Positions 1 to 64,000 of a DNA stretch of 64,000 nucleotides are shown piece after piece. A program made the translations under genes and the position numbers. The DNA comes from Stegostoma tigrinum (Eukaryota): positions 72,276,517 through 72,340,516 of the forward strand of contig NC_081363.1 in NCBI RefSeq assembly GCF_030684315.1, given 5' to 3'. The notes beneath the pieces are model-generated. The model saw only the letters and a program-made list of their open reading frames with translations. It did no database searches and was not told the origin of the DNA. Every line of letters begins with the position of its first letter. Position 1 is the first letter of the stretch.

Positions 1-1212
1 CAATCCCACCAACTGACCCATACAGATCAATAACCCCCGGAAATAGACCATCACCTGTAAAATTTAAACATACAAAACGATTCTGTGTCAAATAAGATTA
101 TCTGCAGACATATTGACTATTCCTATAAAACTCGTTATTCAAGGCCACTTCTGTTGCTTCAAGCATACATTTTTTTTTTAAATTCAATTTTTTGGCACGT
201 CTGCCACTCAGCCTGGTATCCCCACTTGCAGTCCACATTGGTTGGGCCCCTGGTATGTTGGTAATGGTTGTGACAGTAATATTTCAGGCCAAGGCATCAC
301 AGATTGTGGCAGAACGCAATGCTGCTGCTACCTTTGGCCCACTATCATGGAAGCCAGTTTTGAGTTGCTTGATCTCAGGTAATAACAGTACTAAAATTCC
401 ATCCTTGAATGAAAATGATTCCTGCATTGCAGCCACAAAGTCCAGAATGCTTAATCTTTGATCACCACAATATCAAATAAACAACTACACACCAAGTTTA
501 GCAGAGCTAATAGGCATAAAGCCCTAAGTAGCAGCCCAATTGCAATTTTTACTATAAAAGCTCCCCGTCAGGCCAGTAAAAAACAACACTTAAAAGCCTA
601 AGTAACCTTCCAAGAATAAATTAACTATCCATCACCCAATCAACAAGGAACTGAAGGTTCATGGTTATTAATGAAGGCCAAATAGGGCCTTAGCTGTCAC
701 GAGTTGAGCGTTAATTGGAGCGCATTTCCTGAATACAGACTCGCAAGTAGTAGAGAACCTCAATCTAGTGACAAGATTGGGAAAATATGAAGAACAAAGC
801 AACAACTTTCCATTTTGGAACTGCTCATCAACATTCATTAAAGTAAGATAGCCATGTCATCTTGCTACACAAAGCTGGGTTTGCTTTTTGAAAGAGATGC
901 CTGAAAGATAAAACTAGACAACGGTGCCCACCTAGCCCATCCCTCGTGGACAAAATTACCAGAACCAGGTCAAAATGAACAATATTTCAAACAGAATGTT
1001 AGCATCAAGTTACTGGACTTTCAACATATAAACCAGGCTCAGTCCACCTTCCTCTGTTCTAATCTGACTTGTTCCAGAGAATTCAGCACTGAAAAACATT
1101 CTTCAATTACACGACTGCCTTATCAGCCTGCTCTGCTCTCAACTTCCATCCATGTGCTTTTCCAGTAATTGAAACCAGGGCCTTGGAATGCTCAACCATG
1201 CTACCAGATGTA

Positions 1213-1515
1213 GGGACAGCACGGTGGCTATGAACACCACTGCTGCCTTACAGCACCAGGGACCTGGGTTCAATTCCAGCTCAGGCAATCGTCAGTGTGG
1301 AGTTTGCACGTTCTGCCTTTGTCTGCATGGGTTGTATCCGTGTGCTCCGATTTCCACCCAGAGTTCCAAGATGCGCAGATTAGGTTAGGTAGATTAACCA
1401 TGGGAAATGCAAGATGACAGGGTAGGAGGGGATTAAGTCTGAGTGGGACACTTTTTGGAGAGTCAGTGTGGACTTGTTGGGCTAAATGGCCAGCTACCAC
1501 AATGAAGGGATTCAA
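1213..1515 (+). mobile_element. tRNA-derived V-SINE (HE1-like)
   Basis: Head with B-box-like GGGTTCAATTCC, core 'gtgtggagtttgcacgttct', CR1-like 3' end; family recognised from memory, not by search. Confidence 0.7.
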
Positions 1516-1774
1516 TGAAAGAACTCTTCATCTGTACTGGCCTGCTCATTCAGCGCGGCTTTAGTGATTTCTTCCTATTCAAACCCTTTCTTCCTGAAGA
1601 CCCTCAATCTTAATCTGAATGATCCTTCACCTATTCATTCGGGTTGACTTCCACATCAGTCCTCTTCTCAGGTTAGTCCTTCACAACTTCACGTTGAACA
1701 CTTTCTTTGAAGTGGGCACTATTTAACTGAGGGCTGTCATCTAAAAAGATTTGTAAGTTCGGTGACCTGGCCAT

Positions 1775-1955
1775 GCTAAATTGCCCAAATCATTCAGAGG
1801 TGTGCAGTCTAGATGTATTAGCCATTGGAAATGCAGGGTTATAGGGATAGGTTGCCGGGGGGGGGGGGGGGGGGGGGGGGGGGTGGTCTGGATGGAATGG
1901 TGGTGCAGACTCAATGGGCTGAATGGCCTGCTTCCACACTACAGGAATTCTATGA
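1775..1955 (+). mobile_element. V-SINE 3' fragment containing a ~26-nt poly-G run
   Basis: 'ggccatgctaaattgccc...tgggctgaatggcctgcttccacact' resembles the 3' half of the 1213 element. Confidence 0.55.
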
Positions 1956-2244
1956 ATTTCAATGAACAGGTTTAAAAGAAGCATTAATGCTGAACTTGAC
2001 TAAATTACTGTCACATCTCAAGGGACCGAAGACAGTTTAATAGATAAACATTTAATGGAAAAATCCTTGGTTTTTATTTTTAAAAATTACTTAACTGTGG
2101 TAGTCTTGTTTTGTAAGGCAATGCTATTAAACTGAACAAAGCCATTAGGTTCCAAGGTGAAGTATATGTTTTGACATTACTGAAGGTTTAAAGCACAAAG
2201 GAGACAATTCGGTACATTATGTCTGCACCAAATTGTTAAGTTGT

Positions 2245-3065
2245 CATCATTACCTCATGCCAAACTCTTGTTTTTTCCCTCCATACCCCTGTGCATTCTT
2301 TTTATCCAAATAATTAAAACTTGGCCTCTTGAATGCCTCAGATAAGCCCGCCTCCACCACACTTCTCGAAAGTGCATTCCAGACACTAACTACTTGCTGA
2401 ATGTAAAAGTATTCCTTCATTGTTCCTTTGCTTCTTTTGAAGATCACTTTAAATCTACGTTCTCTCATTCCTTTTATGAGCAGGAACAGTTCTTCCCTAT
2501 CTGTTTTATCCAACTTGTTCATGATTTTGAAAACCCCTATCAAAACTACTCTTAGCCTTCTTATCTCCAAGGAGAATGGTCACAACTTATTTCCATCCCC
2601 ATAACTATCCTCACTCCAAAACCATTCTTGTAAACCACTTATACACTCTCCAATGCATTCACATCTAACCTATAACATGGCACCCAGAACTGCACATAAT
2701 ACTCAAGTTGAGACCTAACAAGTGTCACTGTGCCCCTATTAATAAAGCTGAAGCTACTGTATTCTTTGCTTGCTGCTCTCGCTACCGCTCTCATCCTGAG
2801 AGAAAAACCTTTTCCTTACCTCTCCTCTAACATTCTTCCCCTTACTTTAAATCAATGTTCCCTGGTACTGGAACCCTCCAAAGGGAAAAGCTTCTTCCTG
2901 TCTACCCTATGTATGCCCCTCAAGTTTATACGTCCATAATCATATACCCTCTCAATATCCTCTGCTCTAAAGGAACCAATCTCAGTCTGCCCAATCTCCC
3001 TTCTTATCTGAAACTCTCCTGCCCAGGCTAGACGCTGGTAAATTTTCTCTGCACCCGCTCCAAAG
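2245..3065 (-). mobile_element. Degenerate CR1 LINE 3' fragments
   Basis: ORF 2250-2570 resembles the CR1 ORF2 C-terminus (RRLR..LI.VFKIM, VVSVWNAL). Confidence 0.7.
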
Positions 3066-3079
3066 CTATCGATCACTCA

Positions 3080-4294
3080 GATAATAAAATGTGAGGCTGG
3101 ATTAACACAGCAGGCCAAGCAGCATCTCAGGAGCACAAAAGCTGATGTTTTGGGCCTAGACCCTTCATCAGAGAGGGGGATGGGGAGAGGGAGCTGGAAT
3201 AAATAGGGAGAGAGGGGGAGGCGGACCGAAGATGGAGAGTAAAGAAGATAGGTGGAGAGAGTGTAGGTGGGGAGGTAGGGAGGGGATAGGTCAGTCCAGG
3301 GAAGACGGACAGGTCAAGGAGGTGGGATGAGGTTAGTAGGTAGCTGGGGGTGCGGCTTAGGGTGGGAGGAAGGGATGGGTGAGAGGAAGAACCGGTTAGG
3401 GAGGCAGAGACAGGTTGGACTGGTTTTGGGATGCAGTGGGTGGGGGGAGAGCTGGGCTGGTTGTGTGGTGCAGTGGGGGGAGGGGACGAACTGGGCTGGG
3501 TTTAGGGATGCAGTAGGGGAAGGGGAGATTTTGAAACTGGTGAAGTCCACATTGATACCATTAGGCTGCAGGGTTCCCAGGCGGAATATGAGTTGCTGTT
3601 CCTGCAACCCTCGGGTGGCATCAGTGTGGCACTGCAGGAGGCCCATGACGGACATGTCATCTAGAGTCACTCCCCCTCCCATTCTCTAGATGACATGTCC
3701 GTCATGGGCCTCCTGCAGTGCCACAATGATGCCACCCGATGGTTGCAGGAACAGCAACTCATATTCCGCCTGGGAACCCTGCAGCCATATGGTATCAATG
3801 TGGACTTCACCAGTTTCAAAATCTCCCCTTCCCCTACTGCATCCCTAAACCAGCCCAGTTCGTCCCCTCCCCCCACTGCACCACACAACCAGCCCAGCTC
3901 TTCCCCCCCCACCCACTGCATCCCAAAACCAGTCCAACCTGTCTCTGCCTCCCTAACCGGTTCTTCCTCTCACCCATCCCTTCCTCCCACCCTAAGCCGC
4001 ACCCCCAGCTACCTACTAACCTCATCCCACCTCCTCGACCTGTCCGTCTTCCCTGGACTGACCTATCCCCTCCCTACCTCCCCACCTATCTTCTTTTCTC
4101 TCCATCTTCGGTCCGCCTCCCCCTCTCTCCCTATTTATTCCAGTTCCCTCTCCCCATCCCCCTCTCTGATGAAGGGTCTAGGCCCGAAACATCAGCTTTT
4201 GTGCTCCTGAGATGCTGCTTGGCCTGCTGTGTTCATCCAGCCTCACATTTTATTATCTTGGAATTCTCCAGCATCTGCAGTTCCCATTATCTCT
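3080..4294. mobile_element. Penelope-like element, 5'-truncated, inverted + direct (fold-back) structure
   Basis: About 3080-3665 is the reverse complement of about 3685-4258; encodes the GIY-YIG C-terminus (EQQLIFRLGTLQP.GIN); flanked by gatcactca(g/t)ataata at 3071-3086 and 4295-4310. Confidence 0.9.
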
Positions 4295-4599
4295 GATCAC
4301 TCATATAATATGGATTCCAGAACTGCAACAATGAATTTGACCTTTCAAGGGATATTGTATTACAAATTGCACAATTGTATGTTTTTATGTATTTTCAGTC
4401 GACAGAATCCAGAGGTTGAGTGTACACTTTAATTCCTGTCATTGTCACGTACAACAGAATCTGCTGTCGCTGATGGTTCAAAACAACTTATGAGTATACA
4501 ACCAGATGTGTTGTGAATCGATTATCTTTATCATGGTCCTGGGAGCAGACAACAAATAAAAACCATCCTCACTGTGCACATGGGCCATGTCATGAACAG

Positions 4600-6085
4600 A
4601 CAGTCAGAGTTGTACAGCACCGGAACAGAACCTTTGGTCCAACTCATCTATGCCACTCAACTATGACCAGTTGTACTAAATTAATCTAGTTCCATTTGCC
4701 AGCATTTGGCCCATGATGCTGTAAAGACTTCTGGCCCACGTACCCATCCAGATGCCTTTTAAAATCTTGTAATTGTACAAACCTCAACCACCTCCTCTGG
4801 CAGCTCATTCCACACACACAACTCCCTCTATGTGAAAAAGTTGCCCCTTAGGTCCCTTTTAAATCTTTTGCCTCTCACCTTGAATCTACATCCTCTAGTT
4901 TTGGACTCTGCTATCCTAGGGAAAACACCTTCTCGATTTGCCCTACTCACGCCTTTCATGGCTTTATAAAAGGCCCTAAGATCACCCCTCAGCCTCTGAA
5001 GCTCCAGGGAAAATAGTCAAACCTATTCAACCTCTCCCTATAGTTCAAACCCTCCGCCCCAGCTTGTAAATCTTTTCTGAATCCTTTCAAGTTTAACAAC
5101 ATCTGTCCTCTAACAGGGAAACCAGAATAGAATGGCTGAAAGAGGCCTAACCAATGTCCTGCGCAGCCACAACATGACCTCCCAACACCTATACTCAATC
5201 TACTGACCAATAAAAGGAAGCGTACTAAACGCCACCTTCACTAACCCTATCTCCTACCTGTGACTCCACTTTCAATGGACTATGAACGTGCATTCCAATG
5301 TCTATTTGCTCAGCAATACTCCCCAGTATCTTACCATTTGCCTTACCAAAATGCAACACCTCACATTTCTAAATTAAACTACATTTGCCACTCCTCAGCC
5401 GATTTGCCCACCTGATCAAGGTCCCACTGTCCTCTACATCTCCAATTTTTGTGTCCTGTGCAAACTTACAAACCTTACCTCCTATATTCACATCCAAATC
5501 ATTTATATAAAATGTCAAAAAAGCAGTGGACTCAGCACCTATCTTGCAGCGCACTGCTGGTTACAGTCCTCCAGTAAAAAAAAACCCTTTCCCATCACCG
5601 TCTGTCTCCTACCTTTTAGCCAATTCCCTAACCAAATGGCTAGCGCTCCTTGTATTCCAAGTGATCCAAGCTTGCTAACCACTCTACTGTGTGGAATTTG
5701 GTTGAACGGTTTGCTGAACTCCACATAAACCATTTTGCCTTCTACAATCTTTTTCATCACTTCTAGAAAAATCTCCATCTAGTTTGTGAGACACAATTTC
5801 CCATATATGAAGCCACGTTGACTATACTAATCAGTCCATGCCTTTCTAAACACATGTAAATTCTGTCCCTCCAACGACTTATCACTGGTCTGTAGTTCCC
5901 TAGCTTTTCCTTACCACCTTTTTTTAAATAATGGTGCCACATTAGCCAACCTGCACCTCACCTGTGTCTATCGACGATATAAGTATCTCAGCGAGAGGCC
6001 CAGCAATTACTGCCCGAGGTTCCCACAAAGTCCTGGGGTACACCTGGTCAGGTCCAGGAGTTCACCCACCTTTATGCATTTTAAA
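4600..6085 (-). mobile_element. CR1 LINE fragment (RT to 3' end), degenerate
   Basis: Minus-strand peptides YINDLD..KFAQDTKIG and VYVEFSKPFNQIPH. Confidence 0.8.
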
Positions 6086-6139
6086 AAGATGAATATACAC
6101 AACAGACAGATTAGTGGGAAAGGAAAAGTGAACTGATTG

Positions 6140-7660
6140 TAGGTTACGTGGAAGCCATGGGTACCCGCATGGGCCCAAGCTATGCCTGCCTCTTTGTACG
6201 TTATGTGAAACAATCCCTCTTCCGTACCTACACTGGCCCTAAACCTCACCTCTTCCTCTGCTACATTGATGACCATATTGGCGCCGCCTCGTGCTCCCAC
6301 GAGGAGCTCAAACAGTTCATCCACTTCACCAACACCTTCCACCCCAACCTCAAGTTCACCTGGATCATCTCCAACACATCCCTTACCTTCCTGGACCTCT
6401 GTCTCCATCTCAGGCAACCACCCACAAACCGATGTACATTTCAAGCCCACAGACTCCCACAGCTACCTGGAATACACCTCCTCCCACCCACCGTCCTGCA
6501 AAAAATTCCATCCCCTATTCCCAATTCCTTCGCCTCCACCACATTGCCTCCTCGGAGAGGCATTCCACTCCCGTACATCTCAGATGTCCTTGATTTTCAA
6601 GGACCGCAACATCCCCCCTGCAGTGGTCGAGAACGCCCTTGACCGTTTCTCCCGCAACTCAGCCCTCACACCCTGTCCCTGCAATAACCGCACAAAGAGA
6701 ATCCCCCTCGTCCTCACATACCACCCCAACCTCCAGATACAACACATCATCCTCCGACACTTCTGCCATCTGCAATCCGACCCCAAAGACATTTTTCCAT
6801 CCCCACCCTTGTCTGCCTTCCGGAGGGACCACTCTCTCTGTGATTCCCTTGTCCGCTCCACAATCCCCTCCAACCCCACCACACCTGACACTTTCCCCTG
6901 CAAGCACAGGAAGTGCTACACTTGCCCCCATACCTCCTCCCTCACCCCCATCCCAGGCCCAAGAAGACTTTCCACATCAAGCAGATGTTCACCTCCACAC
7001 ATTGGGAAACCAAGCAGAGGCTTGGGGACCGCTTTGCAGAACACCAATGCTTGGTTCGCAATAAACAACTGCACCTCCCAGTTGCGAACCATTTCAACTC
7101 CCCCTCCCATTCTGAAGATTACATGTCCATCCTGGGCCTCCTGCAGTGCCACAATGATGCCATCCGAAGGTTGCAGGAACAGTAACTCATATTCTGCTTG
7201 GGAACCCTGCAGCCCAATGGTATCAATGTGGATTTCACAAGCTTCAAAATCTCCCCTCTCCCTACTACATCCCAAAACCACCCCAGCTCATCCCTACCTC
7301 CCTAACCTGTTCTTCCTCTCACCTATTCCCTCCTCCCACCTCATGCCGCATGCCCTTTTCCTACCAAGTAACCTCATCCCACCTCCTTGACTAGTCCATC
7401 CTCCTCAGACTGACCAATCCCACCCCACCTACACTCACCTCTACTGGTTCCATCCCCACCTCTTCAACTTGTCTGTCTCCTCTCCACCTAGCTTCTCCTC
7501 TATCCATCTTCGATCCACTTCCACCTCTCTCCCTATTTATTTTAGAAGCCTCTCCTGATCCCCCTTTTCTGATGAAGGGTCTAGGCCCGAAACATCAGCT
7601 TTAGTATTCCGAAGATGCTGCTTGGCCTGCTGTGTGCATCCGGCTCTACACTTCGTGATC
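6140..7660 (+). mobile_element. Older, frameshifted Penelope-like element fragment
   Basis: AMGTRMGPSYA and YIDD RT motifs, Cys linker, 3' pLTR with hammerhead motif near 7569; frameshifts and deletions relative to 24401-26748. Confidence 0.9.
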
Positions 7661-8341
7661 ACATTGGCAAAAGGGTTGAGAACCAGAGGATCTGGGATTT
7701 AAAGGTAACTTCAGCAAATAAGGCAAATGTGGCATGACAAGAAATGAATCATTACATTTGTAAATCATAACAATTTATCTGAATGAATGGTGAAGGCAGT
7801 TTGAAACATGGGTTTCAAAAACAAATTAAGTAGCTGAAGAGGAAAAACACACAGGATAAGGTTTAAGAACTCAGTGCACTGAAAAGAACAAGCAGAAAAT
7901 GCTGAACACCTCATGTTGGGAGAGAAAATCAGAGTTGATGTCAACTGAATTATAATACCTCATCAGAACCTAACAGCCAATGGGATGGAATGAACTGACG
8001 TGCTTTTGCAGGGGACTGGTATAGCCTTGACTGGCCAAATGACCGACTGTCCTGTGAACAAAGGTTCAAGCACCTTACTGCTCACTAAAGTCCAAAGTCC
8101 CACACAATTTAATCAATAGAAGAGAGTGTACCAAGCTAAACAATCAGTACCAAACGTGATTGTAAATACTGTTGTGTTAAACAATAATTTCCGGTCAGCT
8201 AGCATTCTGGATAGAAACAAACAGGAATAAACAACAAAGGAAAACCGCATGGAGCCAAGTAAACAACCATCGACAGATTTGTACAGATGCAAAGAACATA
8301 AGCCTCAAACCTCGGGGAGTACACAAGATCTGCTGTCTCAC

Positions 8342-8810
8342 CGGGTGGGACGAAGAGGGTCCCTCGGATCCTGCCTTCTCTGACTGGGATCCTGACCAGA
8401 CCCTCCTTCATGAACCAGCGCTGATTGATAGCGGTGGCTAGAGGCTGCGGTGGGAGCTGCCCGAGGCTCCAGTGTCCGTCAAAGATCTCGATGTGGACGG
8501 AGAGGGGAGAAGCGGCCACGTCCCTCTTGACCAGGCGAGTGAACGGAGTGACGGGGCTGAGCGACCAGAAGAGTCCCATGGGCTGGACGCCGGTGTAGTG
8601 TCCCCCCAGGGAGGGGGAGCGAGTCAGGTCGAGCTGGCCGTGGGGGTCGGCCGTGTAGAGAGCGGCCGAATGGAAAAGCTGCTCCTTCTCGTCGCGGAGC
8701 CAAGCCTTGAGGGTGACCTGTTGGTGCGGGCAGAGGCCGCTCACCCGCACCTCGAGCGGCTCATCGAACAGGCACCGGGGGCTGGGCTGGAGCTGGATGG
8801 AGATGGCCAT
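8342..8810 (-). CDS. Type-I acyl-CoA thioesterase (ACOT1/2-like, BAAT family) paralog A, first coding exon; downstream exons not found in window
   Basis: MAISIQLQPSPRCLFDEPLEVRVSGL...GGHYTGVQPMGLFWSL...VREGRIRGTLFVPP is the ACOT/BAAT N-terminal domain; phase-1 GTGAG donor at 8341; CpG-rich. Confidence 0.85.
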
Positions 8811-9404
8811 GCCGGCTCGGGCAGACAGGGGCAGCTGGAGCCCGGAAGGACAGCCTGCCGGAGGGGATCGGTACTCCAAGTACCGTCAATGACCCAGACA
8901 CAGACCGTTCAGCCTATCGGAACTGGGACGCATTGATTTATTGTTGTCACGTGTACCTCAGTCCAGTGGAATGCGCTGTTTCGTGAGCAGTACGGGCAGA
9001 TCATTACAAACAGGGACATTCAGATTCATTTCTATAGCAGCCTTTCGAACGCCTGGATTTAATCAGCCTCAGGACATTGCATTCCAGTCGATAACCGCTG
9101 TTTGAGAAATCTTGTTCTCATTGCGCTCTTGCCACTTGTTTTAAATCAGTGTGCTTGTGCTCTTGGTCCTTTCCGCATTGGGAATAGTTTCTCCAAGTGC
9201 ACTCTGTTCACATTCCTAGTGATTTTGAATCCCCCGATCAAGTCTCTTAGCCATATCCTCCAACAGTAACAGTCCTAACTGTCCATCCTACCTTCGTAAC
9301 AGAAGTTTCTACCCCTTGAAATTCTCATAAATCTCTTCTGTGTGCTCTTCAATTCTTTCATCTCCTTCCTACACGCTGAGGCCAGTATCTTACATAACCT
9401 TAGA

Positions 9405-9645
9405 TTCATCATAGAATCCCTACCCTGTAGAAACAGTTAGTTCATTTGGCCCAACAAGTCCACACCGATCCTCAGAGCATCTCATTCAGACCCATCCCCA
9501 AAACCCACCTAATCTACATATCCGTGAACACTATGGGCAATTTATCATGGCCAATCCACCTAGCCTGCACCGGATTGTGGGGGGAAACTGGAGCACCCAG
9601 AGGAACCCCACGCAGACACAGGGAGAATGTGCAAACTCCACACAA
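9405..9645 (-). mobile_element. V-SINE (HE1-like)
   Basis: Reverse complement of the core: 'gggagaatgtgcaaactccacac'. Confidence 0.65.
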
Positions 9646-9989
9646 GTTCGAAAACAACCCACAAAATGCTGTTGCACTCTATGCCCTCCTTAATAAAGCC
9701 AAGGACACTGTCAGCTTTATTAACTGCTCTGTCAACCTGTCCTGCCACACTTAACGTGATAAGCATATAAACCCAGGACCCTCTGCTGCCGTGCCCATTT
9801 TGCAGTTGTACCTTGTATTTTCCACTCTCCCTTTTTAAAATGAAATTAAATCATCTCACATTTCATTGCATCAAACCTCTGTCTGCCATCAATCCATCCA
9901 TCGCAATAACCTCTAAGGTTCTATACACGCTTCCTTACAACTTGCAATGCTTTCAGGTTTTGTACCATTGCCAATTTTGAAAGTATACC

Positions 9990-12510
9990 ATGGAGTCGAA
10001 GATCTTATTGGTATTGTACTATAGGCACCCAATAGTCAGCAGGAAATTGAGAAACAAATTTGTTGGCATAATAGGGTGGTTATGGTAGGGGATTTGAACT
10101 TTCAAATATATGTTTGAAAGTGTTATGGGCTTGAATGGAGAGGAATTTGTAGAGTGTGTAGAAGAAAATTTTCTGTTCAGCATGTGCATGTGTCTCCTAA
10201 AGAAGGTATAAAACGTGACCTATTCTTGGGAAATAAGGCAGGGCAGGTGATTGAGGTGTCAGTGGTACAGCTGTTTGGGGTCAGTGACCATAACTGAACC
10301 AGTTTTAAACCGGCTCAAAGGTACTAGTTTTAAAATAATTATGGAAAAGGATAGACCAGATCCAAAAGTTAAAGTTCTAAATTGGAGGAAGGCCAATTTA
10401 GACGGTACTAGGCATGAACTTTCAACAGTTGATTGGGGGTGGATGTTGGCAGCTAAAGGGTTGGCTCGAAAATGGGAAGACTTTAAAAGTGAGATAACAC
10501 AAGTCCAGGACACAATGTTCCTGTTAGGGTGAAGGGCAGGCTGGTAGGTGTAGGAAATGCTGGATGACTAGAGAAATTGAGGTCTTGTTTAAGAATAAGA
10601 AGGAAGCATATGCTTCAGGTACAGTTACTCTTCGTAGAAGAGTATAAAGGCAATTAAAGTACACTTAAGAGGGATATCAGGAAGGTGAAAAGGGGACACG
10701 AAATGGCTTTGGCAAATAGGGTTAAGGAGAATCCAAAGGGATTCTACAAATAGGGTTAAGGAGGATCCAAAGGGATTCTACAAATACATTAAGGACAAAA
10801 GGGTAACTAGGGAGGGAATAGGGCCCCTTAAAGATCAGCAAGGCCCCCTTAGTTTGGAACGGTAGGAGATGGGGGAGATACTAAACCTGTCTTTTGCAAC
10901 AGTGTTTATTGTGGAGAAGGATACGGAAGATAGAGAATGTGGAGAAATAAATAATGACATCTTCAAAAGTATCCATATTAAGAGGAGGTGGTGCTGGACA
11001 TCTTAAAATGCATAAAACCCCAGGACCTGATCAGGCATACCCTAGAACTCTATGGGAAACTAGGGAAGCGATTGCTGGTCCACTTGTTAAGATAGTCGTA
11101 TCATCTATAGCCACAGGTGAGGTTCTGGAAGACTGGAGGTTGGCTAACATGATGACACAGTTTTTAAAAGGTGGTAAGGAAAAGCCAGGGAACTATAGAC
11201 TGGAGAGCCTGACATCGATGGTGGGGAAGGTGTTGGAGAGAATCCTGAGGAACAGGATTTACATGTGTTTGGAAAAGCAAGTTCTGATTGGGGATAGTAA
11301 ACATGGCTGCGTGCCTGTTTCATGAATTTGATTGAGTTTTTTGAAGGAGTAACAAAGGATTGATGAGGGCTGGGTGGTTAACTTGATCTATATGGACTTC
11401 AAGAAGGCATTCAACAAGGTTCCTCATGGTACACTAATTAGCAAGGTTAGATCACATGGAATAGAGAGAGGACTAGATATTTCAATACAGCACTGACTTG
11501 AAGGTAGAAGACAGAGGATATGCGTAGAGGGAGAGGGTTTCTTTTCAAACTGGAGGCCTCGGACCAGCGGTATGTCATATGGATTTGAGCTGGGTCCACT
11601 GCTTTTTGTCATTTATATAAATGATTTGGATGTGAACATAGGAGGTATGATTAGTAATTTTGCATATTATACCAAAATTGGAGGCGTAGTGACAGTACCT
11701 TGATCAGATGGGCCAATGGGCCGGGAATTGGCAGATGGAGTTTAATTTAGATAAACATGAGGTGCAGCATTTTGGAAGGGTAAATGGGGATAGGACTTAT
11801 GCGCTTAATGGTAGGGTCCTGCGAGTGTTGCTGAACAAACAGACCTCAGAGTGTTAGTTCTTAGTTCCTTGAAAATGGAGTCCCAGTTAGATAGCATAGT
11901 GAAGAAGTACATTGAGCAGAGGAGTTGGGAGGTCAGGTTGCAGCTGTACAGGGCATTGGTTAAGCCACTATTGGAATACTGTGTGCAATTCTGGCCTCCC
12001 TGCTACAGGATGGATGTTGTGAAACTTGAAAGAGTTCAGAAAAGATGTCATCAGGGTTGGAGGTTTTAAACTATCGGGACAGGCTAAATACACAATGGCT
12101 ATCTTCTTTGGAGCAATGGAGGCAGAGGGGTAACCTTATAGAGGTTTATTAAATCATGAGGGGCATGGATAGGGCAGACAGACAAGGTCTTTTCCTGGGG
12201 GTTGAGAAGTCCAAAATGACAGGGCATAGGTTTAAGGTGAGAGGAGAAAGAATTAAAAGGGCCCTAAGGGGCAACTTTTTCACACACTGTGCAGCATGCA
12301 TGGAATGAGCTGCTAGAGGAAGTGATGGGGCCGGGTAAGATCACAACATTTAAAAGGCATCTGGATGGGTACGTGAATAGGAAGGGTTTAGAGGGCCATG
12401 GGCCAAATGCTGGCAAATGGAACTACATTTATTTAGGATATCTCATCAGCATGGACAAGTTGGACTGAAGGGTCTGTTTCCGTGTTGTATATCTCTGTGT
12501 CTCTATCTAG
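9990..12510 (+). mobile_element. CR1 LINE, degenerate (endonuclease end, RT, 3' UTR)
   Basis: Peptides [42 protein letters not shown]. Confidence 0.85.
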
Positions 12511-12852
12511 GTCCTTCATGCAAATCAGAAAAAGCAAGGGGGACAAAGTCTTCCCTGGTGCTACAAAATTTCCTCAAGCCTGAAGAAGATTCATTAGCAA
12601 AAACATTGTTTCCTGTTATTCGGACAGTTCTGTATTCCTGTTTCTGCTGTCCCTTTTAATCCACAAGTTACATCATTGCTCATAAGTATTTGTGCAACAC
12701 TATACAAACACCACATCAACACTATACATACACCACATCAACGCTGTAATACTGGGATACTTTGCTGAGAATTCTGTACTAGTTGAGTTTTCATTTTCTA
12801 AAATACACTGAACAAAATACATCCCCATTCTACCACCTGTCTACTCAATTCT

Positions 12853-13000
12853 ATCAGAGATAATGGGAACTGCAAATGCTGGAGAATCTGATGTAACAAA
12901 GTGTAGACCTGGATGAAAACAACAGGCCAAGCACCATCTTCGGAGCACAAAAAATGCTGCTTGGCCTGCTGTGTTCATCCAGCTGTACACTTTGTTATCA
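12853..13000. mobile_element. Miniature fold-back Penelope-like 3'-end fragment
   Basis: Reverse-complemented full 3' tail (agagataatgggaactgca...) followed by a direct tail-less piece (atgctgcttggcctgctg...gttatc); ctactca on both sides. Confidence 0.7.
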
Positions 13001-13099
13001 CTACTCATTTTTGTTCCCTATCACCATTCTTGGCCGATTCTCTCTCGGGTCTTAAAATTCCACGGCTCCACCCTCCTCCCCAATAAAATCAAGTCCAGT

Positions 13100-15355
13100 C
13101 CATAGAACATAGATCATAGAAAAGTACAGCACAGTACAGGCCCTTCGGCCCACAATGTTGTGCCGTGGAATAATCCAAATCCAAAGATAAAATAACCTAA
13201 CCTACATTCCCCTCAATTCACTGCTGTCCATGTGCATGTCCAGCAGTCGCTTAAATGTCACTAATGACTCTGCTTCCACAACTACCACTGGTAAACTATT
13301 CCATGCACTCACAACTCTCTGGGTGAAGAACCTCCCTCTGACGTCTCCTCTACACCTTCCTCCCAACACCTTAAAACTATGACCCCTCGTGGCAGTCAAT
13401 CCTGCCCTGGGGAAAAGTCTCTGGCTATCGACTCTATCTATGCCTACATTACCTTGTACACCTTGATCAGGTCATCTCTCTTCCTCCTTCTCTCCAGAGA
13501 GAAAAGTGCGAGCTCAGTCAACCTCTCCTCGTAAGACAAGCCCTCCAGTCCAGGCAGCATCCTGGTAAACCTCCTTTGCACCCTGTCCAAAGCCTCCACA
13601 TCTTTCCTATAATAGGGCGACCAGAACTGGACACAATATTACAAGTGTGGTCTCACCAGGGCTTTGTAGAGCTGCAGCATAACCTCGTGGCTCTTAAACT
13701 CGATCCCCCTGTTAATGAAAGCCAAAACACCATATGCTTTCTTAACAACCTTATCCACCTGGGTGGCAACTTTGAGGGAGCTATGCACTTGAACACCAAG
13801 ATCCCACTGTTCCTCCACACTGCCAAGAATCCTGCCTTTAATCCTATATTCAGCATTTAAGTTCGACCTTCCAAAATGCATCACTTTGCATTTATCCAGG
13901 TTGAACTCCATCTGCCATTTCTCAGCCCAGCTCTGCATTCTGTCAATGTCTCGCTGAAGCCTGTAATAGCCCTCGATACTATCAACGGCACCTCCGACCT
14001 TTGTGTCATCAGCAAACATACTAACCCCCCGCTCAACCTCCTCATCCAAGTCATTTATAAAAACTACAAAGAGCAGAGGCCCAAGAACAGAGCCCTGCAG
14101 GACACCACTCAGCACTAACCTCCAGGCAGAATACTGACCATCTACAACCACTCTCTGCCTCCTGTCAGTCAACCAATTCTGAATCCAGAGAGCCAAGTCA
14201 CCCTGTATCCCATACCTCCTGACTTTATGAATGAGCCTGCCGTGGGGAACCTTATCAAATGCCTTGCTGAAGTCCATGTACACCACATCCACTGCTCGAC
14301 CCTCGTCAACCTGTCTCGTGACTTCCTCAAAGAACGCAACAAGATTTGTAAGGCATGACCTGCCCCTCACAAAGCCATGCTGACTCCCTTTAATCACGCT
14401 ATGCTTTTCCAAATAGTCATAAATCCTATCCCTCAGAATTCTTTCCAAAACCTTGCTGACCACGTAAGACTGACTGGTCTGTAATTTCCAGGGATTTCCC
14501 TATTCCTTTTCTTGAAAAGAGGAACAACATTTGCCTCCCTCCAATCTTCCGGTACGACTCCAGTGGAGAGTGAGGAAGCAAAGATCTTCACCAGCGGCTT
14601 TGCAACCTCCTTTCTCACTTCCCGGAGCAACCTAGGATAAATCTGGTCTGGCCCTGGGGACTTATTAATCTTAATGTTTGCCAAAATTTCCAGCACATCA
14701 ACTTCCTCAATCTTGATCTGTTCAAGCCTGTTTTCCTGCTCCTCAAAGTTCTCATTCACAACAAGGTCCCTTTCCTTAGTGAAAACCAAAGCAAAAAACT
14801 CATTTTGGGCTTCCTCTATCTGCTCAGACTCCACGCACAAGTTCCCTACGCTATCCCTGATCGGCCCTACCTTCTCCCTGATCATTCTCTTATTCCTCAC
14901 GTATAAGTAAAATGCTTTCGGGTTCTCCCTAATCCTTCCTGCCAAGCCGTTTTCGTGCCCCCTCCTTACTCCACTTTTGAGCTCCTTCCGAGCAAGCCTG
15001 TAATCCACTAAAGCTGTGCTAGACCCTTGCTTCCTCCACTTTACGTACGCTGCCTTTTTCTTTTTGACAAGAAGCACCTCTGTACCCATCATCCAAGGCT
15101 CCTTAATCTTACCCCTTCTTACCTGTCTCAGGGGAACAAATTTATACATCACTTGCAACAACTGCTCCTTAAACAGCCTCCACATGTCTGCTGTGCCCTT
15201 TCTGTGGAACAGTTGCTCCCAATCTGTACTTCCCAACTCCTGTCTGATAGCATCATCGTTTCCTTTACCCCAGTTAAATATCATCCTCTGGTAACTGCTC
15301 CTTTCCCTTTCCATGGCTATAGTAAATGTGAGGCTGCTGTGGTCACTATTGCCAC
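13100..15355 (-). mobile_element. CR1 LINE ORF2 (RT), relatively young, 5'-truncated
   Basis: ORFs 14433-15368 and 13639-14463 with [29 protein letters not shown]; short (TTCTATG)-like tail near 13100. Confidence 0.92.
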
Positions 15356-16887
15356 ATTCCATGATCATGCATGCTGTTGTATCTTAACATTTGTTCACAT
15401 ATCTCACATCTGGACAGGTAACTTCATGTAGGCAACCCTAATTTCTATTACAAAAATGAAGATCTGGAGAAACTCTGCAAGCCTGGCAGCATCTGTGGAG
15501 AGAAAACAGAGTTACCATTTAGAGTTCAGCAATTTCCTACTTCAGAAACAAAACAAAACTGCAGATGTTAGAATCCAAAGTAAACAAACAGAGGCTGGAA
15601 GAACACTGCAAACCAGCTGCATCTGCAGGAAAGGAGAAGTCAATGTTTCAGGTATTACTCTTCGTCAGGGTCCTACTTCAGAAACTTTCTCATGGCCTTT
15701 CTTTCATTCCACCACTCACTTATCTGATTCTGTGAAGGCTAAAGCTAAAATGCAAAGCTTAATCCTTTGTTTAAAAAGCTGAAATTCAGATAGGATGTCT
15801 AGTTTGTGCTAGGTTTTCTTTGTGATCATGAGTTTGATGTTTCTTTTGTGAATGCTGTCAATGTACAGCAGATCTATAATTTTGATGCTCCATACACTGA
15901 TGCAGCTGTGTTTTTCCTTTCTTCCCTGCTTAGCGATTGGCTGTACCTCAGGACTTTCCCATTTAGCACATTTTCTTTTGCATGAGAATGGCACCTCAGG
16001 ACCTTTCCACAACATTGCAGCTTTCGCAGCCATTTCAATATCAACTTTAAACAACTGTTACAACTAATCCACAATTCTTGTACTTGTCAGCATTATTTTT
16101 TAAGAATGATTTTGACTCCAGGGGTTTCTGTGTACATACATGTTGTGTACTCCTTCAAATCTTGTCTAAGGCTTTTCATAGTCACAACACTGCCTTTGCA
16201 CTATCAAAGAGAAACTACCATTGCTTACTATGTTCTCACTTTGTGCTTCCCCATCACTCAATGGCCCAGAAGTTTCTGTTTATTTCAAGATCTATTACAG
16301 GACCAACAGACAGATTTATTACAGAGATTCAGCAACTGTTGTGATAGCAAAGTGCAGCCAGAACTTTCTCCAAGAACAAACTGGGCACAACCCTGAAACC
16401 TGCTACGTGGTGATAGGCATCTGGGAGGTGAAAGCCAGGTCAGGGGCAACCATGAATTTCATTTTCAGCTTGATTTGAAGGCAGCAAGAATTCATTAATG
16501 CAAAAGACCTTGGTTCTCCAAATGGAAGGCAAGCTGGAGAAACATGGGGAAGGAGGGTGTGGACAGTGCAGTTTGCCTAAGGGACAGCCACTCCCCCAAC
16601 TCCCTAGCAATCTGTCACACTACTTGCTACAAACTTGGCTATCAATAACTGAGAGTCACACATTCTACATCCTAGCTATTAGTGCATTACTATTTTTCCT
16701 CTTAGCAATAACACACAGTTGGGAATTGAAGTTAAAATATTTTCAAGTTGCAAGTAAACCCCAAAAGGTCAATGGAAAAAATAACATAATAAATGCCAAT
16801 ATCACCCACCCTCCTAGGGACAGTCCTATTCAATCTGCCCACACATCCAGACTCGCACCATTCAATCCCTTCTCCCTACCCACTTCC

Positions 16888-17370
16888 ATAGAAACACAGA
16901 AGATAGGAGGAGGCCATTCAGCCCTTCAAGCCTGCTCCACCATTCATTAAAATCATAGCTGATCGTCTATATCAACAACGTAATCCTGCTTTCTCCCCAT
17001 AACCTTTGATCCCATTCGATCAAAGTGCAATATCTAGTCACCTCTTGAATACATTCAAATGTTTTGGAATCAACTACTTTCTGTAGTAACAAATTCCACA
17101 GGCTCACCACTCTTTGGGTGAAGAGATGTCTCCTTATCTCCATTCTAAATCGTCTACCCCAAATCCTCATACTGTGACCCCTGGTTCTGGGCGCACCCAC
17201 CATCAAGAATATCATCCATGCATCTACTCTGCCCAGTCCTGTTAGAACTTTATAAGTCTCCATGAGATCCCCCTCATTTGTCTGAACTCCAGTGAAAACA
17301 ATCCCAGCCTAGTCAATCTTTCCTCATACGTTTGACCCACCATCCCTGGAATCAGCCTAGTAAACCTTCC
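16888..17370 (-). mobile_element. CR1 LINE 3' fragment
   Basis: Peptides YEERLTRLGLFSLEFR, ETYKVL, FTQRVVSLWN. Confidence 0.8.
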
Positions 17371-17800
17371 CCTCCCCAATTTTCTCAACCGTCTCTCCCA
17401 TTCAACGCACTCCCCAATATCAATCTTTTCCCTGCCCAATTCCCTCTCTCAACTTAATCTTTGCCTCCAAAATCGCATGCTCATTTCAATCCTCTCCATC
17501 CAGAATTCCCTGCAAACTCACTACTCTCACATCAATCCCCTCCACCCCATTCTCCTCCTCCTCCAATTCGCTGCCTCTACATATCCCTCTCCTCATTCCA
17601 CCCTCTCAATTCTCTCTCCCTGCATATCTCCAAACCCCACCTTCAATTCTCTCACATCATAATCCCCCACAACCCCTTGGCCCTCCATCTCCCCTCCCCC
17701 AACATTCCCCACCCCTCCACATTCACCTCTCAGCTCCCCAATCTCCCCTCCACATTCACCCCTTGGTCCCGAATCTCCCTTCTCCTCCACATTCACCCCT

Positions 17801-20800
17801 CGATCCCCAATCTCCCTTCCCCTCCTCATTCACCCCTCTGCCCCTCGATCCCCAATCTCCCTTCCCCTCCTCATTCACCCCTCTGCCCCTCGATCCCCAA
17901 TCTCCCTTCCCCTCCTCATTCACCCCTCTGCCCCTCGATCCCCAATCTCCCTTCCCCTCCTCATTCACCCCTCTGCCCCTCGATCCCCAATCTCCCTTCC
18001 CCTCCTCATTCACCCCTCTGCCCCTCGATCCCCAATCTCCCTTCCCCTCCTCATTCACCCCTCTGCCCCTCGATCCCCAATCTCCCTTCCCCTCCTCATT
18101 CACCCCTCTGCCCCTCGATCCCCAATCTCCCTTCCCCTCCTCATTCACCCCTCTGCCCCTCGATCCCCAATCTCCCTTCCCCTCCTCATTCACCCCTCTG
18201 CCCCTCGATCCCCAATCTCCCTTCCCCTCCTCATTCACCCCTCTGCCCCTCGATCCCCAATCTCCCTTCCCCTCCTCATTCACCCCTCTGCCCCTCGATC
18301 CCCAATCTCCCTTCCCCTCCTCATTCACCCCTCTGCCCCTCGATCCCCAATCTCCCTTCCCCCCCTCATTCACCCCTCTGCCCCTCGATCCCCAATCTCC
18401 CTTCCCCTCCTCATTCACCCCTCTGCCCCTCGATCCCCAATCTCCCTTCCCCTCCTCATTCACCCCTCTGCCCCTCGATCCCCAATCTCCCTTCCCCTCC
18501 TCATTCACCCCTCTGCCCCTCGATCCCCAATCTCCCTTGCCCTCCTCATTCACCCCTCTGCCCCTCGATCCCCAATCTCCCTTGCCCTCCTCATTCACCC
18601 CTCTGCCCCTCGATCCCCAATCTCCCTTCCCCTCCTCATTCACCCCTCTGCCCCTCGATCCCCAATCTCCCTTCCCCTCCTCATTCACACCTCTGCCCCT
18701 CGATCCCCAATCTCCCTTCCCCTCGTCATTCACCCCTCTGCCCCTCGATCCCCAATCTCCCTTGCCCTCCTCATTCACCCCTCTGCCCCTCGATCCCCAA
18801 TCTCCCATCCCCTCCTCATTCACCCCTCTGCCCCTCGATCCCCAATCTCCCTTCCCCTCCTCATTCACCCCTCTCTCCCTCGAACCCCAATCTCCCTTGC
18901 CCTCCTCATTCACCCCTCTGCCCCTCGATCCCCAATCTCCCTTCCCCTCCTCATTCACCCCTCTGCCCCTCGATCCCCAATCTCCCTTCCCCTCCTCATT
19001 CACCCCTCTGCCCCTCGATCCCCAATCTCCCTTCCCCTCCTCATTCACCCCTCTGCCCCTCGATCCCCAATCTCCCTTCCCCTCCTCATTCACCCCTCTG
19101 CCCCTCGATCCCCAATCTCCCTTCCCCTCCTCATTCACCCCTCTGCCCCTCGATCCCCAATCACCCTTGCCCTCCTCATTCACCCCTCTGCCCCTCGATC
19201 CCCAATCTCCCTTCCCCTCCTCATTCACCCCTCTGCCCCAATCTCCCTTCCCCTCCTCATTCACCCCTCTGCCCCTCGATCCCCAATCTCCCTTCCCTTC
19301 CTCATTCACCCCTCAGCCCCTCGATCCCCAATCTCCCTTGCCCTCCTCATTCACCCCTCTGCCCCTCGATCCCCAATCTCCCTTCCCTTCCTCATTCACC
19401 CCTCTGCCCCTCGATCCCCAATCTCCCTTGCCCTCCTCATTCACCCCTCTGCCCCTCGATCCCCAATCTCCCTTCCCCTCCTCATTCACCCCTCTGCCCC
19501 TCGATCCCCAATCTCCCTTGCCCTCCTCATTCACCCCTCTGCCCCTCGATCCCCAATCTCCCTTCCCCTCCTCATTCACCCCTCTGCCCCTCGATCCCCA
19601 ATCTCCCTTCCCCTCCTCATTCACCCCTCTGCCCCTCGATCCCCAATCTCCCTTCCCCTCCTCATTCACCCCTCTGCCCCTCGATCCCCAATCTCCCTTG
19701 CCCTCCTCATTCACCCCTCTGCCCCTCGATCCCCAATCTCCCTTCCCCTCCTCATTCACCCCTCTGCCCCTCGATCCCCAATCTCCCTTCCCCTCCTCAT
19801 TCACACCTCTGCCCCTCGATCCCCAATCTCCCTTCCCCTCCTCATTCACCCCTCTGCCCCTCGATCCCCAATCTCCCTTCCCCTCCTCATTCACCCCTCT
19901 GCCCCTCGATCCCCAATCTCCCTTCCCCTCCTCATTCACCCCTCTGCCCCTCGATCCCCAATCTCCCTTCCCCTCCTCATTCACCCCTCTCTCCCTCGAT
20001 CCCCAATCTCCCTTGCCCTCCTCATTCACCCCTCTGCCCCTCGATCCCCAATCTCCCTTCCCCTCCTCATTCACCCCTCTGCCCCTCGATCCCCAATCTC
20101 CCTTCCCCTCCTCATTCACCCCTCTGCCCCTCGATCCCCAATCTCCCTTCCCCTCCTCATTCACCCCTCTGCCCCTCGATCCCCAATCTCCCTTCCCCTC
20201 CTCATTCACCCCTCTGCCCCTCGATCCCCAATCTCCCTTCCCCTCCTCATTCACCCCTCTGCCCCTCGATCCCCAATCTCCCTTCCCCTCCTCATTCACC
20301 CCTCTGCCCCTCGATCCCCAATCTCCCTTCCCCTCCTCATTCACCCCTCTGCCCCTCGATCCCCAATCTCCCTTCCCCTCCTCATTCACCCCTCTGCCCC
20401 TCGATCCCCAATCTCCCTTGCCCTCCTCATTCACCCCTCTGCCCCTCGATCCCCAATCTCCCTTCCCCTCCTCATTCACCCCTCTGCCCCTCGATCCCCA
20501 ATCTCCCTTCCCCTCCTCATTCACCCCTCTGCCCCTCGATCCCCAATCTCCCTTCCCCTCCTCATTCACACCTCTGCCCCTCGATCCCCAATCTCCTTTC
20601 CCCTCCTCATTCACCCCTCTGCCCCTCGATCCCCAATCTCCCTTCCCCTCCTCATTCACCCCTCTGCCCCTCGATCCCCAATCTCCCTTCCCCTCCTCAT
20701 TCACCCCTCTGCCCCTCGATCCCCAATCTCCCTTCCCCTCCTCATTCACCCCTCTGCCCCTCGATCCCCAATCTCCCTTCCCCTCCTCATTCACCCCTCT

Positions 20801-22240
20801 GCCCCTCGATCCCCAATCTCCCTTCCCCTCCTCATTCACCCCTCTGCCCCCGATCCCCAATCTCCCTTCCCCTCCTCATTCACCCCTCTGCCCCTCGATC
20901 CCCAATCTCCCTTCCCCTCCTCATTCACCCCTCTGCCCCTCGATCCCCAATCTCCCTTCCCCTCCTCATTCACCACTCTCTCCCTCGATCCCCAATCTCC
21001 CTTGCCCTCCTCATTCACCCCTCTGCCCCTCGATCCCCAATCTCCCTTCCCCTCCTCATTCACCCCTCTGCCCCTCGATCCCCAATCTCCCTTCCCCTCC
21101 TCATTCACCCCTCTGCCCCTCGATCCCCAATCTCCCTTCCCCTCCTCATTCACCCCTCTGCCCCTCGATCCCCAATCTCCCTTCCCCTCCTCATTCACCC
21201 CTCTGCCCCTCGATCCCCAATCTCCCTTCCCCTCCTCATTCACCCCTCTGCCCCTCGATCCCCAATCTCCCTTCCCCTCCTCATTCACCCCTCTGCCCCT
21301 CGATCCCCAATCTCCCTTCCCCTCCTCATTCACCCCTCTGCCCCTCGATCCCCAATCTCCCTTCCCCTCCTCATTCACCCCTCTGCCCCTCGATCCCCAA
21401 TCTCCCTTCCCCTCCTCATTCACCCCTCTGCCCCTCGATCCCCAATCTCCCTTGCCCTCCTCATTCACCCCTCTGCCCCTCGATCCCCAATCTCCCTTCC
21501 CCTCCTCATTCACCCCTCTGCCCCTCGATCCCCAATCTCCCTTCCCCTCCTCATTCACCCCTCTGCCCCTCGATCCCCAATCTCCCTTCCCCTCCTCATT
21601 CACCCCTCTGCCCCTCGATCCCCAATCTCCCTTGCCCTCCTCATTCACCCCTCTGCCCCTCGATCCCCAATTTCCCTTCCCCTCCTCATTCACCCCTCTG
21701 CCCCTCGATCCCCAATCTCCCTTCCCCTCCTCATTCACCCCTCTGCCCCTCGATCCCCACTCTCCCTTCCCCTCCTCATTCACACCTCTGCCCCTCGATC
21801 CCCAATCTCCTTTCCCCTCCTCATTCACCCCTCTGCCCCTCGATCCCCAATCTCCCTTCCCCTCCTCATTCACCCCTCTGCCCCTCGATCCCCAATCTCC
21901 CTTCCCCTCCTCATTCACCCCTCTGCCCCTCGATCCCCAATCTCCCTTCCCCTCCTCATTCACCCCTCTCTCCCTCGATCCCCAATCTCCCTTCCCCTCC
22001 TCATTCACCCCTCTGCCCCTCGATCCCCAATCTCCCTTCCCCTCTTCATTCACCCCTCTGCCCCTCGATCCCCAATCTACCTTCCCCTCCTCATTCACCC
22101 CTCTGCCCCTCGATCCCCAATCTTCCTTCCCCTCCTCATTCACCCCTCTGCCCCTCGGTCCCCAATCTCCCTCCCCCTCCACATTCACCCCTCTGCCCCT
22201 CGGTGCCCAATCTCCCTTCCCCTCCACATTTACCCCTCTG
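17801..22240. repeat. 45-bp minisatellite, about 98 units (CGATCCCCAATCTCCCTTCCCCTCCTCATTCACCCCTCTGCCCCT)
   Basis: Direct reading; 15-aa periodic ORFs in several frames; degenerate units at both edges. Confidence 0.98.
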
Positions 22241-22269
22241 GCCTCAATCTCCCTTTCCCCAACCGATCT

Positions 22270-23110
22270 CCTCTCCCCCGTCCGTGGAGAATGGACCACC
22301 CCCTCTCCCCGTCCGTTCTGCTCTGCGGCCTGGAGCGGCTCACTGCGTTCAAGGGGGTGGCGGTGTGTGTGTGTGTGTTGGTGTCGGCTGGGGGGGGAAG
22401 GGGGGTGTTGTTATTGGTGATGATTGGGGCGGGAGGGTAGCGGCCGCCGCCATGATGATAATGATGCCGCCGTCTTCGTCGTCGCTGTGCTTGTTGAGGG
22501 CCGGTCGGGCAGCGCTGATGGCCGTAACCGGAGGCCGATGCCGGCTCGGCGTCAGGAGCCTGAGCGGCGGGCCGGTCAAGCTGACGGTGAAGCCGCTGAA
22601 GAGCCTGGCGGACGAGCCGCTGGCCATCGAGGTGGAGGGGCTGGGCCCAGAGCAGGCGGTCACCCTGCGGGCCCAGGTGCTGACCGAGCAAGGGGAGATC
22701 TTCCTGTCTTGCGGCCAGTACCGGGCGGACGGGGACGGGCGCGTGGACGTGGGCCGGTCGCCGTCGCTGGGTGGTAACTACGAAGGGGTGGCGCCCATGG
22801 GCCTCCTGTGGACTCTGGCCCCCGCCCCCATGGAGCGGCCTTACCAGAAGCTCAGCCAGGCCCACCTGACCGGCAGCCCCATGTTCGTGGACCTGCGTGT
22901 CCACTCGGGGCACACCGGCAAGAACAACATCCCCGGGCCTGCTCTGGCCTATCAGAGGTTCGAGAGGTGGTTCAGCAAACCCGGATTGCGTCGCATCAGG
23001 CTCAGGGAAGGCAATGTTCGCGGCAGCATTTTTATCCCCACAGGTGAGCACACGGTGTCTCCGCCCTTGCAACATTCTCGCAATGGGGTGGGGGTGTCCG
23101 CATGTACTTA
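22270..23110. promoter_or_regulatory. CpG island over the 5' end of the ACOT gene, with gccgccgccATG Kozak context
   Basis: Dense CG dinucleotides against a CpG-poor background; ATG at 22452. Confidence 0.75.
22452..23043 (+). CDS. Type-I acyl-CoA thioesterase (ACOT2-like, probably mitochondrial) paralog B, exon 1
   Basis: Arg/Ser/Leu-rich leader with no acidic residues, then ADEPLAIEVEGL...GGNYEGVAPMGLLW...LREGNVRGSIFIP; CAG|GTGAG phase-1 donor. Confidence 0.9.
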
Positions 23111-23526
23111 TCGTCAGTGCATGAGTTCTTTCGGTCAAGGAAGTCTGTCAAACTCCCTTCCCGCCGTTATAAACCAGTAATGAATAAGAAGCCAACGCTT
23201 GAATTTTATTCAGTGCAGTACCAATGTATTTTTGGGGGAAAAAAAACAACACGTTGGTAGTTTACAAGTGGCCTTAAAATTCTGCAGCTGAGATACTCAG
23301 ACTTTAGGTTCCAGTGAACCAAGGTTGTAACTGCTCAATCGGAAACAGGGTTTTAAGAGAGCTACGTTGACCTCGTACAGAGATAGGAAGAACTTCGCTG
23401 CTGTGTTCCTCCAGCTCCACACTGGCAATGTACAGTTTTCCAGAACAGGAATTAAACTGAGCCCTCCTTCTGTGTTAACAAAATGTGAGGCTTTGGTAAC
23501 TGTGAAAGCTTTCTTGGTCCTATGAT

Positions 23527-26500
23527 AATAAAATGTGAGGCTGGATGAACACAGCAGGCCAAGCAGCATCTCAGGAGCACAAAAGCTGACGTTTCAGGCC
23601 TACACCCTTCATCAGAGAGGGGGATGGGGAGAGGGAACTGGAATAAATAGGGAGAGAGGGGGAGGCGGACCGAAGATGGAGAGTAAAGAAGATAGGTGGA
23701 GAGAGTATAGGTGGGGAGGTAGGGAGGGGATAGGTCAGTCCAGGGAAGACGGACAGGTCAAGGAGGTGGGATGAGGTTAGTAGGTAGCTGGGGTGTGCGG
23801 GAGTGGAATGTCTTATCGTGGGAGCAGATGCGGCGGAGGCAGAGGAATTGGGAATAGGGGATGGAATTTTTGCAGGAGGGTGGGTGGGAGGAGGTGTATT
23901 CTAGGTAGCTGTGGGAGTCGGTGGGCTTGAAATGGACATCAGTTACAAGCTGGTTGCCTGAGATGGAGACTGAGAGGTCCAGGAAGGTGAGGGATGTCCT
24001 GGAGATGGCCCAGGTGAACTGAAGGTTGGGGTGGAAGGTGTTGGTGAAGTGGATGAACTGTTCGAGCTCCTCTAGGGAGCAAGTGGCGGCGCCGATACAG
24101 TCATCAGTGTACTGGAGGAAGAGGTGGGGTTTGGGGCCTGTGTAGGTGCGGAAGAGGGACTGTTCCACGTAACCTACAAAGAGGCAGGCATAGCTTGGGC
24201 CCATGCGGGTGCCCATGGCCACCCCCTTAGTCTGTAGGAAGTGGGAGGAGTCAAAAGAGAAGTTGTTGAGTGTGAGGACGAGTTCAGCTAGGCAGATGAG
24301 AGTGTCGGTGGAGGGGGATTGGTCGGGCCTGCGGGACAGGAAGAAGTGGAGGGCCTTGAGGCCATCTCCATGCGGAATGCAGGTGTACAGGGACTGGACG
24401 GACCGCCTCAACCTCTCCACCCCTCTCACCCACTCCAACCTCTCCCCCGCAGAACGGGCAGCCCTCCGCTCCAACCCCAACCTCACCATCAAACCCGCAG
24501 ACAAGGGTGGCGCAGTGGTAGTATGGCGCACTGACCTCTACATCTCCGACACCACCTCCTACTGCCTCCTCGATCATGACCCCACACCCAAGCACCAAAC
24601 CATCATCTCCAACACCATTCACGACCTCATCACCTCAGGGGACCTCCCACCCACAGCCTCCAACCTCATTGTTCCCCAACCCCGCACGGCCCGTTTCTAT
24701 CTCCTTCCCAAAATCCACAAACCTGCCTGCCCTGGTCGACCCATCGTCTCAGCCTGCTCCTGCCCCACCGAACTCATCTCCACCTATCTGGACTCCATTT
24801 TCTCCCCTTTGGTCCAGGAACTCCCCACCTACGTCCGTGACACCACCCACGCCCTCCACCTCCTCCAGGACTTCCAATTCCCTGGCCCCCAACACCTCAT
24901 ATTCACCATGGACGTCCAGTCCCTGTACGCCTGCATTCCGCATGGAGATGGCCTCAAGGCCCTCCACTTCTTCCTGTCCCGCAGGCCCGACCAATCCCCC
25001 TCCACCGACACTCTCATCCGCCTAGCTGAACTCGTCCTCACCCTCAACAACTTCTCTTTTGACTCCTCCCACTTCCTACAGACTAAGGGGGTGGCCATGG
25101 GCACCCGCATGGGCCCAAGCTATGCCTGCCTCTTTGTAGGTTACGTGGAACAGTCCCTCTTCCGCACCTACACAGGCCCCAAACCCCACCTCTTCCTCCG
25201 GTACATTGATGACTGTATCGGCGCCGCCTCTTGCTCCCCAGAGGAGCTCGAACAGTTCATCCACTTCACCAACACCTTCCACCCCAACCTTCAGTTCACC
25301 TGGGCCATCTCCAGGACATCCCTCACCTTCCTGGACCTCTCAGTCTCCATCTCAGGCAACCAGCTTGTAACTGATGTCCATTTCAAGCCCACCGACTCCC
25401 ACAGCTACCTAGAATACACCTCCTCCCACCCACCCTCCTGCAAAAATTCCATCCCCTATTCCCAATTCCTCTGCCTCCGCCGCATCTGCTCCCACGATAA
25501 GACATTCCACTCCCGCACATCCCAGATGTCCAAGTTCTTTAAGGACTGCAACTTTCCCCCAACAGTGATCGAGAACGCCCTTGACCGCGTCTCCCGTATT
25601 TCCCGCAACACATCCCTCACACCCCGCCCCCGCCACAACCGCCCTAAGAGGATCCCCCTCGTTCTCACACACCACCCTACCAACCTCCGGATACAACGCA
25701 TCATCCTCCGACACTTGCGCCATTTACAATCCGACCCCACCACCCAAGACATTTTTCCATCCGCTCCCCTGTCTGCTTTCCGGAGAGACCACTCTCTCCG
25801 TGACTCCCTTGTTCGCTCCACACTGCCCTCCAACCCCACCACACCCGGCACCTTCCCCTGCAACCGCAGGAAATGCTACACTTGTCCCCACACCTCCTCC
25901 CTCACCCCTATCGCAGGCCCCAAGATGACATTCCACATTAAGCAGAGGTTCACCTGCACATCTGCCAATGTGGTATACTGCATCCATTGTACCCGGTGCG
26001 GCTTCCTCTACATTGGGGAAACCAAGCGGAGGCTTGGAGACCGCTTTGCAGAACACCTCCGCTCGGTTCGCAACAAACAACTGCACCTCCCAGTCGCAAA
26101 CCATTTCCACTCCCCCTCCCATTCTCTTGATGACATGTCCATCATGGGCCTCCTGCAGTGCCACAATGATGCCACCCGAAGGTTGCAGGAACAGCAACTC
26201 ATATTCTGCCTCGGAACCCTGCAGCCATATGGTATCAATGTGGACTTCACCAGTTTCAAAATCTCCCCTTCCCCTACTGCATCCCTAATCCAGCCTAGTT
26301 CGTCCCCTCCCCCCACTGCACCACACAACCAGCCCAGCTCTTCTCCCCCACCCACTGCATCCCAAAACCAGTCCAACCTGTCTCTGCCTCCCTAACCGGT
26401 TCTTCCTCTCACCCATCCCTTCCTCCCACACCAAGCTGCACCCCCAGCTACCTACTAACCTCATCCCACCTCCTTGACCTGTCCGTCTTCCCTGGACTGA

Positions 26501-26748
26501 CCTATCCCCTCCCTACCTCCCTACCTATACTCTCTCCACCTATCTTCTTTACTCTCCATCTTCGGTCCGCCTCCCCCTCTCTCCCTATTTATTCCAGCTC
26601 CCTCTCCCCATCCCCCTCTCTGATGAAGGGTCTAGGCCCGAAACATCAGCTTTTGTGCTCCTGAGATGCTGCTTGGCCTGCTGTGTTCATCCAGCCTCAC
26701 ATTTTATTATCTTGGAATTCTCCAGCATCTGCAGTTCCCATTATCTCT
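23527..26748. mobile_element. Neptune-type Penelope-like element in intron 1: inverted segment (~23527-24400) plus 5'-truncated direct copy (24401-26748)
   Basis: RT and GIY-YIG ORF, pLTR with hammerhead motif; flanked by cttggtcct(a/c)tgat at 23513-23526 and 26753-26766. Confidence 0.95.
24401..26395 (+). CDS. Penelope-like reverse transcriptase + GIY-YIG endonuclease ORF (5'-truncated, stop-free)
   Basis: KPADKG, LPKIHK, GRPIVS, MDVQSLY, GVAMG, RYIDD, Cys linker CNRRKCYTC, VVYCIHC..CGFLYIGET. Confidence 0.9.
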   Translation, partial: DRLNLSTPLTHSNLSPAERAALRSNPNLTIKPADKGGAVVVWRTDLYISDTTSYCLLDHDPTPKHQTIISNTIHDLITSGDLPPTASNLIVPQPRTARFYLLPKIHKPACPGRPIVSACSCPTELISTYLDSIFSPLVQELPTYVRDTTHALHLLQDFQFPGPQHLIFTMDVQSLYACIPHGDGLKALHFFLSRRPDQSPSTDTLIRLAELVLTLNNFSFDSSHFLQTKGVAMGTRMGPSYACLFVGYVEQSLFRTYTGPKPHLFLRYIDDCIGAASCSPEELEQFIHFTNTFHPNLQFTWAISRTSLTFLDLSVSISGNQLVTDVHFKPTDSHSYLEYTSSHPPSCKNSIPYSQFLCLRRICSHDKTFHSRTSQMSKFFKDCNFPPTVIENALDRVSRISRNTSLTPRPRHNRPKRIPLVLTHHPTNLRIQRIILRHLRHLQSDPTTQDIFPSAPLSAFRRDHSLRDSLVRSTLPSNPTTPGTFPCNRRKCYTCPHTSSLTPIAGPKMTFHIKQRFTCTSANVVYCIHCTRCGFLYIGETKRRLGDRFAEHLRSVRNKQLHLPVANHFHSPSHSLDDMSIMGLLQCHNDATRRLQEQQLIFCLGTLQPYGINVDFTSFKISPSPTASLIQPSSSPPPTAPHNQPSSSPPPTASQNQSNLSLPP

Positions 26749-27658
26749 GACCCTTGGTCCTCTGATGCTGCTTGGTCTGCTGTATTCATCCAACTCTACA
26801 CCTTGTTATCAAAGATCCTATGGTACTATTTTTTACAAAAGGAGCAGGGAGAACCTGGCTAATAGCAGTCAGTTTTATAAACTGTTCCTCTCTGCACAGA
26901 TGCTGCCAGACTGGCTGAGTTTCTCCAGCATTTTTGTTTTTGTTTCCTAAAATAAAGGTTGCCTGATTGTTATCTGACTGTCATGTTTGGATATCTGTGA
27001 GAGTTTGCTGAGCTGCATGTCTCCTACATTGTAAACTGTACCTGTGGAACACAACACTTGATTGGTTTTGAAATGCTTTGAGGCATCTATTTATCATGTA
27101 AAATGCTACAGGAATGTGTGTTTGTTTTGATTTGAGGTAATTTAATCAATTTATAACACTGTTGACAGTATTACAATGCAAATCTATTACTGTCCATATT
27201 TAAAGTTGCAAAAACATAAACAACTGGTTGAACTGTAGTTCTGAACAAACTAAGTAGATACTTTTAAGGGAGAAAGGAATGGGAAGTTATGCTGAAATGA
27301 AATTGGATAGAAGTACATGTGGAGCATAAACATGGACAAGTTGAGCCAAATTGCTGCCTTTTATGTTGTGTGTTGTGTTCAATGCACAGATTGTTGATGT
27401 TTTTAATCAACCTGTTGAGACACATAGTGACACACCTCTGGAGCCGGTGCGTCTTAAACCATGCTTTCTGACCGAGTGGTAAGGTCAGATTGGGTCATAA
27501 AACAGATTGCAAAATTATAGCTTCTAACGTAATTGAGACAGCTTATAGAAAAGACCTTGGCCGTTTTCACTGTGATACAACAATTTCAAACCGTTTTTAA
27601 AAACATTTCCCTAAGTTTATTAACAGTGGTTTATGTTTTATTTGTTCTGTTTCCTAAG

Positions 27659-27858
27659 GGGATGGCCCATTTCCTGGAGTGATCGATCTTTTTGGAGATG
27701 GAGGTCTGATTGAGTTCCGAGCATGTCTCCTTGCAAGCCGAGGCTTTGCTACTCTTGCTCTCCCTTACTTTGGTTTTGAAGATCTACCAATATCCATGAC
27801 TGATTTTCATTTAGAATACTTTGAAGAAGCTGTAAATTATCTAAAGAAACATCCAAAG
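27659..27858 (+). CDS. Acyl-CoA thioesterase paralog B, exon 2
   Basis: ttcctaAG acceptor; [38 protein letters not shown]...[17 protein letters not shown]; AAG|GTGAG donor; phases match exons 1 and 3. Confidence 0.93.
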
Positions 27859-27989
27859 GTGAGTTCTATACAATGGAAGCCCAGAGACTTAACTTGTTAT
27901 TGAACAATGTGTTTGCAGTTGTAATGTTCCTCAATGGAATTATTGAGATACACTTATGGGGTTTCTTTTACTTCAGATATCTTGATTCT

Positions 27990-28830
27990 AGCAGTGTCTG
28001 CTGCCATTCGGTTGGTGGCATTTTTATCTCTGACGAGTGGATTCAAGTTTGACTGTAGGACTTGAGCCCAAAATTCTAGGCTGATACCAACATATGGAGT
28101 TGAGGAAACGCTTTGTCAGCGGTGCTGTCTTTTGGATGTGTTTAAATCTGTGACTCATCTGCCTCCAAGTGAATAGATTAAAGGTCCATAGATCTGTTTT
28201 GAAGAAGAACTCTGACGAGACACTGGATGCTTTCTCTACATAGATGCTGTCAGATCGAATGATTTCTCCAGCAATTTTTGTTTGGGTATTACTGTCAGTA
28301 TTTAATTAATTCAGTGAAGTGGCTCAGTGATTAGTAAAGACAGCTGAGTAGTTAGCACTGCTTCCTCACAGCACCAGCGACCCAAGTTCAATTCCAGACA
28401 GAGTGACTGTCTGTGTGAAGTTTGCATGATCCAACCCTCTATGCATTGGTTTCTGCTGGATTTCTCTCACAGTCCAAAGGTTAGGTGTATTGGCCATTCT
28501 AAATTGTCTGTGGTGTCCAGGGATGTGCAGGTTAGTTGGGTTAGCCATGGTAAATACGGACTTGCGGGGTTAGGAAAGGGAGCTGATTCTGGGTGGCATG
28601 TTCTTCAGAGGGTCAGTGAAAACTGAATGGATTGAATGGCCTCTTTCTACACTCTAGGGGATCTGTACTCATTCTGAGACACATCATAGAAACATTTATC
28701 ATTTTGCTCTTTGCACAAATTGCTACCATATTTCCTGCGTTATGACATGGTAAAACTACAGCATTATCTGTAAAATACTTTAGGATGTTCTGTAGTTGGG
28801 AAAGTGCCATATAAATGCAAGTCCTTTCTC
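27990..28830 (+). mobile_element. Old DeuSINE/SacSINE1-like element interrupted by a V-SINE (~28318-28665) and a short PLE-derived piece
   Basis: 'gtgctgtcttttggatg...gaagaaga' core and 'atataaatgcaagt' tail, recognised from memory; duplicated at +16824. Confidence 0.5.
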
Positions 28831-31175
28831 ATTGTGCCAGGCTTCCCACGGAGACCGCCTTAGCCAAGTTCTGTACTTTTCTTCAGTTATTCTTCTCCCT
28901 CATTCAATACCCTTTCTGAAATCATCTAAGTAACCGCTTGCTGTCTTGAGCCAAATCCCTCAGAAATACTGCCTAAATAACATCCATTCCTGTCCTTTCC
29001 CAATTTGACTCAATGGAAAATGTTTCTGTCTTTCCCTCCCTACTTCCCTCCATTTCAAAACTCCTCAACGTATCCCAACTTTAAACTACTGCTCCATTCA
29101 CATCTCTGCCATGTCGTCAACCACTGAGTCCATTACACCTAATACCCTTCTTTCTCTCCCTACTTTGCCAGCAGCAATTTTGCATTCTAATGACTCCAAT
29201 CTCTTGCATATCTCCTTCCTATTTCCCTATCATTAGCAGCCACGGTTAACAGCTGTTGGTGTGTCTCATGCTGACTTCTCTCCTCGCAGCTGCTCCACCT
29301 CACTCACCTTCATTGAAAGACTTTTTAAAGCGTACCATCTTAGCTACCTAATAATACCTTCACTGACCTAACATCAGTTTTTGTCTGATTTCTTCTCTGT
29401 GAAGGATAAGGATGCTTTTCACTATCTATATGCATATTTGTAAGCGTGTATTCGTGCAGGCTGTTGTCTGGGTCAAGTGTCTTCACTTTGCATTAAAAGG
29501 TTCAAGTAGCAGTGGTCCCACAGGACAATAGGGCTGCTATCTCACTGGAGAGAGATGGCTGGTGGTGGTTTAACCTGAGGGTCACTATGCCTCAGTCGAA
29601 GAGAGAAGTTAAGTCGGTGATTCCTTCAAAGTAACCTCAGCTGGTGCAGCAATTGAACCCACCCACACTTCTGGCATCACTCTGCATTGCAAACAGCCAT
29701 TCAGCAATTTTACCCTCATTCCCAGTTCAAAATTCAGGGATTCCTGATATAAGAAGTCAAGCTAGTGTGCTGTTGATCAGATTAAAGGACTCCTGCAGCC
29801 AGGAAGATTCAAATTCGGAGTTGGCCAGCTGTTTGCTCAGCTGCTGAAATGACTTCATGGACCTTAAAGTGCTGTGTGGGAGCCCCACAATTGTTTAATT
29901 ATTGAAGTGATTATCAGTCCACCAACACTTTGGGCAACTGCTGCTGCCACCAAGAACAAGTCATTCACATCTTTCTGCTTTTCCAAAGGTGAAAAATATG
30001 AATACACCAAGAATGTTTGAGATTCCCAATCATCATGGATTATGTCACACACCCAGTCAATATTTTTATGGGGGAGTCACTTTCCTTCTTGTGTTTTGGA
30101 CCTGGATTTTTGAGCCTGATATAAAGGAAATAACTTGCTTTAGTATAATGCCTTTAATAAACATAAGAGATTCCAAAACACTTCACAGTTAATGAGCCCA
30201 TTGGAACTTACATCAGCATTTTAATATGGCAGTCCACTGTGCTGAAATAGACTTGGAAACAGATTGTGTAAGGTGGTAAGAAGCTTTCAGCGAAGGAGAG
30301 AATTTGGACCCCGAGACCCAGATAACTTTCTTTTCCAGGAAAGTGAGGTTGGCAATCACAGGCCAATTAGCATCTTTAGCCTGATTTATGTTTGAATTAA
30401 GGATAACATTTCACTTGTCAAAACTATTTTGAACTGGGATTTCAAAAGATGATATTCAAGTTTAACCTGTTTTCAGGAAGAAACAGGTGATTGCACAAAT
30501 ATTTTTAAAATGTTGACAAGTAAGCTGGTAACACTTCATCAGTCAACATATCACAATCTCTTAATGGAAATGTTTTTATTTTGGATGATTACATCTTTGT
30601 GGGGAAAAAAAACTGAAAAGAGATTGCTGGATTTGGTTTATCCACAATCAAACAACACATTATTATGTGTGGGTTTGAATCTCAGTTTTCTCTTCATCTT
30701 AGTTGGCTTCTCCCTCCCATTAATTGTTGCATATCTCCTCTTTTTCAATATGTTGTTCTCACAACTGTTCCTTGATGACATTCAAATGTATTTTTCAGGT
30801 CTGTTGCTTAGTCAACAAACACACTAGGTCCCTTTATCACCACAACATTGTTAAATCATGGTGTGCAATCATATTCTTATCCTAAATGATGGTGACCCAA
30901 GGGAAATAAATTGCTTCTTGATTGAATGTTCCTTTTCATGATATGTTCTTCAATTCTGTTTAAGTACATCATTTTTGAAGGTTACTTTTGATGATTTCTA
31001 ATATTGAAATTGAAATGAAGCTAATATTTGCTGTATCATTTCTTAACACACTTCACTGTCAGTGTTACAAATAAATAGTTTTTTTAATGCTTTTTTTTTA
31101 CATGAATACTGAAGGAACACACAGGAATTATTTAGACTTAACGTATGTTGCAATAATAGATTTTGAATTTTTTAG

Positions 31176-31745
31176 GTGAAGGGACCAGGTATTGGCGTAA
31201 TCGGATCTTCAAAAGGTGGAGATTTGGCTCTATCAATGGTCACGTTTTTACCACAAGTTGTAGCATCCGTTTGTATCTCTGGCTGCCACGCAAACACTAT
31301 GACTGATTTGCATTATAAAGGTATACATCTCCTCAGCTTGAGTTACGATGTAGATCGTATCGTTGTTTTGGACTCAGGAATTCTAGATATGTCCGAAACA
31401 CTTGAAAACCCCAGTACAAACAAAGGCAGCATCATCCCGTTGGAAAAAGCTGAAGGACACATCTTGTTTGTGGTGGGCGAAGGTGACAAGATCTGGAACA
31501 GCAAACAGTTTGCTGATGAGGCAATAAAAAGACTGAAAAAAAACGGCAAGGACAACTATAAGCTGCTTAGTTATCCAGGAGCTGGGCACTGTATTGAACC
31601 TCCTTGTTCTCCATTTCGTCCTGCCAAGATTGATCGGTTGTATGGACTTCCAGTGCTGTTGGGGGGAGAGGCATTAAAACACTGCTCTGCTCAACAAGAT
31701 GCTTGGGAAAAAATTCAAGACTTCCTACGTTTACATCTAGGTTGA
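31176..31745 (+). CDS. Acyl-CoA thioesterase paralog B, exon 3 (catalytic alpha/beta-hydrolase part)
   Basis: ttttAG acceptor; nucleophile motif GSSKG, Asp in VGEGD, His in YPGAGH; TGA stop; ends LHLG with no PTS1. Confidence 0.95.
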   Translation: MKGPGIGVIGSSKGGDLALSMVTFLPQVVASVCISGCHANTMTDLHYKGIHLLSLSYDVDRIVVLDSGILDMSETLENPSTNKGSIIPLEKAEGHILFVVGEGDKIWNSKQFADEAIKRLKKNGKDNYKLLSYPGAGHCIEPPCSPFRPAKIDRLYGLPVLLGGEALKHCSAQQDAWEKIQDFLRLHLG

Positions 31746-32039
31746 AATGATTTGGATTTAACAAGATTCCTCTTTACCTAATGCATGTTATTTAGTATAA
31801 TATGTTGTCATAAACTGCATAGTAATTATTTAATATGATCCACTACATGTAAGGAAGACAGTCCAAGACTTTCTGAAATTTGTATTTCCAACCACCAGTA
31901 TCTCTATTTTTTGGGTGAGGGTGGAAAAATTAAACTTTAACTTAATGCCACAGTGTCAAAATATTTCTTCCTTTATTGAGTAGTTCACATTTGCACTGAA
32001 ACTATTTTGCATTTTTCATCAATCTTCACTGCAATGGGT

Positions 32040-33540
32040 ACAGGTAACATTCCAGCAAAAGCTGAAAATTGGAAAATAGAAGTGATGGAAGATCACAGGA
32101 AACTTAGTCACCCAGGAAGTAATTTGAACAAATTGTTGAAGCTGGAGCTGACAAGTACCTCAGTACTGATAGGCTTCATACGATGGTGTTAAAGGGCGTG
32201 ACTAGTCAGATAATTGATGCATTGATTCTAATATTTCAAAATTCCCGAGAATAGGGATATGTACCATTAGATCGGAAGATAGGGAATATAAAAGGGAGGG
32301 AAATGGGAAGCAGGGAACAAGTCGACTAGCTTAATTACTGTCATAGGAGAAAAAGAAGCGATTTTTAAAGATATTCCAGCAAGGCACTTTATTTTTTAAA
32401 AAAATTAAGGTAATCTGGCAGAGTCAACATGGTTTTGTGAAAAGAAAATCATGTCTAACCAACTTATTGTGGTTCTTTCAGGAAATAACATGCTCCACAT
32501 AAAGGGAAACTGGTGGATGTGCTGCATTTAGATTTCCCGAAGGCATTACTAAGGAGTCACATGAAAGGTCTTATTGCGTATAAAGGTACTGTGTAAGGGG
32601 GTAACATTGACATGGATGGAAAATTGGCTAACAAACAGGAAATAGTTTTTCCAGAAGTGGGTGTCTTTTCTGATTGCCAAGATTTATAAGTGGTCTGTGA
32701 AGATCACTACTAGGCCTCAAATTGTGACAATTTAACTTTGGGATGAAGAGACTAAAGGTATGTTTGCTAAATTTATTGACACAAAGATAGGTAGAAAAGT
32801 AAGTTTTGACATGGACATAAAGAAATGAGTGAACAAAGGTCTGGTAAATCGGAGTATAATGAGAGAAAATGTGATGATGTCTGTATTGATAATAAAACAA
32901 ATGTATGTTATTTAATTGAGAGATTGTGGACGTCTGAGAAACGGAGGGATCTGGGTAGCTTCCGATATTAGTTATGAAATGTTAGTGTGCAGGAGTAGCA
33001 AATAATTAGCAAAATTAATAGCGTATTATTGATTACAAGGGGAATTGAATACTAAAGGAGAGTGGTAACACTACGTTCATTAAAGCTGAGGCCACCTTTA
33101 GAGTACTGTGTATCATTTAGGTCTCCTTATTTAAGAAAGGATGTAAACATGTTGGATGCAGTTAAGGTTTATTGGACTGATGCTTACAATTGGCAGGTTG
33201 TCTTATGATAAAAGTGTGGACAAGCTAGACTTGCCTTCACTGGAATTTAGAAGGTTAAGATATGACTAGATTGAAGCATGTAGAATCCTAAAGCGTCTTT
33301 ATAGTGTAGATTTGAAGAGGATATTGCCTTTTGTGGGAGAATGTACAGTTAGGAGTCACTCATAACATAGATGAGGTGAAACCAAATGTGGATATTTTTA
33401 TGGCAGAGGTGGATAGATTCTTGCCAGGAGGTGAAAGGCTGTGGGAGGATTAGGCAGGAATGTGAAGATGAAGTCCTGATCAGAACAGCCAAGATATTAT
33501 TAAATGGAGGAGCAAGCTATTCCTACTGCTAAACCTTCAT
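32040..33540 (+). mobile_element. Highly decayed CR1 LINE
   Basis: Remnants such as 'gagtcaacatggttttgtgaa', 'tttagatttcccgaaggcatt', 'gctaaatttattgacacaaag'. Confidence 0.65.
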
Positions 33541-33817
33541 TTTGTATGGAACTGAAAAAAATTTACTTCTCAGATTTCATTTTGTTTTATCCGCCTTTCC
33601 TCCTCACTACACCTAAAGATGTTGATGCAGGTTAGACTTCGGTGTCATGGCTTCCAACTAAACATTCATTATCTGTAACCATAGACTGTGAATGTTCACT
33701 GCCAACTTAGTCCTATTTACTGAGCTGGGTGAAGTGTGGAGAAATTCACAGCTGAGCCTTGTTTACTCCTACTGTGCATAGTGCATTTCAAGCATAGATT
33801 GAGCATTGTTGGGTAAG

Positions 33818-36720
33818 AATCATAGAACAATACAGCGCAGAACAGGCCCTTCGGCCCTCGATGTTGTGCTGACCTGTGAACTAATCTAAGCCCCTCCCCT
33901 TACACTGTCCCATCATTATCCATATGCTTATCCAAGGACTGTTTAAATGCACCTAATGTGGCTGAGTTAACTACGTTGGCAGGCAGGCCATTCCATGCCC
34001 TTACCACTCTGAGTAAAGAACCTACCTCTGACATCTGTCTTAAATCTATCACCCCTCAATTTGTAGCTATGACCCCTTGTATATGCTGAAGTCATCATCC
34101 TCGGAAAAAGACTGTCACTGTCCACCCTACCTAATCCTCTGATCATCTTGTAGGTTTCTATTAAATCCCCTCTTAGCCTCCTTCTCTCCAGTGAGAACAG
34201 ACCCAAGTCCCTCAGCCTTTCTTCATAGGGCCTGCGCTCCAGGCCAGGCAACATCTTGGTAAATCTCCTCGGTACCTTTTCCACTGCTTCCACATCCTTC
34301 CTCTAATGGGGTGACCAGAACTGCACGCAATATTCCAAATGAGGCTGCAATAGCATTTTGTACAGTTGCAGCATGACATCACGGCTCCGGAACTCAATCC
34401 CTCTTCCAATAAAACCTTAAACACCGTAAGCCGCCTTAACAGCACTATCAACCTTGCTGGCAACTTTCAGGGATCTATGTACATGGACACCAAGATCCCT
34501 CTGCACATCTACACTACCAAGAATCTTTCCATTTATCCGGTATTTTGCCTTCCTATTATTCCTCCCAAAGTGAATCACCTCACGTTTATCCGTATTAAAC
34601 CCCATTTGCCACCTTTCAGCCCTTTCACCTTTCTGCAGTTTATTCAAGTCTCCCTGCAACATTCTTCCACACTCTCCACCACTCCATCGACTTTAGTGTC
34701 ATCTGCAAACTTACTAACCCATCCACCAATGCCTGCGTCCAAGTCATTTATAAAAATGACAAACAGCAGTGGTCCCAAAACAGATCCTTGAGGCACACCA
34801 CTAGTAACTGGACTCCAGGCTCAATATTTTCCATCAACCACCACTCGTTGCCTTCTTACAGAAAGCCAGTTTCTAATCCAAACTGCTAAATCTCCCTCAA
34901 TCCCGTGCCTCTGTATTTTCTCCAATAGCCTATCATGTGGATCCTTATCCAAGGCTTTACCAAAGTCCATGTACACCACGTCAACTGTCCTACCCTCATC
35001 CACATGCTTGGTCACCTTCTCCAAAAAACTCAGAGGTTTGTGAGACACAGCCTGCCCTTGACAAATCCATGCTGACTATCTCCCATCATATTGTTGCTTG
35101 CTAGATGATTATAAATTCCTAATTCTTATAATCCTTTCCAAAACTTTTCCTACAACAGACATAAGGCTCACAGGTCTGTAATTACCTGGGTCGTCCCTAC
35201 TGCCCTTCTTGAACAAGGGCACAACATTTGCAATCCTCCAGTTCTCTGGTACTAAACCTGTAGACAATGAGGACTCAAAGATCAATGCCAAAGGCTCCGC
35301 CACCACCTCCCTAGCTTCGCAGACAATCCTCGGAAAAATCCCATCTGACCCAGGGATTTATCTCCCTTCACACCTTCTAGAATTGATAACGCCTCCTCCT
35401 TACTTAATCTTAACCTTAATCCTTTCAATTCTAGTAGCCTGTAACTCAGTGATCCCCTCTACAATATTCTCCTGTTCCTCCGTGAAAACAGATGAGAAAT
35501 AATCATTTAGCACCTCTCCACTCTCCACAGGGTCCGCACACAATTTACCACCTCTGTCTTTGACTGGCCCTATTCCTCCCCAGTCATCCTCTTATTCCTG
35601 ACATACCTGTAGAAAGCTTTAGGGTTCTCCTTTATTCTACCAGCCACTGTCCAGTCACGTCCCCTCCTTGCTCTTAACTGTCTCTTTAAATCCTTCCGAG
35701 CTAATCTGTAACTCTCCATCGCCTCATCTGAACCATCGTGTCTCATCGTCACATAAGCCTCCCTCTTCCACTTAACAAGAGATACAATTTCTTTCGTAAA
35801 CCACAGTTCCCTTACCTTATCGCTTCCTCCCTGCCTGACAGGGACATACCTATCAAGGGCACACAATATCTGTTCCTTAAACCAGCTCCACATTTTTGAT
35901 TGTCCCCATCCCCTGCGTTTTGCTAACCCATTGTATGCCTCCTAAGTCTTGCCTAATCACATTATAATTGCTCTTCCCCCATCTATAACTCTTGCCGAAT
36001 GGCATATTCCTACCCCTTTCCATTGCTAAAGTAAACATAACCAAATTATGGTCACTCTCTCCAAAGTGCTCACCTTCCACTAAATCAAACACCTGGCCTG
36101 GTTCATTACCAAGTACCAGATCCAGTGTGGCCTCCCCTCTTGTCGGCCCTTTGACGTACTGAGTCAGGAAACCCTCCTGCACACATTGGACAAAAACTGA
36201 TCCATCAGACATGCTAGAGTTATAGCATTTCAAGTCAATGTTAGGGAAGTTAAAGTCTTCCATAATGACTACCCTGTTCTTTTCACTCCTGCCCAGAATA
36301 GTTTTGCTGATCCTCTCCTCCACACCCCTGGAACTTTGTGGGGGCCGATTAAAAACTCCCAGCAGTGTTACCTCTCCCCTCCTGTTTCTGACCTCAGCCT
36401 ATACCACCTCGGTAGATGAGTCCTCATCAAAAGTTCTTTCAGCCACTGTTATACTGTCCTTGACTGACAAAGCCAAACCTCCCCCTCTTTTACCACCTTC
36501 CTTGACCTTAATTGAAAGATCTAAACCCTGGAACCTGCAACATTCATTCCTGACCCTTCTCTATCAATGTCTCCGAAATGGCCACAACATCGAAGTCCCA
36601 GGTACCTTATCCAAGCTGCAAGCTCACCTACCTTTATTCTGGATATTCCTGGTGTTAAAGTAGACACACTTCAACCCAGCTTGCTGTCTGCCAGCACACT
36701 CGTGACAGTGAGGTCCTGTC
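33818..36720 (-). mobile_element. CR1 LINE ORF2 (APE endonuclease + RT), frameshifted
   Basis: VVIMEDFNFP, PTRGEATLDLVL, SDH, PGNYRPVSL, YMDFGKA; duplicated at 50642-53544. Confidence 0.9.
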
Positions 36721-37269
36721 CATGTCCTCCCTACGCTCATCCTCCTGTGTGCTAGTGGACATTGTCATCGTGGTTCTCTCTTGCTGCACTCTGTCCCATA
36801 TTCTATGGATGATACTGCCCTTTTTCTCCAGTCTCAGCTATTTGTATGAAGGTTTCATAAGAAGATTAGACCTTCTTCAAATGGCTAGATTAGCTAAAAT
36901 GTTCAAAAGTGAGATTGTTAATTTTTTGTTAGATAAGAATATCAAAGCAAGTTAGCGATGGCTGAAGGGAAATTTACTTGTACCACATAATATCATGAGA
37001 GCTCTATACAGACAAGATGAAAGTGACTTATTAGGAGAAGACAATAACCAGGGTGCATAAAGATATATGGCATGGAAACAGGCCATTTTCTTGCCTTATC
37101 TACACCTGCCATCATATCTTTTATTCCTGCCATTGGGTAATTTTTATTTTCAGAATTTCTATTGGGTGTGTCAGGAATGATCTTTTGTCAGAGGCCTCCA
37201 GAGGAAATGTTCTCTCTGTATCCAATTTTACCTAACCCCATCCCCCTAATCATTTCTATCCTGCTCTCC

Positions 37270-40200
37270 CTACCCACCTTGAACTTGGTTGAACTCTTCA
37301 AAGAGGTGACTAAAGTAGTGAACAATGGAATGTATTTGATTTTTTAAATTTGGATATTCGGATGCCATTTGATATAGTATCAATACAGACCTTTGGCTGA
37401 AGTTGAGTCTCAAGCACAGAAGAAATGAGAGCACAAGCATGCCATTCAGCCCCTTGAGCCTGCTCTGACATTTGGTAGGATCATGAAAGATCTGATTGTG
37501 GCCTTAACTCAATTTTTCTGCCTGACACACTTTCCCCATCCAATAACCCTTGATTTCCTTGTCAATCAAATGTCCATCTAACTCAGACTTGAATATTTTC
37601 AATAAACTAACTTCTGCTGCTCTCTGAGAAAGGGAATTCCTGGGAGGTATAATGCTCCGAAAATAAAAGTCCTCATTTGTCTTAAGTGAGAGACCTACTC
37701 TTTAAATTGTTCCCCGTTTCTAAACTCTCTCACAAAGGAAGCATCTTCTCAGCATTTATCCAATCAAATCCCCGAAGAATCTTCAATAAAATCTCCTTTT
37801 ATCCTTCTAAATTCCAATGGTGACTGCTCAACCTTTCCTCATACCATGACACCTTCATCCTCAGAAAATGCTAAACGAGCCTTCTTTGAATTTACTCTAC
37901 TGCAGTTATTAAAGAAAGGATATGAGAGTCCAAAACTACATGATACTCCAAGTAGAGTCTCTAAGGCCTTGCACGAAAGCCAAAGTCCCCACCTTGTATT
38001 GTATTCCATTTGAATTTTTTAAATAGACTACTGTGATTGTTATGCCCACATTTTGTTATTCATGTGTCAGATCGTGCATTGTGTACATCATGTATCAGAT
38101 CCCTTCATCCAAAAGTTCTCCAATCTCTCTCTTCAAATAACTTTAAATGGATTGAAGACAAATGATTGGTGGCGAAATTAGCTGAGTAGCAGGAGGTAGA
38201 GTGGGGATAATAGATTGGAATGCTAAATGGCAGGATGTGACATGTGGAGTCCTCAAGAGACACGTTTGAATTCTCAGTTATCCACTGAATTTATTAACAA
38301 CACAGACGGGATTGAAATGATATATCGAAATTTACCAATGACACAAAGTTAAGTGGCATTGTACATAGTATAAATAGAAGCATAAAATTTCAAAGAAATC
38401 TGATTGGTTATTTGAATGAGAAAAATTGTGGGAAATAGATTACAATGTTGAAGAAGTGATGTCATCTGCTTTGTGTTTAACAAAGATAGAATAGGATGCT
38501 TTCTAAAGTGAGAACGAGAAACAGAAACAGAAAAGAGAAACAGAAGGGGTCCGAAGAAAGTTAAAGAATTGGGCACGTAGAATATTAAAATGTCAAAAAA
38601 CATGAGAAAAATAATTAGAATGATTAATGATTACTGGCCTTACATCTTCAGACTCATACTCAACAATTTCATAGATGTGCCAATCCTTAGACCACAGGTA
38701 GAGTGCTGCAAGGGTTCGGTGCAGCACACTTTGTGAGTGTTACAGTGATTTAGGAAGGAGTGCAGCATGGATTTACCAAAATAATACCTGACTGAAACAG
38801 TAAAGCTGTAAGATTTCACAAGCTATTGTTATATTGATTGCAATTTAGAAGGTTCAGGGGCTGATTTTATTTCAGTATTCAGGATGTTAGGGGAGACAGA
38901 TAGACACTGATTCCACCAGGGGATTTACATTCACTTTCAAAGTGGAACTTTTAGTGGTCTGATGGGTGAACAGGGATGATATTTCTATGACCTTGGAAAG
39001 GGCTTTAAAGTAACTGAGGGTTGGGTTGTGGAAGATTCAGAATAGGAGACGCCTATGCTTACAAAGCAAAAGGATATGGCAGCATTGCAGGGCAGGCCAG
39101 AGTAAGTCAGGAAAGGACAAAGTGTATAAGCATAAATGTGCTCATTTGTTTATAAGGCCTGGGTTCAAATCCCACCTACTCCAGAAGTGTGTAAAAATAT
39201 CTCTGAACATGTTGATAAGAAAATATCTATGAGCCATAAAAAAAAATCAAATGTGGGTAAATGATAAAAAGACAACATTAATGGCTTCTTACTTAAATAT
39301 GCATTGTATTCCCAAACATAATAAATGAATTAATGGAATAAATAGAGGTTAATGGTTGGAATGATCTTATAGCCATTACAGAGATATGGTTACAAGAAGA
39401 ACAAAGCTCGGACCTAAATGTTCGGGGGCATATGACTTTTTGAAAGGATAGGCAGGAAGGCAAGACTGATGGAGACAGCTTTGCTATACGAGATGGGTTA
39501 AGTATGATAGCAAGAAATAATGATGTGGAATTCGTACAGGTGGAGGTAAGAAGTACAAGGGAAAGAAGACCCCGATGGTAGTAACCTAAAGGTATCATAC
39601 CAAGTCGCTGTTGTGTAGGGCAGAGAATAAATCATTAGATATTAAGGGCATGTTTAAAACAAAAGTATGTTAATCATGGCAAACATTTAATCATCATGTA
39701 GATTGGGAAAATCAATTTAGTGGCGATAGCCACAAGGACGAATTCATTAAAGTGGATCTAAGAAAATTTCTTCATACAAAATGTTGTGCATCCAACTAGA
39801 GACTACGCTACTTTGGATTTGCCGATACATAATGAGCCAGGTTTAATAAATGATCTTGGACAAAAGATCCTCATAGGAACAGTGACCGTAACATGGTAGA
39901 AGTTAGTGTTCAGTTTGAGGAGGAGAAAACAGGGCAGAAACAATTGTGCCAAACTTATGTAAGGGTATTTGCAAACAGGTGTGTGTGGAATGGACTGGCA
40001 ATGGAGTTTAGCAGAAAAGTCGGTTAAGGTACAATGGCTGAAATTTAGGAATATAGTTTGTAATTGACAGTAAACATGTATGTTAGTGAGGAAGTAGGAT
40101 TTGAGGAAGTGGATAAAGTGATGCTTATCCAAATAAGTTAAAGATAATATCAAAGTGAAAAAAAAATTATACAATATGGCAAAGACTTGTGTTAAATCAG

Positions 40201-40380
40201 AGAATTAGGAAAATTTTAAAAACCACCAAAGCTTGATTGAAGAAATGGAGTAATAAGCTAAGAGGACAAATTAGCAAATATGATAAAAACAGTGAAAGCA
40301 TCTTGAATATATGAAAAGAATGAGATAGGCAAAAATGAAAATCGACTCCTTAGAGAACAAGGCTGGGGAATAATGATACT
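37270..40380. mobile_element. Nested decayed CR1 fragments, both orientations
   Basis: Endonuclease remnant 'gatcttatagccattacagagatatggttac' and RT remnants. Confidence 0.6.
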
Positions 40381-40680
40381 GGTGAGACAAAGTCTAGTGG
40401 TATTATTGGCTAGACTATTAATCCAGAAATTTAGCTGATGTTCTAGAGTTCCAGGTTCAAATCTCTCCAGGGCATATGGTGGAATTTCAATAATGAATCT
40501 GGAAGTAAGGGTCTAATGATGACCATGAAACCATTGTTGATATTCAGGAAAAGCCCCTCTGGATTTACTAATGTCCACTGGGAGGGGAATCTATCATCCT
40601 TACCTGGTGACTCCAAGGCCACAGTAATGTGGTTGACTGTTACTGACATACTCTGCCTCGTGTGCCATTAGGGATGGGCA

Positions 40681-42615
40681 ACAAATCCTGGCCTAGCCAG
40701 AAAAGCCCCTGTGAGTAAACAAAAGTGGGACCCAGGAAATAGCCCAGGAGTTGAACAAGTAGTTCGGAGTTAAATAAGTACTTTGCATCAGTCTTCACAA
40801 TCGAGAACACTATAAGTATTCCCTAATTATAAAATAATCCAGGGGCTAAAGGGAGAGGGCCATAACGAATGACTATTATTAGGGCAACTAATGGGACCAA
40901 AAACTGGTAAGTCCCTCGTAAATTGGATGCTTGGAATTTAAAGGAAACAGCTAGAGATAGTGGACCACACTGATACTGTTTTCTGGGTAGTGTTATTAGA
41001 ACAAAGATACCTAAGGGTTCAGAGATAATGGGAACTGCAGATGCTGGAGAATCCGAGATAACAAAGTGTGAAGCTGGATGAACACAGAAGGCCAAGCAGC
41101 ATCTTAGGAGCACAAAAGCTGAGCCTTCATCAGATAGTGTGACAGATAGGCAGGGTGGTTAAGAAGGTAATAAAATGTGAGGCTGGATGAACACAGCAGG
41201 CCAAGCAGCATCTCAGGAGCACAAAAGCTGACGTTTCGGGCCTAGACCCTTCATCAGAGAGGGGGATGGGGAGAGGGAACTGGAATAATTAGGGAGAGAG
41301 GGGGAGGCGGACCGAAGATGGAGAGTAAAGAAGATAGGTGGAGAGAGTATAGGTGGGGAGGTAGGGAGGGGATAGGTCAGTCCAGGGAAGACGGACAGGT
41401 CAAGGAGGTGGGATGAGGTTAGTAGGTAGATGGGGGTGCGGCTTGGGGTGGGAGGAAGGGATGGGTGAGAGGAAGAACCAGTTAGGGAGGCAGAGACAGG
41501 TTGGACTGGTTTTGGGATGCAGTGGGTGGGGGGGGAAGAGCTGGGCTGGTTGTGTGGTGCAGTGGGCTGGTTTAGGGATGCAGTAGGGGAAGGGGAGATT
41601 TTGAAACTGGTGAAGTCCACATTGATACCATTAGGCTGCAGGGTTCCCAGGCGGAATATGAGTTGCTGTTCCTGCACCTTCGGGTGGCATCATTGTGGCA
41701 GTGCAGGAGGCCCATGATGGACATGTCATCTAAAGAATGGGAAGGGGAGTGGAAATGGTTTGCGACTGGGAGGTGCAGTTGTTTGTTGCAAACTCTCCTC
41801 CGACACTTCCGCCATTTACAATCCGACCCCACCACCCAAGACATTTTTCCATCCCCACCCCTGTCTGCTTTCCGGAGAGCCGCACCCCCATCTACCTACT
41901 AACCTCATCCCACCTCCTTGACCTGTCCGTCTTCCCTGGACTGACCTATCCCCTCCCTACCTCCCCACCTATACTCTCTCCACCTATCTTCTTTACTCTC
42001 CATCTTCGGTCCGCCTCCCCCTCTCTCCCTATTTATTCCAGTTCCCTCTCCCCATCCCCCTCTCTGATGAAGGGTCTAGGCCCGAAACGTCAGCTTTTGT
42101 GCTCCTGAGATGCTGCTTGGCCTGCTGTGTTCATCCAGCCTCACATTTTATTACCTTCTTAACCACCCTGCCTATCTGTCACACTATCTGATGAAGGCTC
42201 AGCTTTTGTGCTCCTAAGATGCTGCTTGGCCTTCTGTGTTCATCCAGCTTCACACATTGTTATTTCGGATTCTCCAGCATCTGCAGTTCCCATTATCTCT
42301 GAACCCTTAGGTATCTTTGTTCTAATAACACTACCCAGAAAACAGTATCAGTGTGGTCCACTATCTCTAGCTGTTTCCTTTAAATTCCAAGCATCCAATT
42401 TACGAGGGACTTACCAGTTTTTGGTCCCATTAGTTGCCCTCTCTCTTTAGCTCCGAGGTTATTTTATAATTAGGGAATACTTATAGTGTTCTCAATTGTG
42501 AAGACTGAAGCAAAGTACTTATTTAAATCCGAACTACTTGTTCAACTCCTGGGCTATTTCCTGGGTCCCACTTTTGTTTACTCACAGGGGCTTTTCTGGC
42601 TAGGCCAGGATTTGT
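40681..42615. repeat. Large inverted repeat: arms 40681-41443 and 41878-42615, spacer ~435 bp
   Basis: acaaatcctggcctagcc... versus ...ggctaggccaggatttgt; mirrored ORFs 40823-41113(-) and 42208-42450(+); repeated at 57505-59439. Confidence 0.93.
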
Positions 42616-43572
42616 GACTCTCCGTGACTCCCTTGTTCGCTCCACACTGCCCTCCAACCCCACCACACCCGGCACCTTCCCCTGCAACCGCAGGAAATGC
42701 TACACTTGCCCCCACACCTCCTCCCTCACCCCTATCCCAGGCCCCAAGATGACATTCCACATTAAGCAGAGGTTCACCTGCACATCTGCCAATGTGGTAT
42801 ACTGCATCCACTGTACCCGGTGTGGCTTCCTCTACATTGGGGAAACCAAGCGGAGGCTTGGAGACCGCTTTGCAGAACACCTCCGCTCAGTTCGCAACAA
42901 ACAACTGCACCTCCCAGTCGCAAACCATTTCCACTCCCCCTCCCATTCTTTAGATGACATGTCCATCATGGGCCTCCTGCACTGCCACAATGATGCCACC
43001 CGAAGGTTGCAGGAACAGCAACTCATATTCCGCCTGGGAACCCTGCAGCCATATGGTATCTATGTGGACTTCACCAGTTTCAAAATCTCCCCTTCCCCAA
43101 CTGCATCCCTAAACCAGCCCAGTTCGTCCCCTCCCCCCACTGCACCACACAACCAGCCCAGCTCTTCCCCCCGACCCACTGCATCCCAAAACCAGTCCAA
43201 CCTGTCTCTGCCTCCCTAACCGGTTCTTCCTCTCACCCATCCCTTCCTCCCACCCTAAGCCGCACCCCCATCTACCTACTAACCTCATCCCACCTCCTTG
43301 ACCTGTCCGTCTTCCCTGGACTGACCTATCCCCTCCCTACCTCCCCACCTATACTCTCTCCACCTATCTTCTTTACTCTCCATCTTCGGTCCGCCTCCCC
43401 CTCTCTCCCTATTTATTCCAGCTCCCTCTCCCCATCCCCCTCTCTGATGAAGGGTCTAGGCCCGAAACATCAGCTTTTGTGCTCCTGAGATGCTGCTTGG
43501 CCTGCTGTGTTCATCCAGCCTCACATTTTATTATCTTGGAATTCTCCAGCATCTGCAGTTCCCATTATCTCT
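41172..43572. mobile_element. Composite Penelope-like insertion, chimeric copy at the duplication junction
   Basis: Inverted pLTR, fold-back segment, then direct GIY-YIG half and pLTR; 5' part matches the 59440 copy, 3' end and right flank match the 26748 copy. Confidence 0.9.
42060..42096 (+). ncRNA. Minimal type-I hammerhead ribozyme motif in the PLE pLTR
   Basis: CTGATGA-A-GGGTC-TA-GGCCC-GAAAC-GTC; the same motif on the - strand at 41226-41260 and in the duplicate copies. Confidence 0.75.
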
Positions 43573-44482
43573 GACCCTTGGTCCTCTGATGCTGCTTGGT
43601 CTGCTGTATTCATCCAACTCTACACCTTGTTATCAAAGATCCTATGGTACTATTTTTTACAAAAGGAGCAGGGAGAACCTGGCTAATAGCAGTCAGTTTT
43701 ATAAACTGTTCCTCTCTGCACAGATGCTGCCAGACTGGCTGAGTTTCTCCAGCATTTTTGTTTTTGTTTCCTAAAATAAAGGTTGCCTGATTGTTATCTG
43801 ACTGTCATGTTTGGATATCTGTGAGAGTTTGCTGAGCTGCATGTCTCCTACATTGTAAACTGTACCTGTGGAACACAACACTTGATTGGTTTTGAAATGC
43901 TTTGAGGCATCTATTTATCATGTAAAATGCTACAGGAATGTGTGTTTGTTTTGATTTGAGGTAATTTAATCAATTTATAACACTGTTGACAGTATTACAA
44001 TGCAAATCTATTACTGTCCATATTTAAAGTTGCAAAAACATAAACAACTGGTTGAACTGTAGTTCTGAGCAAACTAAGTAGATACTTTTAAGGGAGAAAG
44101 GAATGGGAAGTTATGCTGAAATGAAATTGGATAGAAGTACATGTGGAGCATAAACATGGACAAGTTGAGCCAAATTGCTGCCTTTTATGTTGTGTGTTGT
44201 GTTCAATGCACAGATTGTTGATGTTTTTAATCAACCTGTTGAGACACATAGTGACACACCTCTGGAGCCGGTGCGTCTTAAACCATGCTTTCTGACCGAG
44301 TGGTAAGGTCAGATTGGGTCATAAAACAGATTGCAAAATTATAGCTTCTAACGTAATTGAGACAGCTTATAGAAAAGACCTTGGCCGTTTTCACTGTGAT
44401 ACAACAATTTCAAACCGTTTTTAAAAACATTTCCCTAAGTTTATTAACAGTGGTTTATGTTTTATTTGTTCTGTTTCCTAAG

Positions 44483-44682
44483 GGGATGGCCCATTTCCTG
44501 GAGTGATCGATCTTTTTGGAGATGGAGGTCTGATTGAGTTCCGAGCATGTCTCCTTGCAAGCCGAGGCTTTGCTACTCTTGCTCTCCCTTACTTTGGTTT
44601 TGAAGATCTACCAATATCCATGACTGATTTTCATTTAGAATACTTTGAAGAAGCTGTAAATTATCTAAAGAAACATCCAAAG
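44483..44682 (+). pseudogene. Duplicated ACOT exon 2 (no own exon 1 or promoter)
   Basis: Identical to 27659-27858 with intact splice sites. Confidence 0.85.
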
Positions 44683-47600
44683 GTGAGTTCTATACAATGG
44701 AAGCCCAGAGACTTAACTTGTTATTGAACAATGTGTTTGCAGTTGTAATGTTCCTCAATGGAATTATTGAGATACACTTATGGGGTTTCTTTTACTTCAG
44801 ATATCTTGATTCTAGCAGTGTCTGCTGCCATTCGGTTGGTGGCATTTTTATCTCTGACGAGTGGATTCAAGTTTGACTGTAGGACTTGAGCCCAAAATTC
44901 TAGGCTGATACCAACATATGGAGTTGAGGAAACGCTTTGTCAGCGGTGCTGTCTTTTGGATGTGTTTAAATCTGTGACTCATCTGCCTCCAAGTGAATAG
45001 ATTAAAGGTCCATAGATCTGTTTTGAAGAAGAACTCTGACGAGACACTGGATGCTTTCTCTACATAGATGCTGTCAGATCGAATGATTTCTCCAGCAATT
45101 TTTGTTTGGGTATTACTGTCAGTATTTAATTAATTCAGTGAAGTGGCTCAGTGATTAGTAAAGACAGCTGAGTAGTTAGCACTGCTTCCTCACAGCACCA
45201 GCGACCCAAGTTCAATTCCAGACAGAGTGACTGTCTGTGTGAAGTTTGCATGATCCAACCCTCTATGCATTGGTTTCTGCTGGATTTCTCTCACAGTCCA
45301 AAGGTTAGGTGTATTGGCCATTCTAAATTGTCTGTGGTGTCCAGGGATGTGCAGGTTAGTTGGGTTAGCCATGGTAAATACGGACTTGCGGGGTTAGGAA
45401 AGGGAGCTGATTCTGGGTGGCATGTTCTTCAGAGGGTCAGTGAAAACTGAATGGATTGAATGGCCTCTTTCTACACTCTAGGGGATCTGTACTCATTCTG
45501 AGACACATCATAGAAACATTTATCATTTTGCTCTTTGCACAAATTGCTACCATATTTCCTGCGTTATGACATGGTAAAACTACAGCATTATCTGTAAAAT
45601 ACTTTAGGATGTTCTGTAGTTGGGAAAGTGCCATATAAATGCAAGTCCTTTCTCATTGTGCCAGGCTTCCCACGGAGACCGCCTTAGCCAAGTTCTGTAC
45701 TTTTCTTCAGTTATTCTTCTCCCTCATTCAATACCCTTTCTGAAATCATCTAAGTAACCGCTTGCTGTCTTGAGCCAAATCCCTCAGAAATACTGCCTAA
45801 ATAACATCCATTCCTGTCCTTTCCCAATTTGACTCAATGGAAAATGTTTCTGTCTTTCCCTCCCTACTTCCCTCCATTTCAAAACTCCTCAACGTATCCC
45901 AACTTTAAACTACTGCTCCATTCACATCTCTGCCATGTCGTCAACCACTGAGTCCATTACACCTAATACCCTTCTTTCTCTCCCTACTTTGCCAGCAGCA
46001 ATTTTGCATTCTAATGACTCCAATCTCTTGCATATCTCCTTCCTATTTCCCTATCATTAGCAGCCACGGTTAACAGCTGTTGGTGTGTCTCATGCTGACT
46101 TCTCTCCTCGCAGCTGCTCCACCTCACTCACCTTCATTGAAAGACTTTTTAAAGCGTACCATCTTAGCTACCTAATAATACCTTCACTGACCTAACATCA
46201 GTTTTTGTCTGATTTCTTCTCTGTGAAGGATAAGGATGCTTTTCACTATCTATATGCATATTTGTAAGCGTGTATTCGTGCAGGCTGTTGTCTGGGTCAA
46301 GTGTCTTCACTTTGCATTAAAAGGTTCAAGTAGCAGTGGTCCCACAGGACAATAGGGCTGCTATCTCACTGGAGAGAGATGGCTGGTGGTGGTTTAACCT
46401 GAGGGTCACTATGCCTCAGTCGAAGAGAGAAGTTAAGTCGGTGATTCCTTCAAAGTAACCTCAGCTGGTGCAGCAATTGAACCCACCCACACTTCTGGCA
46501 TCACTCTGCATTGCAAACAGCCATTCAGCAATTTTACCCTCATTCCCAGTTCAAAATTCAGGGATTCCTGATATAAGAAGTCAAGCTAGTGTGCTGTTGA
46601 TCAGATTAAAGGACTCCTGCAGCCAGGAAGATTCAAATTCGGAGTTGGCCAGCTGTTTGCTCAGCTGCTGAAATGACTTCATGGACCTTAAAGTGCTGTG
46701 TGGGAGCCCCACAATTGTTTAATTATTGAAGTGATTATCAGTCCACCAACACTTTGGGCAACTGCTGCTGCCACCAAGAACAAGTCATTCACATCTTTCT
46801 GCTTTTCCAAAGGTGAAAAATATGAATACACCAAGAATGTTTGAGATTCCCAATCATCATGGATTATGTCACACACCCAGTCAATATTTTTATGGGGGAG
46901 TCACTTTCCTTCTTGTGTTTTGGACCTGGATTTTTGAGCCTGATATAAAGGAAATAACTTGCTTTAGTATAATGCCTTTAATAAACATAAGAGATTCCAA
47001 AACACTTCACAGTTAATGAGCCCATTGGAACTTACATCAGCATTTTAATATGGCAGTCCACTGTGCTGAAATAGACTTGGAAACAGATTGTGTAAGGTGG
47101 TAAGAAGCTTTCAGCGAAGGAGAGAATTTGGACCCCGAGACCCAGATAACTTTCTTTTCCAGGAAAGTGAGGTTGGCAATCACAGGCCAATTAGCATCTT
47201 TAGCCTGATTTATGTTTGAATTAAGGATAACATTTCACTTGTCAAAACTATTTTGAACTGGGATTTCAAAAGATGATATTCAAGTTTAACCTGTTTTCAG
47301 GAAGAAACAGGTGATTGCACAAATATTTTTAAAATGTTGACAAGTAAGCTGGTAACACTTCATCAGTCAACATATCACAATCTCTTAATGGAAATGTTTT
47401 TATTTTGGATGATTACATCTTTGTGGGGAAAAAAAACTGAAAAGAGATTGCTGGATTTGGTTTATCCACAATCAAACAACACATTATTATGTGTGGGTTT
47501 GAATCTCAGTTTTCTCTTCATCTTAGTTGGCTTCTCCCTCCCATTAATTGTTGCATATCTCCTCTTTTTCAATATGTTGTTCTCACAACTGTTCCTTGAT

Positions 47601-47999
47601 GACATTCAAATGTATTTTTCAGGTCTGTTGCTTAGTCAACAAACACACTAGGTCCCTTTATCACCACAACATTGTTAAATCATGGTGTGCAATCATATTC
47701 TTATCCTAAATGATGGTGACCCAAGGGAAATAAATTGCTTCTTGATTGAATGTTCCTTTTCATGATATGTTCTTCAATTCTGTTTAAGTACATCATTTTT
47801 GAAGGTTACTTTTGATGATTTCTAATATTGAAATTGAAATGAAGCTAATATTTGCTGTATCATTTCTTAACACACTTCACTGTCAGTGTTACAAATAAAT
47901 AGTTTTTTTAATGCTTTTTTTTTACATGAATACTGAAGGAACACACAGGAATTATTTAGACTTAACGTATGTTGCAATAATAGATTTTGAATTTTTTAG

Positions 48000-48569
48000 G
48001 TGAAGGGACCAGGTATTGGCGTAATCGGATCTTCAAAAGGTGGAGATTTGGCTCTATCAATGGTCACGTTTTTACCACAAGTTGTAGCATCCGTTTGTAT
48101 CTCTGGCTGCCACGCAAACACTATGACTGATTTGCATTATAAAGGTATACATCTCCTCAGCTTGAGTTACGATGTAGATCGTATCGTTGTTTTGGACTCA
48201 GGAATTCTAGATATGTCCGAAACACTTGAAAACCCCAGTACAAACAAAGGCAGCATCATCCCGTTGGAAAAAGCTGAAGGACACATCTTGTTTGTGGTGG
48301 GCGAAGGTGACAAGATCTGGAACAGCAAACAGTTTGCTGATGAGGCAATAAAAAGACTGAAAAAAAACGGCAAGGACAACTATAAGCTGCTTAGTTATCC
48401 AGGAGCTGGGCACTGTATTGAACCTCCTTGTTCTCCATTTCGTCCTGCCAAGATTGATCGGTTGTATGGACTTCCAGTGCTGTTGGGGGGAGAGGCATTA
48501 AAACACTGCTCTGCTCAACAAGATGCTTGGGAAAAAATTCAAGACTTCCTACGTTTACATCTAGGTTGA
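48000..48569 (+). pseudogene. Duplicated ACOT exon 3 (intact reading frame)
   Basis: Same translation as 31176-31745. Confidence 0.85.
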
Positions 48570-51500
48570 AATGATTTGGATTTAACAAGATTCCTCTTTA
48601 CCTAATGCATGTTATTTAGTATAATATGTTGTCATAAACTGCATAGTAATTATTTAATATGATCCACTACATGTAAGGAAGACAGTCCAAGACTTTCTGA
48701 AATTTGTATTTCCAACCACCAGTATCTCTATTTTTTGGGTGAGGGTGGAAAAATTAAACTTTAACTTAATGCCACAGTGTCAAAATATTTCTTCCTTTAT
48801 TGAGTAGTTCACATTTGCACTGAAACTATTTTGCATTTTTCATCAATCTTCACTGCAATGGGTACAGGTAACATTCCAGCAAAAGCTGAAAATTGGAAAA
48901 TAGAAGTGATGGAAGATCACAGGAAACTTAGTCACCCAGGAAGTAATTTGAACAAATTGTTGAAGCTGGAGCTGACAAGTACCTCAGTACTGATAGGCTT
49001 CATACGATGGTGTTAAAGGGCGTGACTAGTCAGATAATTGATGCATTGATTCTAATATTTCAAAATTCCCGAGAATAGGGATATGTACCATTAGATCGGA
49101 AGATAGGGAATATAAAAGGGAGGGAAATGGGAAGCAGGGAACAAGTCGACTAGCTTAATTACTGTCATAGGAGAAAAAGAAGCGATTTTTAAAGATATTC
49201 CAGCAAGGCACTTTATTTTTTAAAAAAATTAAGGTAATCTGGCAGAGTCAACATGGTTTTGTGAAAAGAAAATCATGTCTAACCAACTTATTGTGGTTCT
49301 TTCAGGAAATAACATGCTCCACATAAAGGGAAACTGGTGGATGTGCTGCATTTAGATTTCCCGAAGGCATTACTAAGGAGTCACATGAAAGGTCTTATTG
49401 CGTATAAAGGTACTGTGTAAGGGGGTAACATTGACATGGATGGAAAATTGGCTAACAAACAGGAAATAGTTTTTCCAGAAGTGGGTGTCTTTTCTGATTG
49501 CCAAGATTTATAAGTGGTCTGTGAAGATCACTACTAGGCCTCAAATTGTGACAATTTAACTTTGGGATGAAGAGACTAAAGGTATGTTTGCTAAATTTAT
49601 TGACACAAAGATAGGTAGAAAAGTAAGTTTTGACATGGACATAAAGAAATGAGTGAACAAAGGTCTGGTAAATCGGAGTATAATGAGAGAAAATGTGATG
49701 ATGTCTGTATTGATAATAAAACAAATGTATGTTATTTAATTGAGAGATTGTGGACGTCTGAGAAACGGAGGGATCTGGGTAGCTTCCGATATTAGTTATG
49801 AAATGTTAGTGTGCAGGAGTAGCAAATAATTAGCAAAATTAATAGCGTATTATTGATTACAAGGGGAATTGAATACTAAAGGAGAGTGGTAACACTACGT
49901 TCATTAAAGCTGAGGCCACCTTTAGAGTACTGTGTATCATTTAGGTCTCCTTATTTAAGAAAGGATGTAAACATGTTGGATGCAGTTAAGGTTTATTGGA
50001 CTGATGCTTACAATTGGCAGGTTGTCTTATGATAAAAGTGTGGACAAGCTAGACTTGCCTTCACTGGAATTTAGAAGGTTAAGATATGACTAGATTGAAG
50101 CATGTAGAATCCTGAAGCGTCTTTATAGTGTAGATTTGAAGAGGATATTGCCTTTTGTGGGAGAATGTACAGTTAGGAGTCACTCATAACATAGATGAGG
50201 TGAAACCAAATGTGGATATTTTTATGGCAGAGGTGGATAGATTCTTGCCAGGAGGTGAAAGGCTGTGGGAGGATTAGGCAGGAATGTGAAGATGAAGTCC
50301 TGATCAGAACAGCCAAGATATTATTAAATGGAGGAGCAAGCTATTCCTACTGCTAAACCTTCATTTTGTATGGAACTGAAAAAAATTTACTTCTCAGATT
50401 TCATTTTGTTTTATCCGCCTTTCCTCCTCACTACACCTAAAGATGTTGATGCAGGTTAGACTTCGGTGTCATGGCTTCCAACTAAACATTCATTATCTGT
50501 AACCATAGACTGTGAATGTTCACTGCCAACTTAGTCCTATTTACTGAGCTGGGTGAAGTGTGGAGAAATTCACAGCTGAGCCTTGTTTACTCCTACTGTG
50601 CATAGTGCATTTCAAGCATAGATTGAGCATTGTTGGGTAAGAATCATAGAACAATACAGCGCAGAACAGGCCCTTCGGCCCTCGATGTTGTGCTGACCTG
50701 TGAACTAATCTAAGCCCCTCCCCTTACACTGTCCCATCATTATCCATATGCTTATCCAAGGACTGTTTAAATGCACCTAATGTGGCTGAGTTAACTACGT
50801 TGGCAGGCAGGCCATTCCATGCCCTTACCACTCTGAGTAAAGAACCTACCTCTGACATCTGTCTTAAATCTATCACCCCTCAATTTGTAGCTATGACCCC
50901 TTGTATATGCTGAAGTCATCATCCTCGGAAAAAGACTGTCACTGTCCACCCTACCTAATCCTCTGATCATCTTGTAGGTTTCTATTAAATCCCCTCTTAG
51001 CCTCCTTCTCTCCAGTGAGAACAGACCCAAGTCCCTCAGCCTTTCTTCATAGGGCCTGCGCTCCAGGCCAGGCAACATCTTGGTAAATCTCCTCGGTACC
51101 TTTTCCACTGCTTCCACATCCTTCCTCTAATGGGGTGACCAGAACTGCACGCAATATTCCAAATGAGGCTGCAATAGCATTTTGTACAGTTGCAGCATGA
51201 CATCACGGCTCCGGAACTCAATCCCTCTTCCAATAAAACCTTAAACACCGTAAGCCGCCTTAACAGCACTATCAACCTTGCTGGCAACTTTCAGGGATCT
51301 ATGTACATGGACACCAAGATCCCTCTGCACATCTACACTACCAAGAATCTTTCCATTTATCCGGTATTTTGCCTTCCTATTATTCCTCCCAAAGTGAATC
51401 ACCTCACGTTTATCCGTATTAAACCCCATTTGCCACCTTTCAGCCCTTTCACCTTTCTGCAGTTTATTCAAGTCTCCCTGCAACATTCTTCCACACTCTC

Positions 51501-54500
51501 CACCACTCCATCGACTTTAGTGTCATCTGCAAACTTACTAACCCATCCACCAATGCCTGCGTCCAAGTCATTTATAAAAATGACAAACAGCAGTGGTCCC
51601 AAAACAGATCCTTGAGGCACACCACTAGTAACTGGACTCCAGGCTCAATATTTTCCATCAACCACCACTCGTTGCCTTCTTACAGAAAGCCAGTTTCTAA
51701 TCCAAACTGCTAAATCTCCCTCAATCCCGTGCCTCTGTATTTTCTCCAATAGCCTATCATGTGGATCCTTATCCAAGGCTTTACCAAAGTCCATGTACAC
51801 CACGTCAACTGTCCTACCCTCATCCACATGCTTGGTCACCTTCTCCAAAAAACTCAGAGGTTTGTGAGACACAGCCTGCCCTTGACAAATCCATGCTGAC
51901 TATCTCCCATCATATTGTTGCTTGCTAGATGATTATAAATTCCTAATTCTTATAATCCTTTCCAAAACTTTTCCTACAACAGACATAAGGCTCACAGGTC
52001 TGTAATTACCTGGGTCGTCCCTACTGCCCTTCTTGAACAAGGGCACAACATTTGCAATCCTCCAGTTCTCTGGTACTAAACCTGTAGACAATGAGGACTC
52101 AAAGATCAATGCCAAAGGCTCCGCCACCACCTCCCTAGCTTCGCAGACAATCCTCGGAAAAATCCCATCTGACCCAGGGATTTATCTCCCTTCACACCTT
52201 CTAGAATTGATAACGCCTCCTCCTTACTTAATCTTAACCTTAATCCTTTCAATTCTAGTAGCCTGTAACTCAGTGATCCCCTCTACAATATTCTCCTGTT
52301 CCTCCGTGAAAACAGATGAGAAATAATCATTTAGCACCTCTCCACTCTCCACAGGGTCCGCACACAATTTACCACCTCTGTCTTTGACTGGCCCTATTCC
52401 TCCCCAGTCATCCTCTTATTCCTGACATACCTGTAGAAAGCTTTAGGGTTCTCCTTTATTCTACCAGCCACTGTCCAGTCACGTCCCCTCCTTGCTCTTA
52501 ACTGTCTCTTTAAATCCTTCCGAGCTAATCTGTAACTCTCCATCGCCTCATCTGAACCATCGTGTCTCATCGTCACATAAGCCTCCCTCTTCCACTTAAC
52601 AAGAGATACAATTTCTTTCGTAAACCACAGTTCCCTTACCTTATCGCTTCCTCCCTGCCTGACAGGGACATACCTATCAAGGGCACACAATATCTGTTCC
52701 TTAAACCAGCTCCACATTTTTGATTGTCCCCATCCCCTGCGTTTTGCTAACCCATTGTATGCCTCCTAAGTCTTGCCTAATCACATTATAATTGCTCTTC
52801 CCCCATCTATAACTCTTGCCGAATGGCATATTCCTACCCCTTTCCATTGCTAAAGTAAACATAACCAAATTATGGTCACTCTCTCCAAAGTGCTCACCTT
52901 CCACTAAATCAAACACCTGGCCTGGTTCATTACCAAGTACCAGATCCAGTGTGGCCTCCCCTCTTGTCGGCCCTTTGACGTACTGAGTCAGGAAACCCTC
53001 CTGCACACATTGGACAAAAACTGATCCATCAGACATGCTAGAGTTATAGCATTTCAAGTCAATGTTAGGGAAGTTAAAGTCTTCCATAATGACTACCCTG
53101 TTCTTTTCACTCCTGCCCAGAATAGTTTTGCTGATCCTCTCCTCCACACCCCTGGAACTTTGTGGGGGCCGATTAAAAACTCCCAGCAGTGTTACCTCTC
53201 CCCTCCTGTTTCTGACCTCAGCCTATACCACCTCGGTAGATGAGTCCTCATCAAAAGTTCTTTCAGCCACTGTTATACTGTCCTTGACTGACAAAGCCAA
53301 ACCTCCCCCTCTTTTACCACCTTCCTTGACCTTAATTGAAAGATCTAAACCCTGGAACCTGCAACATTCATTCCTGACCCTTCTCTATCAATGTCTCCGA
53401 AATGGCCACAACATCGAAGTCCCAGGTACCTTATCCAAGCTGCAAGCTCACCTACCTTTATTCTGGATATTCCTGGTGTTAAAGTAGACACACTTCAACC
53501 CAGCTTGCTGTCTGCCAGCACACTCGTGACAGTGAGGTCCTGTCCATGTCCTCCCTACGCTCATCCTCCTGTGTGCTAGTGGACATTGTCATCGTGGTTC
53601 TCTCTTGCTGCACTCTGTCCCATATTCTATGGATGATACTGCCCTTTTTCTCCAGTCTCAGCTATTTGTATGAAGGTTTCATAAGAAGATTAGACCTTCT
53701 TCAAATGGCTAGATTAGCTAAAATGTTCAAAAGTGAGATTGTTAATTTTTTGTTAGATAAGAATATCAAAGCAAGTTAGCGATGGCTGAAGGGAAATTTA
53801 CTTGTACCACATAATATCATGAGAGCTCTATACAGACAAGATGAAAGTGACTTATTAGGAGAAGACAATAACCAGGGTGCATAAAGATATATGGCATGGA
53901 AACAGGCCATTTTCTTGCCTTATCTACACCTGCCATCATATCTTTTATTCCTGCCATTGGGTAATTTTTATTTTCAGAATTTCTATTGGGTGTGTCAGGA
54001 ATGATCTTTTGTCAGAGGCCTCCAGAGGAAATGTTCTCTCTGTATCCAATTTTACCTAACCCCATCCCCCTAATCATTTCTATCCTGCTCTCCCTACCCA
54101 CCTTGAACTTGGTTGAACTCTTCAAAGAGGTGACTAAAGTAGTGAACAATGGAATGTATTTGATTTTTTAAATTTGGATATTCGGATGCCATTTGATATA
54201 GTATCAATACAGACCTTTGGCTGAAGTTGAGTCTCAAGCACAGAAGAAATGAGAGCACAAGCATGCCATTCAGCCCCTTGAGCCTGCTCTGACATTTGGT
54301 AGGATCATGAAAGATCTGATTGTGGCCTTAACTCAATTTTTCTGCCTGACACACTTTCCCCATCCAATAACCCTTGATTTCCTTGTCAATCAAATGTCCA
54401 TCTAACTCAGACTTGAATATTTTCAATAAACTAACTTCTGCTGCTCTCTGAGAAAGGGAATTCCTGGGAGGTATAATGCTCCGAAAATAAAAGTCCTCAT

Positions 54501-57500
54501 TTGTCTTAAGTGAGAGACCTACTCTTTAAATTGTTCCCCGTTTCTAAACTCTCTCACAAAGGAAGCATCTTCTCAGCATTTATCCAATCAAATCCCCGAA
54601 GAATCTTCAATAAAATCTCCTTTTATCCTTCTAAATTCCAATGGTGACTGCTCAACCTTTCCTCATACCATGACACCTTCATCCTCAGAAAATGCTAAAC
54701 GAGCCTTCTTTGAATTTACTCTACTGCAGTTATTAAAGAAAGGATATGAGAGTCCAAAACTACATGATACTCCAAGTAGAGTCTCTAAGGCCTTGCACGA
54801 AAGCCAAAGTCCCCACCTTGTATTGTATTCCATTTGAATTTTTTAAATAGACTACTGTGATTGTTATGCCCACATTTTGTTATTCATGTGTCAGATCGTG
54901 CATTGTGTACATCATGTATCAGATCCCTTCATCCAAAAGTTCTCCAATCTCTCTCTTCAAATAACTTTAAATGGATTGAAGACAAATGATTGGTGGCGAA
55001 ATTAGCTGAGTAGCAGGAGGTAGAGTGGGGATAATAGATTGGAATGCTAAATGGCAGGATGTGACATGTGGAGTCCTCAAGAGACACGTTTGAATTCTCA
55101 GTTATCCACTGAATTTATTAACAACACAGACGGGATTGAAATGATATATCGAAATTTACCAATGACACAAAGTTAAGTGGCATTGTACATAGTATAAATA
55201 GAAGCATAAAATTTCAAAGAAATCTGATTGGTTATTTGAATGAGAAAAATTGTGGGAAATAGATTACAATGTTGAAGAAGTGATGTCATCTGCTTTGTGT
55301 TTAACAAAGATAGAATAGGATGCTTTCTAAAGTGAGAACGAGAAACAGAAACAGAAAAGAGAAACAGAAGGGGTCCGAAGAAAGTTAAAGAATTGGGCAC
55401 GTAGAATATTAAAATGTCAAAAAACATGAGAAAAATAATTAGAATGATTAATGATTACTGGCCTTACATCTTCAGACTCATACTCAACAATTTCATAGAT
55501 GTGCCAATCCTTAGACCACAGGTAGAGTGCTGCAAGGGTTCGGTGCAGCACACTTTGTGAGTGTTACAGTGATTTAGGAAGGAGTGCAGCATGGATTTAC
55601 CAAAATAATACCTGACTGAAACAGTAAAGCTGTAAGATTTCACAAGCTATTGTTATATTGATTGCAATTTAGAAGGTTCAGGGGCTGATTTTATTTCAGT
55701 ATTCAGGATGTTAGGGGAGACAGATAGACACTGATTCCACCAGGGGATTTACATTCACTTTCAAAGTGGAACTTTTAGTGGTCTGATGGGTGAACAGGGA
55801 TGATATTTCTATGACCTTGGAAAGGGCTTTAAAGTAACTGAGGGTTGGGTTGTGGAAGATTCAGAATAGGAGACGCCTATGCTTACAAAGCAAAAGGATA
55901 TGGCAGCATTGCAGGGCAGGCCAGAGTAAGTCAGGAAAGGACAAAGTGTATAAGCATAAATGTGCTCATTTGTTTATAAGGCCTGGGTTCAAATCCCACC
56001 TACTCCAGAAGTGTGTAAAAATATCTCTGAACATGTTGATAAGAAAATATCTATGAGCCATAAAAAAAAATCAAATGTGGGTAAATGATAAAAAGACAAC
56101 ATTAATGGCTTCTTACTTAAATATGCATTGTATTCCCAAACATAATAAATGAATTAATGGAATAAATAGAGGTTAATGGTTGGAATGATCTTATAGCCAT
56201 TACAGAGATATGGTTACAAGAAGAACAAAGCTCGGACCTAAATGTTCGGGGGCATATGACTTTTTGAAAGGATAGGCAGGAAGGCAAGACTGATGGAGAC
56301 AGCTTTGCTATACGAGATGGGTTAAGTATGATAGCAAGAAATAATGATGTGGAATTCGTACAGGTGGAGGTAAGAAGTACAAGGGAAAGAAGACCCCGAT
56401 GGTAGTAACCTAAAGGTATCATACCAAGTCGCTGTTGTGTAGGGCAGAGAATAAATCATTAGATATTAAGGGCATGTTTAAAACAAAAGTATGTTAATCA
56501 TGGCAAACATTTAATCATCATGTAGATTGGGAAAATCAATTTAGTGGCGATAGCCACAAGGACGAATTCATTAAAGTGGATCTAAGAAAATTTCTTCATA
56601 CAAAATGTTGTGCATCCAACTAGAGACTACGCTACTTTGGATTTGCCGATACATAATGAGCCAGGTTTAATAAATGATCTTGGACAAAAGATCCTCATAG
56701 GAACAGTGACCGTAACATGGTAGAAGTTAGTGTTCAGTTTGAGGAGGAGAAAACAGGGCAGAAACAATTGTGCCAAACTTATGTAAGGGTATTTGCAAAC
56801 AGGTGTGTGTGGAATGGACTGGCAATGGAGTTTAGCAGAAAAGTCGGTTAAGGTACAATGGCTGAAATTTAGGAATATAGTTTGTAATTGACAGTAAACA
56901 TGTATGTTAGTGAGGAAGTAGGATTTGAGGAAGTGGATAAAGTGATGCTTATCCAAATAAGTTAAAGATAATATCAAAGTGAAAAAAAAATTATACAATA
57001 TGGCAAAGACTTGTGTTAAATCAGAGAATTAGGAAAATTTTAAAAACCACCAAAGCTTGATTGAAGAAATGGAGTAATAAGCTAAGAGGACAAATTAGCA
57101 AATATGATAAAAACAGTGAAAGCATCTTGAATATATGAAAAGAATGAGATAGGCAAAAATGAAAATCGACTCCTTAGAGAACAAGGCTGGGGAATAATGA
57201 TACTGGTGAGACAAAGTCTAGTGGTATTATTGGCTAGACTATTAATCCAGAAATTTAGCTGATGTTCTAGAGTTCCAGGTTCAAATCTCTCCAGGGCATA
57301 TGGTGGAATTTCAATAATGAATCTGGAAGTAAGGGTCTAATGATGACCATGAAACCATTGTTGATATTCAGGAAAAGCCCCTCTGGATTTACTAATGTCC
57401 ACTGGGAGGGGAATCTATCATCCTTACCTGGTGACTCCAAGGCCACAGTAATGTGGTTGACTGTTACTGACATACTCTGCCTCGTGTGCCATTAGGGATG

Positions 57501-57995
57501 GGCAACAAATCCTGGCCTAGCCAGAAAAGCCCCTGTGAGTAAACAAAAGTGGGACCCAGGAAATAGCCCAGGAGTTGAACAAGTAGTTCGGAGTTAAATA
57601 AGTACTTTGCATCAGTCTTCACAATCGAGAACACTATAAGTATTCCCTAATTATAAAATAATCCAGGGGCTAAAGGGAGAGGGCCATAACGAATGACTAT
57701 TATTAGGGCAACTAATGGGACCAAAAACTGGTAAGTCCCTCGTAAATTGGATGCTTGGAATTTAAAGGAAACAGCTAGAGATAGTGGACCACACTGATAC
57801 TGTTTTCTGGGTAGTGTTATTAGAACAAAGATACCTAAGGGTTCAGAGATAATGGGAACTGCAGATGCTGGAGAATCCGAGATAACAAAGTGTGAAGCTG
57901 GATGAACACAGAAGGCCAAGCAGCATCTTAGGAGCACAAAAGCTGAGCCTTCATCAGATAGTGTGACAGATAGGCAGGGTGGTTAAGAAGGTAAT

Positions 57996-60396
57996 AAAAT
58001 GTGAGGCTGGATGAACACAGCAGGCCAAGCAGCATCTCAGGAGCACAAAAGCTGACGTTTCGGGCCTAGACCCTTCATCAGAGAGGGGGATGGGGAGAGG
58101 GAACTGGAATAATTAGGGAGAGAGGGGGAGGCGGACCGAAGATGGAGAGTAAAGAAGATAGGTGGAGAGAGTATAGGTGGGGAGGTAGGGAGGGGATAGG
58201 TCAGTCCAGGGAAGACGGACAGGTCAAGGAGGTGGGATGAGGTTAGTAGGTAGATGGGGGTGCGGCTTGGGGTGGGAGGAAGGGATGGGTGAGAGGAAGA
58301 ACCAGTTAGGGAGGCAGAGACAGGTTGGACTGGTTTTGGGATGCAGTGGGTGGGGGGGGAAGAGCTGGGCTGGTTGTGTGGTGCAGTGGGCTGGTTTAGG
58401 GATGCAGTAGGGGAAGGGGAGATTTTGAAACTGGTGAAGTCCACATTGATACCATTAGGCTGCAGGGTTCCCAGGCGGAATATGAGTTGCTGTTCCTGCA
58501 CCTTCGGGTGGCATCATTGTGGCAGTGCAGGAGGCCCATGATGGACATGTCATCTAAAGAATGGGAAGGGGAGTGGAAATGGTTTGCGACTGGGAGGTGC
58601 AGTTGTTTGTTGCAAACTCTCCTCCGACACTTCCGCCATTTACAATCCGACCCCACCACCCAAGACATTTTTCCATCCCCACCCCTGTCTGCTTTCCGGA
58701 GAGCCGCACCCCCATCTACCTACTAACCTCATCCCACCTCCTTGACCTGTCCGTCTTCCCTGGACTGACCTATCCCCTCCCTACCTCCCCACCTATACTC
58801 TCTCCACCTATCTTCTTTACTCTCCATCTTCGGTCCGCCTCCCCCTCTCTCCCTATTTATTCCAGTTCCCTCTCCCCATCCCCCTCTCTGATGAAGGGTC
58901 TAGGCCCGAAACGTCAGCTTTTGTGCTCCTGAGATGCTGCTTGGCCTGCTGTGTTCATCCAGCCTCACATTTTATTACCTTCTTAACCACCCTGCCTATC
59001 TGTCACACTATCTGATGAAGGCTCAGCTTTTGTGCTCCTAAGATGCTGCTTGGCCTTCTGTGTTCATCCAGCTTCACACATTGTTATTTCGGATTCTCCA
59101 GCATCTGCAGTTCCCATTATCTCTGAACCCTTAGGTATCTTTGTTCTAATAACACTACCCAGAAAACAGTATCAGTGTGGTCCACTATCTCTAGCTGTTT
59201 CCTTTAAATTCCAAGCATCCAATTTACGAGGGACTTACCAGTTTTTGGTCCCATTAGTTGCCCTCTCTCTTTAGCTCCGAGGTTATTTTATAATTAGGGA
59301 ATACTTATAGTGTTCTCAATTGTGAAGACTGAAGCAAAGTACTTATTTAAATCCGAACTACTTGTTCAACTCCTGGGCTATTTCCTGGGTCCCACTTTTG
59401 TTTACTCACAGGGGCTTTTCTGGCTAGGCCAGGATTTGTGACTCTCCGTGACTCCCTTGTTCGCTCCACACTGCCCTCCAACCCCACCACACCCGGCACC
59501 TTCCCCTGCAACCGCAGGAAATGCTACACTTGCCCCCACACCTCCTCCCTCACCCCTATCCCAGGCCCCAAGATGACATTCCACATTAAGCAGAGGTTCA
59601 CCTGCACATCTGCCAATGTGGTATACTGCATCCACTGTACCCGGTGTGGCTTCCTCTACATTGGGGAAACCAAGCGGAGGCTTGGAGACCGCTTTGCAGA
59701 ACACCTCCGCTCAGTTCGCAACAAACAACTGCACCTCCCAGTCGCAAACCATTTCCACTCCCCCTCCCATTCTTTAGATGACATGTCCATCATGGGCCTC
59801 CTGCACTGCCACAATGATGCCACCCGAAGGTTGCAGGAACAGCAACTCATATTCCGCCTGGGAACCCTGCAGCCATATGGTATCTATGTGGACTTCACCA
59901 GTTTCAAAATCTCCCCTTCCCCAACTGCATCCCTAAACCAGCCCAGTTCGTCCCCTCCCCCCACTGCACCACACAACCAGCCCAGCTCTTCCCCCCGACC
60001 CACTGCATCCCAAAACCAGTCCAACCTGTCTCTGCCTCCCTAACCGGTTCTTCCTCTCACCCATCCCTTCCTCCCACCCTAAGCCGCACCCCCATCTACC
60101 TACTAACCTCATCCCACCTCCTTGACCTGTCCGTCTTCCCTGGACTGACCTATCCCCTCCCTACCTCCCCACCTATACTCTCTCCACCTATCTTCTTTAC
60201 TCTCCATCTTCGGTCCGCCTCCCCCTCTCTCCCTATTTATTCCAGTGCCCTCTCCCCATCCCCCTCTCTGATGAAGGGTCTAGGCCTGAAACGTCAGCTT
60301 TTGTGCTCCTGAGATGCTGCTTGGCCTGCTGTGTTCATCCAGCCTCACATTTTGTTGTCTTGGAATTCTCCAGCATCTGCAGTTCCCATTATCTCT
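57996..60396. mobile_element. Composite Penelope-like insertion (parental copy) inside a CR1 fragment
   Basis: Bounded by ggttaagaaggtaat at 57981-57995 and 60397-60411; CR1 sequence resumes afterwards. Confidence 0.9.
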
Positions 60397-61020
60397 GGTT
60401 AAGAAGGTAATTTGCATGCTCATCCTCATTGCTCAGACCTCTGAGTGTAGGTATTGGGACTTCATGTTAAGGTTGGTGGATGCCTCTTCTTGTGTACTGT
60501 GTGCAATTCTGGTCATCCTGTTATAGGAAAGATTAACCTGGAAAGGGTTCAGAAAAAAATTGCCTGGATGATGTTGGGAAAGGAGGTTTAGAATAAAAAT
60601 AGACTGGAAAGGATGGGACTTCTTTCACTGGAGCGTTGGAGATTGAGGGGTGACCTTATTGAGGCTTATAAAATTATGAGGGGCACAGATAAGGTGAATG
60701 ACAAGTGTCTTTTTCCTGGGGAAGGGAATTTCAGAACTAGGGAATATATTTTTAAGGTGATAAAAGAAAGATTTAAAAAGGACTTGGGGGCAACTTTTTC
60801 ACACAGGGAGGTTCATGTGTGGAATGAACTGCCTGAGAAAGTGGTGAATGTGGATACAGTTACAACATTTGAAAGAGATTTGGATAAGTACATAAAGAGG
60901 AAAGGTTTGGAACGATAGTGGGCCAAGCACAGCAGGTGGGACGAGTTTAGTTTGGGAACATGGTCAGCATGGACTGCTTGGACTGAAGGGTCTGCTTCCA
61001 TGCTGTACGACTCTATGATT
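60397..61020 (+). mobile_element. CR1 LINE 3' fragment
   Basis: GLLSLERWRLRGDLIEAYKIMRG...VWNELP. Confidence 0.85.
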
Positions 61021-61968
61021 CAAAGTCTTTTGCAGAATCTTAAGGTTGACTAGAAATCTTGAAAACTGCCAATGTAACACTATTTCTTAAAACAGGAGAC
61101 AAAAAAATTATAACTGTCGGCCAGTTAGTTCAACGTCTGTTACTGAGAAAATATTCGGGTCTGTTATCAAGGATGTAATGGATCATTCAGAATAGAAAGC
61201 AGAGTGGGAAAAGAATTTTTCACTGAGGTGACACCAGGTGCAGAAGGATTTTCATGAGAGGATAGGTTGAGTCGGTTTGCCTTGTACTCATTGGGATTTA
61301 GAAGAATGCGAGGCAACATATAAGATTCTTAGGGGAAGGGTCTGGACCGAAACGATAACTGATTTTTCTTCACAGACGCTGCCAGACCTGATTAACTTTT
61401 CCAGTAGCTTCTTTTATTTCGTTCAAGATTCTCAGAGGATAGCACAGATGTAGAAAAGTTGTTTCACCTACTGCTGGAGAGTCTGGGACCAGAGGGCAAA
61501 ATTTCAGGGGGTGCACATTTAAGGCGGGGATGAGGAAGAATGTCTTCTCTCTGAGGCTAGTCTACCGAGGCTGGCTCATGTCGTACATCCAAGGCTGTGA
61601 GAGATTTTTAATCAGTAGGGGAATCCATGATTATGGGGCAAAGACAGGCAAGAGGAGTTGAGAGTAATTAGATCAGCCACGATTTCTGAATGGTCCACTT
61701 CAGCTCCGACTCTTGAGGAGTGGACTGATGTGGGGGAAAATGAATGTAATGCTGACAAGACGTTTAAAAGTGTTTACTCCTGCTGGAGGTATGTAGGATG
61801 TAGATCTGATCTGAATGCTCGCTTTGTATATTTATTTGTGTAAAATTTAAATGGAAAAGACATTTGCATCACTGAGTTCACTTGGCAACAGGTATCGATA
61901 GTGAATATTGACATTTCCCACTGAGGGTACAAGAAGACCAGTTTCAGATCCGCTGCCATCCGTTAGCA

Positions 61969-62539
61969 ATGCTGCCGCAGGTTTCCAGCCTCCTCCGCCG
62001 GTCTGTGCCCTCCTGGCTGTGCCACCGTGCCCGGCCCGGGCTCCAGCTGCCCCTGTCTGCCCGAGCCGGCATGGCCATCTCCATCCAGCTCCAGCCCAGC
62101 CCCCGGTGCCTGTTCGATGAGCCGCTCGAGGTGCGGGTGAGCGGCCTCTGCCCGCACCAACAGGTCACCCTCAAGGCTTGGCTCCGCGACGAGAAGGAGC
62201 AGCTTTTCCATTCGGCCGCTTTCTACACGGCCGACCCCCACGGCCAGCTCGACCTGACTCGCTCCCCCTCCCTGGGGGGACACTACACCGGCGTCCAGCC
62301 CATGGGACTCTTCTGGTCGCTCAGCCCCGTCACTCCGTTCACTCGCCTGGTCAAGAGGGACGTGGCCGCTTCTCCCCTCTCCGTCCACATCGAGATCTTT
62401 GACGGACACTTGAGCCTCGGGCAGCTCCCACCGCAGCCTCTAGCCACCGCTATCAATCAGCGCTGGTTCATGAAGGAAGGGCTGGTCAGGATCCCAGTCA
62501 GGGAAGGCAGGATCCGAGGGACCCTCTTCGTCCCACCTG
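61969..62539 (+). CDS. Type-I acyl-CoA thioesterase paralog C, exon 1, with putative mitochondrial leader (second ATG at 62071)
   Basis: MLPQVSSLLRRSVPSWLCHRARPGLQLPLSARAG then MAISIQ...; CTG|GTGAG phase-1 donor; CpG-rich; gene presumably continues beyond the window. Confidence 0.87.
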
Positions 62540-63199
62540 GTGAGACCTGATTTCCAATTGGACGCATCAGCTCTTGTCCGAATTAAACGCAGAAGAAATG
62601 CTGGAGAAACTCGGCAGTTCTGAAGGCATCTGGAGATAAACAGAGTGAATGTTTTCAGCCTTCTTCAAAACTCTCTGATCTTCTGTGTTGAAGAAGAATC
62701 ATCCTGTACTCGAAACTTACAGATGCTGCCAGACCTGCTGAGCTTTTCCAGCAGCTACTGTTTTTTGTTCGAAACTTACACCCTTGTTTCTGTCTCCACA
62801 AGACCCTCTGTGTTCCTCCAGCACTTCCTGCGTTTGTTTCATATTTTGCGGTATGTTACCTTTTAACTTTATCCTCAGTCTGCAACCTCAGTGGACATCA
62901 CACAAGATCTAATGCTCACATCGTCTTTAAAAATAATAATAAGTAAGGTTTAGAGGGATGTGGGCCAAATGCTGGCAAATAGGACTAGATTAATTTAACA
63001 CTCGACGGCATGGACGAGTTGAACTGAAGAATCTGTTTCAGTGCTGCCCATCTTCATGACTCTTCAGTCTTTGCTCAGATGTGCTCTCCTTTATAAACAG
63101 CTACCTTTAATATGATATTACAGACTACTTTGTATTTATAAAAGAATATTACAACACAATTCCAATTTATGTTGTCTTAAAATGTATATTTTTAATGTC

Positions 63200-63600
63200 A
63201 GAGCACAGAACAGTGCCGCACAGTACAGACCCTTCGGCCCATGATGTTGTGCTGAACTTTTACCTGAAACCTAAGGTCTACCTAACCTCCGCTACCTTTT
63301 ACTATCATCCACATGCCTATCTAATAGCCACATAAATAGCCCTAATGAGGCCGACTCCACTACCCTCTCTGGCAATGCATTCCACACCCCTGCCACTCCC
63401 TGAGTAAACAACCTACCTCTGACGTCTCCCCGATATCTACCTCCTTTCACTTTAAAACTATGTCTCCTCGTAAAAGCTACCTCCACCCTAGGAAAAAAGT
63501 CTCTGGTTGCCTACTGTATCTATACCCCTGATCATTTTGTACGCCTCTATCAAGTCACCTCTCATCCTTCGTCGTTCTAAAGAGAAAAGCCCTAGCTCTA
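63200..63600 (-). mobile_element. CR1 LINE 3' fragment
   Basis: HSFKVKGGRYRGDVRGRLFTQ..VWNALP. Confidence 0.8.
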
Positions 63601-63627
63601 GAACAAAGCAAGTTATTTTCACAAAAA

Positions 63628-63775
63628 AAACAGAAATTGCTGGAAAGGCTCAGCAGTTTTGACAGCATCTGTGGAATAAAATCAGAGTCAATGTTTCGGG
63701 TCCAGTGACCCTTCTTCAGAACTGAGGAATTTCTTTTTCTGATTTCTAGCGTCTGTACATCTTTCAGGTTTTATA
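63628..63775 (-). mobile_element. Short non-coding PLE-derived element with hammerhead-like core
   Basis: Minus strand CTGAAGA-A-GGGTC-ACTG-GACCC-GAAAC followed by acagatgctg...ctgctgagc..ttccagca tail. Confidence 0.6.
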
Positions 63776-64000
63776 TTATTTTGCACATTTAAGATATTGA
63801 TTTCAATATTCTCCCACAGAGCAAAGTTGTATGAATAAGCACTTCTGGAATGGAAACTGTCCATAAACAGGAATTCAATTGTGCGAAGGCATCAGTTTTA
63901 GTAATGGTGTTCAAACGCCTGTTTTCCACTCACTGCAATTATAGCCAGAATCTCGCTTGAGTTTAGATCTGAGCAAAGAATATCTACGAAGGATTATTTT

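Follow-up and report, generated by a model that had tools for sequence, protein, structure and literature searches.

The window analysed here, a stretch of 64,000 bases of zebra shark (Stegostoma tigrinum) sequence, contains a 17-kb head-to-tail repeat that is joined inside a hybrid of two Penelope-like copies. Two questions follow from this arrangement: whether the repeat belongs to the animal or to the assembly, and by which process the hybrid at its centre was formed.

Structure of the tandem repeat

Comparison of the window with itself aligned 25794-43573 with 42618-60397 at an offset of 16,824; this alignment of 17,780 bp contains 29 mismatches and is free of gaps. The repeat is gap-free from 25794 to 60397, in agreement with the initial annotation, which had the offset of 16,824 holding throughout. 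Most of the mismatches (27 of 29) fell in a 956-bp Penelope-like arm present in three copies, which we denoted as A, M and B. The distal arm had been placed at 59440-60396; its homology with A spans 59442-60397.

25794..42617, plus strand: repeat unit 1, 16,824 bp, starting at the onset of the A/B homology
42618..59441, plus strand: repeat unit 2, 16,824 bp
25794-26749, plus strand: arm copy A
42618-43573, plus strand: arm copy M
59442-60397, plus strand: arm copy B

The interiors of the two units differed at only 2 of 15,868 bp (0.013%), without any indel. Both differences were transitions (A/G), located at 27245/44069 and 33290/50114. The window holds no N, although a filled gap would also leave none.

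Target sites of the insertions

Arm A forms the 3' portion of a longer plus-strand arm, which carries a reading frame for reverse transcriptase (RT) and GIY-YIG endonuclease, in an insertion within intron 1 of an ACOT-family gene, and arm B lies in a second insertion of rearranged structure. In both insertions two arms stand back to back, and both are bounded by target-site duplications, as listed here together with the edges of the middle insertion.

23513..23526, plus strand: left target-site copy of A, 14 bp, one mismatch to 26753-26766
23527..26752, strand not assigned: insertion A in ACOT intron 1, an inverted minus arm to about 24400 and a long plus arm
26753..26766, plus strand: right target-site copy of A
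41156..41171, plus strand: left boundary of the middle insertion, formed by the left target-site copy of B with no partner at the right
43577..43590, plus strand: right boundary of the middle insertion, formed by the right target-site copy of A
57980..57995, plus strand: left target-site copy of B, 16 bp, identical to 60396-60411
57996..60395, strand not assigned: insertion B, a minus arm, a rearranged middle part in which target DNA is repeated in inverted orientation, and the plus arm 59442-60397
60396..60411, plus strand: right target-site copy of B

The two edges of the middle insertion matched each other over 6 bp only, with one mismatch. Since M is flanked by the left target half of B and the right target half of A, it is not an insertion of its own, and an independent origin of M was rejected because it has no target-site pair. 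These target-site halves are evidence independent of the diagnostic letters described below. A third insertion in the window, at 3071-4309, has a target-site duplication of 15 bp with one mismatch.

The insertions also show internal rearrangements. The minus arm of insertion A consists of a short 3' arm (23524-23800) joined to an inverted internal RT segment (23788-24400, 98.7% identical to 24913-25525). The region of insertion B (57505-59439, and also 40681-42615) carries an inverted copy of roughly 470 bp from its left target DNA, along with 275 bp of arm; 11 substitutions and about 25 bp of indel sequence separate the two copies. An inverted repeat of 763 bp is part of insertion B. The ends of fold-back mini-elements correspond to 43440-43445 (joints at 58082-58085 to 58884-58889), and about 43258-43260 is where two of the arms in the window begin.

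The middle arm is a hybrid of A and B

The plus-strand arms A and B have the same orientation and differ at 27 of 956 sites (97.2% identity). In the three-way arm comparison, M agreed with B at all 21 diagnostic sites from 42709 to 43346 and with A at all six from 43422 to 43533, with no letters unique to M and no gaps in it. If the 27 sites were randomly ordered, one perfect switch from B to A would have a probability of 7e-6. The initial annotation had described this switch from the sequence, and its observations were confirmed: the change of type at these positions, the individual letters quoted (C at 43346 versus T at 26522, CT versus TG at 60246-60247, and cccgaaacatc versus cctgaaacgtc), and the identity of M's right flank with that of A. 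The left flank of M is that of B.

42618..43573, plus strand: middle chimeric Penelope-like arm M, of B type up to 43346 and of A type from 43422 on
43347..43421, plus strand: switch interval, a 75-bp tract shared exactly by A and B (or 43272-43421, leaving site 43346 out of account)

The mapping of the switch to 75 bp stands as far as the letters and the interval are concerned, but its left bound depends on the single site 43346, at which T is private to A. If this T was missing from the donor, the interval widens to 43272-43421. Five other arms in the window were compared as well, in an alignment covering 23 of the 27 diagnostic sites. To the left of the switch, M carries three B-private letters (43061, 43099, 43173). 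To the right, it has two A-lineage letters (43422, 43469) that are absent from B and from both inner arms of B, while three B-private letters (43423, 43530, 43533) are missing from it. Later mutation of B's 3' end was rejected as the cause of the switch, because M shares A-lineage letters to the right and such mutation fails to explain the pattern. None of the six A-type sites is more than 152 bp from the end of the element.

The switch interval is 81% pyrimidine and ends 22 bases before a hammerhead-like core at 43444; the region 43218-43442 as a whole is 75-87% pyrimidine. The 75-bp tract is the third longest identical tract between A and B, the longest being 91 bp, and it holds 8% of their identical bases, or 10% when weighted by squared tract length. 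The initial annotation had placed the crossover in a polypyrimidine tract just 5' of the hammerhead. This position needs no special cause, because 43272-43421 is the best-matching 150 bp of the pair (one mismatch). The ribozyme was rejected as the cause of the breakpoint, given that it acts on RNA and that the interval holds so small a share of the identical bases. Its nearness to the breakpoint looks incidental.

Element family and hammerhead-like core

By its domains and motifs, the element fits the description of Neptune-type, endonuclease-containing (EN+) Penelope-like elements (PMC8557442, in excerpt). The frame of A gave an RVT_1 match (E 1.1e-5) and that of M a GIY-YIG match (E 5.4e-4), both just short of the Pfam cut-off. 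The GIY-YIG endonuclease motif could be read in translation as VVYCI..LYIGET, and CNRRKCYTC between RT and endonuclease fits the CX2-5CxxC motif that the excerpted text of PMC8557442 uses to define EN+ Penelope-like elements. Insertions A and B both have an inverted truncated arm, a one-sided tail and a target-site duplication.

43444..43471, plus strand: minimal hammerhead-like core, A-type (CTGATGA, stem II, GAAA, then CATC), a pattern match

This core pattern occurs at 10 places, and the predicted cleavage site is at 43471. A search for Rfam hammerhead models found no match at the gathering threshold, nor when E values up to 10 were admitted, which gave three chance-level hits. In a single-strand fold of the candidate core the hammerhead did not form. 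Hammerheads of Penelope-like elements are usually minimal (PMC6155905, in excerpt). The cores of A and M (26620, 43444) have GAAACATC in place of GAAACGTC, and that of B (60268) has an altered stem II base; judged from the letters, each of these changes may weaken self-cleavage.

The ACOT-family gene and the annotated model P0038

The gene that hosts insertion A, of the acyl-CoA thioesterase (ACOT/BAAT) family of fat metabolism, has three exons with GT-AG introns and 453 codons.

22452..23043, plus strand: exon 1 of the ACOT/BAAT-family gene, outside the repeat
27659..27858, plus strand: exon 2, identical copy at 44483-44682
31176..31745, plus strand: exon 3, identical copy at 48000-48569
37846..37951, plus strand: first exon of P0038, a 291-aa model spliced across the junction to the duplicated exons 2-3

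The product agrees at each of its residues (453 of 453) with P0001, a protein of Stegostoma tigrinum that bears an ACOT/BAAT-family name. The product contains both ACOT domains (N-terminal PF04775, E 2.4e-35; C-terminal PF08840, E 8.1e-58), and the GxSxG, Asp and His motifs of the ACOT/BAAT family read as GSSKG, EGD and GAGH. The original gene is intact, and the extra exons 2 and 3 have no copy of exon 1. Splicing of exon 1 to the second exon copies would give the same protein. Exon repetition was rejected as a source of a new protein, since the order 1-2-2'-3' shifts the frame and meets a stop at codon 272. The public model P0038 ('ACOT6-like', 37846-37951 + 44483-44682 + 48000-48569) is a predicted model without the N-terminal domain, and it exists only through the duplication.

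Several further features of this gene family were seen in the window. Exon 2 is one codon shorter in both units (GD-GG) than in the whale shark and bamboo shark proteins (GDEGG). Two outward-facing copies of ACOT exon 1, at 8335-8845 (minus strand) and 62036-62546 (plus strand), are 98.8% identical with unrelated flanks, which suggests that they were duplicated or converted recently. On the minus strand, a piece at 2-55 resembles exon 2. Directly upstream of ACOT exon 1, 17796-22240 consists of 99 copies of a 45-bp pyrimidine-rich unit with 97% matches, an array that is open in several frames.

Copy number in public contigs

Contigs from four runs of one study (X13, X14 and X16 from sample S7, X15 from sample S8) were compared with 43574-63573. 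They break in the repeat and cannot span the junction. The length-weighted depth of long contigs in the unit was 9.3, 8.8, 19.6 and 11.2 for X13 to X16, respectively. Outside the repeat (60400-62000), all 20 values ranged from 0.77 to 2.45 times the unit depth and none was near 0.5 or 0.67, while a two-copy unit would predict 0.5. These values come from rows with listed differences and a depth under 50, with rows of high-copy repeats dropped, and some of them are sums or remainders and lean high. A contig that merges two exon-1 paralogues outside the repeat stood at 1.9-3.2 times the unit depth, against an expectation of 2.0 for a one-copy unit and 1.0 for a two-copy unit, provided that the genome holds only two copies of this exon. 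The contig over the inverted target copy, of which there are two per unit, stood at 1.6-2.4 times the unit depth. Samples S7 and S8 therefore probably have one copy, an estimate that is indicative only, as the normalisation used short stretches at 60400-62540. Across 44241-56913, the summed contig depth was 2-5 times that of a single long contig, even in repeat-poor bins; such sums do not measure copy number.

At the two sites that distinguish the units (27245/44069 and 33290/50114), the unit-2 letter was found in 8 of 8 site-by-run cases and the unit-1 letter in none. This result has a probability of 0.004 if the letters are equally common and the outcomes independent, and it should be noted that contigs drop variants. 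The single-copy appearance of S7 and S8, together with the presence of unit-2 alleles only, indicates that the duplication is probably not fixed in the species. Compared with unit 2, the public contigs showed 2 differences in about 10,300 bp. At 45443 and 47705, the long contigs of all four runs match neither unit. Their source is therefore probably not the assembled animal, and they do not discriminate between an artefact and a variant private to that animal.

Origin of the duplication

We consider the duplication to be probably real rather than an artefact. For the formation of M we favour, at about an even balance of probability, an unequal crossover between A and B within 43347-43421 that duplicated the intervening DNA. 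Two older Penelope-like insertions, 16,824 bp apart and each with its own target-site duplication, would have mispaired through their 97%-identical 956-bp arms and recombined within this interval, duplicating the DNA between them with exons 2 and 3 of the ACOT-family gene included. The event would have taken place in a living germ line and not in the assembly, and by crossover rather than by a one-way template switch. The resulting duplication would be young and carried by some animals only. It may also be close to neutral, because an intact gene remains and the extra exons lack exon 1.

The substrate agrees in part with what is known of non-allelic homologous recombination (NAHR). With an identity of 97.2%, the pair reaches the level of 96-97% at which human CNV breakpoints show an enrichment of short LINE pairs (PMC4344489, in excerpt). 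For classical NAHR, the available text of PMC9675761 quotes a requirement of more than 100 bp of perfect identity, and the exchange tract here has 75 bp, with 91 bp in the longest tract and 150 bp if one mismatch is allowed. The initial annotation had called M the expected product of NAHR between two copies in the same orientation. The geometry and the mismatched target halves support this reading in part, but the perfect tract is shorter than quoted and a template switch yields the same product. The reciprocal product, a deletion of ACOT exons 2-3, likewise follows from the geometry but is expected under crossover only.

An assembly artefact is the strongest alternative and, in our judgement, an unlikely one that has to be taken seriously. 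Two paths through the same 16.8 kb, separated by haplotype or by error, would have been joined via the shared repeat, and polishing or consensus calling would have made the switch. Samples S7 and S8 look single-copy with unit-2 alleles only, and the divergence of the units does not exceed that of alleles (2 in 15,868 bp compared with 2 in about 10,300 bp). Short reads anchored in the flank of A could cover the A-type sites, which lie no more than 152 bp from the arm end, so that a misjoin might look like a switch once polished. Furthermore, most of the remaining false duplications in recent long-read assemblies share a scaffold (PMC9516828, in excerpt). However, a gap, half depth and raised heterozygosity are the usual marks of false duplications in that source, whereas no gap and no indel was found at the repeat, and the very low divergence of the units (2 in 15,868 bp) is the opposite of raised heterozygosity. 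The single-copy contigs of S7 and S8 probably represent animals other than the assembled one. To join B to A, accurate-read assemblers would have no exact overlap above 91 bp to work with. It should also be noted that units from two homologues look alike whether meiosis or the assembler joined them.

A real duplication formed by replication is less probable again. Here a one-way template switch from B back to A, break-induced or microhomology-mediated, would have produced the same junction, and the deletion product need never have formed. The perfect tract of just 75 bp fits such a switch, as does the observation that most homologous junctions at human transposable elements (TEs) are under 40 bp and are thought not to reflect classical NAHR (PMC9675761), and the 763-bp inverted repeat in insertion B could stall replication. 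Nevertheless, the junction has no extra templated insertions, no nearby new mutations and no indels, and 956 bp at 97.2% identity is workable for ordinary recombination.

We regard an RNA-templated origin as very improbable. The Penelope RT would have copied an unspliced read-through RNA of about 17 kb from A to B, primed at its own homologous locus. A precedent exists in Adineta vaga, where Penelope ends brought an intron-containing host gene, flanked by two direct pseudo-LTRs, to a new site (PMC3846280, in excerpt); the duplicated segment here also lies between two direct 3' arms, and both private changes are in unit 1. However, no new target-site duplication and no inverted arm was found, and the switch, which an RNA template should have placed at an RNA boundary, lies off the recurrent element boundaries seen in the window (the fold-back ends at 43440-43445 and the arm starts at 43258-43260) and upstream of position 43471, where cleavage is predicted. 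In addition, transcription would need to run through a likely poly(A) signal at 31929, and an intron on the sense strand would need to be retained. The position of these boundaries outside the interval and the lack of a new target site account for the low standing of this reading.

Least credible is a breakpoint elsewhere in the arm (e.g., in the last 40 bp) whose apparent position was later shifted by gene conversion: conversion tracts of 150-230 bp are plausible and contig depth points to thousands of near-identical family copies as donors, but a second event would be needed in a repeat with only 2 changes in 15.9 kb, and the 3' part of M equals A at six of six sites without patchiness.

Age and relation to known rearrangements

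The epaulette shark has a mutation rate of 7e-10 per generation, and the rate spans tenfold (PMC10587355, in excerpt). If the units began identical, the duplication would be about 90,000 generations old (11,000-325,000 from the count of 2 alone). For units derived from two homologues, an age as low as a single generation is possible.

If real, the event belongs to a well-known class, transposon-mediated rearrangement. It resembles the human TE-mediated rearrangements of PMC9675761 in its same-orientation pair, in-register chimeric element and short perfect homology. It differs from the cases in the excerpted text in that the repeat is a Penelope-like arm in a shark rather than Alu or LINE-1 and is known here from assembled sequence, and its 16.8 kb compares with a median near 1.1 kb for human TE duplications in the same source. 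Similarly, LINE-LINE NAHR (PMC4344489) involves direct repeats of about 97% identity with crossovers mapped between paralogous differences, but the available text centres on pairs over 4 kb, whereas the homology here is 956 bp. In the literature surveyed at the level of titles and abstract openings, no such Penelope-like rearrangement in sharks was found, which is weak evidence of absence; inversions in the virilis group are credited to another transposon (PMC6278893, in excerpt).

The parent insertions resemble Neptune-type elements as excerpted from PMC8557442 and PMC3846280, with which they share RT, CX4CxxC, GIY-YIG and 5' truncation, as well as an inverted truncated arm, a tail at one end, a target-site duplication and a putative minimal hammerhead motif. 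Unlike those elements, M is no insertion and is read as a recombinant. The locus also has features in common with the false duplications described in the available part of PMC9516828, in that near-identical adjacent copies yield an extra annotated gene, P0038. It differs from them in the absence of a gap, the very low divergence and the exact-register junction inside a repeat.

On the sequence at hand, the most likely account of the locus is a tandem duplication that is transposon-mediated, young and present in some animals only. Whether real or artefact, it is a single event with no sign of a functional effect. If it is an artefact, P0038 is a false gene gain. If the RNA-templated account were true, Penelope elements would duplicate host exons in place via RNA and not through passive homology. 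If the duplication is real, the very abundant, near-identical Penelope-like copies in this shark would be substrates for recombination, as Alu and LINE-1 are in people, and could thereby alter the copy number of genes in a lineage whose point-mutation rate is very low.
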